Assembly (NCBI RefSeq): GCF_041886205.1
Contig: NZ_CP169029.1
Length of the DNA stretch: 64,000 nt
Reading direction: 5' to 3' (one strand)
Source of the DNA: Escherichia coli
GTDB taxonomy: Bacteria; Pseudomonadota; Gammaproteobacteria; Enterobacterales; Enterobacteriaceae
Made by a program: the position numbers and the translations under genes. How positions within the stretch are numbered: position 1 is the first letter of the stretch; every line of letters starts with the position of its first letter. The notes under the pieces were generated by a model that did no database searches, was not told the origin of the DNA, and saw only the letters and a program-made list of their open reading frames with translations. Of this stretch, positions 1 to 64,000 are shown piece by piece.

Positions 1-17575: not shown

Positions 17576-20500
17576 ATGATGGAAATTCTGCGTGGTTCGC
17601 CTGCACTGTCGGCATTCCGAATCAACAAACTGCTGGCACGTTTTCAGGCTGCCAGGCTCCCGGTTCACAATATTTACGCCGAGTATGTCCATTTTGCTGA
17701 CCTCAATGCGCCGTTAAACGATGATGAGCACGCACAACTTGAACGCCTGCTGAAATATGGCCCGGCACTCGCCAGCCACGCCCCGCAAGGCAAACTCCTG
17801 CTGGTGACCCCGCGTCCTGGCACCATCTCTCCCTGGTCTTCGAAAGCGACCGATATTGCCCATAACTGCGGGCTACAACAGGTAAACCGCCTTGAGCGCG
17901 GCGTTGCTTACTATATAGAAGCCGGTACGCTGACCAATGAACAATGGCAGCAGGTTACCGCTGAACTGCACGACCGCATGATGGAAACGGTCTTTTTTGC
18001 TTTAGATGATGCAGAGCAGTTGTTTGCCCACCATCAACCGACTCCGGTTACCAGCGTTGATTTGCTGGGGCAGGGCCGTCAGGCGCTGATCGACGCTAAC
18101 CTGCGTCTTGGCCTGGCTCTGGCGGAAGATGAAATTGACTATCTGCAGGATGCTTTCACAAAGCTTGGTCGTAACCCGAACGACATCGAGCTGTATATGT
18201 TCGCTCAGGCGAACTCTGAGCACTGCCGCCACAAAATTTTTAATGCCGACTGGATTATCGACGGTGAACAGCAGCCGAAATCGCTGTTCAAGATGATCAA
18301 AAATACTTTCGAAACCACGCCAGATCACGTTCTCTCTGCTTATAAAGATAACGCCGCCGTAATGGAAGGTTCTGAAGTGGGCCGCTACTTTGCTGACCAC
18401 GAAACGGGCCGCTACGATTTCCATCAGGAACCGGCGCATATTCTGATGAAAGTCGAAACTCACAACCACCCGACGGCGATTTCTCCGTGGCCGGGCGCGG
18501 CGACCGGTTCCGGCGGCGAAATTCGTGATGAAGGCGCCACCGGACGCGGTGCGAAACCGAAGGCTGGTCTGGTTGGTTTCTCCGTATCCAACCTGCGAAT
18601 TCCTGGCTTCGAACAGCCGTGGGAAGAAGATTTCGGTAAGCCTGAGCGCATTGTCACCGCGCTGGACATCATGACCGAAGGCCCGCTGGGCGGCGCGGCG
18701 TTTAACAACGAATTTGGTCGTCCGGCACTGAATGGCTACTTCCGTACTTATGAAGAAAAAGTGAACAGCCACAATGGCGAAGAGCTGCGCGGTTATCACA
18801 AACCGATCATGCTGGCGGGCGGGATCGGCAACATTCGCGCCGATCACGTACAAAAAGGCGAGATCAACGTCGGTGCGAAGCTGGTCGTTCTCGGCGGCCC
18901 GGCAATGAACATCGGTCTTGGCGGCGGAGCGGCGTCTTCCATGGCGTCAGGTCAGTCTGATGCCGACCTCGACTTTGCTTCCGTACAGCGCGACAACCCG
19001 GAGATGGAGCGTCGCTGCCAGGAAGTGATCGACCGTTGCTGGCAGCTTGGTGATGCCAACCCAATCCTGTTTATCCACGACGTCGGCGCTGGCGGTCTTT
19101 CTAACGCGATGCCGGAACTGGTGAGCGACGGCGGGCGCGGCGGTAAATTTGAACTGCGCGATATTCTAAGCGACGAACCGGGCATGAGCCCGCTGGAAAT
19201 CTGGTGTAACGAATCCCAGGAACGCTACGTGCTGGCGGTTGCTGCCGATCAATTACCGCTGTTTGACGAACTGTGTAAGCGTGAGCGCGCACCCTACGCG
19301 GTGATTGGTGAAGCGACCGAAGAACTGCATCTTTCTCTGCACGATCGTCATTTTGATAATCAGCCGATCGATCTGCCGCTGGACGTCCTGCTTGGTAAAA
19401 CGCCGAAGATGACCCGCGATGTACAAACGCTGAAAGCGAAGGGCGATGCGCTGGTCCGTGAAGGGATCACCATTGCAGACGCGGTGAAACGCGTACTGCA
19501 TCTGCCGACCGTGGCGGAGAAAACTTTCCTGGTGACCATCGGTGACCGCAGCGTAACCGGCATGGTGGCGCGCGATCAGATGGTGGGGCCGTGGCAGGTG
19601 CCGGTCGCTAACTGCGCGGTCACTACCGCCAGCCTCGACAGCTACTACGGTGAAGCGATGGCGATTGGCGAGCGTGCGCCGGTTGCGCTGCTGGATTTCG
19701 CCGCCTCTGCCCGTCTGGCGGTCGGTGAAGCGTTAACCAATATTGCCGCAACACAGATTGGCGATATCAAACGCATTAAACTTTCCGCCAACTGGATGGC
19801 GGCGGCAGGCCACCCTGGTGAAGATGCGGGCCTGTATGAAGCCGTTAAAGCCGTGGGCGAAGAGCTTTGTCCGGCGCTGGGCCTGACGATCCCGGTGGGT
19901 AAAGACTCTATGTCGATGAAAACCCGCTGGCAGGAAGGTAACGAAGAGCGCGAAATGACGTCGCCGCTGTCGCTGGTGATTTCTGCATTTGCCCGCGTGG
20001 AAGATGTACGTCACACCATCACGCCGCAGCTTTCTACCGAAGATAACGCACTGCTGCTGATTGATTTGGGCAAAGGCAATAACGCGCTGGGCGCAACGGC
20101 GCTGGCGCAGGTTTATCGTCAGCTTGGCGACAAACCGGCAGATGTACGCGATGTCGCGCAACTGAAAGGCTTCTATGACGCGATTCAGGCGCTGGTTGCA
20201 CAGCGTAAGCTGCTGGCGTATCACGACCGCTCTGATGGCGGCCTGCTGGTAACGCTGGCGGAAATGGCCTTTGCTGGTCATTGTGGCATTGACGCGGATA
20301 TCGCCACTCTGGGTGACGATCGCCTGGCGGCGTTGTTTAACGAAGAACTGGGTGCGGTGATTCAGGTTCGTGCCGCTGACCGTGAAGCGGTCGAGTCCGT
20401 ACTGGCACAGCATGGGCTTGCGGATTGCGTCCATTATGTTGGGCTGGCGGTTTCCGGTGACCGTTTTGTGATTACCGCCAACGGGCAGACTGTATTCAGC

Positions 20501-21463
20501 GAAAGCCGCACTACGTTGCGTGTCTGGTGGGCAGAAACTACCTGGCAGATGCAGCGCCTGCGTGACAACCCGGAGTGTGCCGATCAGGAGCATCAGGCGA
20601 AATCAAACGACGCCGATCCGGGCCTGAATGTAAAACTGTCGTTCGATATCAACGAAGATGTGGCAGCACCGTATATTGCCACTGGCGCACGTCCGAAAGT
20701 TGCCGTGCTGCGTGAGCAGGGTGTGAACTCACATGTTGAAATGGCGGCAGCCTTCCACCGTGCAGGCTTCGATGCAATCGATGTGCATATGAGCGACCTG
20801 CTGGCTGGACGCACGGGCCTGGAGGATTTTCACGCCCTGGTCGCGTGCGGAGGTTTCTCCTACGGTGACGTGCTGGGTGCCGGTGAAGGTTGGGCGAAGT
20901 CTATCCTGTTCAATGACCGTGTACGCGATGAGTTTGCAACCTTCTTCCATCGTCCGCAAACGCTGGCGCTGGGGGTATGTAACGGTTGCCAGATGATGTC
21001 TAATCTGCGTGAACTGATCCCAGGTAGTGAGTTGTGGCCACGTTTTGTGCGCAATACCTCCGATCGCTTTGAAGCGCGTTTCAGCCTGGTTGAAGTAACC
21101 CAAAGCCCGTCTCTGCTGTTGCAGGGGATGGTGGGCTCGCAAATGCCGATTGCTGTCTCTCACGGTGAAGGGCGCGTTGAAGTGCGTGATGCGGCGCATC
21201 TGGCGGCACTGGAAAGCAAAGGGCTGGTGGCACTGCGCTATGTCGATAACTTCGGCAAAGTCACTGAAACCTACCCGGCTAACCCGAACGGTTCACCGAA
21301 CGGTATTACGTCGGTTACGACTGAAAGTGGTCGAGTCACCATTATGATGCCGCACCCGGAACGTGTTTTCCGTACTGTCAGCAACTCCTGGCATCCGGAA
21401 AACTGGGGCGAGGATGGCCCATGGATGCGCATTTTCCGCAATGCGCGTAAGCAGTTGGGGTAA
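17576..21463 (+). CDS. purL: phosphoribosylformylglycinamidine synthase
   Basis: 1295-aa ORF with C-terminal glutamine amidotransferase domain (GVCNGCQ). Confidence 0.95.
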
Positions 21464-21486
21464 GTCATCAGTTCATTGGTTTTGCA

Positions 21487-21518
21487 GCCCGGATGCGGCA
21501 TTTACGCCGCATCCGGCA
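21487..21518. repeat. REP-like palindromic unit downstream of purL
   Basis: ccggatgcggc ... gccgcatccgg inverted repeat. Confidence 0.45.
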
Positions 21519-21540
21519 TTAAGCACCAACCACTATCATA

Positions 21541-21567
21541 AGCTCCCAACTCCGGGAGCTTTTTTGT
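21541..21567 (+). terminator. rho-independent terminator after purL
   Basis: agctccc / gggagct stem followed by TTTTTT. Confidence 0.6.
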
Positions 21568-21599
21568 GTCTGTAAATCACGACAATGGATGGTTTGCTG

Positions 21600-21680
21600 T
21601 GTCGCTTTTTGGTGACATTTAACTCATTGATTTTAATGTCATCTAATAAGTTTATCTTAAGTTGTCTCTTTTTAGCGACA
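21600..21680 (+). promoter_or_regulatory. GlrR (QseF) activator binding sites upstream of glmY (TGTC-N10-GACA repeats)
   Basis: tgtcgctttttggtgaca at 21600-21617 and tgtctctttttagcgaca at 21663-21680, upstream of a sigma54 promoter. Confidence 0.5.
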
Positions 21681-21769
21681 CAGTGGCTGATTTACATTCA
21701 AACAGCGGAGAAGCCATAAACCCCTCAAAGCAGCGTATAATCAGTACGTTACCAAACTATTTTCTTTAT

Positions 21770-21785
21770 TGGCACAGTTACTGCA
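21770..21785 (+). promoter_or_regulatory. sigma54 (-24/-12) promoter of glmY
   Basis: TGGCACagttaCTGCA, GG and GC elements with canonical spacing. Confidence 0.6.
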
Positions 21786-21796
21786 TAATAGTAAGC

Positions 21797-21981
21797 AGTT
21801 GCTCATTCACCGACTTATGTCAGCCCCTTCGGGACGTGCTACATAAAATTCGAATGACGCACAACAAGGTGCCTGCCGTCCAACTTCTGATATCAGCGTA
21901 GCTATATCAACCATCGGGCGAAACGTCGAGTTAGGCACCGCCTTATTCCATAACAAAGCCGGGTAATTCCCGGCTTTGTTG
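21797..21981 (+). ncRNA. glmY: small regulatory RNA GlmY
   Basis: Sequence ...ctcattcaccgacttatgtcagccccttcgggacgtgctacataaaattcgaatgacgc... recognised as GlmY; ends in hairpin aaagccgggtaattcccggcttt plus U-tract; lies between purL and glrK; 5' end approximate. Confidence 0.75.
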
Positions 21982-22038
21982 TATCTGAACTTCCCCTCGG
22001 TTAGCATCAGGCTATTCGCGTCTGACGAGAGTAACACC

Positions 22039-23466
22039 TTGAAACGCTGGCCCGTTTTTCCCCGCTCATTACGACAACTGGTAATGCTGGCATTTTTGCT
22101 AATTCTACTACCCCTGTTGGTGCTGGCATGGCAAGCCTGGCAAAGCCTGAATGCGCTTAGCGATCAGGCGGCGCTGGTTAACCGCACTACGCTTATTGAT
22201 GCCCGGCGTAGTGAAGCGATGACCAACGCGGCGCTGGAGATGGAGCGTAGCTACCGTCAGTATTGCGTGCTGGACGACCCTACGCTTGCGAAGGTTTATC
22301 AAAGCCAGCGCAAGCGTTACAGCGAAATGCTCGATGCCCACGCAGGCGTACTGCCAGACGATAAACTTTACCAGGCATTGCGTCAGGATTTGAACAATCT
22401 GGCCCAACTTCAGTGTAACAACAGTGGTCCCGATGCTGCCGCCGCCGCGCGTCTTGAAGCCTTTGCCAGTGCCAATACCGAAATGGTGCAGGCCACGCGC
22501 ACAGTGGTGTTCTCTCGTGGGCAGCAACTTCAGCGTGAAATCGCCGAACGTGGGCAATATTTTGGTTGGCAATCGCTGGTGCTATTTCTGGTGAGTCTGG
22601 TGATGGTGCTACTTTTCACGCGGATGATTATCGGGCCGGTGAAAAATATCGAGCGCATGATCAACCGTCTGGGGGAAGGGCGTTCTCTGGGCAATAGCGT
22701 TTCGTTCAGTGGACCGAGCGAGTTACGCTCGGTTGGGCAACGTATTCTTTGGTTAAGTGAGCGCCTGTCATGGCTGGAATCCCAACGCCATCAATTTTTA
22801 AGACATTTATCTCATGAATTAAAAACGCCACTGGCGAGTATGCGCGAGGGCACTGAATTACTGGCTGACCAGGTTGTCGGGCCGCTTACGCCAGAGCAAA
22901 AAGAGGTGGTGAGCATTCTTGATAGCAGCAGCCGCAATTTGCAAAAACTGATCGAACAACTGCTTGATTACAACCGTAAACAGGCGGACAGTGCGGTGGA
23001 ACTGGAGAATGTTGAATTAGCACCGCTGGTGGAGACAGTGGTTTCTGCTCATAGCCTGCCCGCACGGGCTAAAATGATGCATACCGACGTCGATCTCAAA
23101 GCAACAGCTTGCCTGGCGGAGCCAATGCTGCTGATGAGCGTACTGGATAATCTTTACTCCAATGCGGTGCACTACGGGGCTGAATCCGGTAACATTTGCC
23201 TTCGCAGCAGTTTACATGGTGCGCGGGTTTATATTGATGTCATCAATACAGGCACGCCCATTCCGCAAGAGGAACGCGCCATGATCTTCGAACCCTTTTT
23301 TCAGGGAAGCCACCAGCGAAAAGGGGCGGTGAAGGGCAGCGGTCTGGGATTAAGCATTGCCAGGGATTGTATTCGCCGTATGCAAGGGGAACTGTATCTG
23401 GTCGACGAGAGCGGGCAAGACGTTTGTTTCCGCATTGAATTACCGTCGTCGAAAAACACGAAATAA
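22039..23466 (+). CDS. glrK: sensor histidine kinase GlrK (QseE)
   Basis: HisKA H-box HELKTPL and HATPase domain; start set at TTG (LKRWPVFPRS, 475 aa) by comparison with remembered protein. Confidence 0.85.
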   Translation: MKRWPVFPRSLRQLVMLAFLLILLPLLVLAWQAWQSLNALSDQAALVNRTTLIDARRSEAMTNAALEMERSYRQYCVLDDPTLAKVYQSQRKRYSEMLDAHAGVLPDDKLYQALRQDLNNLAQLQCNNSGPDAAAAARLEAFASANTEMVQATRTVVFSRGQQLQREIAERGQYFGWQSLVLFLVSLVMVLLFTRMIIGPVKNIERMINRLGEGRSLGNSVSFSGPSELRSVGQRILWLSERLSWLESQRHQFLRHLSHELKTPLASMREGTELLADQVVGPLTPEQKEVVSILDSSSRNLQKLIEQLLDYNRKQADSAVELENVELAPLVETVVSAHSLPARAKMMHTDVDLKATACLAEPMLLMSVLDNLYSNAVHYGAESGNICLRSSLHGARVYIDVINTGTPIPQEERAMIFEPFFQGSHQRKGAVKGSGLGLSIARDCIRRMQGELYLVDESGQDVCFRIELPSSKNTK

Positions 23467-23630
23467 TGCTAACAGCCTATCCCATCAGGCTATTTTATTT
23501 GTCAGTTCGGCCCCGGGCAGTGCTCGAAATCCTCACGTACGACATGTACGCTCCGGTTTCTCCGCGCTGTCCATGTCCAAACTGTCTGCAACAATTACGC
23601 CCACTGGGATAGGCTTTAAGTCTGGTGAAT

Positions 23631-24344
23631 ATGCGACACATTTTTCAACGATTATTGCCCCGACGGCTGTGGCTGGCAGGGCTGCCATGTCTGGCATTGC
23701 TGGGTTGCGTGCAGAATCACAATAAGCCAGCCATTGATACGCCAGCAGAAGAAAAAATTCCGGTTTATCAACTGGCTGACTATCTTTCTACTGAATGTAG
23801 CGACATCTGGGCGCTGCAAGGTAAATCAACCGAAACCAATCCGCTTTACTGGCTGCGGGCGATGGATTGTGCTGATCGTTTAATGCCTGCGCAGTCGCGT
23901 CAGCAAGCTCGCCAATATGACGACGGCAGCTGGCAAAATACCTTTAAACAAGGGATTTTGCTCGCCGACGCCAAAATTACGCCGTATGAGCGCCGCCAGC
24001 TGGTCGCGCGTATTGAAGCGTTAAGTACCGAGATCCCGGCACAGGTTCGCCCACTGTATCAACTCTGGCGCGACGGTCAGGCGCTGCAACTGCAACTGGC
24101 GGAAGAGCGCCAACGTTACAGTAAACTCCAGCAGTCCAGCGACAGCGAGCTGGATACATTGCGCCAGCAACATCACGTTCTACAGCAGCAACTGGAACTC
24201 ACCACCCGCAAGCTGGAAAACCTGACCGATATTGAACGCCAGCTCTCGACCCGCAAACCGGCTGGAAATTTCTCGCCGGATACGCCGCACGAGAGTGAAA
24301 AGCCCGCGCCATCCACCCATGAGGTCACTCCTGATGAGCCATAA
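23631..24344 (+). CDS. qseG: outer-membrane lipoprotein QseG
   Basis: Start refined to MRHIFQRLLPRRLWLAGLPCLALLGC (lipobox); Q-rich coiled-coil C-terminus; overlaps glrR start. Confidence 0.8.
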   Translation: MRHIFQRLLPRRLWLAGLPCLALLGCVQNHNKPAIDTPAEEKIPVYQLADYLSTECSDIWALQGKSTETNPLYWLRAMDCADRLMPAQSRQQARQYDDGSWQNTFKQGILLADAKITPYERRQLVARIEALSTEIPAQVRPLYQLWRDGQALQLQLAEERQRYSKLQQSSDSELDTLRQQHHVLQQQLELTTRKLENLTDIERQLSTRKPAGNFSPDTPHESEKPAPSTHEVTPDEP

Positions 24345-25668
24345 ACCTGCGCATTTATTATTGGTCGATGACGATCCGGGATTGCTGAAACTGCTTGGCC
24401 TGCGCCTGACCAGCGAAGGCTACAGTGTGGTCACGGCGGAAAGTGGCGCTGAAGGATTACGGGTACTGAATCGCGAAAAAGTAGATTTAGTTATCAGCGA
24501 CCTGCGGATGGATGAAATGGACGGTATGCAGCTATTTGCTGAAATCCAGAAAGTGCAGCCGGGAATGCCAGTAATTATTCTTACTGCGCATGGTTCTATC
24601 CCCGATGCCGTTGCTGCAACACAGCAGGGCGTTTTTAGTTTCCTCACCAAGCCTGTCGATAAAGATGCGCTATATCAGGCAATTGACGATGCGCTGGAGC
24701 AATCCGCGCCAGCCACCGATGAACGCTGGCGCGAGGCAATTGTCACCCGCAGCCCGCTGATGCTGCGTTTGCTGGAACAGGCGCGGCTGGTGGCGCAATC
24801 AGACGTCAGCGTTTTGATTAACGGCCAGAGCGGCACCGGGAAAGAGATTTTCGCCCAGGCTATCCACAACGCCAGCCCGCGCAATAGCAAACCATTTATT
24901 GCTATTAACTGTGGTGCATTGCCTGAGCAATTGCTGGAGTCGGAGCTGTTTGGTCATGCGCGTGGCGCGTTTACTGGCGCTGTCAGCAATCGCGAAGGTT
25001 TATTCCAGGCGGCGGAAGGCGGAACGCTATTTCTCGATGAGATTGGCGATATGCCTGCGCCGTTGCAGGTCAAACTGCTGCGCGTGTTGCAGGAGCGTAA
25101 AGTGCGCCCGCTGGGCAGTAACCGCGATATGGATATCAATGTGCGGATTATTTCTGCCACTCACCGTGATCTGCCAAAAGCGATGGCGCGCGGGGAATTC
25201 CGCGAAGATCTCTATTACCGTCTCAACGTTGTCAGCCTGAAAATTCCGGCACTGGCGGAGCGCACAGAAGACATTCCGCTACTGGCAAATCACCTGTTGC
25301 GCCAGGCGGCAGAGCGACATAAACCGTTTGTCCGCGCGTTCTCTACCGATGCGATGAAACGCCTGATGACCGCGAGCTGGCCGGGTAATGTGCGCCAGTT
25401 GGTCAACGTGATTGAACAGTGCGTGGCGCTGACCTCATCTCCGGTGATTAGTGATGCGCTGGTGGAGCAGGCGCTGGAGGGTGAAAATACGGCGCTGCCA
25501 ACCTTTGTTGAGGCACGTAATCAGTTTGAACTCAACTATCTGCGTAAGCTGCTGCAAATCACCAAAGGCAACGTCACCCACGCGGCGAGAATGGCGGGGC
25601 GCAACCGGACAGAATTTTATAAACTGCTTTCCCGACACGAGCTGGATGCAAACGATTTCAAGGAATGA
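24334..25668 (+). CDS. glrR: sigma54-dependent response regulator GlrR (QseF)
   Basis: Start refined to [14 protein letters not shown] (444 aa); receiver domain, AAA+ sigma54-interaction domain (GESGTGKE-like, GAFTGA), C-terminal HTH. Confidence 0.9.
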
Positions 25669-25692
25669 ATTGGCGTTATGTGTTACGTTTAG

Positions 25693-26067
<375 letters not shown>

Positions 26068-26111
26068 ACCGCGTCAAGGGTTGCCGGATGTTTCCATCCG
26101 GCAACATCAAA

Positions 26112-27302
26112 TCACAGCACCTTATGCGGGCCAAAGCATTCGTAATGAATGTTTTCCTGCTTCACGCCCAGATCCACTAACTGTTTCGCGGCAAACTGCA
26201 TGAAGCCAACCGGGCCGCAGAGATAGAACTGCATTGTCGGATCGCTGAACGCACCTTCCAGTTTGCTCAAATCCATCAGACCTTCGCTATCAAACTGACC
26301 TTTAGCGCGATCGGCTTCGCTCGGCTGACGATACCAGGTGTGCGCGGTAAAGCGCGGCAGTGACTGCCCCAGTTCCTTAACTTCATCGGCAAAGGCGTGA
26401 ACATCGCCATTTTCTGCCGCATGGAACCAGTTCACTTGTGCTGTGTGGCCTGCTTTTGCCAGCGTGTCGAGCATTGCCAGCATTGGCGTTTGACCAACAC
26501 CGGCAGAGATTAACGTCACTGGTGTGTCATCTGCGACAGCCATAAAGAAATCACCTGCCGGAGCGGCCAGTTTCACGACATCGCCAACATTGGCGTGATT
26601 GTGCAACCAGTTGGATACCTGCCCACCCTCTTCGCGTTTCACCGCAATACGATAGCCTTTGCCATCCGGTTTGCGAGTCAAAGAGTACTGACGAATTTCC
26701 TGATGCGGGAAACCTTCCGGCTTCAGCCAGACGCCGAGATATTGCCCCGGACGGTATTCTGCCACTGCACCACCGTCGACCGGCTCCAGTTCGAAGCTGG
26801 TGATAAGCGCGCTGCGCGGTGTTTTAGCCACAATGCGGAAATCGCGAGTACCTTCCCAACCACCGGCTTTGCTGGCGTTTTCGTTATAGATTTCCGCCTC
26901 GCGATTGATAAATACATTAGCCAGTACACCATAGGCTTTACCCCACGCGTCCAGCACTTCCTGCCCCGGGCTGAACATTTCGTCCAGCGTTGCCAACAGG
27001 TGTTCACCGACGATGTTGTACTGTTCCGGTTTGATCTGGAAACTGGTGTGCTTCTGCGCGATTTTTTCTACCGCTGGCAGCAGCGCAGGCAGGTTTTCAA
27101 TATTACTGGCGTAGGCGGCAATAGCGTTAAACAGGGCTTCACGTTGATCGCCATTACGCTGGTTACTCATGTTAAAAATTTCTTTGAGTTCTGGGTTATG
27201 AGTAAACATACGGTCGTAGAAATGGGCGGTTAACTTTGGCCCTGTTTCTACCAGTAAAGGGATGGTGGCTTTTACTGTAGCGATGGTTTGAGCGTCAAGC
27301 AT
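26112..27302 (-). CDS. hmp: flavohemoglobin (nitric oxide dioxygenase)
   Basis: 396-aa ORF, N-terminal globin and C-terminal FAD/NAD reductase domain. Confidence 0.95.
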
Positions 27303-27329
27303 ATGGTCTTCCTTTTTTTTGCATCTTAA

Positions 27330-27352
27330 TTGATGTATCTCAAATGCATCTT
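27330..27352 (-). promoter_or_regulatory. NsrR operator at hmp promoter
   Basis: Minus-strand aagatgcatttgagatacatcaa, an inverted repeat matching the NsrR consensus, just upstream of hmp start. Confidence 0.55.
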
Positions 27353-27630
27353 ATAAAAAATAGCCCTGCAATGTAAATGGTTCTTTGGTGTTTTTCAGAA
27401 AGAATGTGATGAAGTGAAAAATTTGCATCACAAACCTGAAAAGAAATCCGTTTCCGGTTGCAAGCTCTTTATTCTCCAAAGCCTTGCGTAGCCTGAAGGT
27501 AATCGTTTGCGTAAATTCCTTTGTCAAGACCTGTTATCGCACAATGATTCGGTTATACTGTTCGCCGTTGTCCAACAGGACCGCCTATAAAGGCCAAAAA
27601 TTTTATTGTTAGCTGAGTCAGGAGATGCGG

Positions 27631-28884
27631 ATGTTAAAGCGTGAAATGAACATTGCCGATTATGATGCCGAACTGTGGCAGGCTATAGAGCAGGAAAAAG
27701 TACGTCAGGAAGAGCACATCGAACTGATCGCCTCCGAAAACTACACCAGCCCGCGCGTAATGCAGGCGCAGGGTTCTCAGCTGACCAACAAATATGCTGA
27801 AGGTTATCCGGGCAAACGCTACTACGGCGGTTGCGAGTATGTTGATATCGTTGAACAACTGGCGATCGATCGTGCGAAAGAACTGTTCGGCGCTGACTAC
27901 GCTAACGTCCAGCCGCACTCCGGCTCCCAGGCTAACTTTGCGGTCTACACCGCGCTGCTGGAACCAGGTGATACCGTTCTGGGTATGAACCTGGCGCATG
28001 GCGGTCACCTGACTCACGGTTCTCCGGTTAACTTCTCCGGTAAACTGTACAACATCGTTCCTTACGGTATCGATGCTACCGGTCATATCGACTACGCCGA
28101 TCTGGAAAAACAAGCCAAAGAACACAAGCCGAAAATGATTATCGGTGGTTTCTCTGCATATTCCGGCGTGGTGGACTGGGCGAAAATGCGTGAAATCGCT
28201 GACAGCATCGGTGCTTACCTGTTCGTTGATATGGCGCACGTTGCGGGCCTGGTTGCTGCTGGCGTCTACCCGAACCCGGTTCCTCATGCTCACGTTGTTA
28301 CTACCACCACTCACAAAACCCTGGCGGGTCCGCGCGGCGGCCTGATCCTGGCGAAAGGTGGTAGCGAAGAGCTGTACAAAAAACTGAACTCTGCCGTTTT
28401 CCCTGGTGGTCAGGGCGGTCCGTTGATGCACGTAATCGCCGGTAAAGCGGTTGCTCTGAAAGAAGCGATGGAGCCTGAGTTCAAAACTTACCAGCAGCAG
28501 GTCGCGAAAAACGCTAAAGCGATGGTAGAAGTGTTCCTCGAGCGCGGCTACAAAGTGGTTTCCGGCGGCACTGATAACCACCTGTTCCTGGTTGATCTGG
28601 TTGATAAAAACCTGACCGGTAAAGAAGCAGACGCCGCTCTGGGCCGTGCTAACATCACCGTCAACAAAAACAGCGTACCGAACGATCCGAAGAGCCCGTT
28701 TGTGACCTCCGGTATTCGCGTGGGTACTCCGGCGATTACGCGTCGCGGCTTCAAAGAAGCAGAAGCGAAAGAACTGGCTGGCTGGATGTGTGACGTGCTG
28801 GACAGCATCAATGATGAAGCCGTTATCGAGCGCATCAAAGGTAAAGTTCTCGACATCTGCGCACGTTTCCCGGTTTACGCATAA
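27631..28884 (+). CDS. glyA: serine hydroxymethyltransferase
   Basis: Start refined to [12 protein letters not shown] (417 aa); PLP lysine motif [14 protein letters not shown]. Confidence 0.95.
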
Positions 28885-28947
28885 GCGAAACGGTTAATCT
28901 GTTGAAAAAAGGCTTCCTTCGGGAAGCCTTTCTACGTTATCGCGCCA

Positions 28948-30141
28948 TCAAATCTGTCGTAACTGCGCCTCAACATACAAATAGCCAATTCCCAGCACCT
29001 GTTGTGCGCGGCTTAATTGCCCGAAGCCAATTTGCGTCGCTTTCACGCTCGGTCCTTCGTCGCGGTCGAACGGGTTAAATCCTGTCTGGCGAATAATAGT
29101 ATTAAGCCAGTTCTCACCAAAGGCACAACTGCGACCGTACAACCAAATCTGATTAATATTGAGGATGTTGAGGAAGTTATACAGACTCAAACCAATGGCA
29201 TTGGCAGAGCGATCAACCCAGCTGGTGATCCACGGTTCTCCACTCTGCCAGGCAGCGATTAACTGCGCGGTTGTCAGTTTTTCAGGATCAAGCTGAGTAT
29301 TAACCGGTTGTGATTTTAGCCATACCCGCGCCTGTTTTTTTAATGCACTTAACGAGGCGACGGTTTCCAGGCAGCCGTAACGTCCACAGTCGCAGACGAC
29401 GCCATCCGGATTAACGATGGTGTGACCAATCTGTCCGCTACCATACAAACTGCCGCGATAAATTTGCTCGTTAATCACGAACGACGAGCCAATGCCGTAA
29501 TCAACGTTGATCACGCAGAAATCCCGTTCCTGCGAATTATTTTGCCATTTCTCCGCCAGCGCCAGCATCACGCAGTCATTATCGACCATCACCCGAATGC
29601 CCAGCTTCTCTTCCAGCAGATACTTCACCTCAACCGGCGTTGTCCACGGCGCTTGCGGCATGGTTTGCGATACGCCGGTCACCGGATCAACCTGCCCGTG
29701 GATTGCCAGCGCCAGATTGATGGTGCGGCCCGGCCACAGTTTGCGATGACGATGCCAGCATTTTTCGATTTCGGACAGCAGCGCCTGCGGCGTCGGTGCA
29801 TCAATCTGTAAATACTCAAATTCACCTTTCGGACTTAAACAAGCATTAGCAACCTGACACTCAATACTGGTGGGCGTCACGTTCAGGCACAGCGTCCAGT
29901 CACCTTCCGGCGCAATCAGCCATGTACCGCTACTATGCCCGCGCGTCTGGCTTTCATCGTCAATATTCACCACCCGTTTTTCGCTTTCCAGTTCCTGCAA
30001 AATATTACTGACTGCCGGAATCGAAATTTGCGCCAGCCGGGCCAGCGTTGATTTATTGGCGCGCTTTTGCCGGTACAGCAGTTCCAGAATCACGCATTTG
30101 TTATGGTGGCGAATCTGTTGATTATTAATGCAGGCTCTCAT
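28948..30141 (-). CDS. yphH: ROK-family transcriptional regulator / sugar kinase-like protein
   Basis: Start refined to MRACINNQQIRHHNK (397 aa); N-terminal HTH, ROK fold with CxCGxxGC zinc motif. Confidence 0.8.
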   Translation of the reverse strand: MRACINNQQIRHHNKCVILELLYRQKRANKSTLARLAQISIPAVSNILQELESEKRVVNIDDESQTRGHSSGTWLIAPEGDWTLCLNVTPTSIECQVANACLSPKGEFEYLQIDAPTPQALLSEIEKCWHRHRKLWPGRTINLALAIHGQVDPVTGVSQTMPQAPWTTPVEVKYLLEEKLGIRVMVDNDCVMLALAEKWQNNSQERDFCVINVDYGIGSSFVINEQIYRGSLYGSGQIGHTIVNPDGVVCDCGRYGCLETVASLSALKKQARVWLKSQPVNTQLDPEKLTTAQLIAAWQSGEPWITSWVDRSANAIGLSLYNFLNILNINQIWLYGRSCAFGENWLNTIIRQTGFNPFDRDEGPSVKATQIGFGQLSRAQQVLGIGYLYVEAQLRQI

Positions 30142-30165
30142 CTTCACTAAACCTTGTTTAGTTAA

Positions 30166-31031
30166 TTGCGTGATTATTCCGCGAAAACATTGCCAGATTG
30201 TTCAATACACTGCCACAAATCTTTTAATTCAGTATGTCTTGTTAATATTGAGGGCACCATGACTCCAGTAAAAGTGTGGCAAGAGCGCGTTGAGATCCCG
30301 ACCTATGAAACCGGGCCGCAGGATATACATCCCATGTTCCTGGAAAATCGCGTTTATCAGGGATCGTCCGGCGCGGTTTATCCCTACGGCGTGACCGATA
30401 CGCTGAGCGAGCAGAAAACCCTGAAATCCTGGCAGGCGGTGTGGCTGGAAAACGACTACATCAAAGTGATGATCCTGCCGGAACTGGGCGGTCGGGTGCA
30501 TCGCGCGTGGGATAAAGTGAAACAGCGCGATTTTGTTTATCACAATGAAGTCATTAAACCTGCGCTGGTGGGGCTGCTGGGGCCGTGGATTTCCGGTGGG
30601 ATTGAGTTTAACTGGCCGCAACATCATCGCCCGACCACCTTTATGCCCGTTGATTTCACCCTCGAAGCCCATGAAGACGGTGCACAGACGGTGTGGGTAG
30701 GCGAAACGGAGCCGATGCATGGTTTACAGGTGATGACAGGTTTCACCCTGCGCCCTGACCGGGCGGCGCTGGAAATCGCCAGCCGCGTCTATAACGGGAA
30801 CGCCACGCCGCGTCATTTCTTGTGGTGGGCCAACCCGGCAGTGAAAGGGGGGGAAGGGCATCAGAGCGTCTTCCCGCCGGATGTAACGGCGGTTTTTGAT
30901 CACGGCAAACGGGCCGTCTCCGCTTTCCCCATCGCTACCGGCACTTACTACAAAGTGGACTACTCCGCTGGAGTGGACATTTCTCGCTATAAAAATGTGC
31001 CTGTTCCAACCTCATATATGGCCGAAAAATC
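30166..31031 (+). pseudogene. yphG: yphG 5' fragment (large TPR/DUF protein), truncated by IS1
   Basis: Reading frame opens at 30166 (TTG; an ATG with GAGGG RBS lies at about 30259) and is broken at the IS1 junction; the same frame resumes exactly after the IS1 target duplication. Confidence 0.8.
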
Positions 31032-31046
31032 GGTAATGACTCCAAC

Positions 31047-31550
31047 TTATTGATAGTGTTTTATGTTCAGATAATGCCCGATAACTTTGTCATGCAGCTC
31101 CACCGATTTTGAGAACGACAGTGACTTCCTGCCCAGCCTTGCCAGATGCTGCCTCAGATTCAGGTTATGCCGCTCAATGCGCTGCGTATATCGCTTGCTG
31201 ATAACGTGCAGTTCTCCCTTCAGGCGTGATTCATAAAGCGGCCAGCCATCCGTCATCCATACCACGACCTCAAAGGCCGACAGCAGGCCCAGAAGACGCT
31301 CCAGCGTCGCCATAGTGCGTTCACCGAATACGTGCGCAACAACCGTCTTCCGGAGCCTGTCATACGCGTAAAACAGCCAGCGCTGGCGCGATTTAGCCCC
31401 GACATAGCCCCACTGTTCGTCCATTTCCGCGCAGACGATGACGTCACTGCCCGGCTGTATGCGCGAGGTTACCGACTGCGGCCTGAGTTTTTTAAGTGAC
31501 GTAAAATCGTGTTGAGGCCAACGCCCATAATGCGGGCAGTTGCCCGGCAT
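31047..31550 (-). CDS. insB: IS1 InsB (transposase C-terminal ORF; InsAB' made by -1 frameshift)
   Basis: 167-aa [19 protein letters not shown]...KHYQ recognised as IS1 InsB. Confidence 0.9.
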
Positions 31551-31744
31551 CCAACGCCATTCATGGCCATATCAATGATTTTCTGGTGCGTACCGGGTTG
31601 AGAAGCGGTGTAAGTGAACTGCAGTTGCCATGTTTTACGGCAGTGAGAGCAGAGATAGCGCTGATGTCCGGCGGTGCTTTTGCCGTTACGTACCACCCCG
31701 TCAGTAGCTGAACAGGAGGGACAGCTGATAGAAACAGAAGCCAC
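31469..31744 (-). CDS. insA: IS1 InsA (transposition repressor)
   Basis: 91-aa [46 protein letters not shown] (zinc-finger-like), GTG start; A6C slippery site ttaaaaaac at its 3' end. Confidence 0.9.
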
Positions 31745-31799
31745 TGGAGCACCTCAAAAACACCATCATACACTAAATCAGTAAGTTGGCAGCATCACC

Positions 31800-34316
31800 G
31801 AAAAATCGCAGTACGATTTTGTCGGCGCGTGGTGTCACGATGAAGATGGCGGTTTGCTGCACGTTGCCAACCACCATATTGCGCCAGGTAAAAAACAGTG
31901 GAGTTGGGGACACAGTGAATTTGGCCAGGCGTGGGATAAGAGTCTGACCGACAATAACGGCCCGTATATCGAACTGATGACCGGTATTTTTGCCGATAAC
32001 CAGCCCGATTTTACCTGGCTTGATGCTTACGAAGAGAAGCGTTTTGAGCAGTATTTCCTGCCTTATCATTCTTTGGGCATGGTGCAAAATGCCTCCCGCG
32101 ATGCGGTGATAAAACTCCAGCGTAGTGAGCGGGGGATTGAGTGGGGGCTGTATGCCATCTCTCCGTTGAACGGATACCGCCTGGCGATCCGCGAAATCGG
32201 CAAATGCAACGCGTTACTTGATGATGCCGTGGCACTGATGCCTGCGACCGCCATCCAGGGCGTGTTGCACGGTATCAATCCTGAAAGGCTGACCATTGAG
32301 CTCTCCGATGCCGACGGCAATATTGTACTGAGTTATCAGGAACATCAGCCGCAAGAGTTGCCGTTGCCGGACGTCGCCAAAGCGCCACTGGCAGCACAAG
32401 ACATTACCAGTACAGATGAAGCCTGGTTTATCGGTCAGCATCTGGAGCAATATCATCACGCCAGCCGTTCACCGTTCGATTACTACCTGCGCGGCGTGGC
32501 GCTGGATCCGCTGGATTACCGCTGTAACCTGGCGCTAGCGATGCTGGAATATAACCGTGCCGATTTCCCGCAAGCGGTGGCGTATGCCACTCAGGCTCTG
32601 AAACGCGCACATGCGCTGAACAAAAATCCGCAGTGCGGACAGGCGAGTTTGATTCGCGCCAGTGCTTACGAACGTCAGGGACAATATCAACAAGCCGAAG
32701 AGGATTTCTGGCGGGCGGTCTGGAGCGGCAACAGCAAAGCCGGTGGCTATTATGGCCTGGCACGACTGGCTGCGCGTAATGGTAACTTCGACGCGGGTCT
32801 GGATTTTTGCCAACAAAGTCTTCGCGCCTGCCCAACCAATCAGGAAGTGCTTTGCCTGCATAACCTGCTGCTGGTGTTAAGTGGTCGTCAGGACAACGCG
32901 CGTTTGCAGCGCGAGAAACTGCTGCGCGATTATCCGCTGAACGCCACTCTGTGGTGGCTGAACTGGTTCGATGGTCGTAGCGAATCAGCCCTCGCGCAGT
33001 GGCGCGGTCTGTGTCAGGGACGCGACGTTAACGCTCTGATGACCGCCGGGCAACTGATTAACTGGGGAATGCCCACCCTGGCGGCAGAGATGCTGAACGC
33101 ACTGGACTGTCAGCGCACGTTATCGCTTTATCTACAAGCCAGCTTGCTGCCGAAAGCCGAACGCGGCGAACTGGTCGCAAAAGCCATTGATGTCTTCCCG
33201 CAGTTTGTCCGTTTCCCGAATACGCTGGAAGAAGTGGCGGCGCTGGAGAGTATTGAAGAGTGCTGGTTTGCTCGCCATTTACTGGCCTGCTTCTACTACA
33301 ACAAACGTAGCTACAACAAAGCCATTGCCTTATGGCAACGTTGCGTAGAGATGTCGCCGGAGTTTGCCGACGGCTGGCGCGGGTTAGCGATCCATGCGTG
33401 GAATAAGCAACACGATTATGAGCTGGCCGCGCGTTATCTTGATAATGCTTATCAGCTTGCGCCGCAGGATGCACGTCTGCTTTTCGAACGGGATTTGCTT
33501 GATAAGTTAAGTGGAGCCACACCGGAGAAACGACTGGCGCGTCTGGAAAATAATCTGGAAATTGCGCTGAAACGCGACGACATGACCGCAGAACTGCTCA
33601 ATTTGTGGCATCTCACGGGGCAGGCAGACAAAGCGGCGGACATTCTCGCCACGCGTAAATTCCACCCGTGGGAAGGCGGGGAAGGGAAGGTCACCAGTCA
33701 GTTTATCCTCAACCAGTTATTACGCGCCTGGCAGCATCTTGATGCCAGAGAGCCGCAGCAGGCCAGCGAACTGCTTCATGCCGCGCTGTATTATCCGGAG
33801 AATTTAAGCGAAGGCCGTTTACCGGGGCAAACTGATAACGACATCTGGTTCTGGCAGGCGATATGCGCCAACGCGCAGGGCGATGAAACTGAAGCGATGC
33901 GTTGTTTACGTCTGGCGGCGACCGGCGATCGCACCATTAACATCCACAGTTATTACAACGATCAGCCGGTTGATTATCTCTTCTGGCAAGGAATGGCGCT
34001 GCGACTGCTGGGTGAACAGCAAACCGCACAGCAACTGTTTAGTGAAATGAAACAGTGGGCGCAAGAGATGGCGAAAACCAGTATTGAGGCGGATTTCTTT
34101 GCTGTTTCACAACCTGACCTGTTGTCGCTGTATGGCGATTTACAACAGCAGCATAAAGAAAAATGCCTGATGGTGGCGATGCTGGCGTCCGCGGGACTCG
34201 GGGAGGTTGCGCAATATGAATCTGCTCGCGCTGAATTGACGGCGATTAATCCGGCCTGGCCGAAAGCGGCATTATTCACCACCGTGATGCCTTTTATTTT
34301 TAACTACGTTCACTAA
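31800..34316 (+). pseudogene. yphG: yphG 3' fragment (TPR-repeat region), downstream of IS1
   Basis: Frame continues from the target duplication to stop at 34316; removing IS1 plus one repeat copy restores a single 3375-bp ORF (1124 aa). Confidence 0.8.
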
Positions 34317-34412
34317 ACCCTATTAACTGTAATATTTGAGCGGCACGCGCTGCCGCTCATCACAAAATAATTAGAATAAGCCGTTGTTAATAAAAACCCT
34401 ACAGGAGGCACT

Positions 34413-35396
34413 ATGCCTAAAAAAATGAGAACAACCCGTAATCTATTATTAATGGCTACGCTATTAGGTAGCGCACTATTTGCCAGGGCTGCGGATAAAG
34501 AAATGACCATTGGTGCAATATACCTTGATACCCAGGGATATTACGCTGGAGTGCGTCAGGGCGTTCAGGATGCGGCAAAAGATTCTTCAGTACAGGTACA
34601 GTTAATTGAAACTAACGCCCAGGGTGATATTTCGAAAGAAAGTACCTTTGTTGATACCCTCGTGGCGCGTAATGTCGATGCCATTATTTTATCGGCAGTG
34701 TCTGAAAATGGCAGTAGCCGTACCGTTCGTCGCGCCAGTGAAGCGGGTATTCCGGTGATTTGCTACAACACCTGTATTAATCAAAAGGGTGTCGATAAAT
34801 ATGTCTCGGCGTATCTGGTCGGCGATCCACTGGAATTTGGTAAAAAACTGGGTAACGCTGCCGCCGATTATTTTATTGCCAATAAAATTGACCAGCCGAA
34901 AATTGCCGTCATCAATTGCGAAGCCTTTGAAGTTTGTGTGCAGCGACGTAAAGGATTTGAAGAAGTATTAAAATCCCGCGTTCCCGGCGCGCAAATTGTC
35001 GCTAATCAGGAAGGGACTGTTTTAGATAAAGCGATTTCCGTTGGTGAAAAACTGATTATCTCCACGCCGGATCTCAACGCCATTATGGGGGAGTCGGGCG
35101 GTGCGACACTCGGCGCGGTAAAAGCGGTACGTAATCAAAATCAGGCCGGAAAAATTGCTGTTTTCGGTTCGGATATGACAACCGAAATTGCTCAGGAGCT
35201 GGAAAACAATCAGGTGCTGAAAGCGGTAGTGGATATTTCCGGTAAGAAAATGGGCAATGCTGTTTTCGCGCAAACATTGAAGGTTATCAATAAACAAGCC
35301 GACGGTGAAAAAGTGATTCAGGTGCCAATCGATCTCTATACCAAAACGGAAGATGGTAAACAGTGGCTGGCAACGCACGTTGATGGTCTGCCCTAA
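34413..35396 (+). CDS. yphF: periplasmic sugar-binding protein of ABC transporter
   Basis: 327-aa ORF with signal peptide and type I periplasmic binding fold. Confidence 0.85.
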   Translation: MPKKMRTTRNLLLMATLLGSALFARAADKEMTIGAIYLDTQGYYAGVRQGVQDAAKDSSVQVQLIETNAQGDISKESTFVDTLVARNVDAIILSAVSENGSSRTVRRASEAGIPVICYNTCINQKGVDKYVSAYLVGDPLEFGKKLGNAAADYFIANKIDQPKIAVINCEAFEVCVQRRKGFEEVLKSRVPGAQIVANQEGTVLDKAISVGEKLIISTPDLNAIMGESGGATLGAVKAVRNQNQAGKIAVFGSDMTTEIAQELENNQVLKAVVDISGKKMGNAVFAQTLKVINKQADGEKVIQVPIDLYTKTEDGKQWLATHVDGLP

Positions 35397-35418
35397 TCGC
35401 TGATTCGCAGAGGTCCCT

Positions 35419-36930
35419 ATGTTCACGGCAACAGAGGCAGTCCCGGTAGCAAAAGTGGTGGCAGGAAATAAGCGTTATCCCGGCGTCGTTGCGTTGGATA
35501 ACGTTAACTTCACGCTCAATAAAGGCGAAGTTCGTGCGCTGTTAGGCAAAAACGGCGCGGGCAAATCGACCCTCATTCGAATGCTTACCGGTAGCGAACG
35601 TCCGGATAGCGGTGATATCTGGATTGGCGAGACGCGACTGGAAGGCGACGAAGCTACGCTGACTCGCCGTGCCGCTGAACTGGGGGTACGCGCGGTTTAT
35701 CAGGAGTTAAGTCTGGTGGAAGGGCTGACGGTGGCGGAAAACCTCTGCCTCGGTCAGTGGCCCCGCCGCAACGGCATGATTGATTACCTGCAAATGGCGC
35801 AGGATGCCCAACGTTGCTTACAGGCGTTGGGCGTTGACGTTAGTCCTGAACAACTTGTTTCAACACTAAGCCCGGCGCAAAAGCAGCTGGTGGAAATTGC
35901 GCGGGTGATGAAGGGCGAGCCGCGCGTGGTCATTCTTGATGAACCTACCAGTTCGCTTGCCAGTGCGGAAGTTGAACTGGTGATCAGCGCGGTGAAAAAG
36001 ATGTCGGCACTGGGCGTGGCGGTAATTTATGTCAGCCACCGGATGGAAGAAATTCGCCGCATTGCCTCCTGTGCCACCGTTATGCGCGATGGTCAGGTGG
36101 CGGGCGATGTGATGCTCGAAAACACCTCCACGCATCATATTGTGTCGCTGATGCTCGGGCGCGATCACGTTGATATTGCGCCGGTTGCCCCTCAGGAAAT
36201 TGTGGATCAGGCCGTACTGGAAGTCCGTGCGTTACGCCATAAGCCCAAGCTGGAGGATATCAGTTTTACGCTACGTCGTGGCGAAGTGCTCGGCATTGCT
36301 GGTCTGCTGGGGGCAGGGCGCAGTGAATTGCTGAAGGCGATTGTTGGGCTGGAGGAGTATGAACAGGGCGAAATTGTTATCAACGGCGAGAAAATCACGC
36401 GCCCCGATTACGGCGACATGCTGAAACGCGGCATTGGCTATACGCCAGAAAACCGCAAAGAAGCGGGGATCATTCCCTGGTTGGGCGTTGACGAAAATAC
36501 AGTGCTGACCAATCGGCAAAAAATCAGCGCCAACGGTGTGCTGCAATGGTCCACCATCCGCCGCCTGACCGAAGAAGTGATGCAGCGGATGACGGTCAAG
36601 GCCGCCAGTAGCGAAACGCCCATCGGCACGCTTTCTGGCGGCAATCAGCAAAAAGTAGTGATCGGTCGTTGGGTCTATGCCGCCAGCCAGATTTTGTTGC
36701 TCGACGAGCCAACGCGCGGCGTCGATATCGAAGCCAAACAGCAGATTTACCGTATTGTCCGTGAGCTGGCTGCCGAAGGAAAAAGTGTGGTGTTTATCTC
36801 CAGTGAAGTGGAGGAGTTGCCGCTGGTGTGTGACCGCATCCTGTTATTACAGCACGGCACGTTCTCGCAGGAGTTTCACTCGCCGGTCAATGTGGATGAG
36901 CTGATGTCCGCCATTCTGTCTGTGCACTGA
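35419..36930 (+). CDS. yphE: sugar ABC transporter ATP-binding protein (duplicated ABC domains)
   Basis: 503-aa ORF with two Walker A motifs (GKNGAGKST, GLLGAGRSEL) and signature LSGGNQQK. Confidence 0.85.
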   Translation: MFTATEAVPVAKVVAGNKRYPGVVALDNVNFTLNKGEVRALLGKNGAGKSTLIRMLTGSERPDSGDIWIGETRLEGDEATLTRRAAELGVRAVYQELSLVEGLTVAENLCLGQWPRRNGMIDYLQMAQDAQRCLQALGVDVSPEQLVSTLSPAQKQLVEIARVMKGEPRVVILDEPTSSLASAEVELVISAVKKMSALGVAVIYVSHRMEEIRRIASCATVMRDGQVAGDVMLENTSTHHIVSLMLGRDHVDIAPVAPQEIVDQAVLEVRALRHKPKLEDISFTLRRGEVLGIAGLLGAGRSELLKAIVGLEEYEQGEIVINGEKITRPDYGDMLKRGIGYTPENRKEAGIIPWLGVDENTVLTNRQKISANGVLQWSTIRRLTEEVMQRMTVKAASSETPIGTLSGGNQQKVVIGRWVYAASQILLLDEPTRGVDIEAKQQIYRIVRELAAEGKSVVFISSEVEELPLVCDRILLLQHGTFSQEFHSPVNVDELMSAILSVH

Positions 36931-36954
36931 TGAATTTTACCGAGGAACCTGAAG

Positions 36955-37953
36955 ATGTCTGCTTCGTCATTACCATTGCCGCAGGGCAAGAGCGTCTCGC
37001 TCAAACAATTTGTCAGTCGCCATATTAATGAGATCGGTTTGCTGGTGGTGATTGCCATTCTTTATCTGGTCTTCTCCCTGAACGCGCCTGGCTTTATCTC
37101 ATTGAATAACCAGATGAACGTGCTGCGCGATGCCGCCACCATTGGGATTGCCGCCTGGGCGATGACGCTGATTATTATCTCCGGTGAGATTGATGTCAGC
37201 GTTGGGCCGATGGTGGCTTTTGTCTCGGTGTGCCTGGCATTTTTGCTGCAATTTGAAGTTCCGCTGGCGGTGGCGTGCCTGCTGGTGTTGCTGTTAGGCG
37301 CGCTGATGGGAACGCTGGCCGGGGTGCTGCGCGGCGTGTTTAATGTACCAAGTTTCGTTGCCACACTGGGGCTGTGGAGCGCCCTGCGCGGAATGGGGCT
37401 GTTTATGACGAACGCACTGCCAGTGCCGATTGATGAAAACGAGGTGCTGGACTGGCTGGGCGGACAATTTCTCGGTGTGCCGGTATCCGCGCTGATCATG
37501 ATTGTGTTGTTTGCGCTGTTTGTGTTCATCAGCCGCAAAACCGCCTTCGGGCGCTCGGTTTTTGCCGTTGGCGGTAATGCTACGGCGGCGCAGTTGTGCG
37601 GCATCAACGTTCGTCGGGTGCGCATTCTTATCTTTACCCTTTCGGGATTATTAGCGGCGGTGACCGGCATTTTGTTGGCGGCGCGCCTCGGTTCTGGTAA
37701 CGCAGGTGCCGCAAACGGTCTGGAGTTTGACGTCATCGCCGCGGTCGTGGTCGGCGGTACGGCACTTTCCGGCGGTCGCGGTTCCCTGTTCGGTACATTG
37801 CTTGGTGTGCTGGTGATTACGCTAATCGGTAACGGTCTGGTGCTGCTCGGTATTAACTCCTTTTTCCAGCAGGTGGTACGCGGCGTCATCATCGTGGTGG
37901 CGGTGCTGGCGAATATCTTGCTGACCCAGCGAAGCAGTAAAGCGAAACGCTAA
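36955..37953 (+). CDS. yphD: sugar ABC transporter permease
   Basis: 332-aa polytopic membrane ORF. Confidence 0.85.
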   Translation: MSASSLPLPQGKSVSLKQFVSRHINEIGLLVVIAILYLVFSLNAPGFISLNNQMNVLRDAATIGIAAWAMTLIIISGEIDVSVGPMVAFVSVCLAFLLQFEVPLAVACLLVLLLGALMGTLAGVLRGVFNVPSFVATLGLWSALRGMGLFMTNALPVPIDENEVLDWLGGQFLGVPVSALIMIVLFALFVFISRKTAFGRSVFAVGGNATAAQLCGINVRRVRILIFTLSGLLAAVTGILLAARLGSGNAGAANGLEFDVIAAVVVGGTALSGGRGSLFGTLLGVLVITLIGNGLVLLGINSFFQQVVRGVIIVVAVLANILLTQRSSKAKR

Positions 37954-38018
37954 ACCTTAACGCCCCTGGCGCGGGTGCGGCAGGGATGAAAATTAATCGT
38001 ATTGTTAATGAGGGATTT

Positions 38019-39080
38019 ATGAAAACGATGCTGGCAGCTTATTTACCAGGAAATTCGACCGTCGATCTGCGGGAAGTTGCGGTGCCGACGCCGGGGATTA
38101 ACCAGGTACTGATCAAAATGAAATCCTCCGGGATTTGCGGAAGCGATGTCCACTATATCTATCATCAACACCGTGCCACAGCGGCGGCACCCGATAAACC
38201 GTTATACCAGGGCTTTATCAACGGTCATGAACCGTGCGGGCAGATTGTGGCGATGGGGCAAGGCTGCCGCCATTTTAAAGAGGGCGACCGCGTGCTGGTG
38301 TATCACATTTCTGGCTGTGGTTTTTGCCCGAACTGCCGCCGCGGCTTTCCTATCTCTTGTACTGGCAAAGGAAAAGCGGCTTACGGCTGGCAGCGTGACG
38401 GCGGTCATGCCGAATATCTGCTGGCGGAAGAAAAAGATCTGATCCTCCTGCCGGATGCGCTGAGCTACGAAGATGGTGCGTTTATCAGTTGCGGCGTTGG
38501 CACGGCCTATGAAGGGATTTTGCGCGGCGAAGTTTCCGGCAGCGATAACGTGCTGGTGGTCGGTCTGGGGCCGGTCGGCATGATGGCGATGATGCTGGCG
38601 AAAGGTCGCGGTGCAAAACGGATCATCGGCGTTGATATGCTGCCGGAACGTCTGGCGATGGCAAAACAGTTAGGGGTGATGGATCACGGCTATTTAGCAA
38701 CCACCGAAGGTCTGCCGCAGATTATCGCCGAACTCACCCACGGTGGCGCGGATGTTGCGCTCGATTGTTCTGGTAATGCCGCAGGTCGCTTGCTGGCACT
38801 GCAATCCACCGCTGACTGGGGACGGGTGGTTTACATTGGTGAAACCGGAAAAGTGGAATTCGAGGTCAGCGCCGATCTGATGCACCATCAACGGCGGATT
38901 ATCGGCTCCTGGGTGACCAGTCTGTTCCATATGGAAAAATGCGCCCATGATCTGACGGACTGGAAACTGTGGCCGCGTAACGCCATTACCCATCGCTTCA
39001 CGCTGGAACAGGCTGGAGATGCCTATGCGCTGATGGCGAGCGGCAAATGCGGGAAAGTTGTGATTAACTTCCCGGATTAA
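38019..39080 (+). CDS. yphC: zinc-dependent alcohol/polyol dehydrogenase (MDR family)
   Basis: Start refined to MKTMLAAYLPG (353 aa) with GAGGGA RBS; GICGSDVH catalytic zinc and GLGPVG NAD motifs. Confidence 0.8.
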   Translation: MKTMLAAYLPGNSTVDLREVAVPTPGINQVLIKMKSSGICGSDVHYIYHQHRATAAAPDKPLYQGFINGHEPCGQIVAMGQGCRHFKEGDRVLVYHISGCGFCPNCRRGFPISCTGKGKAAYGWQRDGGHAEYLLAEEKDLILLPDALSYEDGAFISCGVGTAYEGILRGEVSGSDNVLVVGLGPVGMMAMMLAKGRGAKRIIGVDMLPERLAMAKQLGVMDHGYLATTEGLPQIIAELTHGGADVALDCSGNAAGRLLALQSTADWGRVVYIGETGKVEFEVSADLMHHQRRIIGSWVTSLFHMEKCAHDLTDWKLWPRNAITHRFTLEQAGDAYALMASGKCGKVVINFPD

Positions 39081-39091
39081 GGAGTTAGCGG

Positions 39092-39964
39092 ATGACCATC
39101 TATACCTTATCCCACGGGTCGCTAAAGCTGGACGTTTCTGACCAGGGCGGCGTAATCGAAGGCTTCTGGCGCGATACGACGCCGCTCTTACGTCCTGGTA
39201 AAAAAAGCGGTGTGGCAACCGATGCCTCCTGTTTTCCGCTGGTGCCATTTGCAAACCGGGTGAGCGGCAACCGTTTTGTCTGGCAGGGGCGTGAGTATCA
39301 ACTGCAACCGAATGTTGAGTGGGATGCGCACTATCTACACGGCGATGGCTGGCTGGGCGAGTGGCAATGTGTCTCGCACAGCGATGATAGTTTGTGTCTG
39401 GTGTATGAACATCGCAGCGGTGTCTATCACTATCGGGTAAGTCAGGCGTTTCATTTAACGGCGGATACGCTGACGGTGACGCTCTCTGTCACCAATCAAG
39501 GGGCAGAGACGCTGCCATTTGGTACCGGCTGGCATCCTTATTTTCCGTTGTCACCACAAACGCGGATTCAGGCGCAGGCGAGCGGTTACTGGCTGGAACG
39601 GGAGCAGTGGCTGGCGGGTGAGTTTTGCGAGCAGCTACCGCAGGAACTGGATTTTAACCAGCTCGCGCCGTTGCCGCGCCAGTGGGTGAACAATGGTTTT
39701 GCCGGATGGAATGGTCAGGCCCGCATCGAGCAGCCGCAGGAAGGTTATGCCATCATCATGGAAACGACGCCACCTGCACCGTGTTATTTCATCTTTGTTT
39801 CCGACCCTGCGTTTGATAAAGGATATGCGTTTGATTTCTTCTGTCTGGAACCGATGAGCCATGCGCCGGATGATCATCATCGCCCGGAAGGGGGTGATCT
39901 CATTGCGCTAGCACCAGGGGAATCAACAACTTCAGAGATGTCGTTGCGGGTAGAGTGGCTGTAA
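39092..39964 (+). CDS. yphB: aldose 1-epimerase family protein
   Basis: 290-aa ORF, mutarotase-like fold. Confidence 0.75.
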   Translation: MTIYTLSHGSLKLDVSDQGGVIEGFWRDTTPLLRPGKKSGVATDASCFPLVPFANRVSGNRFVWQGREYQLQPNVEWDAHYLHGDGWLGEWQCVSHSDDSLCLVYEHRSGVYHYRVSQAFHLTADTLTVTLSVTNQGAETLPFGTGWHPYFPLSPQTRIQAQASGYWLEREQWLAGEFCEQLPQELDFNQLAPLPRQWVNNGFAGWNGQARIEQPQEGYAIIMETTPPAPCYFIFVSDPAFDKGYAFDFFCLEPMSHAPDDHHRPEGGDLIALAPGESTTSEMSLRVEWL

Positions 39965-39974
39965 TTTATTAAAT

Positions 39975-40004
39975 GCCGGATAAGGCGTTCACGCCGCATC
40001 CGGC
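39975..40004. repeat. REP element between yphB and yphA
   Basis: gccggataaggcgttcacgccgcatccggc, canonical REP palindrome. Confidence 0.6.
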
Positions 40005-40011
40005 ATCTTTC

Positions 40012-40434
40012 CTAACGCCGATCGAGAGAAATTGCCCCCGGCCCGGTAATTGCCAATAGCAAGAACGCGCCAGCGATACTGACATTCTTCCAGAAATTAA
40101 TCATATTTGGCCCAACCGCATCGCCGGTCATATCCCAGTAATGGTGACCAATCACCGCCGTACCCAGCGTGTAGAAAATAAACAGCACCGCCAGCGGACG
40201 GGTGAAAAAGCCAAGCACGATTAATATCGCGGCGGGCACTTCCATAACTACCGCAATAATCGCTGCCAGCATCGGCATTGGCGCGCCCAACGAGGCCATA
40301 TATTGGACCGTACCGTCAAAGCCCATCATTTTGGGAAAACCAAAAATAATGAAAATTAAGACCACGGCGATACGGGCAATTAATAACAAAACGGGGCGGG
40401 CAGCTCCAAAATCAAAATAACGTAGTGTGTTCAT
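40012..40434 (-). CDS. yphA: DoxX-family inner membrane protein
   Basis: Start refined to [18 protein letters not shown] (140 aa); four TM helices. Confidence 0.8.
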
Positions 40435-40530
40435 AACCAATCCCTTTGCAAGATAATGTGATTTAAACGTAATACACACTCTTGCACCTCGCCACGCCCC
40501 AGGCGTTGAGATATTCGCTAATTATCCTGG

Positions 40531-41742
<1,212 letters not shown>

Positions 41743-42555
41743 TTAAAGATCCAGCCCAGCCGCTACGTGGCGAATGCCGCGAATCGCTAAACCCGCATCA
41801 GCGTTGATCATCACACCGCTTAATGCGCGATTATTGCGCCGCGATGCCAACATCACATACGGCCCCGTAAAATCCGCCGGTTGCGGGAAAAATTGCAGCG
41901 GTAAAATGGCGGCAATTTTCTCCGGCGTCAGAGACTGCATTATCGAGGTTTCACTTTGCCCGAGCGCCTGTGGGCCGCGCAGGTCGCTGGCCATACCACA
42001 CGGGCCGACGCCATTCACCCGCACTTTCGGTGCCAGTTCATAAGCCAGTTGGCGAATAAGTCCGGTTGCGGCATGTTTACTGGCGGTGTACAGCGGGCCA
42101 CCGCCGCCAGGATACCAGGCGGCATTTGACAGTGTGAAAATCATGCTGCCTTCACTGGCGATTAACGCCGGAGCGCAGGCTTTTGCGCCCAGCAGGTAAC
42201 CGAGAACATTGACGTTAAACAGCTCGTGGAAGCCGGTTTCGAGCGTCTCTGCGGGAGTATTAACCAGTGAGGCATTGTGATCCCAGATGCCTGCATTGCC
42301 GATAAAACAATCCAGCTTGCCGGAACGAGTCAGGATCTGATCGACCGCGCGTTGATAATCGGCATAACAGGTCACGTTACCTTCCACCGCCAGAATATGT
42401 TCGCCAAATCGCTGACGCAGACTGGCGACTTTTGCCGCCGACAGTTCCAGCGTGGCAACCTGCGCGCCTTCTTCGATAAATCGCTCGACCAGCGCCAGCC
42501 CTAATCCCGATCCGCCGCCGGTAATAAAAATGGACTCGTTATGCAGATCGCTCAT
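41743..42555 (-). CDS. hcaB: 2,3-dihydroxy-2,3-dihydrophenylpropionate dehydrogenase (SDR)
   Basis: 270-aa ORF with SDR motifs TGGGSGLG and YTASK. Confidence 0.9.
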
Positions 42556-42871
42556 GGCTGCGCCTCCGGTAAGTCGATGAAAATGTCACCACCTTCAACG
42601 TGTACTGGATAAGTGGTGAGCGGATCGGTGGCGGGCAGGCATAACGCTTTCCCCGTTTTCAGGCAAAAACTGGCGGCGTGTAGCGGGCACTCCACCGTGG
42701 CGTCATCTTCCAGATACCCTTCTGACATCGACGCATTACCATGGCTGCAACGATCGTTAATGGCATAAAACTCGCCGCCAACGTTGAACAGGGCGATGAC
42801 GGGCGAGGTATCGATCCGGAGAGCCTCACCCTCCGGCACATCCGCAACGGGACACGCATAAATTCGATTCA

Positions 42872-42872
<1 letters not shown>
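42552..42872 (-). CDS. hcaC: Rieske-type ferredoxin of 3-phenylpropionate dioxygenase
   Basis: 106-aa ORF with Rieske motifs CSHG and CPLH. Confidence 0.9.
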
Positions 42873-44784
<1,912 letters not shown>

Positions 44785-44883
44785 CTATTTTTGTGCCATA
44801 AGGATGTTGCTGGTTGGTTGCTAATATGTGAAATAGTTAATTTCTACCAGCTGAGACGTTTTTTCGATAACAAGGGGAAGGTG

Positions 44884-45774
44884 ATGGAACTACGGCATTT
44901 ACGCTATTTCGTCGCAGTGGCGCAGGCACTGAACTTTACCCGTGCGGCGGAAAAACTGCATACCTCACAGCCTTCGTTAAGCAGCCAGATCCGCGATCTT
45001 GAAAACTGTGTCGGTGTTCCGTTACTGGTGAGGGATAAGCGCAAAGTCGCGTTGACGGCGGCGGGAGAATGTTTTCTCCAGGACGCGCTGGCAATCCTCG
45101 AACAAGCGGAAAATGCCAAATTACGGGCGCGGAAAATTGTTCAGGAAGACAGACAATTAACCATTGGCTTTGTGCCATCGGCGGAAGTGAATTTACTGCC
45201 AAAAGTATTACCGATGTTTCGTCTCAGACAGCCAGACACCTTGATTGAGCTGGTGAGTTTAATCACCACGCAACAGGAGGAAAAAATTCGCCGTGGTGAA
45301 CTCGACGTCGGCTTAATGCGCCATCCTGTTTATAGCCCGGAGATTGATTATCTGGAGCTTTTTGACGAACCATTAGTGGTGGTGTTACCGGTTGATCACC
45401 CTTTAGCACATGAAAAAGAGATCACCGCCGCGCAACTGGATGGCGTGAATTTCGTCAGTACCGATCCGGCGTATTCCGGTTCGCTTGCGCCGATCGTTAA
45501 AGCGTGGTTTGCACAAGAAAACAGCCAGCCAAATATCGTCCAGGTGGCAACGAATATTCTGGTGACCATGAATCTGGTGGGCATGGGGCTGGGCGTCACT
45601 TTGATACCCGGTTATATGAATAATTTTAATACCGGGCAGGTTGTTTTTCGTCCCATTGCCGGAAATGTGCCTTCCATTGCTTTACTGATGGCGTGGAAGA
45701 AAGGGGAGATGAAGCCGGCATTACGCGATTTCATCGCCATTGTGCAGGAACGTTTGGCAAGCGTAACGGCATAA
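44884..45774 (+). CDS. hcaR: LysR-family activator of the hca operon
   Basis: Start refined to MELRHLRYFVAVAQALNFTRAAEKL (296 aa); divergent from hcaE. Confidence 0.85.
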   Translation: MELRHLRYFVAVAQALNFTRAAEKLHTSQPSLSSQIRDLENCVGVPLLVRDKRKVALTAAGECFLQDALAILEQAENAKLRARKIVQEDRQLTIGFVPSAEVNLLPKVLPMFRLRQPDTLIELVSLITTQQEEKIRRGELDVGLMRHPVYSPEIDYLELFDEPLVVVLPVDHPLAHEKEITAAQLDGVNFVSTDPAYSGSLAPIVKAWFAQENSQPNIVQVATNILVTMNLVGMGLGVTLIPGYMNNFNTGQVVFRPIAGNVPSIALLMAWKKGEMKPALRDFIAIVQERLASVTA

Positions 45775-45933
45775 TTACGCATTATCTTTGCAACATGCGT
45801 CACGGATCGCAGTTTTTGAGTGCTTGTGAACTGGCGTTACAGACATCGGGAAGCAGGCTCGAATATTCTTATTTTTCAACTTGCACCAACATTCGATTAA
45901 CTCCAGACTAACGCCTCCTGACGGGAGGGACTC

Positions 45934-47073
45934 ATGGTTTTGCAATCCACGCGCTGGTTGGCGCTCGGCTATTTCACATACTTTTTTAGTTACGGCATTT
46001 TTCTACCTTTCTGGAGCGTCTGGCTTAAAGGGATTGGTTTAACGCCAGAAACCATCGGCCTGTTATTGGGGGCAGGTCTGGTTGCCCGTTTTCTCGGGAG
46101 TTTGCTCATCGCGCCCCGCGTCAGCGATCCTTCCCGCCTGATTTCCGCCTTGCGCGTGCTGGCACTGCTGACACTTCTCTTTGCTGTCGCCTTCTGGGCG
46201 GGGGCGCACGTAGCGTGGCTGATGCTGGTGATGATTGGCTTTAACCTCTTTTTCTCACCGCTGGTACCGTTGACCGATGCACTGGCGAATACGTGGCAAA
46301 AGCAGTTCCCGCTTGATTACGGCAAAGTGCGACTGTGGGGCTCGGTGGCGTTTGTCATTGGCTCGGCGCTGACGGGCAAACTGGTCACTATGTTTGATTA
46401 TCGGGTGATCCTCGCGCTGTTGACGTTGGGCGTGGCATCCATGCTGCTCGGCTTTCTCATCCGTCCGACGATTCAGCCACAAGGGGCAAGCCGCCAGCAG
46501 GAGAGCACCGGTTGGTCTGCGTGGTTGGCGCTGGTTCGCCAGAACTGGCGCTTTCTGGCCTGCGTTTGTTTATTGCAGGGGGCACATGCGGCCTATTACG
46601 GTTTTAGCGCCATTTACTGGCAGGCAGCTGGCTACTCGGCCTCGGCGGTGGGGTATTTGTGGTCGCTGGGCGTGGTGGCGGAAGTCATTATCTTTGCGCT
46701 GAGTAATAAACTTTTCCGCCGTTGTAGTGCTCGCGATATGCTGTTGATCTCGGCGATTTGCGGCGTAGTGCGCTGGGGCATTATGGGAGCAACTACGGCG
46801 TTGCCGTGGTTGATAGTGGTGCAAATTCTGCATTGCGGCACCTTCACGGTCTGCCACCTGGCCGCCATGCGTTATATTGCTGCTCGCCAGGGTAGCGAAG
46901 TCATCCGTTTACAGGCGGTTTACTCTGCCGTCGCGATGGGCGGCAGTATCGCTATCATGACCGTTTTCGCCGGTTTCCTGTATCAATATCTGGGCCACGG
47001 CGTGTTCTGGGTGATGGCGCTGGTGGCGCTTCCGGCAATGTTTTTGCGCCCGAAAGTTGTTCCCTCATGCTGA
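45934..47073 (+). CDS. hcaT: MFS transporter (probable 3-phenylpropionate permease)
   Basis: 379-aa 12-TM ORF. Confidence 0.85.
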   Translation: MVLQSTRWLALGYFTYFFSYGIFLPFWSVWLKGIGLTPETIGLLLGAGLVARFLGSLLIAPRVSDPSRLISALRVLALLTLLFAVAFWAGAHVAWLMLVMIGFNLFFSPLVPLTDALANTWQKQFPLDYGKVRLWGSVAFVIGSALTGKLVTMFDYRVILALLTLGVASMLLGFLIRPTIQPQGASRQQESTGWSAWLALVRQNWRFLACVCLLQGAHAAYYGFSAIYWQAAGYSASAVGYLWSLGVVAEVIIFALSNKLFRRCSARDMLLISAICGVVRWGIMGATTALPWLIVVQILHCGTFTVCHLAAMRYIAARQGSEVIRLQAVYSAVAMGGSIAIMTVFAGFLYQYLGHGVFWVMALVALPAMFLRPKVVPSC

Positions 47074-48345
47074 TTCGAGCATTTTGCGGATCTGCTCCTG
47101 TTGATGTGTTGTCAGTGTCAGGTCCGTATAGATCAGCGGTGGTGAAAAGAGCGGTAACGGCATGGTATAAGGAGCAATAATCAGTGCCGCGCCTCGCGGA
47201 GCGCCTGTCTGCAAAAATGCCTTTACCGACATATGCTTAATGTTGAGCGGCAGTAACGTTAGTTCGCGTAACTGCTGCTCAATCTGCGCTTCTCGCTCGC
47301 TATCATTCCCGGTCAGTAGAATAATCTGTTTTTCATGCAGATCGTTTTCCTGCATTAGCCAGGCACCGAAAATCACCGCGACCAGACCACTTTCCTCATC
47401 AGAAAGATGGACGCCGTATTCACTTTCAAATCCGGCCAGCGCCGCGCGGGTGGTGCGCACCAGGCGTGGGTACAGTCTGGCGAACTCTTCCGGCAGGGTA
47501 TTATCAATACCGATGGCAAACAAACTGCGATTTAACGCCTGGGCGAGGTGGGTATAAAGCTGATCGCATAACCCCTGTTCATCATAAAAACGAACATTTC
47601 CCAGCTCACGAAAATGGTTTACCAGACGTTTGATAGACTGACGCAATTGTCTGTCTCGCTGATGCGCATCACGCAATGGATCGGGAACCCGCAACATGGA
47701 AAAAAGTAATGCCATAAACAGTGGCTCATCAGGCGGTACAGGCTGGAGCGCCCGACGCTGCCAGTGGCGTCCAATTTCCTGCGCTACCTGAAATTCAAGG
47801 CAGGATTCCGCCCAGCGACGTTGGAGCGGATTAAACTGAGGCGTCATTCCAGCGTGGTGCTGCAGCAAACAATATTGCAGATACAGACACAGGAAATGAA
47901 TATCGCGCGATTCAAAGCGTTTTTGCAGCCGTCGGGAGCAGAGATTCACTAACGCTTGTAGATTGGTATCGTCGTAAAAGTTACGCGCAATTCCGCGCCG
48001 CTTCAATTCACTCTTCAGGGCGGGGGTGAATTGGCTGGTAATAAATGACGGACACAGACGGAAACCACGTCGTAGCCAGTGAAATAAACACAAACGTTGG
48101 TTAAGCACTGTACCTTCAACCCGGTAGCTACCGTCATAACCAGTCGTCAGTGTGAGTTGATGATAGCGCAGGATCTCCCGTCCTGTTTCGCTGATATCAA
48201 GACTGGCAATATCATCATCCACACCATTAAGCTCGCTGAAGGTTGCCATGGTGGCGGTCAACCCCGGCTGAAAGAGCGTCAGCAAGATCTGGCAGCGGCG
48301 CTGGGGAGCCGAAAGGACAGATGGTGGAGCAAGCGTAGGCATCAT
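47065..48345 (-). CDS. csiE: stationary-phase inducible protein CsiE
   Basis: Start refined to MMPTLAPPSVLSAPQRR (426 aa). Confidence 0.8.
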   Translation of the reverse strand: MMPTLAPPSVLSAPQRRCQILLTLFQPGLTATMATFSELNGVDDDIASLDISETGREILRYHQLTLTTGYDGSYRVEGTVLNQRLCLFHWLRRGFRLCPSFITSQFTPALKSELKRRGIARNFYDDTNLQALVNLCSRRLQKRFESRDIHFLCLYLQYCLLQHHAGMTPQFNPLQRRWAESCLEFQVAQEIGRHWQRRALQPVPPDEPLFMALLFSMLRVPDPLRDAHQRDRQLRQSIKRLVNHFRELGNVRFYDEQGLCDQLYTHLAQALNRSLFAIGIDNTLPEEFARLYPRLVRTTRAALAGFESEYGVHLSDEESGLVAVIFGAWLMQENDLHEKQIILLTGNDSEREAQIEQQLRELTLLPLNIKHMSVKAFLQTGAPRGAALIIAPYTMPLPLFSPPLIYTDLTLTTHQQEQIRKMLESA

Positions 48346-48535
48346 CTGTAGATCTCCCATAAGCATAATTGATAAGAATAGCTAAAGTTTGCTCAGGGAA
48401 ATGGCGAAGTGAATGCTAATCATCAGAAATGTTGGCAAGCGTCACAGAATTTTTCTCATCTTAAACTGTTCTGACCAGTGGATTAGCATGTCTTAAGGTG
48501 GTTTTGTGAATGATTATCGCGCTAGCGATCATGGG

Positions 48536-49390
48536 TTAGTTCTGCGGATTCAACGCGCTAAGGATAAAGTCCACCATCTGTTCGCGATAAACATCGCCGT
48601 GACGATCGGAAAAAGCATCAATGTGTTCGCCATCCGGGATTAGGATCAACCGTTTTGGCTCTTTTGCCAGGCTATACAACTTTTCGCTGTGCTGCCATGG
48701 GATAACGTGATCAGCTTTACCATGTATAAGTAAAAGCGGGATCGGGCTGACGCTGGCGATGTAATTTTCGCCGCTGTAACTCTCATCAAGTAAGTAGCCA
48801 CTGCCGGGGATCATCTGGTTGGCGATGGTTGCATAAGAGGCAAATGTGGAGTCGAGGATCACCGCACGTATGCCTTCACGATCACCCTGACCAATAACAG
48901 CAAGAATATTCGCCCCGCCAATACTCTGCCCGAACAGCACCAGCCGTTGTGGGTTTACATCACTGCGATGGCGCACCACATTGATGGCGCTTTGCGTATC
49001 GTCCAGCAATCCGGCCTGGGACGGCGTGCCTTTTGATTTACCAAACCCGCGATAATCAAACATAAAAACGTTGAAATTACGCTCGGGTAACCAACTGACC
49101 AGCGGCCAGTGGGCGGACATATTTCCGGCATTGCCGTGAGCATGAATGATGGTTGCGATGGCGTTGTCAGCAGGGCCCGTCGAAGAAGGGATAAACCAGC
49201 CTTGCAGACGAGTACCGTCCTTAGCCGTAAATTCGACGGATTCCGCCGACCATGGGTCGGGACCGTAAATTTTATCGTCAGGATAATAGAAGAAGTTGAT
49301 GGCAACACGCGGCACTAAATAAACGCAGAAGGCAACAACAAAGAGAATAAACAGAATTTTGGGAACGCGTTTGTTCACTGGCAGTGCCAT
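48536..49390 (-). CDS. yfhR: alpha/beta-hydrolase (S9-like peptidase/esterase)
   Basis: Start refined to MALPVNKRVPK (284 aa), preceded by AGGAAAGG RBS; nucleophile elbow GQSIGG, N-terminal TM anchor. Confidence 0.75.
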   Translation of the reverse strand: MALPVNKRVPKILFILFVVAFCVYLVPRVAINFFYYPDDKIYGPDPWSAESVEFTAKDGTRLQGWFIPSSTGPADNAIATIIHAHGNAGNMSAHWPLVSWLPERNFNVFMFDYRGFGKSKGTPSQAGLLDDTQSAINVVRHRSDVNPQRLVLFGQSIGGANILAVIGQGDREGIRAVILDSTFASYATIANQMIPGSGYLLDESYSGENYIASVSPIPLLLIHGKADHVIPWQHSEKLYSLAKEPKRLILIPDGEHIDAFSDRHGDVYREQMVDFILSALNPQN

Positions 49391-49534
49391 AACCTTTCCT
49401 TGCGACTTCTTTATCATCCATTAATTGGGGAAAGATGGTGGGAGAGTGACGAAAGAAAGTAAAGCGGTGAGGAAGTATTTCGGAATAGCGCCTGAAAGGC
49501 GAGGGCGGGTGAGTGATATCACCCGCCTGAGTCA

Positions 49535-50338
49535 TTAACGCTTCAGAGCGTCGCTTAACTCGTCACGCATGTTCGCCAGCATGGCTTTAACAACACGCGG
49601 GTTACCAGCAACGATGTTACCGGTCAGCATATAGTTATGACCACCGGTGAAGTCGCTGACGATGCCGCCCGCTTCACGAACCAGCAGCTCGCCTGCAGCG
49701 AAGTCCCACGGGCGCAGACCGATTTCAAAGAAACCGTCAACACGACCCGCAGCGACGTAAGCCAGATCCAGCGCCGCAGAACCGGTACGACGGAAGTCTG
49801 CACATTCGTTGAACAGTTTGCCGACGATGTTGATGTAGGTAGTGGCGTACTGTTTTGCTTTGAACGGGAAGCCGGTCGCCAGAATAGTACCGTCGAGATC
49901 GCGAGCGGTGCTGCCGCGCAGACGGTAGCCGTTCAGCTGTGCGCCCTGACCGCGAGTGGCGGTGAACAGTTCGTTACGCATAGGATCGTATACCACAGCA
50001 ACTTCGGTGCGGCCTTTGATACGAACGGCGATAGATACCGCGAAGTGCGGCAGACGTTTGATAAAGTTGGTAGTGCCATCCAGTGGATCGATAACCCATT
50101 GAACATCCTGATCGGTACCTTCAAGTTCACCGCTTTCTTCGGTGATGATGGTGTGCTGTGGGTAAGATTTACGAATCGTGTCGATAATCACCGCTTCGGC
50201 AGCTTTATCTACGTTGGTCACGAAATCGTTACTGCCTTTCTGGCTCGCTTCTACAGCGTCCGGGGTTTCATAGTTTTTGGCAATTAAATTACCCGCCTTG
50301 CGCGCTGCGCGCACGGCGATGTTCAGCATCGGATGCAT
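49535..50338 (-). CDS. suhB: inositol monophosphatase family protein
   Basis: 267-aa ORF with IMPase motifs DPLDGT and WDFAAG. Confidence 0.9.
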   Translation of the reverse strand: MHPMLNIAVRAARKAGNLIAKNYETPDAVEASQKGSNDFVTNVDKAAEAVIIDTIRKSYPQHTIITEESGELEGTDQDVQWVIDPLDGTTNFIKRLPHFAVSIAVRIKGRTEVAVVYDPMRNELFTATRGQGAQLNGYRLRGSTARDLDGTILATGFPFKAKQYATTYINIVGKLFNECADFRRTGSAALDLAYVAAGRVDGFFEIGLRPWDFAAGELLVREAGGIVSDFTGGHNYMLTGNIVAGNPRVVKAMLANMRDELSDALKR

Positions 50339-50456
50339 CGGTCTCTCTCACTGGATGTTAAAGAACGGGAAAACGGCGCAGAGTATAGCAGCGAGATCGG
50401 CATCTGTCTTCGTTTTATGATAAGATGCGCGAATAATCTTTAGATGAAGAAAGACA

Positions 50457-51194
50457 ATGCTGCAAAATATTCGAATTGTGCTGGTGGAGACGTCACACAC
50501 CGGCAATATGGGTTCTGTTGCCCGTGCCATGAAAACAATGGGATTAACCAACCTGTGGCTGGTTAATCCACTGGTGAAACCTGACTCCCAGGCGATTGCC
50601 CTGTCAGCAGGGGCCAGCGATGTGATTGGTAATGCTCACATCGTCGATACGCTCGACGAAGCATTAGCTGGTTGTAGCCTGGTGGTGGGCACCAGTGCAC
50701 GCTCCCGCACGCTGCCGTGGCCGATGCTCGACCCGCGCGAATGTGGTCTGAAAAGCGTCGCTGAAGCGGCAAATACCCCGGTGGCGCTGGTTTTTGGTCG
50801 CGAGCGCGTCGGCTTGACCAATGAAGAGTTGCAGAAATGCCATTATCATGTCGCGATTGCCGCTAACCCTGAATACAGTTCGCTGAATCTGGCGATGGCG
50901 GTTCAGGTTATTGCCTATGAAGTGCGCATGGCCTGGCTTGCAACTCAGGAAAATGGTGAGCAGGTCGAGCATGAAGAGACGCCGTATCCGCTGGTCGATG
51001 ATCTGGAGCGTTTTTATGGTCATCTGGAACAAACGCTGCTGGCAACCGGTTTTATCCGTGAAAACCATCCGGGGCAGGTGATGAATAAATTGCGCCGTCT
51101 GTTTACCCGTGCGCGCCCGGAAAGCCAGGAATTGAATATCCTGCGCGGGATTCTGGCTTCTATTGAGCAGCAGAATAAAGGTAACAAGGCCTGA
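50457..51194 (+). CDS. trmJ: tRNA (cytidine/uridine32-2'-O)-methyltransferase (SpoU family)
   Basis: 245-aa ORF, SPOUT fold [24 protein letters not shown]. Confidence 0.85.
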
Positions 51195-51221
51195 GGGCTA
51201 AGCCAGATAAGTGCACGGACG

Positions 51222-51262
51222 GTCCCCTCGCCCCTTCGGGGAGAGGGTTAGGGTGAGGGGAA
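51222..51262. repeat. GC-rich intergenic repeat (box C-like) between trmJ and iscR
   Basis: tcccctcgccccttcggggagagggttagggtgagggg, an imperfect GC-rich palindrome resembling E. coli box C repeats. Confidence 0.4.
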
Positions 51263-51384
51263 GAGGCCAGCGCTAATGCGAATAATTGCCCTCAACCCGC
51301 CCATGGTCTGGAAGGACAACAGGTACAAACGCCACGATAAAAAAATGGCACTGAAGGTTAAATACCCGACTAAATCAGTCAAGT

Positions 51385-51445
51385 AAATAGTTGACCAATT
51401 TACTCGGGAATGTCAGACTTGACCCTGCTATGCAATACCCCCACT
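51385..51445 (+). promoter_or_regulatory. iscR promoter with IscR type-1 binding sites
   Basis: atagttgaccaatttactcgggaatgtcagacttgaccc immediately upstream of iscR, matching the known IscR-repressed promoter. Confidence 0.55.
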
Positions 51446-51494
51446 TTTACAATAAAAAACCCCGGGCAGGGGCGAGTTTGAGGTGAAGTAAGAC

Positions 51495-51983
51495 ATGAGA
51501 CTGACATCTAAAGGGCGCTATGCCGTGACCGCAATGCTTGACGTTGCGCTCAACTCTGAAGCGGGCCCGGTACCGTTGGCTGATATTTCCGAACGTCAGG
51601 GAATTTCCCTTTCTTATCTGGAACAACTGTTTTCCCGTCTGCGTAAAAATGGTCTGGTTTCCAGCGTACGTGGACCAGGCGGTGGTTATCTGTTAGGCAA
51701 AGATGCCAGCAGCATCGCCGTTGGCGAAGTGATTAGCGCCGTTGACGAATCTGTAGATGCCACCCGTTGTCAGGGTAAAGGCGGCTGTCAGGGCGGCGAT
51801 AAATGCCTGACCCACGCGCTGTGGCGTGATTTGAGCGACCGTCTCACCGGTTTTCTCAACAACATTACTTTAGGCGAACTGGTTAATAACCAGGAAGTGC
51901 TGGATGTGTCTGGTCGTCAGCATACTCACGACGCGCCACGCACCCGCACACAAGACGCGATCGACGTTAAGTTACGCGCTTAA
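51495..51983 (+). CDS. iscR: Fe-S cluster assembly transcriptional regulator IscR
   Basis: 162-aa Rrf2-family ORF. Confidence 0.95.
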
Positions 51984-52094
51984 TAAAAAGAATTCAGAAT
52001 CAGGCCGGGGCGTATCGCGCTCCGTAAACACGGTCGTACATCCAGCCGGTAGCCTGGTTCCTTGCATTGAGTGATGTACGGAGTTTATAGAGCA

Positions 52095-53309
52095 ATGAAA
52101 TTACCGATTTATCTCGACTACTCCGCAACCACGCCGGTGGACCCGCGTGTTGCCGAGAAAATGATGCAGTTCATGACGATGGACGGAACCTTTGGTAACC
52201 CGGCCTCTCGTTCTCACCGTTTCGGCTGGCAGGCTGAAGAAGCGGTAGATATCGCCCGTAATCAGATTGCCGATCTGGTCGGCGCTGATCCGCGTGAAAT
52301 CGTCTTTACCTCTGGTGCAACCGAATCTGACAACCTGGCGATCAAAGGTGCAGCCAACTTTTATCAGAAAAAAGGCAAGCACATCATCACCAGCAAAACC
52401 GAACACAAAGCGGTACTGGATACCTGCCGTCAGCTGGAGCGCGAAGGTTTTGAAGTCACTTACCTGGCACCGCAGCGTAACGGCATTATCGACCTGAAAG
52501 AACTTGAAGCAGCGATGCGTGACGACACCATCCTTGTTTCCATCATGCACGTAAATAACGAAATCGGCGTAGTGCAGGATATCGCGGCTATCGGCGAAAT
52601 GTGCCGTGCTCGTGGCATTATCTATCACGTGGATGCAACCCAGAGCGTGGGCAAACTGCCTATCGACCTGAGTCAGTTGAAAGTTGACCTGATGTCTTTC
52701 TCCGGCCACAAAATTTATGGCCCGAAAGGTATCGGTGCGCTGTATGTGCGTCGTAAACCACGCGTACGCATCGAAGCGCAAATGCACGGCGGCGGTCACG
52801 AGCGCGGTATGCGTTCCGGCACTCTGCCTGTTCACCAGATCGTCGGAATGGGCGAAGCCTATCGCATCGCAAAAGAAGAGATGGCGACCGAGATGGAACG
52901 TCTGCGCGGCCTGCGTAACCGTCTGTGGAACGGCATCAAAGATATCGAAGAAGTTTACCTGAACGGTGACCTGGAACACGGTGCGCCGAACATTCTCAAC
53001 GTCAGCTTCAACTACGTTGAAGGTGAGTCGCTGATTATGTCGCTGAAAGACCTTGCGGTTTCTTCAGGTTCCGCCTGTACGTCAGCAAGCCTCGAACCGT
53101 CCTACGTGCTGCGCGCGCTGGGGCTGAACGACGAGCTGGCACATAGCTCTATCCGTTTCTCTTTAGGTCGTTTTACTACTGAAGAAGAGATCGACTACAC
53201 CATCGAGTTAGTTCGTAAATCCATCGGTCGTCTGCGTGACCTTTCTCCGCTGTGGGAAATGTACAAGCAGGGCGTGGATCTGAACAGCATCGAATGGGCT
53301 CATCATTAA
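52095..53309 (+). CDS. iscS: cysteine desulfurase IscS
   Basis: Start refined to [16 protein letters not shown] (404 aa); PLP lysine [12 protein letters not shown], active-site SSGSACTS. Confidence 0.95.
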
Positions 53310-53336
53310 TCGGTATCGGAATCAGGAGAATTTATA

Positions 53337-53723
53337 ATGGCTTACAGCGAAAAAGTTATCGACCATTACGAGAATCCGCGTAACGTGGGTTCCTTTGACA
53401 ACAACGACGAGAACGTCGGCAGCGGCATGGTGGGTGCACCGGCCTGTGGCGACGTAATGAAGTTGCAGATTAAAGTCAACGATGAAGGTATCATTGAAGA
53501 CGCGCGTTTTAAAACTTACGGCTGCGGTTCTGCTATCGCTTCCAGCTCCCTGGTCACCGAATGGGTGAAAGGGAAGTCTCTCGACGAAGCGCAGGCGATC
53601 AAAAACACCGATATTGCTGAAGAACTTGAACTGCCGCCGGTGAAAATTCACTGTTCTATTCTGGCAGAAGACGCGATCAAAGCCGCCATTGCGGACTATA
53701 AAAGCAAACGTGAAGCAAAATAA
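53337..53723 (+). CDS. iscU: Fe-S cluster scaffold IscU
   Basis: 128-aa ORF with GAPACGDVM and LPPVK motifs. Confidence 0.95.
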   Translation: MAYSEKVIDHYENPRNVGSFDNNDENVGSGMVGAPACGDVMKLQIKVNDEGIIEDARFKTYGCGSAIASSSLVTEWVKGKSLDEAQAIKNTDIAEELELPPVKIHCSILAEDAIKAAIADYKSKREAK

Positions 53724-53739
53724 GAGTTGAGGTTTGGTT

Positions 53740-54063
53740 ATGTCGATTACACTGAGCGACAGTGCAGCAGCGCGAGTAAATACCTTTCTGGCTAACCGCG
53801 GCAAAGGGTTTGGCCTGCGTCTGGGCGTGAGAACCTCTGGATGTTCAGGTATGGCTTATGTACTGGAATTTGTTGACGAACCGACGCCGGAAGACATCGT
53901 GTTTGAAGACAAAGGCGTGAAAGTCGTGGTCGATGGCAAAAGCCTGCAATTTCTGGACGGTACGCAACTGGACTTCGTAAAAGAAGGCCTGAACGAAGGG
54001 TTTAAATTCACCAACCCGAACGTCAAAGATGAGTGTGGTTGCGGCGAAAGCTTCCACGTTTGA
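53740..54063 (+). CDS. iscA: Fe-S cluster carrier IscA
   Basis: Start refined to [10 protein letters not shown] (107 aa); C-terminal CGCGESF. Confidence 0.95.
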
Positions 54064-54158
54064 TGCGCATACCGATAACCCCACCGTGGTCGCCTGCGCG
54101 TGGGGTTTGTTTTACCTGATTCGCCGTTATCGCGGCGGATCGCAGCCCTGAGAATGTT

Positions 54159-54674
54159 ATGGATTACTTCACCCTCTTTGGCTTGCCTGCCCGTTATCAA
54201 CTCGATACCCAGGCGCTGAGCCTGCGTTTTCAGGATCTACAACGTCAGTATCATCCTGATAAATTCGCCAGCGGAAGCCAGGCGGAACAACTCGCCGCCG
54301 TACAGCAATCTGCAACCATTAACCAGGCCTGGCAAACGCTGCGTCATCCGTTAATGCGCGCGGAATATTTGCTTTCTTTGCACGGTTTTGATCTCGCCAG
54401 CGAGCAGCATACTGTGCGCGACACCGCGTTCCTGATGGAACAGCTGGAGCTGCGCGAAGAACTGGACGAGATCGAACAGGCGAAAGATGAAGCGCGGCTG
54501 GAAAGCTTTATCAAACGTGTGAAAAAGATGTTTGATACCCGCCATCAGTTGATGGTTGAACAGTTAGACAACGAGACGTGGGACGCGGCGGCGGATACCG
54601 TGCGTAAGCTGCGTTTTCTCGATAAACTGCGAAGCAGTGCCGAACAACTCGAAGAAAAACTGCTCGATTTTTAA
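54159..54674 (+). CDS. hscB: J-domain co-chaperone HscB
   Basis: 171-aa [13 protein letters not shown] with HPD motif. Confidence 0.9.
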
Positions 54675-54690
54675 TTTCTGGAAGCTAAAC

Positions 54691-56541
54691 ATGGCCTTAT
54701 TACAAATTAGTGAACCTGGTTTGAGTGCTGCGCCGCATCAGCGTCGTCTGGCGGCCGGTATTGACCTGGGCACAACCAACTCGCTGGTGGCGACAGTGCG
54801 CAGCGGTCAGGCCGAAACGTTAGCCGACCATGAAGGCCGTCACCTGCTGCCGTCTGTTGTTCACTATCAACAGCAAGGGCATTCGGTGGGTTATGACGCG
54901 CGTACTAACGCAGCGCTCGATACCGCCAACACCATTAGTTCTGTTAAACGCCTGATGGGGCGCTCGCTGGCTGATATCCAGCAACGCTATCCGCATCTGC
55001 CTTATCAATTCCAGGCCAGCGAAAACGGCCTGCCGATGATTGAAACGGCGGCGGGGCTGCTGAACCCGGTGCGCGTTTCTGCGGACATCCTCAAAGCACT
55101 GGCGGCGCGGGCAACTGAAGCCCTGGCAGGCGAGCTGGATGGTGTCGTTATCACTGTTCCGGCGTACTTTGACGATGCCCAGCGTCAGGGCACCAAAGAC
55201 GCGGCGCGTCTGGCGGGGTTGCATGTTCTGCGCTTACTTAACGAACCGACCGCTGCGGCTATCGCCTACGGGCTGGATTCCGGTCAGGAAGGCGTGATCG
55301 CTGTTTATGACCTCGGCGGCGGGACGTTTGATATTTCCATTCTGCGCTTAAGTCGCGGCGTGTTTGAAGTGCTGGCAACCGGCGGTGATTCCGCGCTCGG
55401 CGGCGATGATTTCGACCATCTGCTGGCGGATTACATTCGCGAGCAGGCGGGCATTCCTGATCGTAGCGATAACCGCGTTCAGCGTGAACTGCTGGATGCT
55501 GCCATTGCGGCCAAAATCGCGCTGAGCGATGCGGACTCTGTGACCGTGAATGTTGCGGGCTGGCAGGGCGAAATCAGCCGTGAACAATTCAATGAACTGA
55601 TCGCGCCACTGGTAAAACGAACCTTACTGGCTTGTCGTCGTGCGCTGAAAGACGCGGGCGTAGAAGCTGACGAAGTACTGGAAGTGGTGATGGTGGGCGG
55701 TTCTACTCGCGTGCCGCTGGTGCGTGGACGGGTAGGCGAATTTTTCGGTCGTCCACCGCTGACTTCCATCGACCCGGATAAAGTCGTCGCTATTGGCGCG
55801 GCGATTCAGGCGGATATTCTGGTGGGTAACAAGCCAGACAGCGAAATGCTGCTGCTTGATGTGATCCCACTGTCGCTGGGCCTCGAAACGATGGGCGGCC
55901 TGGTGGAGAAAGTGATTCCGCGTAATACCACTATTCCGGTGGCCCGCGCTCAGGATTTCACCACCTTTAAAGATGGTCAGACGGCGATGTCTATCCATGT
56001 AATGCAGGGTGAGCGCGAACTGGTGCAGGACTGCCGCTCACTGGCGCGTTTTGCGCTGCGTGGTATTCCGGCGCTACCGGCTGGCGGTGCGCATATTCGC
56101 GTGACGTTCCAGGTCGATGCCGACGGTCTTTTGAGCGTGACGGCGATGGAGAAATCCACCGGCGTTGAGGCGTCTATTCAGGTCAAACCGTCTTACGGTC
56201 TGACCGATAGCGAAATCGCTTCGATGATCAAAGACTCAATGAGCTATGCCGAGCAGGACGTAAAAGCCCGAATGCTGGCAGAACAAAAAGTAGAAGCGGC
56301 GCGTGTGCTGGAAAGTCTGCACGGCGCGCTGGCTGCTGATGCCGCGCTGTTAAGCGCCGCAGAACGTCAGGTCATTGACGATGCTGCCGCTCACCTGAGT
56401 GAAGTGGCGCAGGGCGATGACGTTGACGCCATCGAACAAGCGATTAAAAACGTAGACAAACAAACCCAGGATTTCGCCGCTCGCCGCATGGACCAGTCGG
56501 TTCGTCGTGCGCTGAAAGGCCATTCCGTGGACGAGGTTTAA
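54691..56541 (+). CDS. hscA: Hsp70-type chaperone HscA
   Basis: Start refined to [10 protein letters not shown] (616 aa); Hsp70 signatures IDLGTTNS and DLGGGTFD. Confidence 0.95.
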
Positions 56542-56542
56542 T

Positions 56543-56878
56543 ATGCCAAAGATTGTTATTTTGCCTCATCAGGATCTCTGTCCTGATGGCGCTGTTCTGG
56601 AAGCTAATAGCGGTGAAACCATTCTCGACGCAGCTCTGCGTAACGGTATCGAGATTGAACACGCCTGTGAAAAATCCTGTGCTTGCACCACCTGCCACTG
56701 CATCGTTCGTGAAGGTTTTGACTCACTGCCGGAAAGCTCAGAGCAGGAAGACGACATGCTGGACAAAGCATGGGGACTGGAGCCGGAAAGCCGTTTAAGC
56801 TGCCAGGCGCGCGTTACCGACGAAGATTTAGTGGTCGAAATCCCGCGTTACACTATCAACCATGCGCGTGAGCATTAA
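56543..56878 (+). CDS. fdx: [2Fe-2S] ferredoxin
   Basis: 111-aa ORF with CxxxxxCxxC...C cluster ligands. Confidence 0.95.
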
Positions 56879-56889
56879 CAGAGGTTAGT

Positions 56890-57090
56890 ATGGGACTTAA
56901 GTGGACCGATAGCCGCGAAATTGGCGAAGCACTGTACGATGCGTATCCCGATCTTGATCCGAAAACGGTTCGATTCACCGATATGCATCAGTGGATTTGC
57001 GATCTGGAAGATTTCGACGACGACCCGCAGGCATCCAACGAGAAAATCCTCGAAGCGATTTTGTTAGTCTGGCTGGACGAAGCCGAGTGA
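56890..57090 (+). CDS. iscX: Fe-S assembly protein IscX
   Basis: 66-aa acidic [20 protein letters not shown]. Confidence 0.9.
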
Positions 57091-57148
57091 ATGAACGGGC
57101 TGCCTGGGGGTAGCCCGTTTTGCTGTTAAACGAATAAGGATAACTAAA

Positions 57149-58432
57149 ATGACAGAAGCGATGAAAATTACCCTTTCTACCCAACCTGCCGACGCGCGCT
57201 GGGGAGAAAAAGCGACTTACAGCATTAATAATGATGGCATTAACCTGCATTTGAACGGGGCAGACGATCTGGGGCTGATCCAGCGTGCGGCGCGCAAGAT
57301 TGACGGTCTGGGCATCAAGCATGTTCAGCTAAGCGGTGAAGGCTGGGATGCGGATCGTTGCTGGGCATTCTGGCAAGGTTACAAAGCTCCGAAAGGCACG
57401 CGTAAAGTGGAGTGGCCGGATCTGGACGATGCCCAACGCCAGGAACTGGATAACCGCCTGATGATCATCGACTGGGTGCGTGACACTATCAACGCACCGG
57501 CAGAAGAATTGGGGCCATCGCAACTGGCACAGCGTGCTGTTGATCTGATCAGCAACGTCGCAGGCGATCGTGTGACTTACCGGATCACCAAAGGCGAAGA
57601 TCTGCGTGAGCAAGGTTATATGGGGCTGCACACCGTCGGACGCGGTTCAGAACGTTCTCCGGTATTGCTGGCGCTGGATTACAATCCAACTGGCGATAAA
57701 GAAGCACCGGTGTACGCGTGCCTGGTTGGTAAAGGCATCACTTTTGATTCCGGCGGCTACAGCATCAAACAGACTGCGTTTATGGACTCGATGAAGTCGG
57801 ACATGGGCGGCGCGGCAACGGTTACCGGGGCGCTGGCGTTTGCCATTACGCGCGGACTGAACAAGCGCGTGAAGCTGTTCCTCTGCTGTGCGGATAACCT
57901 GATCAGCGGCAATGCGTTCAAGCTGGGCGATATCATTACCTATCGCAACGGTAAAAAAGTTGAAGTGATGAACACCGATGCGGAAGGGCGTCTGGTGCTG
58001 GCTGATGGCCTGATTGATGCCAGTGCGCAAAAACCGGAACTGATCATTGATGCGGCGACCCTCACCGGGGCGGCGAAAACCGCGCTGGGTAATGATTATC
58101 ACGCGCTGTTCAGTTTTGACGATGCGCTTGCCGCTCGCTTGCTGGCGAGTGCCTCACAAGAGAATGAACCGTTCTGGCGTCTGCCGCTGGCGGAGTTCCA
58201 CCGCAGCCAGCTGCCGTCTAACTTTGCCGAACTGAACAATACCGGAAGCGCGGCGTATCCGGCAGGTGCAAGCACGGCGGCGGGCTTTCTGTCGCACTTT
58301 GTTGAGAACTATCAGCAAGGCTGGCTGCATATCGACTGCTCGGCGACTTACCGTAAAGCGCCGGTTGAACAGTGGTCTGCGGGTGCTACGGGACTTGGTG
58401 TGCGCACGATTGCTAATCTGTTAACGGCGTAA
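57149..58432 (+). CDS. pepB: peptidase B (M17 aminopeptidase)
   Basis: 427-aa ORF with M17 signature NTDAEGRL. Confidence 0.9.
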
Positions 58433-58440
58433 ACTAATAT

Positions 58441-58540
<100 letters not shown>

Positions 58541-58574
58541 TTGTGCCCCGAACGTTGAATGAATTGTGGTTCTT

Positions 58575-59351
58575 ATGTCCGAAACAAAAAATGAACTTGA
58601 AGACCTGCTGGAAAAAGCAGCAACCGAACCGGCGCACCGCCCGGCCTTTTTCCGTACTCTACTGGAATCCACCGTCTGGGTGCCTGGTACGGCGGCGCGG
58701 GGCGAGGCGGTGGTTGAAGATAGCGCGCTTGATTTACAGCACTGGGAAAAAGAAGACGGCACCAGCGTCATTCCTTTTTTTACCTCGTTAGAAGCACTTC
58801 AACAGGCAGTTGAAGACGAACAGGCATTTGTCGTAATGCCCGTTCGCACATTGTTTGAGATGACCCTTGGCGAAACGCTCTTCCTTAATGCCAAACTGCC
58901 AACCGGTAAAGAGTTTATGCCGCGTGAAATCAGTTTGTTGATTGGTGAAGAAGGGAATCCGCTGAGTAGCCAGGAAGTACTGGAAGGCGGTGAATCGCTG
59001 ATATTATCGGAAGTCGCAGAGCCGCCAGCACAAATGATTGATTCACTCACCACCTTATTTAAAACCATTAAGCCAGTGAAGCGTGCTTTTATATGTTCAA
59101 TTAAAGAGAACGAAGAGGCACAGCCTAATTTACTTATTGGCATTGAAGCCGATGGTGATATCGAAGAAATTATTCAGGCGGCGGGAAGTGTAGCGACCGA
59201 TACATTACCTGGCGATGAACCAATCGATATTTGTCAGGTGAAAAAAGGGGAAAAAGGAATTAGCCACTTTATTACCGAACATATTGCGCCATTCTATGAA
59301 CGTCGTTGGGGTGGTTTTTTGCGTGACTTTAAACAGAACCGGATAATCTAA
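58575..59351 (+). CDS. sseB: protein SseB (enhances serine sensitivity)
   Basis: Start refined to MSETKNELEDLLEKA (258 aa). Confidence 0.85.
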   Translation: MSETKNELEDLLEKAATEPAHRPAFFRTLLESTVWVPGTAARGEAVVEDSALDLQHWEKEDGTSVIPFFTSLEALQQAVEDEQAFVVMPVRTLFEMTLGETLFLNAKLPTGKEFMPREISLLIGEEGNPLSSQEVLEGGESLILSEVAEPPAQMIDSLTTLFKTIKPVKRAFICSIKENEEAQPNLLIGIEADGDIEEIIQAAGSVATDTLPGDEPIDICQVKKGEKGISHFITEHIAPFYERRWGGFLRDFKQNRII

Positions 59352-59800
59352 AATATGCCGCCCCAAAGGGCGGCATTCGGGCTTACCTGCTGTTCTGAAG
59401 GTTGTTAACCACCAGTAAATTGTTGCCGGAGAGACTCAGGTTATTATTTACCTCGGTTAACAGCGCACCAGAAACAATAAGTACGATACAAAAGCACCGT
59501 ATCTTCATTGTGCGGTCCATGCGAAGACCGCATCACGACAGCACCACTGGCGATATTGCCGCGATAGCAAGCGCTGTGAAACACCTGCATTTACGGCCAC
59601 GGAACATCCTTTCCTAAAGCCAGCGCCCGTTTGCGAGACGGCGGAAAGGGCCGGTGTCGATAATACGCTAAATAAACAATAATTACTCTCTTTTGCTTGA
59701 CAAAAAGAGAGTTGCTGGCGAATATTGCTCTGCTGTGAAGCACCTGCGTTGCTCATGCAACACAAGTCAACCTGCTGGAAAGGCCGCGAACCAGACCAGC
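59352..59800. ncRNA. ryfA: putative sRNA locus (position consistent with ryfA) in the sseB-sseA convergent spacer
   Basis: 500-bp gap between convergent genes, bounded by hairpin terminators on both sides and containing promoter-like hexamers; I recall ryfA being annotated between sseA and sseB but cannot verify strand or ends from sequence. Confidence 0.35.
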
Positions 59801-59803
59801 AAT

Positions 59804-59834
59804 AAAAAACCGCCAAATTCGGCGGTTTTTTATT
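59804..59834. terminator. bidirectional rho-independent terminator (sseA 3' end / opposing short transcript)
   Basis: aaaaaaccgcc-aaattc-ggcggtttttt, GC stem flanked by A-run and T-run. Confidence 0.6.
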
Positions 59835-59847
59835 GCCTGTAAAATAC

Positions 59848-60693
59848 TTATTTCACTGGCTCAACCGGTAAATCTGCCCGCGCGCCCCATTCACTCCATG
59901 CGCCGTCGTATAGTTTCACGTTTGGCACATCCAGCGTCGCGAGTGCTAACAAAACCACGGCTGCCGTTACACCAGAGCCGCAGCTGACGATAATTGGTTT
60001 GTCGTAGCTGACGCCGCGACCAAAAAATATCGCATCCAGTTCATCGGTCGTTTTTAGTTCGCCTTCGCGCACCAGTTCCGTCCACGGAACATTCATTGCT
60101 CCGGGAATATGTCCGCGGCGTAAACCTGGGCGAGGTTCATCAACTTCTGCGTTAAAACGTGCAGCCGGGCGGGCATCAACAATTTGCGCCGTATTTTCAT
60201 GGCTTGCCAATAATACATCGGTTACTTTCACCACGGCTTCAGGATTAAACGCGGCGTTAAACTCTCCTTCCGGCAGCTCTACTGCACCTTCTTCTAACAA
60301 CAGATCATCGCGCTGCCAGCCTGCAAGTCCACCCCCCAGAATCGACACTTTCTCTACACCAAAGGTGCGCAGCATCCACCATGCTCGTGGGGCTGAGAAA
60401 AGATTACCTTCGTCATAGACAATCAGGTGCTTATCCTGGTTAACGCCTAATTCACGCATTGCCACGGCGAACGTTTCCGGGCGCGGCAGCATGTGCGGAA
60501 GCGGGGAAGTGTGATCAGAAAGCGCTTCGATATCAAAAAACACTGCGCCGGGAATATGTCCATTCAGATACTCCTGAGCAACGTTACGATCTTCCTGTCC
60601 AGGCGACGCCATGCGGGCATCGATAATCTGAATTTCCGGGTCATCAATATGTTCGGCGAGCCAGTCGGCTCCTACAAACCATGTCGTGGACAT
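59848..60693 (-). CDS. sseA: 3-mercaptopyruvate sulfurtransferase (tandem rhodanese)
   Basis: Start refined to MSTTWFVGADWLAEH (281 aa); active-site CGSGVTA. Confidence 0.9.
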   Translation of the reverse strand: MSTTWFVGADWLAEHIDDPEIQIIDARMASPGQEDRNVAQEYLNGHIPGAVFFDIEALSDHTSPLPHMLPRPETFAVAMRELGVNQDKHLIVYDEGNLFSAPRAWWMLRTFGVEKVSILGGGLAGWQRDDLLLEEGAVELPEGEFNAAFNPEAVVKVTDVLLASHENTAQIVDARPAARFNAEVDEPRPGLRRGHIPGAMNVPWTELVREGELKTTDELDAIFFGRGVSYDKPIIVSCGSGVTAAVVLLALATLDVPNVKLYDGAWSEWGARADLPVEPVK

Positions 60694-60899
60694 AGGCATC
60701 TCCATTTTTGCCGGGGTTAGGCTAAATTGTCGGATGTTTAGTGAAAAGCGACAAGCAAAAGAGGCTGATTTGGCTGTCTGAGCCACAATTCTCACTAAAA
60801 TTCGGATTGTATGGGCGTGATACTGAATTACATAACGTAAATTCTCACGCATAATAATTATTCGACGTTGCTAACGGGCCATTGTGGCAGGGATGAAAA

Positions 60900-63800
60900 A
60901 TGAAAAAGTTACGCGTAGCCGCCTGCATGCTAATGCTGGCGCTGGCAGGGTGCGACAACAACGATAACGCGCCAACAGCGGTGAAAAAAGATGCGCCTTC
61001 TGAAGTTACTAAAGCTGCCTCTTCAGAAAACGCGAGTTCAGCAAAACTCTCCGTGCCGGAGCGACAAAAACTGGCCCAACAGAGTGCCGGTAAGGTGCTG
61101 ACATTGCTGGATCTCTCTGAAGTCCAACTTGATGGTGCAGCCACGCTGGTGCTGACGTTCTCCATCCCTCTCGACCCGGATCAGGATTTCTCACGCGTTA
61201 TTCATGTCGTCGATAAAAAAAGCGGCAAAGTGGATGGTGCCTGGGAGCTGTCAGATAATCTTAAAGAGCTGCGTTTACGCCACCTCGAACCGAAACGTGA
61301 TTTGATCGTTACTATTGGCAAGGAGGTCAAAGCACTCAACAACACAACCTTCAGTAAAGATTACGAAAAAACTATAACTACCCGCGACATCCAACCCAGC
61401 GTCGGTTTTGCCAGCCGTGGTTCGCTGCTGCCTGGTAAAGTCGTTGAAGGGCTGCCGGTAATGGCGCTCAACGTTAATAATGTCGATGTTAACTTCTTCC
61501 GCGTTAAGCCAGAATCTCTGCCAGCATTCATTAGCCAATGGGAATACCGCAATTCGCTGGCGAACTGGCAGTCAGACAAACTGCTGCAGATGGCGGATCT
61601 GGTCTACACCGGACGGTTTGATCTCAATCCTGCGCGTAACACCCGTGAAAAATTATTGCTGCCGCTGGGCGATATCAAACCGCTTCAGCAGGCGGGCGTG
61701 TATCTGGCTGTGATGAATCAGGCTGGACGTTACGATTACAGTAATCCCGCGACGCTGTTTACGTTAAGTGATATCGGCGTTTCAGCTCACCGTTATCACA
61801 ATCGTCTGGATATCTTTACCCAAAGTCTGGAAAACGGCGCGGCCCAGCAAGGAATTGAAGTCTCTTTATTAAATGAGAAAGGGCAGATTCTGACTCAGGC
61901 AACCAGTGACGCTCAGGGGCATGTGCAGCTGGAAAATGATAAAAACGCCGCATTATTGCTGGCACGTAAAGACGGTCAGACAACGCTACTCGATTTAAAA
62001 CTTCCGGCGCTGGACTTAGCAGAATTTAACATTGCTGGCGCGCCAGGCTATAGCAAACAGTTTTTCATGTTTGGCCCGCGCGATCTTTATCGCCCAGGTG
62101 AAACGGTCATCCTCAATGGTTTGCTGCGTGATGCAGACGGTAAAGCGTTGCCCGATCAACCCATCAAGTTAGACGTGATTAAACCCGACGGGCAGGTACT
62201 CAGGAGCGTCGTTAGTCAGCCGGAGAATGGCCTCTACCACTTAACCTGGCCACTCGATAGCAATGCGGCAACCGGTATGTGGCATATTCGCGCTAACACG
62301 GGCGATAACCAGTATCGGATGTGGGATTTCCACGTCGAAGATTTTATGCCAGAGCGTATGGCGCTGAATCTGACCGGTGAGAAAACCCCGCTTACGCCGA
62401 ATGATGAAGTGAAATTCTCCGTGGTGGGATACTACCTGTACGGTGCGCCTGCTAATGGTAATACTTTGCAAGGGCAACTTTTCCTGCGCCCACTGCGTGA
62501 GGCTGTGTCAGCCTTACCTGGTTTTGAATTCGGCGATATAGCTGCTGAAAACCTTTCCCGCACTCTGGATGAAGTTCAGTTGACGCTGGATGATAAAGGG
62601 CGCGGCGAAGTTTCTACAGAAAGCCAGTGGAAGGAAACGCATTCCCCATTACAGGTTATTTTCCAGGGCAGTTTGCTGGAATCGGGCGGTCGCCCGGTGA
62701 CGCGCCGCGCTGAGCAGGCTATCTGGCCTGTCGATGCATTGCCGGGGATCCGTCCGCAGTTCGCCTCGAAATCGGTTTACGATTATCGTACTGACAGCAC
62801 GGTGAAACAGCCCATTGTTGATGAAGGCAGTAACGCCGCTTTTGACATCGTTTATAGCGATGCGCAAGGCGTGAAAAAAGCCGTGTCGGGCTTGCAGGTG
62901 CGCCTGATTCGCGAACGCCGCGATTACTACTGGAACTGGTCAGAAGATGAAGGCTGGCAGTCACAGTTTGATCAAAAAGATCTGATCGAAAATGAACAAA
63001 CTCTGGATCTTCAGGCGGATGAAACCGGTAAGGTCAGTTTCCCGGTAGAGTGGGGCGCTTATCGTCTGGAAGTCAAAGCGCCGAATGAAGCGGTCAGTAG
63101 CGTGCGTTTCTGGGCTGGCTATAGCTGGCAGGACAACAGCGACGGGAGCGGTACCGTGCGACCCGACCGTGTCACGCTGAAACTGGATAAAGCCAGTTAT
63201 CGCCCTGGCGATACCATTAAGTTGCATATTGCCGCGCCAACGGCGGGTAAAGGTTATGCGATGGTCGAATCCAGTGAAGGGCCGCTGTGGTGGCAAGAGA
63301 TTGATGTTCCGGCTCAAGGGTTGGATCTGACGATTCCGGTCGATAAAACCTGGAATCGTCATGATCTTTATTTGAGTACGCTGGTGGTGCGTCCTGGCGA
63401 TAAATCTCGCTCCGCGACGCCAAAACGCGCGGTTGGTGTGTTGCATCTGCCGCTTGGTGATGAAAACCGTCGCCTCGATCTGGCGCTGGAAACACCAGCA
63501 AAAATGCGTCCCAATCAACCATTAACCGTGAAAATTAAAGCCAGCACTAAAAATGGTGAGATGCCAAAACAGGTGAATGTGCTGGTGTCTGCCGTTGATA
63601 GTGGTGTGCTGAATATTACTGACTACGTCACGCCAGATCCGTGGCAGGCGTTCTTTGGTCAGAAACGCTATGGCGCAGACATTTACGATATTTACGGTCA
63701 GGTTATTGAAGGTCAGGGGCGTCTGGCAGCTCTGCGTTTCGGTGGCGATGGTGATGAGCTGAAACGTGGTGGTAAACCGCCGGTCAATCACGTCAATATT

Positions 63801-64000
63801 GTCGCGCAGCAGGCGCTGCCGGTAACGCTCAACGAACAGGGCGAAGGCTCGGTTACACTGCCGATTGGCGATTTTAACGGTGAATTGCGCGTCATGGCGC
63901 AAGCCTGGACGGCAGATGACTTCGGTAGCAACGAAAGTAAAGTGATAGTTGCCGCACCGGTGATTGCTGAACTGAACATGCCGCGCTTTATGGCGAGTGG
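60900..64000 (+). CDS. yfhM: alpha-2-macroglobulin family lipoprotein, N-terminal about 1030 codons (3' end beyond window)
   Basis: Open frame from ATG 60900 to window end with no stop (hence absent from ORF track); lipoprotein signal MKKLRVAACMLMLALAGC; divergent from sseA. Confidence 0.85.
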   Translation, partial: MKKLRVAACMLMLALAGCDNNDNAPTAVKKDAPSEVTKAASSENASSAKLSVPERQKLAQQSAGKVLTLLDLSEVQLDGAATLVLTFSIPLDPDQDFSRVIHVVDKKSGKVDGAWELSDNLKELRLRHLEPKRDLIVTIGKEVKALNNTTFSKDYEKTITTRDIQPSVGFASRGSLLPGKVVEGLPVMALNVNNVDVNFFRVKPESLPAFISQWEYRNSLANWQSDKLLQMADLVYTGRFDLNPARNTREKLLLPLGDIKPLQQAGVYLAVMNQAGRYDYSNPATLFTLSDIGVSAHRYHNRLDIFTQSLENGAAQQGIEVSLLNEKGQILTQATSDAQGHVQLENDKNAALLLARKDGQTTLLDLKLPALDLAEFNIAGAPGYSKQFFMFGPRDLYRPGETVILNGLLRDADGKALPDQPIKLDVIKPDGQVLRSVVSQPENGLYHLTWPLDSNAATGMWHIRANTGDNQYRMWDFHVEDFMPERMALNLTGEKTPLTPNDEVKFSVVGYYLYGAPANGNTLQGQLFLRPLREAVSALPGFEFGDIAAENLSRTLDEVQLTLDDKGRGEVSTESQWKETHSPLQVIFQGSLLESGGRPVTRRAEQAIWPVDALPGIRPQFASKSVYDYRTDSTVKQPIVDEGSNAAFDIVYSDAQGVKKAVSGLQVRLIRERRDYYWNWSEDEGWQSQFDQKDLIENEQTLDLQADETGKVSFPVEWGAYRLEVKAPNEAVSSVRFWAGYSWQDNSDGSGTVRPDRVTLKLDKASYRPGDTIKLHIAAPTAGKGYAMVESSEGPLWWQEIDVPAQGLDLTIPVDKTWNRHDLYLSTLVVRPGDKSRSATPKRAVGVLHLPLGDENRRLDLALETPAKMRPNQPLTVKIKASTKNGEMPKQVNVLVSAVDSGVLNITDYVTPDPWQAFFGQKRYGADIYDIYGQVIEGQGRLAALRFGGDGDELKRGGKPPVNHVNIVAQQALPVTLNEQGEGSVTLPIGDFNGELRVMAQAWTADDFGSNESKVIVAAPVIAELNMPRFMAS

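Follow-up and report, generated by a model that had tools for sequence, protein, structure and literature searches.

What does the spacer between purL and glrK encode in this Escherichia coli DNA? An open reading frame crosses it on each strand, and an earlier note, made from the letters alone, had read the same interval as the gene of a small regulatory RNA, GlmY. We analysed the spacer within its surroundings, a stretch of 64,000 nucleotides (hereafter the window, to whose positions all coordinates refer). We consider it close to certain that the locus is E. coli glmY with its complete published control region, beside glrK-qseG-glrR, and we found no evidence that contradicts the identification of glmY. 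The locus is a textbook case in which the gene of a small RNA is linked to its own activating two-component system. It is already known in full detail and holds no new biology, so that the finding has little value beyond correct annotation. RefSeq automatic annotation leaves glmY out of all three non-K-12 genomes that we examined: beneath the match it shows qseE alone or no feature. A scan of raw sequence that brings out both the RNA and its control region thus serves its purpose.

The genes on either side of the spacer set the scene. Upstream lies purL (17576-21463, + strand; NCBIfam NF003672, 2273 bits), followed by a terminator-like hairpin at 21540-21561. Downstream lies glrK (qseE; 22039-23466, + strand, TTG start), a sensor histidine kinase gene whose product has Pfam HAMP, HisKA and HATPase_c domains. 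No NCBIfam model scored above its cut-off for this product, so the name GlrK is that given by RefSeq (qseE/GlrK) on identical or near-identical DNA. The next gene is qseG (23631-24344, + strand), which encodes an outer-membrane lipoprotein (NCBIfam NF007997, 359 bits against a cut-off of 234) and sits between the kinase and regulator genes, as expected for GlrK/QseG/GlrR (QseE/G/F). QseG is required for GlrK/GlrR activity. The sigma54-dependent response regulator itself is encoded by glrR (qseF; 24334-25668, + strand), a full-length match to the NCBIfam equivalog NF011695 with 981 bits against a cut-off of 763. The claim that GlrR is encoded downstream is thereby borne out, and we take GlrR to be the activator of the glmY promoter. 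Beyond glrR, an NCBIfam profile search places glnB at 25729-26067 (+ strand).

The RNA in the spacer is GlmY. In a search with all Rfam families, the 15 kb around the purL-glrK spacer gave a sole gathering-level match, to GlmY (RF00128), at 21797-21944 on the plus strand. The match covers model positions 1-163 of 163 and scores 147.9 bits against a cut-off of 33 (E 1.2e-33), and what had been called recognisable as GlmY by eye is thus upheld by the family model.

Might the RNA nevertheless be the paralogue GlmZ, pairing directly with glmS mRNA? GlmY and GlmZ are homologous members of one Rfam clan (CL00011), and a GCUCAUUC 5' stem is common to both. Within that clan GlmY beat GlmZ: the Rfam tool retains the best family per clan, so a reported GlmY match means that GlmY outscored its paralogue. 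Moreover, the locus lies between purL and glrK, like K-12 glmY, whereas K-12 glmZ is elsewhere, between aslA and hemY. A different, GlmZ-like 5' end, TAGATGC, begins four of the five listed loci from other genera that lack glrK. Duplex energies against the K-12 glmS leader, calculated for whole RNAs and for 24-nt windows, did not separate GlmY from GlmZ, as G+C-rich hairpin arms dominate the values and accessibility is ignored. The chance that this RNA is GlmZ is so small as to be negligible, and we treat it as GlmY from here on.

Mapping the K-12 annotation (b4441) by alignment puts glmY at 21797-21980 on the plus strand, with a primary transcript of 184 nt. The Rfam match ends at nucleotide 148, and 21797-21944 is the part predicted here to correspond to the processed form, since the 184-nt RNA is trimmed to an active 148-nt form by 3' processing (PMC4152352). 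Folding predicts two stem-loop domains on the 5' side and a hairpin at the end (-62.7 kcal/mol, z -4.9). The earlier note had described an RNA ending in a strong hairpin and a U-tract; indeed, we find an intrinsic terminator with a 14-bp hairpin at 21950-21982 (+ strand; -23.4 kcal/mol and z -6.9 by direct folding), whose 3' arm extends into UUUGUUGU. A simple terminator scanner missed it and reported that of purL alone, probably because the T-run is interrupted and lies partly within the stem, and the matter was therefore settled by direct folding. The interval first assigned to the locus, 21598-21985, does contain glmY; the gene itself ends at about 21980, and one of the three GlrR sites described below falls outside.

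How widely is this arrangement kept? Among complete E. coli genomes, the 597-bp spacer is present in 5425 of 5426, as a rule once per genome and always on the chromosome. We also scanned across genera, with one genome per species and a pattern taken from the RNA body only (GCTCATTCANC-N4-TATG-N20-40-CGAATGA). The scan returned at least 120 loci, and all those with titles that name a genus are from Enterobacterales. On the same strand glrK follows in 99 of the 104 listed loci with enough flank, and glrR follows in 45 of 46; purL lies upstream in 85 of 101 listed loci. In an alignment of 106 distinct RNA bodies, stem-loop 2, which lies outside the search pattern, carries compensatory changes, for example A-U to C-G in 26 sequences, U-A to A-U in 8 and C-G to U-A in 5. 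Stem-loop 1 has invariant stems, but these were fixed by the search pattern and are therefore uninformative.

Five listed loci lack a downstream glrK (L019, L040, L093, L096 and L109). The four that start with TAGATGC (in Budvicia, Hafnia and two others) carry a sigma54 promoter and are probably GlmZ paralogues; glmZ is likewise preceded by a sigma54 promoter in many genera (PMC3045617).

We turn now to the promoter. A sigma54 element of the form TGGCAC-N5-CTGCA (TGGCACagttaCTGCA) lies at 21770-21785 on the plus strand, from -27 to -12 relative to the RNA 5' end. Exact alignment shows its -24 and -12 elements to be identical to those of K-12, in agreement with the promoter proposed from the letters. 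The motif alone is not rarer than chance: allowing one mismatch, the sigma54 consensus has 3 matches in the window against 3.9 expected. It carries weight because it stands at a fixed distance from the RNA 5' end and recurs in related genomes. Among the matches listed, TGGCAY-N5-NTGC is found 26-29 nt upstream of the inferred RNA 5' end in 115 of the 116 loci for which 260 bp of upstream sequence were available. With a stricter pattern, TGGCAY-N5-YTGCW, 40 of the cross-genus loci went unmatched; in 39 of these 40 a G or an A precedes TGC, and we relaxed the pattern for this reason. Edwardsiella hoshinae has the only listed locus without a TGG-N9-TGC core in the 40 nt upstream of its GlmY, where the sequence is ATCGGCAGTTGTGTAACC; its glmY promoter may have diverged or shifted.

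A second, weak promoter overlaps the first. Read from the sequence, the hexamer CATAAT at 21784-21789 (+ strand; -13 to -8) overlaps the sigma54 -12 element. Goepel 2011 (PMC3045617) assigns this hexamer in Escherichia to an overlapping sigma70 promoter, as its -10 element. The overlapping CATAAT that marks the Escherichia, Klebsiella and Salmonella group is thus present here, and the hexamer occupies -13 to -8 in 50 of 117 loci (the matches listed plus the window). A sigma70 scan of 21400-22100 flagged no promoter, and we saw no convincing -35 element for glmY. Both the silence of the scanner and the lack of a convincing -35 fit a weak promoter, and with the scan silent we base the glmY sigma70 element on its -10 hexamer and on the literature.

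The control region extends well upstream of the promoters. Three GlrR sites lie more than 100 bp upstream of K-12 glmY, each of the form TGTC-N10-GACA (Goepel 2011, PMC3045617), and this motif has exactly three matches in the 64-kb window, all inside 114 bp of the spacer; shuffling the whole window gave a mean of 0.75. All three predicted sites match exactly. The most distal (TGTCtgtaaatcacGACA) is at 21567-21584, from -230 to -213, and is ABS1 of the published numbering by our reading. The middle site, ABS2 (TGTCgctttttggtGACA), is at 21600-21617 (-197 to -180), and the promoter-proximal site, ABS3 (TGTCtctttttagcGACA), which is identical to that of K-12, is at 21663-21680 (-134 to -117). The earlier note had listed two GlrR-type sites, those starting at 21600 and 21663. 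Both are present; the third begins and ends to the left of the interval it gave, by 14 bases at the nearer edge. In other genera the same layout recurs: counting sites with at most one mismatch, 94 of 117 loci (the matches listed plus the window) have exactly three GlrR-like sites and 3 have four, and many of the listed cross-genus loci have such a site at the offset of ABS2.

Between GlrR sites 2 and 3 lies a predicted IHF site, the distal site 1 (AATCAATGAGTTA; 21620-21632, minus strand), which matches WATCAANNNNTTR exactly. The GlrR sites together with this IHF site span from 117 to 230 bp upstream of the glmY start. The distal IHF site is essential for the sigma54 promoter in K-12 (PMC3045617), and relative to ABS2 the exact IHF consensus keeps its place in 67 of 95 listed Enterobacterales loci. 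In the published arrangement, IHF sites lie on both sides of ABS3. A further match, to WATCARNNNNTTR, is found at 21739-21751 on the plus strand (AATCAGTACGTTA) and is a candidate for the published IHF site 2; an exact consensus stands at the same offset in only about 13 of the 95 listed related loci. The earlier note, sound on the sigma54 promoter, had overlooked both the IHF site and the overlapping sigma70 promoter.

Could the spacer encode protein as well? The two open reading frames named at the outset both exist. One runs on the plus strand at 21662-21901 (79 aa) and the other on the minus strand at 21807-22037 (76 aa), and if either or both encoded a real small protein, the locus would be coding or have two functions. 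Their existence and length speak for such a reading. Neither, however, has any match in NCBIfam or Pfam, and RefSeq places no coding sequence over them in K-12 or in the nearest genomes. The plus-strand frame begins with a TTG inside GlrR site 3, and this start codon, 135 nt upstream of the transcription start, is therefore not on the GlmY transcript at all. Moreover, the RNA is kept in 95 other listed species, and an ORF of at least 60 aa overlaps it in 38 of them on the plus strand and in 32 on the minus strand, so that such an ORF is absent from roughly 60-66%. The verdict of the earlier note, that both ORFs are spurious, agrees with their lack of a family match and of a RefSeq coding sequence and with their frequent absence elsewhere. 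A coding role for one or both is highly improbable, and we regard them as frames that are open by chance across a non-coding RNA gene, glmY.

The GlmY of this strain differs from that of its nearest relative at one nucleotide. At nucleotide 4 of the RNA (21800, plus strand) there is a private substitution, a T where the nearest genome has G. Of the 5423 complete E. coli genomes with a match to the region, none is exact over the 71 nt around this position, and the best have one mismatch. The nearest complete genome, wlxctx60 (NZ_AP045833.1), is separated from the window by ten substitutions and two indel differences over 64 kb, and 21800 is one of two differences in 15 kb. The other within that distance is at 27390, in the hmp-glyA spacer.

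Does this substitution alter the expression or stability of GlmY in the strain? An effect of this kind would make the gene a variant of glmY, not something of another identity. In its favour are the absence of the change from all 5423 genomes, its place among only ten substitutions in 64 kb, and the predicted fold, in which U4 extends the first stem by an extra base pair. In the Rfam consensus structure, nonetheless, position 4 belongs to the 5' tail, which is unpaired. Furthermore, about one third of the 120 listed Enterobacterales loci have T (U in the RNA) at this position and U is the Rfam consensus base, so that the state is tolerated. Neutral drift or an error of sequencing could account for a single lineage-specific change in 184 nt, and we regard G4U as either a neutral private change or such an error. 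We think it very unlikely that expression or stability is altered in this strain. It is just as doubtful that G4U is a functional variant, one that would affect how readily the polymerase leaves the promoter or how stable the first stem is, and would thereby move the set-point of GlmY, GlmZ and GlmS in the lineage.

We also considered whether the private changes cluster in regions controlled by GlrR. Two substitutions relative to the nearest genome, at 2734 and 2744, lie 10 bp apart in the spacer between nadB and rseD/rpoE, and the 91 bp around them have no exact match in complete E. coli genomes. The rpoE gene (about 3115-3690, + strand) is the other known sigma54/GlrR target. Its upstream spacer holds no TGTC-N10-GACA with one mismatch or fewer. 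With ten differences in all, four of them non-coding, one at +4 of glmY and two in the nadB-rpoE spacer are within drift, and we rejected the idea of a cluster.

The larger differences from wlxctx60 lie elsewhere. An IS1 copy of about 766 bp (31033-31797), absent from that genome, shows terminal repeats like those of IS1 and contains two ORFs with matches to the IS1 transposase family; when coordinates are mapped, it falls inside yphG and interrupts that gene, which encodes a DUF5107 protein. About 260 bp at 39252-39512 have no counterpart in wlxctx60, where the yphB-like aldose epimerase gene is shorter accordingly, and the window probably carries the intact yphB-like gene. Other gathering-level Rfam matches in the window are to known E. 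coli elements: AsrC (5290-6121, minus strand), the rncO leader (8905-9119, plus strand), OhsC (12532-12596, minus strand, adjoining shoB), the iscRS stability element (51984-52093, plus strand) and RyfA (59350-59654, minus strand).

How would the locus work? If the K-12 literature carries over to this strain, phosphorylated GlrR would bind the three upstream sites, and IHF would bend the DNA so that GlrR could activate sigma54 RNA polymerase, while the overlapping sigma70 promoter would supply basal transcription from the same start (PMC3045617, PMC6075780). The 184-nt transcript would then be trimmed to 148 nt, the point at which the Rfam match ends (PMC4152352). When glucosamine-6-phosphate is scarce, GlmY would build up and, as a decoy, tie up the adaptor protein RapZ; GlmZ would then escape RNase E and pair with glmS mRNA with the help of Hfq, giving more GlmS (PMC4152352, PMC7073468).

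The small RNA and the two-component genes had been described as a self-contained unit, which goes too far. K-12 qseEGF is transcribed from a separate sigma70 promoter located directly after glmY, and the operon does not regulate its own expression (PMC6075780). The corresponding promoter of glrK-qseG-glrR in the window is likely to be at 21980-22014 on the plus strand, with the putative hexamers TTGTAT (21980-21985) and TAGCAT (22002-22007) separated by a 16-nt spacer and a start near 22014. On this placement TTGTAT and the tail of the glmY terminator would overlap. The promoter scan flagged neither hexamer, and indeed both published sigma70 promoters, the one that overlaps that of glmY and the one of glrK, are weak and fall below the threshold of the scanner. 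The circuit also needs sigma54, IHF, RapZ, GlmZ, Hfq and RNase E, which we take to be encoded elsewhere.

K-12 glmY (b4441, RF00128; formerly called sroF or tke1) likewise sits between purL and glrK, and in the alignment its 5' end and terminator coincide with those found here, as does its length of 184 nt. Nothing differs between the two strains in the sigma54 promoter, in the CATAAT hexamer, in the IHF site or in two of the three GlrR sites. The RNA has two substitutions here relative to K-12, the private G4U and an A-to-U change at nucleotide 54 that FDAARGOS_943 also has. Two changes fall within the N10 spacer of the middle GlrR site, and several more substitutions lie in the upstream region. 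The REP-like palindrome after purL (21499-21516; GCCCGGATGCGGCATTTACGCCGCATCCGGCAT) is 18 bp longer here, and in FDAARGOS_943, than in K-12.

GlmZ (also known as sraJ or ryiA) is a homologue of GlmY, and the two RNAs have a similar two-stem-loop body. GlmZ has a pairing site for glmS and binds Hfq, whereas GlmY is without the pairing site and serves as a decoy for RapZ (PMC4152352). In many Enterobacterales glmZ, too, has GlrR sites along with its sigma54 promoter (PMC3045617); E. coli glmZ has a sigma70 promoter only. Finally, Proteus mirabilis has the same gene order in its glmY-qseEGF locus, with QseF sites in the glmY promoter (PMC8745638). The four Proteus genes are reported as one operon (PMC8745638), whereas qseEGF of E. 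coli K-12 is served by its own sigma70 promoter (PMC6075780).

Follow-up and report, generated by a model that had tools for sequence, protein, structure and literature searches.

What governs transcription in the spacer between the divergent genes hmp and glyA, and is the inverted repeat beside hmp an operator for the repressor NsrR, as a preliminary description of this DNA had claimed? Hmp is the main aerobic nitric oxide (NO)-detoxifying enzyme of enterobacteria, and NsrR is its principal NO-responsive switch. We addressed these questions in a 64,000-nt stretch of Escherichia coli DNA, which we refer to as the window.

The spacer occupies positions 27303 to 27630 of the window, between hmp (26112 to 27302, minus strand) and glyA (start at 27631, plus strand). 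The hmp open reading frame (ORF) in the ORF list (26112 to 27302, minus strand) specifies a 396-amino-acid product, and the flanking ORF on the plus strand encodes serine hydroxymethyltransferase (glyA; coding region 27631 to 28884). Since the annotated glyA start lies at 27631, positions 27303 to 27630 are the exact intergenic region. A 528-nt query across the spacer found one match each in 5425 of 5426 complete E. coli genomes, and the annotation was always hmpA and glyA, which confirms the earlier assignment of this region to the hmp-glyA divergent spacer. In an alignment with K-12 MG1655, the sole difference within the spacer was one extra T in the T-run at 27313 to 27320; the closest spacer match (99.8%) was to strain LHM10-1. 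The flanking coding regions differ from K-12 by M19I and Y413F in GlyA and by V246A and T371A in Hmp, and the window is thus from a non-K-12 E. coli. The spacer was also correctly described as AT-rich, with a G+C content of 38.7% versus 52.5% for the window; only 0.56% of 328-nt windows are equally low. Two ORFs of 58 and 42 amino acids within the spacer were treated as spurious. Every element of the hmp-glyA region is already known, and each was described in the very DNA that is present here.

The elements on the hmp side of the spacer are as follows.

27330 to 27352, minus strand: NsrR operator, an 11-1-11 imperfect inverted repeat (AAGATGCATTT-G-AGATACATCAA), assigned from the published site, the weight matrix, and conservation.
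27330 to 27343, inside the half of the NsrR operator nearer hmp: FNR-like box TTGATGTATCTCAA, which agrees with TTGAT-N4-ATCAA at 9 of 10 positions.
27377 to 27372, minus strand: hmp -35 hexamer TTTACA, from the promoter scan and Shimada et al., 0.9 to 1.0 conserved.
27353 to 27348, minus strand: hmp -10 hexamer TAAGAT, from the promoter scan, 0.9 to 1.0 conserved.
27317 to 27327, minus strand: extra single NsrR-like half-site AAGATGCAAAA, beside the hmp Shine-Dalgarno sequence and the T-run.
27313 to 27320: run of 8 T in the hmp 5' leader, polymorphic in length (7 T in K-12 MG1655).
27308 to 27312, minus strand: putative hmp Shine-Dalgarno sequence GGAAG, 5 nt before the ATG (CTTCC, 0.8 to 0.9 conserved).
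27300 to 27302, minus strand: hmp start codon ATG, from the ORF list; the gene is annotated as hmp or hmpA in K-12 and other E. coli genomes.

The plus strand of the operator reads TTGATGTATCTCAAATGCATCTT, and its reverse complement, AAGATGCATTTGAGATACATCAA, is exactly the 23-bp sequence that had been placed on the minus strand at 27330 to 27352. A gap of 27 nt (27303 to 27329) separates the site from the hmp ATG, in agreement with the claim of a distance below 30 nt. Its description as abutting the hmp start was slightly loose: the site is near, but what it covers is the -10 hexamer and the putative transcription start rather than the start codon. The identical 23-mer is the hmp entry in Table 4 of the NsrR chromatin immunoprecipitation sequencing (ChIP-seq) study of strain CFT073 (PMC5320621), where it carries a ChIP-seq peak ("+"). 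The same study gives this site a PatSer ln(P) of -18.22, better than the cut-off of -14.28, and the hmp site thus exceeds the published threshold for the enterobacterial NsrR pattern AAGATGCATTT-N-AAATGCATCTT with its 11-1-11 layout.

For an assessment in which hmp itself played no part, we built a symmetrised NsrR weight matrix from that table without hmp, using its 25 remaining distinct sites. The segment from 27330 to 27352 scored 18.7 bits and ranked first in the 64 kb (the runner-up reached 12.9 bits), whereas about 0.06 matches per 64 kb are expected at 18.7 bits or more in first-order Markov sequence. The hmp operator has the matrix-preferred base at 16 of its 23 positions. Its stronger half-site, AAGATGCATTT (27352 to 27342), scores 15.7 bits, is unique in the window, and overlaps the hmp -10 hexamer. 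The proposed match to the NsrR operator was therefore upheld both by identity to a ChIP-bound published site and by the matrix score. The inverted repeat that had been reported is present but imperfect: 7 of the 11 arm pairs are self-complementary, and this palindromy is not above chance, as 607 such 11-1-11 repeats occur in the 64 kb and 6 of them within the spacer. A repeat search with a 6-nt seed did not report the operator's inverted repeat. We therefore ruled out palindromy as evidence, and the case rests on motif match and conservation. Collectively, these data support the identification of 27330 to 27352 as the published hmp NsrR site, a finding that is right but ordinary and contains nothing new.

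To assess conservation, we scanned species-representative genomes with a DNA pattern anchored on a 10-residue Hmp N-terminal peptide, which yielded 95 loci. In 81 of these, which we used, glyA lies upstream of hmp in divergent orientation and the spacer measures 272 to 335 nt; a 15-residue Hmp N terminus is common to all 81. Most come from Enterobacteriaceae (Escherichia, Salmonella, Citrobacter, Klebsiella, Enterobacter, Kluyvera, Raoultella, and others), and the remainder include Pantoea, Erwinia, and Leminorella. Every one of the 82 spacers had a best NsrR-matrix match of 18.7 bits or more (median, 26.7 bits), and the distance from the orthologous sites to the hmp ATG was mostly 25 to 27 nt. 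The orthologue consensus, ATGATGTATTTTAAATGCATCTT, agrees with the base that the matrix prefers at 18 of 23 positions, and information content per position correlated with conservation (rho = 0.49, p = 0.018). Conservation of the NsrR site upstream of hmp orthologues agrees with Rodionov et al. 2005 (PMC1274295). Part of this conservation could come from the -10 hexamer and the start site instead of NsrR. The Escherichia operator is the weakest among the 82, at 18.7 bits versus the median of 26.7. In its hmp-proximal half, the orthologue consensus ATGATGTATTT has given way to TTGATGTATCT, and the FNR-like half-site TTGAT arises from this change.

The palindrome might instead be primarily an FNR operator of the TTGAT-N4-ATCAA type, mediating oxygen-responsive repression of hmp, with only a secondary resemblance to an NsrR site. 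Besides the 9 of 10 consensus positions matched by TTGATGTATCTCAA at 27330 to 27343, a sister lineage, Escherichia sp. MOD1-EC7003 (L073), has a perfect box, TTGATGTATATCAA, and both FNR binding and FNR control of hmp are documented in the literature. We nevertheless consider an FNR-first reading very improbable. Boxes with one mismatch number 5 in the window versus 2.4 expected, so that a consensus match by itself is no better than chance, and we rejected the FNR consensus scan as stand-alone evidence. Within the orthologue set, only Escherichia and Salmonella keep the FNR-like box, and Rodionov et al. (PMC1274295) likewise limit conservation of the FNR site to E. coli and Salmonella; the NsrR pattern, by comparison, is conserved in all 82 spacers. 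Furthermore, only 14 of the 23 bp fall within the box, and the half with the highest conservation and score, AAGATGCATTT (15.7 bits), lies mostly outside it; published NsrR ChIP-seq occupancy also argues against FNR as the primary regulator. The NsrR and FNR sites overlap and probably both function, and the FNR reading fails only as an exclusive one. A second alternative, that the inverted repeat arose by chance in an AT-rich core promoter and is conserved only through the -10 hexamer, start, and leader, is almost certainly wrong: the arm pairing is at chance level, there are six such repeats in the spacer, and the strong half overlaps a -10 hexamer that would be conserved in any case, but the hmp-less matrix gives a score rarely expected by chance (0.06 matches per 64 kb), conservation spans the half downstream of the start (27331 to 27340), the shift of the orthologue consensus is toward that of NsrR and not merely toward that of a promoter, and a published ChIP-seq peak on the identical sequence contradicts it.

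With 27330 to 27352 taken as the NsrR operator, its position relative to the hmp promoter can be considered. On the minus strand, the promoter scan returned TTTACA-18-TAAGAT. Shimada et al. give the hmp promoter as TTTACA-16-TATAAG, with the same -35 hexamer and TATAAG (27350 to 27355) as an alternative reading of the -10. Transcription of hmp would start near 27341. Poole et al. reportedly placed, in 1996, an FNR site at about -2 to +11, a position that would fit this start. The operator overlaps the -10 hexamer TAAGAT of this conserved promoter and would also cover the start, a geometry that fits repression by promoter occlusion. Upstream of the -35 hexamer, the block TGGTTCTTT (27378 to 27386) is at least 0.9 conserved; these nucleotides may resemble an UP element or belong to the -35 context. 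On the hmp strand, the overlapping segment AAGAACCATTT (27375 to 27386) agrees with the NsrR half-site at 9 of 11 positions (8.0 bits), a match that is not significant alone, given that 79 window positions reach at least this score.

The hmp leader contains two further features that vary among genomes. Of the 5426 complete E. coli genomes, 1423 contain an exact match to the 71-mer with 8 T, indicating that the longer T-run is a common natural allele. The extra half-site AAGATGCAAAA repeats the strong half-site 25 nt away, through a direct repeat of TGCATCTTA at 27320 to 27328 and 27345 to 27353. It is weak (7.7 bits, with 98 window positions scoring as high) and was found only in Escherichia among the collected loci; PMC5320621 already lists it as "hmp (19) AAGATGCAAAA". 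On the far side of the promoter, Enterobacter, Leclercia, Pluralibacter, and Superficieibacter lack about 25 to 38 nt of the unconserved spacer (27387 to 27412) that runs from the hmp -35 block to the first MetR box, and MetR is therefore much nearer the hmp promoter in those genera.

The preliminary description had expected the glyA promoter and its MetR and PurR sites in the remaining 270 bp or so of the spacer, without placing them confidently; consensus matches, conservation, and the literature allowed us to place them there. Between the two promoters and upstream of glyA, the elements are as follows.

27414 to 27428: MetR box 1, GTGAAAAATTTGCAT, hmp-proximal and the better match, with the core TGAA-N5-TGCA (1 mismatch).
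27436 to 27450: MetR box 2, CTGAAAAGAAATCCG, with 2 mismatches in the core, read from the sequence and nearly invariant in 81 orthologues.
27467 to 27486: conserved block CTTTATT..CAAAGCCTTG, between MetR box 2 and the PurR box, conservation 0.7 to 1.0 with variable flanks.
27497 to 27512: PurR box AGGTAATCGTTTGCGT, agreeing at 13 of 16 positions with the palindromic consensus ACGNAAACGTTTGCNT.

The consensus scan for MetR, a LysR-type regulator, matched TGAAAAATTTGCA (27415 to 27427), with 1 mismatch to the TGAA-N5-TTCA type; the core of box 2 is TGAAAAGAAATCC (27437 to 27449), and the centers of the two boxes lie 22 bp apart. Both boxes fall within a conserved island (27413 to 27451, conservation 0.8 to 1.0) with unconserved flanks. 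The MetR consensus alone performs at chance level, with 31 occurrences found versus 28 expected in the window, and the scan was ruled out as stand-alone evidence; the assignment therefore rests on conservation and on the literature, which reports two MetR sites in the hmp-glyA spacer. Consensus, spacing, and that literature together suggest that 27436 to 27450 is a MetR box. No binding factor was found for the block at 27467 to 27486.

The PurR consensus had only 2 matches in the 64 kb, the glyA box and the purL operator. The consensus used, ACGNAAACGTTTGCNT, is that of PMC3159470, and the glyA PurR site carries a "confirmed" rating in RegulonDB. The core of the glyA box, AA-CGTTTGCGT, is invariant in the 81 orthologues. 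The purL operator served as an in-window positive control for the scan. Its box, ACGCAAACGGTTTCGT (17484 to 17499), lies in the mltF-purL spacer and precedes the purL ORF (17576 to 21463, plus strand) by about 77 nt.

Nearest to glyA lie the promoter and leader elements.

27521 to 27526, plus strand: -35-like hexamer TTGTCA, at least 0.9 conserved, inside the conserved block 27519 to 27540.
27554 to 27559, plus strand: putative glyA -10 hexamer TATACT, 0.9 to 1.0 conserved in 81 orthologues.
27570 to 27581 and 27583 to 27594, plus strand: hairpins GUCC-AACA-GGAC and GCCU-AUAA-AGGC in the glyA leader, present in both the minimum free energy (MFE) and centroid folds.
27608 to 27633, plus strand: glyA translation-initiation region, with the Shine-Dalgarno sequence AGGAG at 27620 to 27624 and the start codon at 27631 to 27633 (K-12 annotation).

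TATACT is contained in a conserved block (27553 to 27562). Pantoea and Leminorella have TACACT in its place, which keeps A2 and T6. We infer that TATACT is the glyA -10 hexamer, with a start near 27564 to 27567. On the plus strand, the promoter scan returned TTGTCA-16-AATGAT; AATGAT is poorly conserved (0.3 to 0.9) compared with the invariant TATACT, and the latter was preferred as the -10. TTGTCA lies 27 bp upstream of TATACT, and any pairing of the two is uncertain.

In the glyA leader, 91% of cells at the hairpin at 27570 to 27581 are paired, and 12 of 37 sequences have C-G in place of a U-A pair. A strongly structured leader was rejected, its stability being no greater than that of shuffled sequences (z = 0.24). 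A scan of 27150 to 27800 against Rfam identified no known RNA family, the only hit being a meaningless sub-threshold miRNA match, and the literature searched yielded nothing relevant on post-transcriptional control of glyA in E. coli. Conservation across 27608 to 27633 is mostly 1.0 from Escherichia to Pantoea, and hardly any variation is seen in the 23 nt that precede the start codon. Immediately after AGGAG comes an in-frame ATG (27625 to 27627), which precedes the annotated glyA start by 6 nt and is kept in nearly all orthologues. This upstream in-frame ATG is the reason that the mechanically called glyA ORF begins at 27625; it is unlikely to be the start, since it is too near the Shine-Dalgarno sequence.

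Some of these observations invite a more speculative account, in which hmp was rewired in a lineage-specific manner (in its NsrR/FNR control or its translation) and glyA is under a post-transcriptional control that has not been described. The first could be based on the decay of the Escherichia hmp-proximal half-site into an FNR-like box, the gain of a third half-site at 27317 to 27327, and a run of 7 or 8 T that sets the spacing. The second could be based on the covarying hairpin near the 5' end of the leader and on the 23-nt near-invariant block, which could represent a small RNA or protein site or an mRNA stability element. Both suggestions are speculative, and we consider them unlikely.

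By contrast, we hold with high confidence that this region is the E. coli hmp-glyA divergent control region, working as the literature describes. Of the parts of this model, identity, matrix score, conservation, and motif positions were computed here; binding, NO sensing, and the direction of regulation are taken from the literature; and the starts and the occlusion are what we infer. In the proposed arrangement, hmp would be read leftward from a sigma-70 promoter (TTTACA, 27377 to 27372; TAAGAT, 27353 to 27348), and the operator at 27352 to 27330 would cover the -10 hexamer, the putative start near 27341, and roughly 12 nt at the beginning of the leader. Bound there as a dimer, NsrR, an Rrf2-family iron-sulfur repressor, would keep RNA polymerase off the hmp promoter. 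NO would nitrosylate the NsrR cluster, whereupon NsrR would leave and hmp, which encodes an NO dioxygenase, would be induced. These steps follow a literature, including PMC1274295 and PMC5320621, in which NsrR is an NO-sensitive iron-sulfur repressor of hmp. The FNR-like box at 27330 to 27343 would add anaerobic repression of hmp. The MetR boxes at 27414 to 27428 and 27436 to 27450, between the promoters, would activate glyA with homocysteine, and the hmp-proximal one may also feed into hmp upon homocysteine depletion. The PurR box at 27497 to 27512, upstream of the glyA promoter, would confer purine repression on glyA.

The operator, its overlap with FNR, and the control of glyA by MetR and PurR have been described for years in the same sequence, and the value of the present analysis lies in confirmation: a real regulatory site was recognized from sequence alone, and the remaining sites could be placed by phylogenetic footprinting. 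The hmp NsrR operator was also, reportedly, the subject of work by Bodenmiller and Spiro in 2006 and by Partridge et al. in 2009. Compared with the hmp operator of E. coli K-12 and CFT073 (PMC1274295; PMC5320621), the site studied here has the same 23 bp, position, and flanking promoter, and the same extra half-site, AAGATGCAAAA; relative to K-12, it differs only in having 8 T instead of 7 between the extra half-site and the hmp Shine-Dalgarno sequence. The NsrR operators of ytfE and hcp, the strongest 11-1-11 sites in E. coli, share its architecture and the half-site AAGATGCATTT. The hmp site is more degenerate, however, at 18.7 bits versus 31.8 for ytfE and 27.0 for hcp, and, in contrast to both, the half nearest hmp, TTGATGTATCT, is at the same time an FNR-like box.

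On the glyA side, MetR activation and PurR repression are said to have been established by Plamann and Stauffer (1989), Steiert et al. (1990, 1992), and Lorenz and Stauffer (1995, 1996). The K-12 glyA control region consists of the same DNA, with two boxes of the TGAA-N5-TTCA type and a 16-bp PurR box upstream of the promoter, and no difference was detected when the sites were placed by consensus and conservation. The purL PurR operator (17484 to 17499) belongs to the same 16-bp box family as the glyA box. The purL box is nearer the consensus (2 mismatches versus 3 for the glyA box). It adjoins its gene's core promoter, unlike the glyA box, which is located upstream of the glyA -35 region.

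Follow-up and report, generated by a model that had tools for sequence, protein, structure and literature searches.

The yphH–yphA locus of Escherichia coli carries an IS1 insertion in yphG and may serve the import and oxidation of a galactose-like sugar

Results

The yph locus and its conservation

The window analysed here is a stretch of 64,000 nucleotides of E. coli DNA. An ORF scan identified yphH, yphG, yphFED, yphC, yphB and yphA between positions 28948 and 40434, the eight contiguous genes lying where the initial annotation had placed them. All of its family assignments were recovered by Pfam: ROK for YphH, DUF5107 and TPR for YphG, Peripla_BP_4 for YphF, two ABC_tran stretches for YphE, BPD_transp_2 for YphD, ADH_N and ADH_zinc_N for YphC, Aldose_epim for YphB and DoxX for YphA. 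Gene content, order and orientation match those of yphA–yphH in K-12 MG1655 (b2543–b2550), which are flanked by glyA and hcaD; unlike K-12, the window has IS1 in yphG, and its glyA–yphH spacer is about 135–149 bp shorter than in K-12 and strain SY3626. Once IS1 is removed, 10,711 nt align with MG1655 with 139 mismatches and no gaps (98.7% identity), and the seven proteins other than YphG are full length with 0 to 3 amino acid changes each. The cluster is thus intact apart from yphG, as first proposed.

The locus was found at a coverage of at least 80% in 5,368 of 5,426 complete E. coli genomes. Seven genes differ from K-12, with dN/dS ratios of 0.015 to 0.08, and yphA is identical; these values indicate maintenance of the locus within the species. 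These data show that the yph region is a conserved locus of E. coli and Shigella, arranged as yphH, yphGFEDCB and yphA. It is an ordinary locus that had been annotated previously. With the yph proteins, every NCBIfam model of defined function stays below its curated cut-off, and a full-text literature search retrieved neither a functional study of any yph gene nor a substrate assignment; the view that the substrate is not established therefore still holds.

Insertion of IS1 into yphG

The yphG gene (30259–34316, plus strand), which encodes a DUF5107 and TPR protein, is interrupted at codon 258 by an IS1 element (31032–31799, minus strand, 768 bp). The termini of the element, GGTAATG...CATCACC, form terminal inverted repeats, and the reading frames of insA (31469–31744, 91 amino acids) and insB (31047–31550, 167 amino acids), both on the minus strand, are intact. 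This copy is 99.2% identical to annotated IS1 copies and is flanked by an 8-bp target duplication, GAAAAATC, at 31024–31031 and 31800–31807, so the reported IS1 hit in yphG proved to be a full-length element with its duplication. A duplication of 9 bp can be read only if IS1 is counted as 767 bp. Excision of 776 bp restores a YphG reading frame of 1093 amino acids and gap-free collinearity with K-12. The 5′ fragment (30259–31031, plus strand, codons 1–258) breaks off inside the DUF5107 domain (residues 39–324), and the truncated product would have 264 amino acids (P0390). The 3′ fragment (31808–34316, plus strand, codons 259–1093) holds the remainder of a mutarotase-fold domain, a small β-sandwich and a TPR solenoid. 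The yphG allele is a recent null mutation caused by IS1 insertion, its recent origin following from dN/dS values of at most 0.08 in all genes, and YphG is presumably lost from this strain. The exact yphG::IS1 junction occurs in none of the 5,426 complete E. coli genomes. Other truncated yphG alleles are present in public assemblies, and the earlier reading of the insertion as a sign that yphG is dispensable appears sound. Another strain carries IS1 in yphF.

We considered whether the whole cluster is decaying in this lineage, IS1 being one step of a reductive evolution like that of Shigella and the locus having no current function there. The insertions in yphG here and in yphF elsewhere would fit such a process, as would the several further truncated yphG alleles and the attribution of the window's exact YphB sequence to Shigella sonnei in one source. 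However, the other seven genes are intact, the dN/dS values (0.015–0.08) give no sign of surplus amino acid replacements, not even in yphG, 5,368 of the 5,426 genomes have retained the cluster and IS1 is the single IS element of the 64-kb window. Decay appears very improbable to us.

YphH, YphA and the regulatory DNA

The intact yphH gene (28948–30141, minus strand, 397 amino acids) encodes a putative NagC/Mlc-like repressor. YphH combines a ROK domain (Pfam, 113.5 bits) with an N-terminal winged HTH, as expected of a ROK-family repressor; the MarR-type HTH at residues 16–53 is a weak match of 21 bits, slightly below the Pfam cut-off, and the alignment of the Mlc model starts at residue 9. Scores of 111 and 108 bits against the NagC and Mlc models, whose cut-offs are 650 and 530, led us to reject YphH as an orthologue of either. 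The protein differs from that of K-12 at 3 residues (dN/dS 0.039). It has been placed on its own long branch (PMC4288165) and is still given as an uncharacterised ROK repressor (PMC4288165, PMC9308461). The divergent intergenic region between yphH and yphG contains the palindrome ACTAAAC-CTT-GTTTAGT (30146–30162), a candidate YphH operator, and this block is conserved in part in two enterobacterial loci with a YphH of only 56–58% identity. YphH would repress the divergent promoter. At the other end of the locus, yphA (40012–40434, minus strand) encodes a DoxX membrane protein of 140 amino acids, identical to that of K-12. A DoxX gene is also linked to a ROK gene in other Enterobacterales loci.

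The 96-nt spacer between yphG and yphF contains a perfect 9-bp GC-rich hairpin (TGAGCGGCA/TGCCGCTCA, 34337–34359, plus strand) devoid of a trailing T-run. The spacer, hairpin included, folds with −21.3 kcal/mol (z = −1.98), and the hairpin was not called in a terminator scan. Co-transcription of yphG and yphF is putative and this strong hairpin counts against it; a promoter scan gave no signal above chance. Given the polarity of IS1, the yphG promoter probably drives less expression of yphFEDCB in this strain.

The YphFED transporter

YphF (34413–35396, plus strand, 327 amino acids) is a periplasmic binding protein (Peripla_BP_4, 116 bits) whose N-terminus is a signal-like sequence ending at ARA/AD. 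YphE (35419–36930, plus strand, 503 amino acids) is a fused double ABC ATPase with two ABC_tran stretches, and YphD (36955–37953, plus strand, 332 amino acids) is a BPD_transp_2 permease identical to the K-12 protein. Binding protein, fused double ATPase and permease together make up the CUT2 architecture, common to the E. coli importers RbsBAC, AraFGH, AlsBAC, MglBAC and YtfQRT-YjfF, and would form a ribose-type (CUT2) ABC importer of a monosaccharide. In the literature, yphFED is given as a putative sugar ABC transporter (PMC10305011). YphF was rejected as an equivalog of RbsB, AlsB, MglB, YtfQ, LsrB or RhaS, scoring 44–64 bits against cut-offs of 335–510 bits; consequently, a substrate cannot be transferred to it from any E. 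coli CUT2 importer. Its best solved relative is 5hsg (E 1e-24), whose function is unassigned. The nearest NCBIfam models of YphE are AraG, XylG and AlsA, all of them scoring under their cut-offs.

YphC, YphB and their conserved neighbours

YphC (37986–39080, plus strand) is a Zn-dependent medium-chain dehydrogenase of 364 amino acids, or 353 from the K-12 start at 38019, and matches ADH_N, ADH_zinc_N and Glu_dehyd_C in Pfam. The catalytic zinc ligands C51, H81 and E82, the structural cysteines C111, C114, C117 and C125, and the GLGPVG motif (G193–G198) are conserved in 19 orthologues. D217, an aspartate typical of NAD use, is also conserved in orthologues. YphC scores 171, 169, 108 and 90 bits against the Tdh, IolM, GatD and IdnD models (cut-offs of 380, 450, 550 and 469) and was rejected as an equivalog of each. 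Among solved structures, it is closest to alcohol, xylitol and threonine dehydrogenases, with E values of about 1e-36. YphB (39092–39964, plus strand, 290 amino acids) belongs to the aldose 1-epimerase family (Pfam, 185.7 bits) and matches the structural-genomics entry 3NRE, a solved mutarotase fold, with an E value of 1e-208. It would interconvert the anomers of the sugar.

A block of the same composition occurs in Acidisoma, Vibrio nigripulchritudo and a third genome, where YphF, YphE, YphD and YphC are 52–75% identical and YphB is 41–50% identical to their counterparts, and where stop and start codons overlap at the junction of the ADH and epimerase genes. The same five genes, in another order, are found in four Mesorhizobium species and in Lichenifustis. 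A GntR/FCD regulator and an enolase-superfamily dehydratase adjoin the block in seven of these eight genomes, the third genome having the regulator only. Both dehydratases tested exceed the curated NCBIfam cut-off for galactonate dehydratase (577 and 339 bits versus 311), and the Vibrio enzyme aligns without gaps with E. coli DgoD at 53% identity. In the Vibrio cluster the Zn-ADH is the sole oxidoreductase. The alphaproteobacterial clusters add an SDR that passes the 'glucose 1-dehydrogenase' subfamily cut-off, so that in these clusters the SDR rather than the Zn-ADH could be the aldose dehydrogenase.

The pairing of YphC with an aldose 1-epimerase and a galactonate-dehydratase-family enzyme argues that an aldose, not a sugar alcohol, is oxidised. 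The conserved neighbours thus suggest an oxidative aldose pathway, which they fit better than polyol oxidation, and YphC would most likely be an NAD-dependent aldose 1-dehydrogenase converting the sugar to an aldonolactone or aldonate. The name of zinc-dependent polyol dehydrogenase initially given to YphC is borne out by Pfam as regards the Zn-dehydrogenase, while 'polyol' is over-specific in view of these partners. In the corresponding polyol route, YphFED would import a sugar alcohol, YphC would oxidise its C2 to give a ketose, as sorbitol and xylitol dehydrogenases do, and housekeeping kinases would take over. We give this route little credence: YphC is accompanied most constantly by an aldose 1-epimerase, with stop and start codons overlapping in three genomes, and such an enzyme acts on hemiacetal sugars only; the block has a linked aldonate dehydratase gene in Vibrio, Acidisoma, Mesorhizobium and Lichenifustis; and the polyol-specific NCBIfam models all score far under their cut-offs. 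The xylitol, sorbitol and L-iditol dehydrogenases among the solved relatives of YphC speak for it, as does a cluster without a kinase.

YphG and its possible role

DUF5107 matches YphG with 188.9 bits, and several TPR models follow. YphG has the DUF5107 plus long TPR architecture of about 1,050–1,140 amino acids in total, and the best 150 representatives of the family are mostly about 1,100 amino acids long. The AF2 model of full-length YphG has a pLDDT of 96.2 and a pTM of 0.94. The N-domain has the β-sandwich fold of mutarotases, and the C-terminal part of 630 amino acids matches TPR superhelices. Identity to galactose mutarotase (GalM) and the aldose 1-epimerase family, including YphB (3NRE), is 8–15%, and the additional β-sandwich and 630-residue TPR solenoid distinguish YphG from the GalM family. 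Aligning the DUF5107 and YphB family profiles with hhalign gave no significant match (probability 0.4%). With regard to the His/His/Glu catalytic set of mutarotases, E313 is invariant in the YphG family and H122/H123 are near-invariant, but the invariant N192 occupies the expected position of the second histidine, a correspondence drawn by proportional position only. BDI_1685 of Parabacteroides distasonis (PDB 5CD6, a structural-genomics 'TPR-domain containing protein') has 575 residues, compared with 1093 for YphG.

The family is found in Proteobacteria, Bacteroidota, Firmicutes and Acidobacteria, always adjoining sugar transporters; the Bacteroidota homologues are close to an MFS sugar transporter gene. 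The N-domain is about 55–59% identical across phyla, with E313, N179 and N192 invariant and H122, H123, K287 and Y311 near-invariant, and the TPR part has conserved loop motifs (FxPWEGGEG, PxNLGEG). YphG is predicted to be a cytoplasmic protein of 1093 amino acids in which a TPR solenoid holds a galactose-mutarotase-fold domain. Its most likely role is that of an enzyme whose target is the reducing end of the imported sugar or of a small derivative thereof.

In an alternative reading, YphG would lack enzymatic activity and serve as a sugar-binding sensor or scaffold, whose solenoid would contact YphH or the transporter and tune induction of the operon. The C-terminal 630 residues are a true TPR superhelix, as in protein–protein interaction scaffolds, and yphG is always divergent from the ROK gene in Proteobacteria and in locus L010. 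Against this, the conservation of the N-domain across phyla, with its invariant polar residues, resembles that of an active site, Bacteroidota and Paenibacillus homologues pair with AraC-type and not ROK regulators, and exported members exist. A sensor or scaffold role is unlikely in our view.

A further alternative is a keto-sugar or glycoside route. Here YphC would oxidise a ring hydroxyl (for example at C3) of a sugar or small glycoside, in the manner of scyllo-inosose 3-dehydrogenase or of E. coli YcjQ and YcjS, YphG would cleave or isomerise the activated product, and YphB would equilibrate the released sugar. In favour of this route, YphC scores 169 bits against IolM (scyllo-inosose 3-dehydrogenase), on a par with Tdh; some YphG family members have signal peptides, and the cytoplasmic Bacteroidota homologues adjoin GH30, GH2 and SusCD genes, as would suit a glycan-active enzyme. 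However, many genomes have YphG but no YphC, and YphC is likewise found where YphG is missing, so they are not an obligate pair, and the transporters are of monosaccharide types. We consider this route decidedly unlikely.

Within an enzymatic role for YphG, a bolder reading makes it the founder of a new class of carbohydrate-active enzymes, in which loops of the TPR solenoid would complete the mutarotase-fold domain for a reaction absent from true mutarotases. Such a reaction might interconvert furanose and pyranose, or ring forms, or might cleave a small derivative of galactose. It is a possible reading but one that we would not expect to hold; if true, the yph locus would be an unrecognised route for a galacto-configured sugar in E. 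coli.

Discussion

As far as comparison of gene neighbourhoods can tell, the locus is more aptly described as a union of two evolutionary modules than as a single unit of eight genes. Module 1 would comprise yphFEDC and yphB, as in the eight genomes above, and module 2 yphH–yphG, with yphB and a transporter. In loci L005, L008, L009, L010 and L097, a ROK gene stands beside a DUF5107-TPR gene with an epimerase and either a Sugar_tr MFS or an unrelated CUT2 ABC transporter, without the ADH.

Comparison with other bacteria suggests that the yph locus imports and oxidises a galactose-like sugar. A galacto-configured sugar is the probable substrate, such as D-galactose, D-fucose or L-arabinose, or one of their L-series counterparts, and the acid product would enter unlinked aldonate pathways such as that of dgoRKADT, which in K-12, dgoD included, is located elsewhere on the chromosome. 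Galactose does not support growth of K-12 galK mutants; thus, if D-galactose is the substrate, the route must be cryptic or repressed. The proposal as a whole joins the yph identity and the IS1 null allele to aldose import and oxidation by module 1, a YphH–YphG module 2 and reduced yphFEDCB expression; we advance it tentatively, as somewhat short of an even chance.

Two known oxidative pathways provide a comparison. In the sulfofucose pathway of Paracoccus, an ABC transporter and an optional mutarotase are combined with a dehydrogenase and a galactonate-dehydratase-family enzyme (PMC12421959), and both this pathway and the De Ley–Doudoroff galactose route (E. coli dgoRKADT) end in an enzyme of that family. 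The window cluster differs from them: an ORF and Pfam scan of positions 28948–40434 detected no aldonate dehydratase, lactonase, kinase or aldolase, its regulator is of the ROK and not the GntR type, and its dehydrogenase is a Zn-MDR. The orthologous clusters of other bacteria, in contrast, resemble these pathways in bringing together an ABC importer, a mutarotase, a dehydrogenase, a DgoD-family dehydratase and a GntR/FCD regulator.

Organization and conservation of the yph locus

The ORF map of positions 27000-42500 and a megablast comparison with 5,426 complete E. coli genomes identified the cluster as the yph locus, flanked by glyA and hcaD. Eight genes are present: yphH (28948-30141, minus strand), yphG (30259-34316, plus strand, split by IS1), yphF (34413-35396), yphE (35419-36930), yphD (36955-37953), yphC (37986-39080), yphB (39092-39964) and yphA (40012-40434, minus strand). 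All eight are likewise annotated in RefSeq for a close strain and for K-12 MG1655. With 776 bp left out, the locus is collinear with that of MG1655 over 10,711 nt, with 139 mismatches and no gaps, and the seven proteins other than YphG are full length, each differing from its MG1655 counterpart by 0-3 amino acids. The ORF map, the IS1 ends and this collinearity fully bear out the gene cluster with an IS1-hit yphG described in the initial annotation. Its family assignments (a ROK regulator, a TPR/DUF protein, a sugar ABC transporter, a zinc dehydrogenase, a mutarotase-like protein and a DoxX protein), which it considered refutable by domain searches, were all reproduced by Pfam. Both its description and its cautious interpretation of the cluster as a carbohydrate-utilization locus are supported. 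The locus is an ordinary one, annotated before now, that carries a strain-specific IS1 knockout.

Two differences from K-12 were observed outside the yph genes. The glyA-yphH spacer (28895-28908) measures 63 bp here versus about 198 bp in K-12 and E. coli SY3626, an element of about 135-149 bp, possibly a REP-type repeat, being missing. The region 57130-59831, which matches the sseB/ryfA-timP region of K-12, shows 7 gaps and no more than 95.9% identity to K-12, compared with 98.4-98.9% in the rest of the window; the alignment of this region runs into the block that follows (59638-59831).

The dN/dS ratios relative to K-12 range from 0.015 to 0.08 across the seven genes with differences, yphG among them; yphA is identical. 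These low values argue that the locus is maintained within the species and that the IS1 insertion is recent. Synonymous divergence is uneven: yphD (36955-37953), yphA (40012-40434) and codons 1-258 of yphG (30259-31031) are nearly identical to K-12 (dS of at most 0.006), in contrast to dS values of 0.05-0.08 in the neighbouring genes. This contrast along the locus suggests recombination patches.

Promoter and terminator scans of 28800-40600 returned no more sites than shuffled sequence. Two inverted repeats were found in the intergenic regions. The 96-bp yphG-yphF spacer contains a perfect 9-bp GC-rich hairpin (34337-34359) that is not followed by a T-run; instead of terminating transcription, this hairpin may act in RNA stability or attenuation. 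A perfect palindrome, ACTAAAC-CTT-GTTTAGT (30146-30162), is located 5 nt away from the start codon of yphH and is partly conserved in loci with a YphH of only 56-58% identity; it may serve as an operator or belong to the yphH leader.

The initial annotation considered the substrate of the cluster not to be established, and this stands within the literature searched. No functional study of the yph locus or of DUF5107 was found in full-text literature, and none of the eight proteins matches an NCBIfam model of defined function at its curated cut-off. YphB is identical to 3NRE, a structural-genomics entry without assigned activity. YphH has been described as 'a third uncharacterized ROK repressor' (PMC4288165) and in 2022 still counted as one of the transcription factors whose function is unknown (PMC9308461), while a 2023 review calls yphFED a 'putative' sugar ABC transporter (PMC10305011). 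YphF increased 3- to 4.6-fold on levoglucosan versus fructose in an engineered strain (PMC8753852). We rejected this induction as evidence for the substrate, as MalE, XylF, MglA and UgpB rose as well, and we read it as relief of catabolite repression.

The IS1 allele of yphG

The IS1 copy occupies 31032-31799 (768 bp, ends GGTAATG...CATCACC) and matches annotated IS1 copies at 99.2% identity, with insA (91 aa) and insB (167 aa) on the minus strand. It is bordered on each side by one copy of the duplicated target GAAAAATC, and removal of 776 bp restores an uninterrupted YphG of 1093 aa. Since the insertion follows codon 258, within the DUF5107 domain, yphG::IS1 is a null allele. IS1 insertions are classically polar.

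The exact junction was found in none of the 5,426 complete E. coli genomes. However, a partial YphG ending precisely at residue 258, the IS1 breakpoint, is encoded on 37 public contigs (protein record P0402); such contig-end fragments are expected, because IS1 breaks short-read assemblies. A second allele, a frameshift giving a 303-aa product, occurs on 18 contigs, and more truncated YphG products are present in complete genomes; the truncated YphG records, including P0402, are P0402, P0403, P0400 and P0394. Inactivation of yphG thus appears to be recurrent. In E. coli SY3626 (NZ_CP059283.1), an IS1A copy interrupts yphF, not yphG (positions 7272-9032 of the retrieved locus, L001). Several other top hits show a five-piece match pattern like that of SY3626, which suggests independent IS1 hits in the yph locus. 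The value of the allele studied here is limited to marking the strain and providing a natural knockout of yphG.

YphG combines a predicted mutarotase fold with a TPR solenoid

The N-terminal 457 aa of YphG share 55-59% identity with proteins from Bacteroidota, Paenibacillus and Acidobacteria. At 50% identity the family falls into about 3,900 clusters, and its best-matching representatives are mostly 1,050-1,140 aa long. Residues H122, N179, N192, K287, Y311 and E313 are all invariant in the alignment of the N-domain; in a larger full-length alignment the same holds for N179, N192 and E313, and H122, K287 and Y311 are near-invariant. The helical part carries the conserved loop motifs FxPWEGGEG and PxNLGEG.

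AlphaFold models are of high confidence, with a pLDDT of 94 for the N-domain and of 96 for full-length YphG (pTM 0.94). Foldseek searches with the full-length model matched only TPR scaffolds and mutarotases, and the C-terminal 630 aa matched only TPR superhelices. We had considered that this part might form an alpha/alpha toroid of the glycosidase or lyase type, and rejected this fold on the same Foldseek results. When the DUF5107 profile was compared with that of the YphB family, no significant match resulted. YphG represents a large, widespread and uncharacterized family joining a mutarotase fold to a TPR solenoid.

Signal peptides are absent from close relatives of YphG and present in distant ones (35-40% identity). 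In Bacteroidota, the yphG homologue lies close to an MFS sugar transporter gene, with GH30, GH2 and GDSL genes nearby in two loci and galK in one. YphG probably has an enzymatic role, with a reducing sugar or a small derivative of such a sugar as its substrate.

A proposed two-module history of the locus

In other Enterobacterales, a ROK gene diverges from yphG, which is followed by an epimerase gene and a Sugar_tr MFS gene, without ADH and without YphFED. One such locus shares the glyA-hcaT position of E. coli; in another genome, the ROK-yphG pair is accompanied by an unrelated CUT2 ABC transporter. Enterobacter, Citrobacter and Budvicia have the full yphGFEDCB arrangement with a Sugar_tr MFS gene directly 3' of yphB. 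The loci with this gene are L020, L021, L022, L025 and L032 (at about position 12,000 in each) and L024 (position 2,120). Rahnella has the full arrangement, with no MFS match within the stretch retrieved. In Escherichia no MFS gene follows yphB, the gene having been lost in this genus. The DoxX gene yphA is located beside yphH in L020, L032 and L097 (the last a ROK/DUF5107-TPR locus without ADH), and on the other side of the cluster, after yphB, in Escherichia. L020 (CACSKA010000009.1), labelled Chryseobacterium sp., is a complete enterobacterial-type locus 81-93% identical to that of E. coli; the assembly is most likely mislabelled or contaminated.

Because the ROK-YphG-epimerase-MFS module occurs elsewhere without ADH or YphFED, and the FEDC block occurs without YphG, the E. 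coli locus looks like this module with a FEDC block inserted. YphB-type epimerases are common to both modules, which would presumably handle the same class of sugar.

A putative oxidative aldose route

YphC orthologues with 61-75% identity were found in Acidisoma cellulosilytica, Vibrio nigripulchritudo and a third genome, within blocks encoding a binding protein, a double ATPase, a permease, a Zn-ADH and an epimerase. The stop and start codons of the ADH and epimerase genes overlap in all three; the transporter proteins are 52-70% identical to YphF, YphE and YphD, and the epimerases 41-50% identical to YphB. A scan of species-representative genomes added four Mesorhizobium species and Lichenifustis, where the five genes are the same but their order differs; unrelated genes border the Mesorhizobium cluster. 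Relatives of YphC in Bacteroidales, Spirochaetes and Clostridia (52-58% identity) were set aside as a different subfamily, their neighbours not being yph-like.

In 7 of the 8 genomes with the block, its neighbours encode a GntR/FCD regulator and an enolase-superfamily dehydratase; in the third genome, just the regulator is present. The Vibrio and Acidisoma dehydratases score 577 and 339 bits, above the NCBIfam galactonate-dehydratase cut-off of 311 bits, and E. coli DgoD aligns with the Vibrio enzyme at 53% identity without gaps. In K-12, dgoRKADT is encoded elsewhere. The alphaproteobacterial clusters encode an additional SDR that passes the glucose-1-dehydrogenase subfamily cut-off; the Zn-ADH is the sole candidate for the dehydrogenase step in Vibrio only.

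The block with its regulator and dehydratase bears the signature of a predicted oxidative aldose route. The initial annotation had called YphC a polyol dehydrogenase. Pfam confirms the zinc dehydrogenase family, whereas the gene neighbourhoods favour aldose over polyol oxidation. Given this gene pattern, and since YphC keeps the catalytic and structural zinc ligands and the Asp typical of NAD use, we favour an aldose 1-dehydrogenase, which would act on a galacto-configured sugar.

Discussion

Purifying selection maintains the yph locus in nearly all E. coli, although its genes are among those without experimental evidence of function. We put forward a hypothesis that can be tested, namely that a galacto-configured aldose is imported and oxidized at C1, and add a two-module history of the locus. 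The comparative evidence gives a short list of galacto-configured aldoses and makes YphC, as a candidate aldose 1-dehydrogenase, the focus. YphG, now recognized as an uncharacterized family with a predicted mutarotase fold and TPR solenoid, stands out as a widespread family of large proteins with a high-confidence model.

In the Paracoccus sulfofucose cluster (PMC12421959), an extra PF08240-PF00107 protein annotated as 'threonine dehydrogenase' has no assigned role; it might be a relative of YphC. The route proposed for the orthologous blocks would proceed from the importer through anomer equilibration and the dehydrogenase to the aldonate dehydratase, the same logic as that of the recently characterized sulfofucose pathway (PMC12421959).

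Follow-up and report, generated by a model that had tools for sequence, protein, structure and literature searches.

A recent IS1 transposition into yphG, the promoter-proximal gene of the yph array, in a strain of Escherichia coli

In the Escherichia coli strain studied here, the uncharacterized gene yphG is interrupted by a complete copy of the insertion sequence IS1 that is flanked by a perfect 8-bp direct repeat. We hold with high confidence that this arrangement reflects a recent transposition of IS1 into yphG, with an 8-bp target duplication, that inactivated YphG, probably with a polar effect on the genes downstream. The analysis covered one stretch of 64 kb, referred to as the window, and all positions are counted from its first base. 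The element, its target duplication, the clean restoration of the gene upon removal of the insert, the scarcity of the junction and the empty site in close relatives are direct observations. The loss of YphG function and the polar effect are predicted from them, and the event itself may have taken place in nature or in culture.

The IS1 element and its target site

A first-pass annotation of this DNA had reported a complete 768-bp IS1 at 31032-31799 with both terminal inverted repeats, intact insA and insB frames and the A6C motif, and re-inspection of the sequence confirmed this description in full. The element, the duplicated target and the two parts of the interrupted gene are arranged as follows.

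30259..31031, plus strand: 5' fragment of yphG, codons 1-258 counted from the RefSeq ATG; an older K-12 call begins at TTG 30166
31024..31031, unstranded: left copy of the target-site duplication, GAAAAATC, 8 bp, present as a single copy in the empty site of K-12 and the four closest relatives
31032..31799, minus strand: complete IS1 of 768 bp, with its genes running against yphG and 97.0% identity to K-12 IS1A and 91.4% to IS1F
31032..31054, minus strand: IRR of IS1 (the left end on the plus strand), matching the other end in 18/23 positions
31047..31550, minus strand: insB frame, 167 aa, intact, made solely as part of the 232-aa fusion InsAB' via a -1 frameshift
31469..31744, minus strand: insA, 91 aa, GTG start, intact, coding for the repressor and for the transposase N-terminus
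31487..31493, minus strand: A6C slippery heptamer AAAAAAC, IS position 307-313, the programmed -1 frameshift site
31777..31799, minus strand: IRL of IS1, overlapped by the promoter-like sequence CTGCCA-16-TATGAT at 31792..31765
31800..31807, unstranded: right copy of the target-site duplication, GAAAAATC, 8 bp
31808..34316, plus strand: 3' fragment of yphG, codons 259-1093 and the stop codon, with the remainder of DUF5107 and with the TPR region

Viewed on the plus strand, the first bases of the element are GGTAATGACTCC and the last are GGCAGCATCACC, which places it in reverse orientation with respect to yphG. Its terminal inverted repeats are imperfect and extend over about 23 bp with the 18 matches given above, and both their form and the length of the element are those of the IS1 family. 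The same holds for the overlap of insA and insB, where a -1 shift at the A6C heptamer yields a 232-aa InsAB' protein that contains no internal stop. This protein matches the NCBIfam model NF033558, 'IS1 family transposase', with 246.7 bits (cutoff 100), the model for the N-terminal Zn-binding domain, NF050000, is also matched, and PF03400 (DDE_Tnp_IS1) is on record for an InsB of identical sequence. In a published description of IS1 (PMC12428005), the element has 768 bp, the ends IRL and IRR, insA and insB, the A6C site, a 232-aa InsAB' and a target duplication of 8 or 9 bp, and the same work gives the mechanism of -1 frameshifting at A6C and places the promoter PIS1 in overlap with IRL. Our consensus promoter scan over 29900-34600 returned the promoter-like site in IRL, on the minus strand, as its sole match, and as its position is that described for PIS1 (PMC12428005) we read it as the own promoter of the element. 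Being intact and sitting in a fresh-looking insertion, this IS1 copy is functional-looking by its sequence; alternatively, it may have been mobilized in trans by another copy of IS1.

The two copies of GAAAAATC that flank the element were found identical on both sides upon re-inspection, and their length lies within the 8 or 9 bp typical of the IS1 family. Of the 8-9 bp that had been proposed before, the perfect repeat stands and the nine-bp variant does not: a ninth base (a C to the left or a G to the right) is ambiguous, as it can be gained only by taking a terminal base, G or C, away from IS1, and with the element at its full 768 bp the duplication measures 8 bp. Eight bases would agree by chance at precisely this pair of positions in about 1 of 65,000 cases, and a perfect target duplication of this kind is the mark of transposition rather than of misassembly. 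IS1 is a multicopy element that often breaks assemblies, and an assembler might have misplaced a repeat copy into yphG; the Logan contigs described below do end about 30 bp into the element. Such an artefact is nevertheless contradicted by the target duplication and also by the presence of both junctions in the short-read unitigs of run SRR28800585, a run that is possibly the source strain's own, and the likelihood that we assign to it is very slight.

The evidence from public reads came from a look-up of the two predicted products of the interrupted gene in an index of 153 billion genes. Exact copies of the truncation product of 264 aa and of the C-terminal open reading frame of 820 aa each occurred there once, both in the Logan data for SRR28800585, which is the sole carrier of the junction that was found, and the look-up of a 779-aa C-terminal fragment of yphG starting from ATG remained without a match. 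The junction contigs of this run are exact substrings of the window, covering positions 29719-31061 and 31771-36982 and breaking off about 30 bp inside IS1, and because they agree with the window base for base both junctions are supported by short reads. SRR28800585 stems either from this strain itself or from one of its clones, and its data may be those of the source strain.

Removal of IS1 and one copy of the repeat in silico restored one open frame with a single terminal stop. Counted from TTG 30166 the restored yphG comprises 3375 bp, and counted from ATG 30259 it comprises 3282 bp, or 1093 aa. The 3375-bp frame and the 1124 residues in the first-pass annotation correspond to the older K-12 call for b2549 (yphG), made from the TTG start; the single open frame was borne out and the protein length is corrected, as RefSeq now starts yphG at the ATG and gives it 1093 aa in K-12 and in every relative inspected.

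Distribution and age of the insertion

A 400-bp probe placed over the left junction between IS1 and yphG gave a spanning match in 0 of the 5,426 complete genomes of E. coli searched, and the junction was also absent from 100,044 species-representative genomes. The empty site is the common state in the species. It was matched in 5,420 of the 5,426 complete genomes with a 600-bp probe, in a search that, at this probe length, fuses matches separated by as much as 800 bp and could therefore mask an IS1, and with a 109-bp probe, which cannot bridge the element, the site was uninterrupted in 4,069 of the 4,069 genomes detectable by megablast, with 0 split matches. A single GAAAAATC within an intact yphG of 3282 bp is found in K-12 MG1655 and likewise in LHM10-1, CP52E, 6EVA and VE-T9, the closest four relatives of the present strain. 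The earlier suggestion that the insertion is strain-specific and absent from K-12 is thus upheld, both by the missing junction and by the empty site in MG1655.

To these four relatives the right flank shows approximately 100% identity over 20 kb. The restored 24.4-kb segment aligns with CP52E, 6EVA and VE-T9 without a gap and with 6-12 mismatches (99.95-99.97% identity), and LHM10-1 is contiguous across the IS1 flanks at 99.96% identity, with about 24 scattered differences from the window in 62 kb, of which 2 lie in yphG. With K-12 the yphG region shares 98.8% identity and the same neighbours of yphG. An IS1-rich Shigella as the source was rejected: the 64 kb hold a single IS, and the identity to four ordinary E. 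coli genomes is about 99.96%. As all four relatives carry the empty site, the insertion postdates the split from them. An old, ancestral IS1, common to a lineage or to numerous strains, with yphG as a long-standing pseudogene, is a reading for which we see nothing specific. Shared insertions do exist in general, IS1 being present in 4,970 of the 5,426 genomes, but the junction is missing from every one of them and four relatives of at least 99.95% identity retain the empty site. The identical repeats, the lesion-free halves of the gene and the fully intact element likewise argue against great age, and the probability of an ancestral insertion is practically nil. A recent transposition into an otherwise intact gene, as already put forward in the first-pass annotation, agrees with the identical repeats and with the gap-free alignment of the restored gene to its relatives.

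IS1 causes adjacent deletions and inversions, and a copy in this position could in principle mark a larger rearrangement, be it a deletion adjacent to the element, an inversion involving two copies of IS1 or the end of a composite transposon. We give next to no credence to an event of this type, as the flanks of the element are exactly contiguous in the relatives, with no loss or inversion, as the target duplication is present and as the 64-kb window holds no second IS1. Overall, the insertion is real, recent, private to this lineage and simple.

The isoform and its possible donor

The element shares with IS1A and IS1E of K-12 the length of 768 bp, the termini GGTGATGCTGCC...GGAGTCATTACC, the layout of insA, insB' and A6C, the length of InsA and the 232-aa InsAB'. 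It differs from K-12 IS1A by 23 substitutions, most of them in the insB part: 21 fall into IS positions 444-717, and this clustering suggests that the copy is a mosaic, IS1A-like isoform. An identity to IS1A of about 92% was rejected, since this figure reflects the divergent 3' part only and the identity over the full length is 97.0%.

No identical copy of the element was found in these collections: the closest match reaches 99.2% among the 5,426 complete genomes of E. coli and 98.9% among the plasmids of PLSDB. The nearest copies reside on four short draft-assembly and metagenome contigs and differ in 1 base, at IS position 109, which is A here and G in the four; the exchange is synonymous and affects the third position of insA codon 18. 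An InsB of identical sequence was found only on 8 short contigs, and the exact 232-aa InsAB' was absent from the protein collection searched. The window contains no second IS1 and hence no candidate donor. The comparison with IS1 isoforms envisaged in the first-pass annotation as a route to the donor copy thus led to the mosaic, IS1A-like character of the element at 97.0% identity to IS1A, but not to a donor within the 64-kb window, the complete E. coli genomes or PLSDB.

Consequences for YphG and the yph array

The restored YphG matches PF17128 (DUF5107) over residues 39-324 with E = 3.1e-55 and carries TPR_16 matches at 499-560 and 754-813. This succession of PF17128 and TPR repeats, together with the conserved place between yphH and yphF, identifies the gene as yphG. 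It is collinear with K-12 yphG (b2549) and shares with it the Pfam matches for DUF5107 and TPR as well as the neighbouring genes; the present copy differs in being interrupted after codon 258, and its closest intact alleles are those of LHM10-1, CP52E, 6EVA and VE-T9. The sole solved homologue with a DUF5107 domain is the structural-genomics entry 5cd6, and a literature search covering yphG, DUF5107 and the remaining yph genes yielded no functional study of the E. coli yph locus.

In protein terms, IS1 lies after codon 258 and thus within DUF5107. The interrupted frame runs 22 bp into the element, gains the residues VMTPTY and terminates at the stop codon 31051-31053, giving a truncated product of 264 aa. 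In the 3' fragment the first in-frame start past IS1 is TTG 31854, from which 820 aa could be read, and both halves of the gene are otherwise free of lesions. As DUF5107 is split and the native start can give rise to no more than the 264-aa stub, the function of YphG is predicted from the sequence to be lost.

yphG is followed by five genes on the same strand, all of them intact, and is preceded by a regulator gene on the other.

28948..30141, minus strand: yphH, ROK-family regulator gene, intact, divergent from yphG
34413-35396, plus strand: yphF, intact
35419-36930, plus strand: yphE, intact
36955-37953, plus strand: yphD, intact
37986-39080, plus strand: yphC, intact
39092-39964, plus strand: yphB, intact

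The genes yphF to yphB have the same lengths as in K-12, and the intergenic gaps along yphG-F-E-D-C-B amount to 97, 22, 24, 32 and 11 bp. yphG is therefore the first, promoter-proximal member of six co-directional and closely packed genes. The insertion had been described as inactivating the last gene of a sugar-utilisation cluster; inactivation, with the 264-aa stub, is retained, but yphG is last only in the alphabetical sense and first in the direction of transcription, and given this place in a co-directional array the consequence is likely larger than the loss of one gene. YphF, YphE and YphD resemble a CUT2-type sugar ABC transporter, YphC a Zn-dependent dehydrogenase and YphB an aldose 1-epimerase. 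The assignment to sugar utilisation is a reasonable guess, although in a profile search none of the downstream yph proteins reached the curated cutoff of a substrate-specific family.

IS1 insertions are strongly polar in both orientations, as known from the classical insertion mutants in gal and lac. With those mutants the present case shares an IS1 in a promoter-proximal gene and a translation that ends just inside the element, and it differs in that polarity at yphG is deduced from the gene layout. Based on the promoter-proximal position of yphG and the translation stop 22 bp into IS1, we expect that the insertion probably also lowers the expression of yphF to yphB. The 97-bp gap between yphG and yphF could hold an internal promoter overlooked by a simple consensus scan, a point that counts against polarity. 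The scan that we used misses any promoter of yphG and is not informative for the promoters of yphG or yphF; at the right junction of IS1 it predicted no outward sigma-70-like promoter.

A +T (+1) frameshift in yphD is shared by LHM10-1 and CP52E and is independent of the IS1 insertion. With two of the four closest relatives affected in this way, the cluster has been hit twice in a narrow clade, and the two independent lesions, IS1 in yphG and the frameshift in yphD, are the basis for a reading in which the yph cluster is under relaxed or negative selection in this clade and the insertion is a selected loss of function or a rewiring. There is only a small chance that this applies. In a more specific form, either the loss of yph would have been selected in the clade or IS1 would free the downstream genes from YphH by means of an IS-derived or hybrid promoter, and hybrid promoters can indeed form at IS1 ends. 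This, too, is highly unlikely: the right junction has no predicted outward promoter-like site, two events do not suffice to demonstrate selection, and yphG is kept in about 99.9% of E. coli genomes. If the selection reading were true, it would provide a handle on the substrate of YphG and the YphFED system.

We thus favour a simple transposition, for which the following course of events is proposed. IS1, whose DDE transposase InsAB' is produced by -1 frameshifting at A6C, would have inserted itself at codon 258 of yphG in a recent ancestor of the strain, and a staggered cut of the target followed by gap repair would have duplicated the 8 bp GAAAAATC. The DUF5107 domain (residues 39-324) would thereby be split, the native start would yield a stub of 264 aa, and YphG would be inactivated. 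Through polarity, the expression of YphF/E/D (ABC transporter), YphC (Zn-dehydrogenase) and YphB (aldose 1-epimerase) would then probably be reduced.

The insertion is a case of a known element behaving as known, a routine strain-specific mutation that represents no new kind of biology, and it carries little weight beyond strain bookkeeping. For annotation it means that yphG should be listed here as a pseudogene interrupted by IS1. As to the element, a non-consensus, mosaic IS1A-like isoform would have moved recently, in nature or in culture. For E. coli, the strain offers a natural, clean and probably polar knockout of an uncharacterized and almost universally conserved cluster, which may serve as a strain marker and as a ready-made mutant for any functional study of yph.

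Make-up of the interrupting IS1 copy

The IS1 copy that interrupts yphG (31032-31799, minus strand) differs from K-12 IS1A at 23 positions, and 21 of these fall between IS positions 444 and 717, in the insB half, as against two differing positions in the first 440 bp. This clustering suggests that the copy is a mosaic of IS1 isoforms. A single base, at IS position 109, sets it apart from the nearest database copies, and this change is synonymous.

Differences from the closest relative

LHM10-1, the closest relative, carries an IS1 of its own between acpS and shoB/ohsC (12772-13539 of L002, a stretch of its genome), corresponding to window 12696-12709. With 94.8% identity to the window copy it represents a different isoform, and the site in the window is empty, holding no IS1. 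The window strain and LHM10-1, although near-identical, thus each carry a private IS1 insertion. Of the 55 differences between the two, 31 are packed into 1.9 kb at 62078-63938, within the alpha2-macroglobulin gene yfhM, in what looks like a short recombination tract; about 24 are spread across the remainder of the 62 kb.

Non-coding features of the window

The following Rfam families were found, all six at positions expected for E. coli and with no oddity among them across the window:

5290-6121, AsrC
8905-9119, rncO
12532-12596, ohsC
21797-21944, GlmY
51984-52093, iscRS
59350-59654, ryfA

In the glyA-yphH intergenic region (28894-28909), K-12 MG1655 has approximately 134 bp more than the window, possibly a REP-type element absent from the window lineage. 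Directly 3' of the yphG stop, a G+C-rich hairpin, GAGCGGCA-CGCG-CTGCCGCTC, occupies 34337-34357 in the yphG-yphF intergenic region; no T-run follows it, and it is not a canonical terminator.

A frameshift in yphD

In both LHM10-1 and CP52E, yphD carries the same +T frameshift (window 37328; 22-1021 of L003 and 7648-8647 of L013, both stretches of relatives' genomes) and is annotated as a pseudogene; the gene is intact in the window, 6EVA and VE-T9. This frameshift is a second, independent lesion of the yph cluster inside one narrow clade.

Follow-up and report, generated by a model that had tools for sequence, protein, structure and literature searches.

The slippery motif TTAAAAAAC found on the minus strand of the analyzed stretch of Escherichia coli DNA (64,000 nucleotides, referred to here as the window) is most likely the genuine -1 frameshift site of a full-length IS1 inserted in yphG, and this element can in all likelihood transpose autonomously, at the low frequency usual for IS1. 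We infer both the production of the InsAB' transposase and the mobility of this particular copy from sequence comparisons, whereas the A6C frameshift of IS1 as such is known biology and has been textbook knowledge since 1989.

Architecture of the IS1 element and its frameshift site

A search of the window with the IS1 terminal repeats, which are imperfect and ~23 bp long, returned exactly two sites (0 expected by chance), which belong to the single IS1 in the window. The features of the element and of the gene that it interrupts are as follows:

31032-31799, minus strand: complete IS1 of 768 bp, a rare mosaic isoform as judged by inverted-repeat search, ungapped comparison with K-12 IS1A-F and collection searches
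31777-31799, minus strand: left terminal inverted repeat IRL, GGTGATGCTGCCAACTTACTGAT, identical to that of IS1A
31032-31054, plus strand: right terminal inverted repeat IRR, GGTAATGACTCCAACTTATTGAT (read inward), identical to that of IS1A
31765-31792, minus strand: promoter-like CTGCCA-16 nt-TATGAT overlapping IRL, at the site described for the weak IS1 promoter
31469-31744, minus strand: insA, GTG start, 91 aa, with zinc ribbon and helix-turn-helix; the protein equals consensus InsA
31047-31571, minus strand: insB' frame, -1 relative to insA, with the DDE_Tnp_IS1 domain; open between IS1 229 and its stop codon at 751-753 and translated only from 31490 downstream, within InsAB'
31047-31744, minus strand: insAB' transframe gene for a 232-aa transposase, 31744-31490 joined to 31490-31047
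31487-31493, minus strand: A6C slippery heptamer A_AAA_AAC, programmed -1 frameshift site (IS1 307-313), with TT just before it at 31494-31495
31024-31031, no strand: left copy of the 8-bp target-site duplication, GAAAAATC
31800-31807, no strand: right copy of the 8-bp target-site duplication, GAAAAATC
30259-31031, plus strand: 5' fragment of yphG (DUF5107 protein), interrupted by IS1
31800-34316, plus strand: 3' fragment of yphG

The terminal 30 nt at each end of the element are those of IS1A. Point mutations in the A6C motif or in the inverted repeats, which an earlier sequence-only reading of this DNA had named as evidence against an intact element, could not be found, and both ends matched IS1A/E exactly. 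On the IS1 scale, insA (frame 2) extends over 56-331, and insB' lies in frame 1, which is open over 229-753. The exact InsA protein was found on at least 1000 contigs, and it matched PF03811 (E = 1.3e-21) and PF12759 (E = 4.7e-31), the matches being to Zn_ribbon_InsA and HTH_Tnp_IS1. The 167-aa open reading frame at 31047-31550 on the minus strand matched DDE_Tnp_IS1 (PF03400) over positions 1-131 of 131 (E = 2.5e-75). A -1 slip at the heptamer gives an InsAB' protein of 232 aa without a stop, which scored 246.7 bits against the NCBIfam model NF033558 (transpos_IS1 equivalog; cut-off 100). No premature stop was present in either open reading frame (InsA, 91 aa; insB' frame, 167 aa; fusion, 232 aa), in agreement with what had been noted before. 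Judged from its sequence, the element thus unites the size, repeats, insA, insB', A6C motif, fusion, DDE residues and target duplication of IS1 proper.

A single occurrence of TTAAAAAAC was found in the window, at 31487-31495 of the minus strand. In IS1 coordinates, this is 305-313, a place that the motif also takes in all six K-12 copies (IS1A-F) and in the IS1R copy of plasmid R100. The heptamer codons TTA-AAA-AAC correspond to L84-K85-N86 of insA, with the correct phase and inside the insA/insB' overlap, which bears out the earlier claim of a slippery motif at the insA/insB junction: the A6C is exact and in phase in the overlap. Alignment to the IS1 reference isoforms, the check suggested for this claim, placed the motif at the reference coordinate and showed that the 181 nt around the site (IS1 263-443) are identical to IS1A/E. 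With regard to location, the motif does fall within the interval first given (31486-31501), whereas the plus-strand string quoted for it, gagttttttaagtgac, spans 31485-31500 and was therefore one base off.

It should be noted that the 9-mer by itself is not significant, as 0.91 matches are expected by chance per 64-kb window and at least one match was obtained in 59 of 100 shuffles; its meaning comes from the IS1 context. A chance occurrence without function, which these numbers would allow, can be dismissed on the basis of that context, since a full-length IS1 surrounds the 9-mer, which occupies the reference coordinate, keeps the phase and falls in the overlap, within the 181-nt stretch that equals IS1A/E. 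The RNA that follows the slippery site, folded over 106 nt from the motif downstream, formed no better structure than shuffled sequences did (z = +0.84) by a method that is blind to pseudoknots. The region downstream of the slippery site is identical to that of IS1A/E, and a stimulatory pseudoknot has been mentioned for IS1 frameshifting (PMC12428005). No Rfam family was found at the frameshift site in a gathering scan of the whole window, and an E-value scan of 30900-31950 returned only a chance-level match to RalA (E = 0.98).

The arrangement resembles that of the IS3 family (IS911, IS150 and IS3), in which an upstream regulatory or DNA-binding open reading frame is likewise joined to a downstream catalytic one when the reading frame slips by -1 at an A-rich heptamer, and in which this slip sets a low transposase-to-regulator ratio. 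However, the IS3 family has a different type of transposase and usually uses A_AAA_AAG together with a defined downstream stimulatory structure, of which no significant counterpart was detected in the window IS1. Programmed frameshifting of the IS3 family has been mentioned beside that of IS1 (PMC12428005).

On the basis of these features, transcription would begin from the weak IRL promoter, most ribosomes would read insA to its TAA stop and yield the 91-aa InsA repressor, and a small fraction would slip one base back on A_AAA_AAC and go on in the insB' frame to produce the 232-aa InsAB' DDE transposase, which would act preferentially in cis on both inverted repeats. The weak IS1 promoter has been reported to be situated partly inside IRL (PMC12428005). 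Previous studies have also described that most ribosomes stop at the end of insA to give the InsA repressor, that less than about 2% of them slip -1 on A6C to give InsAB', that the transposition frequency is set by the InsAB'/InsA ratio and that removal of the frameshift requirement increases transposition about 900-1000-fold (PMC12428005, PMC12903888).

An alternative route to InsAB' would be slippage during transcription, with RNA polymerase losing one A of the A6 run from the mRNA. Homopolymeric A runs can make bacterial polymerase slip, a property exploited by some IS elements, and sequence data cannot tell the two routes apart. However, six A residues are short for efficient polymerase slippage, and the heptamer shows the exact X_XXY_YYZ phase for tandem tRNA slippage. 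In addition, two reports (PMC12428005, PMC12903888) attribute InsAB' to -1 ribosomal frameshifting at A6C, with reference to Sekine and Ohtsubo (1989). Slippage of the polymerase is thus a very improbable source of the transposase, and we retain ribosomal frameshifting as the preferred reading.

As a separate observation, PGAP-annotated IS1 transposases show H-F-K-K-L at the join (codon 84, window ~31490-31495), where the join duplicates a T, whereas slippage on A_AAA_AAC predicts H-L-K-K-L.

Mosaic composition and transposase residues

All of the K-12 copies (IS1A-F) and IS1R of R100 (NC_002134.1, 21225-21992; the classical IS1) could be aligned to the window copy without gaps. Comparison with IS1A/E, the experimentally mobile consensus of K-12, revealed 23 nucleotide differences (97.0% identity), two of which were synonymous changes in insA (positions 109 and 262) and 21 of which fell between 444 and 717. 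Nucleotides 1-108, 263-443 and 718-768 were identical, so that the last 51 nt and both inverted repeats are unchanged; the copies are also alike in their length of 768 bp, in IRL, IRR and InsA, in the position and phase of A6C and in the 232-aa InsAB'. Thus, both ends, the promoter region, the InsA protein and the 181 nt around the site match those of an experimentally active element. IS1R has the same architecture and motif and differs from the window copy at 27 nucleotides.

On the basis of these alignments, the window copy is a rare mosaic isoform, with an IS1A-like left half and a variant block at transposase residues 149-178. The right half (nt 444-717) looks recombinant with a divergent IS1 lineage, which partly resembles IS1F but is not the same. 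Rarity was evident from collection searches: the closest copy was 99.2% identical among 5,426 complete E. coli genomes and 98.9% identical in PLSDB (72,556 plasmids).

Compared with IS1A, InsAB' of the window copy carries eight substitutions, all in the InsB' part: S130R, G149E, M152L, S153G, P157A, D159E, I162V and K178E. The seven-substitution block at residues 149-178 sits between the first and second catalytic aspartates, and we know of no functional test of it. When 25 natural IS1 transposases (82-97% identity) were aligned, each of the eight positions changed in the window copy proved polymorphic. The largest cluster, with 14,178 members, has a representative that carries five of the eight window residues (E149, L152, A157, E159 and V162), and G153 and E178 could be observed in other members of the alignment. 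D109, D166 and H193 were invariant, E191 was present in 24 of the 25 sequences and L217 was nearly invariant. The window copy has all of D109, D166 and E191, which would form the catalytic triad as judged from the motif pattern EMDE, MTDG and RIERH.

These residues are relevant to the claim, made in the sequence-only reading, that a copy with an intact motif should still produce InsAB' and remain transposition-competent. In K-12 BW25113, only IS1A and IS1E transpose appreciably (PMC12428005). IS1B, IS1C and IS1D differ from the consensus by 9 nt and have intact A6C, frames and inverted repeats. Even so, they hardly move, at ~1 event per 10^10 cells, and their transposition is about 1000-fold lower or undetectable (PMC12428005); they could be moved in trans only with the transposase overproduced (PMC12903888). 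Because these isoforms keep A6C and are nevertheless nearly immobile, an intact motif is insufficient proof of competence (PMC12428005). The claim therefore does not stand on the motif alone; it is supported by the integrity of the element, the transposase residues, the identical copies and the empty site.

Like the window copy, IS1B/C and IS1D show intact A6C, open frames, intact inverted repeats and R130. Our alignment revealed that IS1B/C carry L217Q and IS1D carries H193Y, each in addition to L81F and S130R, whereas the window copy has the wild-type residues L81, H193 and L217. IS1R of R100 has L81F and S130R only; it shares R130 with the window copy, from which it differs by F81 and by the lack of the 149-178 block. 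Chen et al. in 1998 reportedly implicated His-193 and Leu-217 and tied them to ~30-fold lower transposition; the residue numbers 193 and 217 agree with the alignment of the K-12 isoforms. That study is cited in both PMC12428005 and PMC3031569.

In view of the K-12 isoforms, the window copy might be intact by sequence but crippled in the same way, with its identical copies mobilized in trans by another isoform. The frameshift site would then work, and either the 149-178 block or the antisense context would reduce activity to near zero. Such a possibility is consistent with the near-immobility of isoforms with intact A6C that are only 9 nt from the consensus (PMC12428005) and with the trans-mobilization of such copies when transposase is abundant (PMC12903888), and also with the 23 nt and 8 aa that separate the window copy from the consensus and with the rarity of the isoform. 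However, the H193Y and L217Q changes of the immobile K-12 isoforms are absent here, the accompanying L81F and S130R also occur in IS1R of R100, and the residues of the block are common in nature, including the largest IS1 cluster. A crippled copy therefore seems unlikely, and an autonomous element remains our preferred reading.

Insertion in yphG and its chromosomal surroundings

The element is flanked by the two 8-bp copies of GAAAAATC, and IS1 target duplications of 8-10 bp have been reported (PMC3031569). The usual length for IS1 is 9 bp. The same 8 bp could be identified as a single copy at the uninterrupted yphG site in strains ZH48 (L003), 6EVA and LHM10-1. In the latter two strains, which are 99.95% identical to the window flanks over ~16 kb, yphG is intact (3,282 nt, 1093 aa). 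The presence of a whole yphG in such closely related chromosomes suggests that the knockout is recent. The yphG::IS1 junction was reproduced exactly over 1,343 bp in one SRA-derived contig (Logan SRR28800585), and none was found in an exact scan of the GTDB species-representative genomes.

As a result of the insertion, yphG is probably inactivated. A polar effect may also be inferred for the genes 3' of yphG, which putatively encode a sugar ABC transporter (yphF, E, D, C and B). The IS1 genes run antisense to yphG, so that neither read-through transcription nor activation of the element from this gene is expected. [quoted passage not shown]

Two other possibilities for the insertion were considered and rejected. 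First, full-length matches in other genomes (for example, ZH48) might have been taken for IS1 at the same yphG site, but they represent IS1 in the intergenic region between yphH and yphG. Second, a Shigella origin was raised by the rarity of the isoform in E. coli; however, the flanks are 99.95% identical to E. coli 6EVA and LHM10-1. The insertion between yphH and yphG in ZH48 (L003 955-1652) and other E. coli strains is an unrelated one of the IS1A/IS1B type, which suggests that this neighborhood has been struck by IS1 more than once.

Gene for gene, the window follows the ~2.650-2.713 Mb segment of K-12 collinearly, in reversed orientation and with ~98.7-98.9% identity. The gene order is srmB, rpoE-rseABC, rnc, purL, glmY, glyA, yphH-yphA, hca, isc, ryfA and yfhM, and the IS1 is the only large insertion relative to K-12. 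Rfam matches in the window, counted above the gathering score, were all in the positions expected from K-12 synteny:

5290-6121: AsrC (antisense of rseC)
8905-9119: rncO leader
12532-12596: OhsC
21797-21944: GlmY
51984-52093: iscRS element
59350-59654: RyfA

Several smaller differences from K-12 were also observed. Three intergenic stretches, 28894-28909 (glyA-yphH), 51191-51315 (iscR-trmJ) and 57086-57136 (pepB-iscX), were ~120-150 bp shorter than in K-12 or unalignable, which probably reflects the presence or absence of REP/BIME-type repeats. Over 57136-59834 (sseB-ryfA-timR), identity to K-12 was only 95.9%, with 7 gap openings, against ~98.8% elsewhere. The overlap of two BLAST segments at 59638-59834 suggests a local repeat or rearrangement around the ryfA/timP toxin-sRNA locus.

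Identical copies and the mobility of the element

The exact transposase, in the PGAP junction convention, is P0168 ('MULTISPECIES: IS1 family transposase [Escherichia]'), which was found in six places in four assemblies. In one assembly, GCA_051217495.1, we identified three full copies that are identical to the window copy at all nucleotides (768/768) and that lie at different loci (L022, L024 and L025). Like the window copy, all three have an A at position 109 that is absent from the other near-identical copies. These copies differ from the window copy in their insertion sites and target duplications: the L022 copy has its own 8-bp duplication AGGGGCCG, the L024 copy has its own 9-bp duplication CAAATTTCG, and at L025 the full copy is part of a composite between 9-bp repeats GAAGCCCTG, in contrast with GAAAAATC in the window. 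A further copy (L023), with 5 mismatches to the window copy, also shows a 9-bp target duplication, and copies with one mismatch were observed at three further sites, in metagenome (gut) and SRA contigs.

The structure at L025 deserves a separate description. In 2218-3713 of this locus (JBPKHD010000001.1), an IS1 truncated at IS1 728, and thus without IRR, is directly adjoined by the full identical IS1. This composite could be the product of an IS1-mediated adjacent deletion, a derivative of a tandem dimer or an assembly artefact.

The distribution of identical copies also bears on whether the window copy could be crippled and its relatives moved in trans by another isoform. At least four full copies show zero divergence and separate target duplications, which, together with the strong cis preference of the IS1 transposase (PMC12903888), favors autonomy. 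Thus, considering the zero divergence, the independent duplications, the empty site and the cis preference, recent autonomous transposition is the most economical reading. The mosaic isoform might even represent a lineage that is now expanding and that differs from consensus IS1 in activity or regulation, for example through a higher intrinsic transposition, but we consider this doubtful.

With respect to annotation, our results indicate that the locus is best described as a single IS1 whose transposase gene includes a programmed frameshift, and that yphG is best labeled a pseudogene, disrupted by a recent insertion. More generally, identical copies with independent target duplications and empty sites in close relatives provide better evidence for the activity of an IS1 copy than does its slippery motif.

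Follow-up and report, generated by a model that had tools for sequence, protein, structure and literature searches.

One structured intergenic repeat of Escherichia coli has been described under four names, BoxC (Bergler 1992; Bachellier 1996/1999), PIT (Hoyne and Maher 2000/2002), TMECO (Holder et al. 2015, PMC4666352) and HPG1/HPG2 (Kaplan et al. 2016, PMC5100583), and in the thirty years since 1992 it has acquired neither a function, nor an origin, nor a partner protein. BoxC is 56 bp long (range 51-59 bp), with 32-33 copies annotated in K-12. Its core is captured by the pattern 5'-CCCTCNCCC N3-6 GGGNGAGGG N3 GGGNGAGGG-3' of Holder et al. 2015 (PMC4666352), in which the second loop sets the subtype: TTA marks type A, or HPG1 (given as GGGAGAGGGTTAGGGTGAGGG in PMC5100583), and CCG marks type B, or HPG2 (PMC4666352). 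Type A with one mismatched triplet ("A mm") is the commonest K-12 class, with 13 of 23 copies (PMC4666352). The same authors counted up to 143 motifs in Enterobacter, stated the motif to be absent from Salmonella, and found no link between it and transposons, phages or plasmids (PMC4666352).

The closest described counterpart is the system formed by REP/BIME repeats and their RAYT (TnpA-REP) protein. Like BoxC, REP is a short, structured, intergenic repeat that is present in tens to hundreds of copies, both as singlets and as inverted doublets (REPIN-like). The likeness extends to a single-copy nuclease gene with inverted flanking copies and to a lower copy number in the sampled lineages that lack the gene, and at the locus described here REP and BoxC are literally allelic. 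However, BoxC has neither sequence similarity to REP nor the GTAG tag, and whereas RAYT is a HUH/Y1 transposase, the protein encoded beside BoxC is a Vsr-like PD-(D/E)xK nuclease of the DUF559 family (PF04480), with a putative action on the repeat. The second comparison is with the IS-derived MITEs: the composites of a type-A and an inverted type-B copy seen in K-12 resemble a DUF559 unit from which the gene has been deleted, leaving two inverted ends and a short linker, and in the copy studied here inverted A and B arms are recognizable, with B decayed. Unlike those of MITEs, the BoxC ends are palindromic three-block structures rather than simple terminal inverted repeats, and they come with no transposase of a known family and no identified target-site duplication. 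Finally, the Vsr and Vsr-like (EDxHD) homing endonucleases, such as I-Bth0305I, belong to the same clan as the E. coli DUF559 protein YcjD (PMC3424549), some members of which are mobile homing nucleases; these sit in introns and inteins, whereas the DUF559 gene is free-standing between structured repeats. The sole solved YcjD homolog recovered by sequence search is an endonuclease-like protein of Neisseria gonorrhoeae (PDB 3HRL, E=1e-27).

The copy considered here lies in the window, by which we mean the whole 64,000-nucleotide stretch of E. coli DNA that was analysed, within the 300-nt spacer between trmJ (50457-51194, +) and iscR (51495-51983, +), with suhB upstream on the opposite strand. 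A sequence-only reading of this DNA had singled out a segment there as strikingly GC-rich, asymmetric in G and C between the strands, partially palindromic and reminiscent of the box C class, and all four descriptions are borne out. The GC content is 72.5% at 51220-51259, against 47-55% in the 3' end of trmJ and 33-43% further downstream, and the GC skew swings from -0.15 (51200-51239) to +0.60 (51240-51279), so that the segment is C-rich first and G-rich after. The GC-rich string quoted in that reading, TCCCCTCGCCCCTTCGGGGAGAGGGTTAGGGTGAGGGG, occupies 51223-51260. The palindrome consists of CCCTCGCCCC (51225-51234) paired with GGGGAGAGGG (51238-51247) in a 10-bp stem with one G.A mismatch and a TTC loop; a repeat search further returned inverted arms at 51223-51233 and 51251-51261 (91% complementary) and an inverted repeat at 51251-51262 and 51286-51297 (83% complementary). 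When folded as RNA or DNA, the window copy is no stabler than shuffles of the same composition (z -1.0 to -1.7; -1.35 for RNA), and its fold energy is therefore no useful evidence; in the DNA fold the C block is paired with the G-rich blocks, and only the intact K-12 A+B composite exceeds its shuffles in stability (z -4.15). A 44-aa ORF on the minus strand (51248-51382), with a TTG start, passes through the repeat, which accounts for its sequence, and it was set aside.

As for the resemblance to box C, 51225-51259 on the plus strand is an exact regular-expression match to the TMECO pattern and differs by a single nucleotide, in loop 1, from copy no. 7 of K-12 MG1655 (PMC4666352, Table 1). With the C block CCCTCGCCC and TTA as loop 2, the window copy falls into the "A mm" class. 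The 64-kb window contains the 22-mer GGGAGAGGGTTAGGGTGAGGGG a single time, against an expectation of 0 from 100 shuffles; the genome-wide copy search that had been suggested as a check shows that the element as such is not single-copy: an 86-nt query around the segment found matches in 5425 of 5426 E. coli genomes, at a median of 19 and at most 35 places in each. The names trmJ, iscR, yfhQ and suhB do not occur in the accessible portions of the text and supplements of Holder et al. (PMC4666352), which cover 62 loci. On sequence grounds, then, the segment is a copy of BoxC, a known repeat, and an ordinary one at the trmJ-iscR locus. Its anatomy is as follows:

51192-51314, plus strand: strain-specific segment of 123 nt, which replaces the K-12 REP/BIME array and includes the trmJ stop codon TGA (51192-51194); from alignment with K-12 MG1655.
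51209-51224, plus strand: type-A 5' flank AAGTGCACGGACGGTC; from 16 type-A copies and the K-12 composite alignment.
51225-51233, plus strand: C block CCCTCGCCC, the 5' arm of the hairpin; from the regular expression, with a G at position 6 that gives the G.A mismatch of the "mm" subtype.
51234-51238, plus strand: loop 1, CTTCG; read directly, its outer C and G lengthening the stem to 10 bp and leaving a TTC loop.
51239-51247, plus strand: G block GGGAGAGGG, the 3' arm of the hairpin; read directly and from the regular expression.
51248-51250, plus strand: loop 2, TTA, the mark of type A (HPG1; PMC4666352, PMC5100583).
51251-51260, plus strand: third block GGGTGAGGG(G), the "third strand" of the published purine-motif triplex; read directly and from the regular expression.
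51260-51288, plus strand: linker GAAGAGGCCAGCGCTAATGCGAATAATTG of 29 nt, homologous to the 28-29-nt linker of K-12 A+B pairs; from alignment.
51289-51302, minus strand: remnant of an inverted type-B arm, CCCTCAACCCGCCC (compare CCCTCACCCCGGCCC...), 14 nt, the B hairpin being lost; from alignment and the inverted repeat.

The core is intergenic, its third block is a G/T copy of the G block, and the surrounding conservation shows that the family has flanks of its own. Across 16 type-A copies some 20-25 nt are conserved upstream (positions -25 to -1, consensus AAAAA.G.GC.CGgACGGTC) and about 12 nt downstream (GAACAGGCCGGC; consensus GAAcAG.cCggC), and the window copy has both, AAGTGCACGGACGGTC on the 5' and GAAGAGGCCAGC on the 3' side. 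Aligned with the A+B elements at fepB-entC, ygfF-gcvP and alx-sstT of K-12, the window remains homologous over the whole 29-nt linker and 14 nt into the inverted B arm, and diverges thereafter; as the homology ends within the B arm, the window copy is a composite with a decayed B arm. Judged by these alignments, the unit exceeds the 41 nt originally reported and takes in approximately 51209-51302, that is, most of the 123-nt strain-specific segment. It thus has in common with the BoxC family the consensus, type A with the G.A mismatch, intergenic placement, multiple copies, the flanks and the A+B linker, and it sits, as published for TMECO loci, at a strain-variable locus. It differs from the K-12 set in that this site is absent from K-12, which has REP units there, and in its decayed partner arm; nothing essential differs. 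Neither the repeat search nor the K-12 alignment revealed a direct repeat around 51192-51314, nor was any target-site duplication recognized for the window copy.

The slot itself is polymorphic. In K-12 the trmJ-iscR spacer measures 451 nt (2662132-2662582), against 300 nt in the window, and is filled with palindromes that we assign to REP by its consensus, an identity supported by a median of 12 matching places per genome. Identity between the window and K-12 ends after ...AACAAGGCC (51191) and restarts at GACAACAGG (51315) in the pairwise alignment. Since the boundary falls at 51191, within the last codons of trmJ, the stop codon is allele-specific, the segment that varies extends up to it, and TrmJ has 245 aa in the window versus 246 aa in K-12. 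Outside the common ends, similarity between the window segment and the K-12 REP units is limited to scattered matches, and the segment does not qualify as REP. The complete BoxC allele, comprising the whole 300-nt spacer, is present in 1432 of 5426 E. coli genomes, with 100% identity in several complete chromosomes, and the full K-12 allele in 1513 of 5426; the shorter REP alleles span 672/673, 763 and 854 nt, against 700 nt for the BoxC allele. Hence, four or more length alleles of the slot exist in E. coli: one with BoxC, and REP arrays of approximately one, two and three units. The 180 nt before iscR are identical in the BoxC and K-12 REP alleles and the element lies outside them, on which ground an iscR regulatory site was rejected. 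This polymorphism fits the finding that TMECO loci are more rearranged than control intergenic sites across 56 E. coli strains (PMC4666352).

The relatives of the element in other bacteria point to a gene associated with the family. A scan of species-representative genomes with the TMECO pattern gave matches that, among those listed, fall in four genomes: the betaproteobacterium Mitsuaria chitosanitabida, a Methylomirabilota MAG, a Ca. Contendobacter MAG and an unclassified MAG. Among the matches listed, the three 9-nt blocks are letter-identical in Enterobacteriaceae and in at least four distant genomes, and the loops and flanks are lineage-specific. Mitsuaria carries at least 145 copies in 0.9 Mb of DNA; adjacent copies there are mostly in the order minus-plus, versus plus-minus in E. 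coli. A RAYT partner was rejected, there being no Y1/HUH transposase among the ORFs of six Mitsuaria inter-copy intervals, in which the recurrent flanked gene is instead one coding for a DUF559 protein. At two Mitsuaria loci (L061 and L062) a repeat copy ends 24 nt before the start codon of paralogous 139-aa ORFs, with further copies after the gene, and the products are DUF559 proteins (PF04480, E ~1e-39), members of a Vsr-like PD-(D/E)xK nuclease family that shares a clan with VSR and DUF2726 (PMC3424549). In L062 and in a third paralog, L064, a plus-strand copy precedes the gene and an inverted copy covers or adjoins the stop codon; in L062 the repeat supplies the codons for the protein tail, RGRPSPLPSPAGRERES. 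L061 shares the 5' copy and likewise has a repeat-like tail. Directly upstream of the 5' BoxC-like element of L064 we also observed at least 12 tandem ACGGAGC heptamers (12113-12025, minus strand).

A comparable arrangement is found at the founding BoxC of E. coli. K-12 ycjD (508-861 of our locus L138), annotated as a "DUF559 domain-containing protein", adjoins it: the protein ends in ...RRSPSP, and the DNA that codes for this end is a type-B hairpin, CCCTCTCCCTGAAAGAGCGAGGG, whose loop 1 contains the stop codon; the founding fabI BoxC, a full type A, lies 167 nt downstream of the end of ycjD. Most of the best 120 YcjD homologs end in PSPRPSP followed by the stop, encoded by CCCTCACCCCGGCCCTCTCCC TGA (CCC TCA CCC CGG CCC TCT CCC TGA), which is the reverse complement of the type-B G blocks; this tail occurs in Escherichia, Shigella, Kluyvera, Enterobacter, Lelliottia, Klebsiella, Leclercia, Phytobacter, Scandinavium and Franconibacter. 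The orthologs occupy three different neighborhoods, between sapF and fabI in E. coli, with radical-SAM/HemN-type and DUF2884 genes in Enterobacter asburiae, and between genes for a Dyp peroxidase and an ABC-transporter binding protein in Kluyvera and Klebsiella, and in all four the inverted type-B copy over the stop codon and the type-A copy downstream are retained. At the enterobacterial ycjD genes the copy is present only on the 3' side, a 5' copy being undetectable (k-mer 6-8). Two further features of these 3' regions are recorded here: In K-12, the type-B hairpin is flanked on both sides by a ~40-nt direct duplication of the 3' end of ycjD (GGAGACGGTGCTGGAGAATATTC...; L138 ~420-560, minus strand), an arrangement like that which an insertion of the hairpin with a long duplication would leave; in Klebsiella, two to three repeats of a ~70-nt unit that includes a BoxC-type hairpin separate the DUF559 stop codon from the type-A copy (L142 ~3364-3560).

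The three Mitsuaria loci were retrieved by the motif and carry an ascertainment bias, of which 11 loci retrieved by protein are free. Among the latter are eight distant metagenomic homologs, four of them chosen for their tail-less proteins; retrieval by protein makes this set unbiased toward the repeat. Each of the eight has a three-block element shortly before the gene, and in seven an inverted copy also lies at or after the stop codon. Thus, for the 11 non-enteric DUF559 genes (three from Mitsuaria, eight metagenomic), the 5' element is present in 11/11 and the inverted copy at or just after the stop in 10/11, and at two of the loci (L146 and L150) the sequences of the blocks have co-varied. 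Altogether 15 of the 15 YcjD-type DUF559 genes inspected, from Enterobacteriaceae, a betaproteobacterium and metagenomes, have terminal BoxC-like elements, usually as an inverted pair, and often it is the inverted copy that provides the final codons together with the stop. As controls, the longest inverted k-mer shared by the flanks was 11-29 nt in 9/10 non-enteric DUF559 genes versus 5-9 nt (and 12 nt in one) in 28 neighbor genes (Mann-Whitney p=0.005), and a k-mer of at least 12 nt was found in 1.5% of 1000 random Mitsuaria windows. Of 150 diverse representatives, 34 by a strict and 59 by a broad definition have the signature of a repeat-encoded tail, for which 0.3 and 2.2 were expected. The physical association of DUF559 genes with BoxC is hence well supported. 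We found no link of DUF559 or ycjD to repeats in those parts of the literature mentioning either that are openly accessible. The window has no DUF559 homolog (best tblastn E=6.5), and the window copy flanks no such gene.

A query with the sapF-fabI region (L138:141-928) detected ycjD in 3373 of 5426 E. coli genomes. The sapF-fabI slot holds ycjD in phylogroups A, B1 and C, ST69 and ST182, and eefRABCD in others. In an evenly spaced sample of ~60 genomes, the 37 ycjD-positive ones have 12-28 BoxC-matching places, and the 22 ycjD-negative chromosomes have 2-4 (e.g., Nissle 1917), 9 or 11-13 (mostly O157:H7), a co-variation that rests on few clades that are not phylogenetically independent. It is consistent both with the phylogroup distribution of ycjD and with the published tally. 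Of the strains in that tally, we take CFT073 and UTI89 to belong to phylogroup B2, and K-12, IAI1 and SE11 to A/B1. The counts are 1-2 for B2 strains such as CFT073 and UTI89, 10-11 for O157:H7 and 18-30 for A/B1 strains such as K-12, IAI1 and SE11 (Holder Table S1, PMC4666352).

Taken as a whole, the explanation that we regard as probable is that the window element is a BoxC type-A unit with a decayed B arm, locally passive and belonging to a DUF559-linked family. As one copy of a dispersed structured repeat, it would be non-autonomous and in slow decay, residing in a repeat-prone slot that starts inside the last trmJ codons and that in other E. coli lineages holds one to three REP units. The occurrence of a nuclease gene between inverted repeats, the dispersed gene-less copies, the fewer copies in sampled genomes without the gene and the parallel with REP and RAYT together lead us to propose that BoxC elements are satellites of a DUF559 unit. 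The autonomous unit would comprise a YcjD-type DUF559 (Vsr-like PD-(D/E)xK) nuclease gene between inverted BoxC-like three-block copies, and both the singlets and the A+B doublets, the one in the window included, would be its gene-less derivatives. The nuclease may recognize or cut the structured repeat (the hairpin plus the third block) and so bring about its copying or maintenance, as RAYT does for REP; we infer both the mobility of the repeat and the action of the nuclease upon it. More tentatively, BoxC/PIT/TMECO and its variants in other phyla might be viewed as satellite repeats of the YcjD-type DUF559 gene in general, and thereby as a second, mechanistically distinct counterpart of the REP-RAYT system, a generalization that we offer as a serious possibility rather than as our expectation. 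Counting against the DUF559 model are the 3'-only copy at the enterobacterial ycjD genes; the retention of 11-13 BoxC-matching places in ycjD-negative, O157:H7-like genomes; the small number of clades behind the co-variation; the motif-based retrieval of the Mitsuaria loci; the published lack of a link between the motif and transposons, phages or plasmids; the failure to identify a target-site duplication or an unusually stable fold at the window copy; and the only functional study of a DUF559 protein that we found, on Caulobacter VsrA, which suggests a Vsr-like mismatch-repair role tied to a cytosine methyltransferase.

Of the alternatives, the one that survives best, though still somewhat unlikely, dispenses with a dedicated protein: the G-rich strand, when single-stranded, would form a triplex or undergo a G-quadruplex/hairpin switch, stalling replication or repair and destabilizing the locus, and the repeat would persist because of or despite this. 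A stable intrastrand purine-motif triplex was demonstrated in vitro by CD and NMR for the single strand CCCTCGCCCCTTTGGGGAGAGGGTTAGGGTGAGGGG, which is one nucleotide (in loop 1) away from the window copy; a K+/Mg2+-dependent quadruplex/hairpin switch was proposed for HPG1/HPG2 (PMC5100583), and the window copy has, in its sequence, a quadruplex motif of four G-runs (GGGG AGA GGG TTA GGG TGA GGGG, 51238-51260; G3+ N1-7 x4). PIT elements are reported to block DNA polymerase in vitro, and the rearrangement of TMECO loci above control sites, like the polymorphism of the trmJ-iscR locus, is as this reading would have it. However, DMS footprinting did not detect the triplex in vivo, a duplex forms once the complementary strand is given, and structure alone explains neither the family-specific loops and flanks nor the presence of elements at both ends of DUF559 genes. 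The non-B structures and the DUF559-linked BoxC explanation are compatible and do not exclude each other.

It is also conceivable, but in our judgment unlikely, that the adjacency is irrelevant to the spread of the repeat. In such a case DUF559 would be a Vsr-like repair gene that uses a BoxC-type palindrome as its terminator or 3' hairpin, or that is a favored landing site, and the copies would multiply by recombination or through another enzyme. The methylation-linked endonuclease activity of Caulobacter VsrA, the restriction of the copy to the 3' side of the enterobacterial genes and the ~11-13 places kept in ycjD-negative O157 lineages, raised above against the DUF559 model, all speak for it. 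It does not account, though, for inverted copies on both sides of 10/11 non-enteric genes with blocks that co-vary at L146 and L150, for a 3' copy that stays fused to the stop codon across three neighborhoods, or for K-12 A+B composites that have the architecture of the flanked unit minus the gene.

The remaining alternatives concern a local role at trmJ and iscR. No T-run follows the hairpin on either strand (the stem continues into TTAGGGTGAGGGG), a terminator and promoter scan found no site at the element (51200-51320), and an Rfam scan of 50400-52100 (E<=10) returned nothing credible there, a match to the Antizyme frameshifting element at 18 bits being discarded as chance. Elsewhere in the scanned region, the Rfam iscRS (iscR stability) element RF01517, which is expected in this operon, was recovered between iscR and iscS (51984-52093, +, 132 bits), and a terminator-like hairpin with a T-run, GCCCCTGCCCGGGGT TTTTTATTGT, lies in the iscR 5' leader (51459-51473, minus strand), within chance expectation. 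One could suppose that the repeat is kept as a REP-like stabilizer of mRNA 3' ends, its hairpin guarding the trmJ message from 3' exonucleases. Stable stem-loops do follow trmJ directly in both alleles, and many type-A copies lie 10-35 nt past stop codons (tauD, adk, zntA, lldD, hrpB), but BoxC copies also occur upstream of genes and in both orientations, and the RNA fold of the window copy is within the range of its shuffles, which leaves this a doubtful proposition. The suggestion of the sequence-only reading that the hairpin terminates trmJ transcription and shields the iscR promoter from read-through appears very improbable: the 10-bp G+C stem does lie 30 nt past the trmJ stop codon, like the G+C-rich hairpin of an intrinsic terminator just past a stop, in a slot that other strains fill with equally structured REP units, but the U-tract of such terminators is absent, the BoxC copies lie in either orientation and 10-310 nt from adjacent genes, with no preferred position (PMC4666352), and earlier experiments, as related by Holder et al. 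2015 (PMC4666352), detected neither promoter nor terminator activity in PIT elements, nor any influence on RNA polymerase. Most likely, the window copy serves neither trmJ nor the isc operon in any dedicated way; at most, we infer, the trmJ 3' UTR would gain from it a stable 10-bp G+C hairpin, much as it would from the REP allele.

For annotation, the segment should be labeled BoxC and not a terminator, because it is a known repeat and lies outside the conserved iscR promoter region. The trmJ-iscR locus itself is of little consequence, and its value resides in what the relatives of the element show. The BoxC repeat was already known; the link to DUF559, drawn from sequence comparisons, is the candidate new insight. 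If true, it would explain the origin of the BoxC family, and it could explain the approximately tenfold differences in BoxC number between E. coli phylogroups as well as the reported absence from Salmonella. Moreover, the association with a small nuclease gene, which in E. coli is ycjD, makes the question of the function and origin of BoxC directly testable.

Follow-up and report, generated by a model that had tools for sequence, protein, structure and literature searches.

The closest described relative of the locus considered here is the timP-timR (timPR) system of Salmonella (Andresen et al., 2020, PMC7667032; Eleftheraki and Holmqvist, 2024, PMC11228461; Eleftheraki et al., 2026, PMC13000454). 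In this organism ryfA has been renamed timP, and it encodes a 38-aa inner-membrane toxin that is translated from position +145 (PMC7667032). Toxicity has been demonstrated for the Salmonella protein alone, which is toxic when overproduced (PMC7667032). The 5' end of TimR (STnc2070), a divergently encoded RNA, pairs with 18 nt of the timP leader, and translation is blocked (PMC7667032). [quoted passage not shown] The linker known as site 2 (C57, C58, and G59) pairs with the 5' arm of SL4, thereby freeing the SD (PMC13000454). The mRNA is not processed, and the switch is purely structural (PMC11228461). A short upstream ORF with an SD-like sequence was already noted by the group working on Salmonella timP. 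Mutation of the AUG of this 8-codon uORF, which begins at +53, to AAG left timP translation unchanged (PMC11228461). The mechanistic experiments on timPR, including those on the repression of TimP by TimR, were all performed with the Salmonella allele (PMC7667032, PMC11228461).

Homologous RNAs have been described in other enterobacteria. Northern blots have revealed TimR in UPEC CFT073 and APEC CH138, and RyfA has likewise been detected in E. coli (PMC13188913). A Sec-type signal sequence is predicted for the TimP homologue of CFT073 (PMC8205139). For Shigella dysenteriae, the RNAs RyfA1/RyfA2 and RyfB1 can be compared by description, as reported by Fris et al. (2017, cited in PMC7667032). 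In that account RyfB1 is the TimR homologue and its overexpression lowers RyfA1; ryfA is described as duplicated, whereas a single timP and a single TimR are found here.

More distant parallels exist among other type I systems. The pairs tisB/istR-1, shoB/ohsC, zorO/orzO, and dinQ/agrB also combine a small hydrophobic toxin with a back-to-back sRNA gene, and a short complementarity in the leader lies far upstream of a sequestered ribosome-binding site (RBS). However, the tisB, shoB, zorO, and dinQ mRNAs need nucleolytic processing or a standby site, in contrast to the structural switch of timP (PMC11228461). In hok/mok/sok and repA/tap/CopA, an upstream ORF overlaps the antisense site, and this ORF is conserved and required.

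The window, a 64,000-nt stretch of Escherichia coli DNA, contains between sseB and sseA what is very probably the E. coli copy of the enterobacterial timPR (ryfA) type I toxin-antitoxin locus. The ryfA covariance model (Rfam RF00126) matches positions 59350-59654 of the minus strand over its full length (model positions 1-296) with 313.8 bits against a gathering score of 80 (E = 7.9e-88). Within this match, a 41-aa ORF scores 77.7 bits with the NCBIfam model NF040796 (toxic_TimP), for which the cut-off is 45. The same ORF is annotated as timP by PGAP in an identical RefSeq genome, and the annotation recurs in nearly all of the matches listed among 5425 E. coli genomes. The spacer region, taken as 601 nt, is present in 5425 of 5426 complete E. 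coli genomes. An earlier note on this DNA had pointed out the likeness to the Salmonella TimP/TimR locus, and these scores bear it out. Its proposal of a type I toxin-antitoxin module in the spacer also stands insofar as a module is present, but both the toxin ORF and the geometry of the antisense RNA had been misassigned. As a discovery the locus has little value, since it has been described in the literature together with its toxin ORF, the antitoxin sRNA, and the structural switch, and RefSeq E. coli genomes already carry the timP annotation. The present analysis is useful instead for what it corrects. Within a structured leader, an SD-like motif next to a short ORF does not make that ORF a toxin gene, and the actual toxin ORF sits about 100 nt downstream of the 24-codon ORF that had been proposed.

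The locus shares a number of features with that of Salmonella (Table 1). Both loci lie next to sseB, belong to the same Rfam family, and place the timP AUG at +145. They also share the leader of four stem-loops, with the pseudoknot and site 2-site 4 sequences at identical nucleotide numbers, the divergent TimR with its 5' seed directed at SL2, and both terminators. The two loci also differ. TimP is 41 aa long in E. coli and 38 aa in Salmonella, and the C-terminal halves are unrelated in sequence. The E. coli sequence of the SL2/TimR seed differs from that of Salmonella, with matching changes on both partners. In Salmonella, position +46 begins an AUA, so that only the 8-codon uORF from +53 exists, whereas the allele of the window has a 24-codon frame from +46. 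Lastly, STM2534 lies between sseA and the module in Salmonella, and the window has no such gene.

Table 1. Features of the timPR locus in the sseB-sseA spacer of the window. Transcript ends and regulatory elements are predicted.
Feature	Position	Strand	Basis or remark
timP mRNA (formerly sRNA RyfA), ~303 nt	59350..59652	-	Rfam RF00126; inferred 5' end
Putative timP -10 box TATTAT	59660..59665	-	7 nt upstream of inferred start
SL1	59608..59649	-	Rfam consensus structure; RNAalifold, 12 lineages (columns 4-46)
Pseudoknot site 1, CGCUGGC	59619..59625	-	Predicted partner of site 3
SD-like motif AGGAAAGG	59608-59615	-	3' arm of SL1
24-codon ORF (leader uORF), AUG at +46, peptide MFRGRKCRCFTALAIAAISPVVLS	59533..59607	-	ATG at 59607
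Site 2, GGCCGU, +55..+60	59593..59598	-	Would pair with SL4 5' flank, freeing the SD
TimR-binding site in SL2, +62..+81	59572..59591	-	20-nt complementarity to TimR 5' end
SL2	59567-59588	-	Carries TimR-binding site
SL3	59532..59565	-	Holds pseudoknot site 3
Pseudoknot site 3, GCCAGUG	59545-59551	-	In SL3
SL4	59512..59531	-	Predicted to sequester timP SD
Site 4, GCGGUC	59526-59531	-	5' arm of SL4
timP SD, GGA in AUGGACC	59514-59520	-	Within SL4
timP coding sequence, 41 aa, MKIRCFCIVLIVSGALLTEVNNNLSLSGNNLLVVNNLQNSR	59383..59508	-	NCBIfam NF040796, PGAP
Intrinsic terminator of timP	59355..59376	-	9-bp stem, 7 GC pairs; 3' end of Rfam model
TimR promoter, TTGACA (59697-59702), 17 nt, GAATAT (59720-59725)	59697..59725	+	Promoter scan
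TimR antitoxin sRNA, ~100 nt	59732..59832	+	Start inferred from -10 box, end from terminator
TimR seed	59731-59750	+	TimR 5' end
Bidirectional terminator, common to TimR (+) and sseA (-)	59799..59836	.	Inverted repeat, fold

For comparison, loci of other species were gathered through protein searches and contig look-ups. A word-indexed protein search returned TimP only from Escherichia, Shigella, and Citrobacter, and an exhaustive profile search then brought in four others that are more distant. The long repetitive proteins P0096, P0099, and P0101 from the latter search were low-complexity matches and were set aside. A scan of genome contigs with the SL4 pattern GATGCGGTCNNNGCANNGACCGCAC proved too strict; it yielded six stretches, four of which were relevant, the other two being chance matches in Phycisphaeraceae and Branchiibius.

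The toxin gene is, judging from its sequence, the 41-codon timP ORF and not the 24-codon ORF upstream. Its start falls between +144 and +147 in all 12 lineages compared, its frame is kept in each of them, and the indels deduced from the protein alignment comprise whole codons. The protein measures 38-41 aa, save for one variant of 49 aa. The core CIVLIVSG is conserved across the 12 lineages, and the conserved hydrophobic N-terminus as a whole reads MK(I)RxFCIVLIVSGAL. Synonymous changes have accumulated over the first 18 codons, with up to 7 of them against 5 nonsynonymous ones. A 45-aa extension of TimP (MDRT-MKIR..., AUG at +133) was rejected as the true start. The start at +145 is backed by NCBIfam, by PGAP, and by the Salmonella start-codon mutant, and the +133 AUG is absent from the Salmonella-like locus L017.

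The 5' end of the timP mRNA was placed by alignment with L017, and the resulting start at 59652 puts the timP AUG at +145, as in Salmonella (PMC7667032). L017 is a suitable guide in that it reproduces both the published uORF (+53..+79) and the published 18-nt TimR duplex. At the position of the putative -10 box, 11 of the 12 lineages read GTATTAT and the remaining one, L020, GTTTTAT; no good -35 element was found upstream of this box. Another minus-strand promoter candidate, TTGTCA-16-TATTGT (59703-59676), would start transcription about 16 nt upstream of the start given by Rfam and Salmonella homology, and it was not adopted because its conservation is limited to E. coli types A and B (see below for these types). 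The mRNA has a fold z-score of -4.99. The hairpin that the earlier note had offered as a minus-strand terminator was found again and is predicted to end the timP mRNA.

The leader is compatible with the timPR architecture, with four predicted stem-loops, a sequestered SD, the pseudoknot, and the pairing of sites 2 and 4. RNAalifold recovered SL1 to SL4 from the alignment of the 12 lineages. All 7 pairs between sites 1 and 3, as well as all 6 pairs between sites 2 and 4, can form in 12/12 lineages, and site 2 carries the same numbering as C57/C58/G59 of Salmonella (PMC13000454). Double compensatory changes in the pseudoknot or in the site 2-site 4 pairing were not seen among these lineages. Since the variation in the 13 long-range pairs is limited to exchanges among GU, AU, and GC, the alignment allows these pairs without proving them independently.

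The plus-strand unit is identified from its sequence features as TimR, the divergent antitoxin sRNA. The earlier note had recognized a TTGACA with a -10 element about 17 nt downstream, and these elements were confirmed; the promoter scan favours an 18-nt spacer with AATATT, for which 10 of 12 positions match. All 12 lineages have TTGAC[AT] at a distance of 45-58 nt from the opposite-strand start of timP, together with a GAnTAT box in which A2 and T6 are invariant. The predicted transcript agrees with the 90-100 nt proposed before and would run into the bidirectional terminator, a 19-nt inverted repeat that is 95% complementary and is flanked by T-runs on both sides. Several RNA families matched the plus strand below threshold, namely the antitoxin sRNA families AgrB (31 bits against 40) and ohsC (26 bits against 50), both at 59753-59834, as well as RNAI, IS128, and leader families. 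Membership of TimR in any of them was rejected because it is mainly the terminator hairpin that produces the matches. A 28-nt palindrome, ACTCTCTTTTTGTCAAGCAAAAGAGAGT, spans 59685-59712 between the two divergent promoters, with its centre at the -35 box of TimR. E. coli types A and B both have it, related AAAAGGGAG repeats occur in other genera, and it could be a regulator-binding site or mere promoter symmetry.

The TimR seed pairs without interruption with +62..+81 of the timP leader over 20 nt, 3 of which are G-U pairs, while no run exceeded 17 in 200 shuffles. In the other 11 lineages the duplex forms at the same leader position and differs in sequence, with matching changes in both partners. 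The uninterrupted run measures 16-20 nt in 10 of these 11 lineages and 12 nt in L004, and the same method recovers the published 18 nt in L017. The length of the uninterrupted run was used as the measure because RNAduplex of the full-length RNAs was uninformative (-75.6 kcal/mol compared with -68.3 +/- 5.1 for shuffles). The complementarity stems from a 19-nt direct repeat (59573-59591 and 59732-59750, 159 nt apart). A search for inverted repeats did not show the TimR/SL2 pair, since on one strand of the DNA the pair is a direct repeat. According to the earlier note, the plus-strand RNA would be antisense to the minus-strand mRNA by overlap. This part of its model fails, as transcription is predicted to start at 59652 (minus strand) for timP and at ~59732 (plus strand) for TimR, and the two units diverge from points separated by 80 nt. 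With divergent starts and a separate repeat, TimR would therefore engage in a non-overlapping, trans-type seed interaction.

From homology and the Salmonella experiments, the mechanism in the window can be outlined with high confidence. The minus strand would be transcribed from ~59652 to 59350 into the timP mRNA of ~303 nt (RyfA), whose 144-nt leader would fold into four stem-loops, with SL4 hiding the SD of the 41-codon ORF. Translation would need both the SL1-SL3 pseudoknot (sites 1 and 3) and the pairing of site 2, GGCCGU, with the 5' arm of SL4. The product, TimP, is predicted to be a small protein with a signal-like hydrophobic N-terminus; the Salmonella TimP inserts into the inner membrane. 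Pairing of the 5' 20 nt of TimR with SL2 would disrupt the active fold and block translation.

The 24-codon ORF and its ATG at 59607 on the minus strand, with which the earlier note was mainly concerned, are present as stated. The note had also placed a strong RBS 4 nt from this ATG. An AGGA core is indeed found 4 nt away, but the motif as a whole, AGGAAAGG, abuts the ATG. The supposed strong RBS constitutes the 3' arm of the conserved stem SL1, where its partner is CCCUUUCC from the 5' end of the RNA, both in the Rfam structure and in that from RNAalifold. The frame begins directly after SL1 and spans site 2, SL2, and SL3; its stop falls within the 5' arm of SL4, which leaves 20 nt to the timP AUG. 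As an ORF call it does not rise beyond chance. The spacer contains 7 ATG ORFs of at least 24 codons, and when its sequence was shuffled 1000 times with dinucleotides preserved, 29% of the shuffles contained an SD-preceded ATG ORF of this minimum length.

The conservation of this frame in related genomes does not hold up, with stops, lost AUGs, or frameshifts in 6 of the 12 lineages. It is open over 24 codons in six, comprising E. coli types A and C (3 loci), Superficieibacter, C. freundii, and L018. A TAG at codon 6 closes it in two (E. coli strain R6, L024, and E. whittamii, L006). The AUG is absent from a further two, the Salmonella-like L017 and Citrobacter MGH106 (L008), which read AUA or ACA and retain the 8-codon +53 uORF in another frame. 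In the last two the ORF is frameshifted, to 54 codons by a 2-nt insertion in L019 and to 33 codons by a 1-nt deletion in L020, and the C-termini of the products are unrelated. Thus the uORF lengths are 5, 8, 24, 33, and 54 codons, although the AUG at +46 is kept in 10 of the 12 lineages. The variable columns are spread over the three codon positions (12, 15, and 10 of 23 for positions 1, 2, and 3), and relative to the window the changed codons include 0-2 synonymous and 5-13 nonsynonymous ones. The exchange of G56 for A, for instance, replaces Gly by Asp in the uORF, yet the pair between sites 2 and 4 is kept (G-U to A-U). What conservation the uORF sequence has is attributed to the RNA elements around its AUG, SL1 and site 2. 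The 24-codon ORF is best read as an incidental open frame, neither a toxin gene nor a required leader peptide. Occasional translation may occur, since the AUG is kept in 10/12 lineages and the frame is open in 6/12.

Against this background, the proposal of the earlier note that the 24-codon ORF encodes a small membrane toxin, repressed by an overlapping plus-strand antisense RNA, has almost no probability left. The ORF, the SD-like motif, and the AUG all exist, the peptide has a basic N-terminus followed by an uncharged stretch of 16 residues, and the TimR seed site lies inside the frame. However, the 24-aa peptide has no match among the NCBIfam families, and a comparable ORF is expected in more than a quarter of shuffled spacers, as noted above. 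The SD-like motif is paired in SL1, a stop at codon 6 interrupts the frame in the majority allele of E. coli, and the frame is lost or shifted in the Salmonella-like locus, Citrobacter MGH106, L019, and L020. Its substitutions are nearly all nonsynonymous, the timP mRNA and TimR do not overlap, and a conserved, annotated toxin ORF, which the earlier note did not mention, lies downstream. A different role for the same frame, along a line of thought raised in PMC7667032, would be that the +46 uORF, where open, is translated and that ribosome transit tunes timP in cis, in the manner of mok/hok or the repA leader peptide. On this view the ribosome would displace TimR, break the pseudoknot, or open SL4 as it crosses the linker, SL2, and SL3. 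We regard this as very unlikely. Such a role would suit an AUG that most lineages retain and an ORF that ends within SL4 shortly before the timP start. On paper the 24-codon ORF does overlap the antisense site, as the upstream ORFs of hok/mok/sok and repA/tap/CopA do, but it is not conserved, and its Salmonella equivalent, though in a different frame, is dispensable, as the start mutant left translation unaffected (PMC11228461). Moreover, its length and frame vary, with the 5-codon form in ~55% of E. coli genomes, the stem that hides its SD-like motif is one on which translation depends, and the conservation near the AUG is accounted for by SL1 and site 2. The corresponding idea for E. coli, that the uORF is translated at a low level in types A and C (~45% of complete genomes) and that this melts SL2 and SL3, is likewise highly improbable. 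If true, it would give these types an allele-specific extra control of TimR binding and timP translation, a layer missing from Salmonella and from the majority E. coli allele.

A further reading concerns the RNA as a whole. In E. coli, the 300-nt RNA might act mainly as a regulator (RyfA) with TimR as its RNA partner, the TimP ORF being of minor importance. This is a possibility of some substance, though we think it doubtful as the principal role; as a dual function it is compatible with the toxin-antitoxin explanation and deserves the same tentative standing. In UPEC, ryfA phenotypes were complemented by alleles in which the TimP ORF had been destroyed (PMC8205139), and in APEC the deletion of timR had little effect and was nearly silent (PMC13188913); a regulatory role may therefore coexist with the toxin role or outweigh it. 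The decay of the locus in several Escherichia lineages points in the same direction. On the other hand, the TimP ORF stays in frame, with whole-codon indels and a hydrophobic core conserved across genera, the leader elements that serve only the translational control of timP are conserved as well, and no direct RNA target was found in the RyfA literature consulted. In any case, a regulatory role of RyfA bears on the function of the locus for the cell and not on the identity of the 24-codon ORF.

Within E. coli, the leader occurs in at least three types. They were counted with 125-nt leader queries against 5426 complete genomes, the identity band serving as a proxy for the allele. Type A, that of the window, has the 24-codon uORF and matches 1993 genomes at >=95% identity. 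Type B, with a uORF stop at codon 6, matches 2992 of the 5426 genomes (~55%) at >=95% and 2808 at >=99%, the stop itself having been read in L024 and L006 only. Type C, as in O157, has a 24-codon uORF with other residues and matches 590 genomes at >=95%. The same three types distinguish alleles of the SL2/TimR seed (window 59567-59591 and 59731-59750; loci L024 829-953 and L021 829-953), in which both partners change together. Type A is found in the window and in K-12 timP, B in ~55% of complete genomes, and C in O157-like genomes. These co-changing seeds look like a diversification of toxin-antitoxin specificity within one species, of which no description was found in the timPR and RyfA literature consulted.

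The copy number of the module also varies. K-12-like loci (L002 1860-2350, strain Dam/Dcm, and L022) contain two TimR genes. The one adjacent to timP is of type B and has only 11 nt of pairing with the type-A leader, which is chance level. The distal one, adjoining sseA, is of type A and pairs over 20 nt; it is followed by a ~15-22-nt remnant of the timP 5' end and ~150 nt of AT-rich DNA. With 7006 matches of the 601-nt query in 5425 genomes, second copies are common. In L019 (780-1400), a complete timP/TimR module with a perfect 20-nt seed duplex is found outside the sseA-sseB interval. Its neighbours there, a gene of the Hha family and one for an ImpB/UmuC-type polymerase, suggest that the copy is mobile or lies on an island.

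Elsewhere the locus has been rearranged or has decayed. In E. marmotae (L009-L011, 1040-1370), the stretch that separates the TimR seed from the SL2 site, the two copies of the 19-nt repeat, is missing, consistent with recombination between these copies. Both promoters, SL1, the TimR 5' end, and the stem of the TimR terminator are gone, and the timP ORF is intact and annotated. In E. albertii (L012-L013, 970-1440), a 26-nt deletion has taken the 3' half of SL4 together with the timP AUG, and the frame of the +53 AUG enters that of TimP to give a 63-aa annotated "hypothetical protein". Finally, in L023 (E. coli P276M, 1400-2200), a rearrangement breaks timP after codon 7, sseB is a pseudogene, and the proximal TimR-like copy carries yet another seed sequence.
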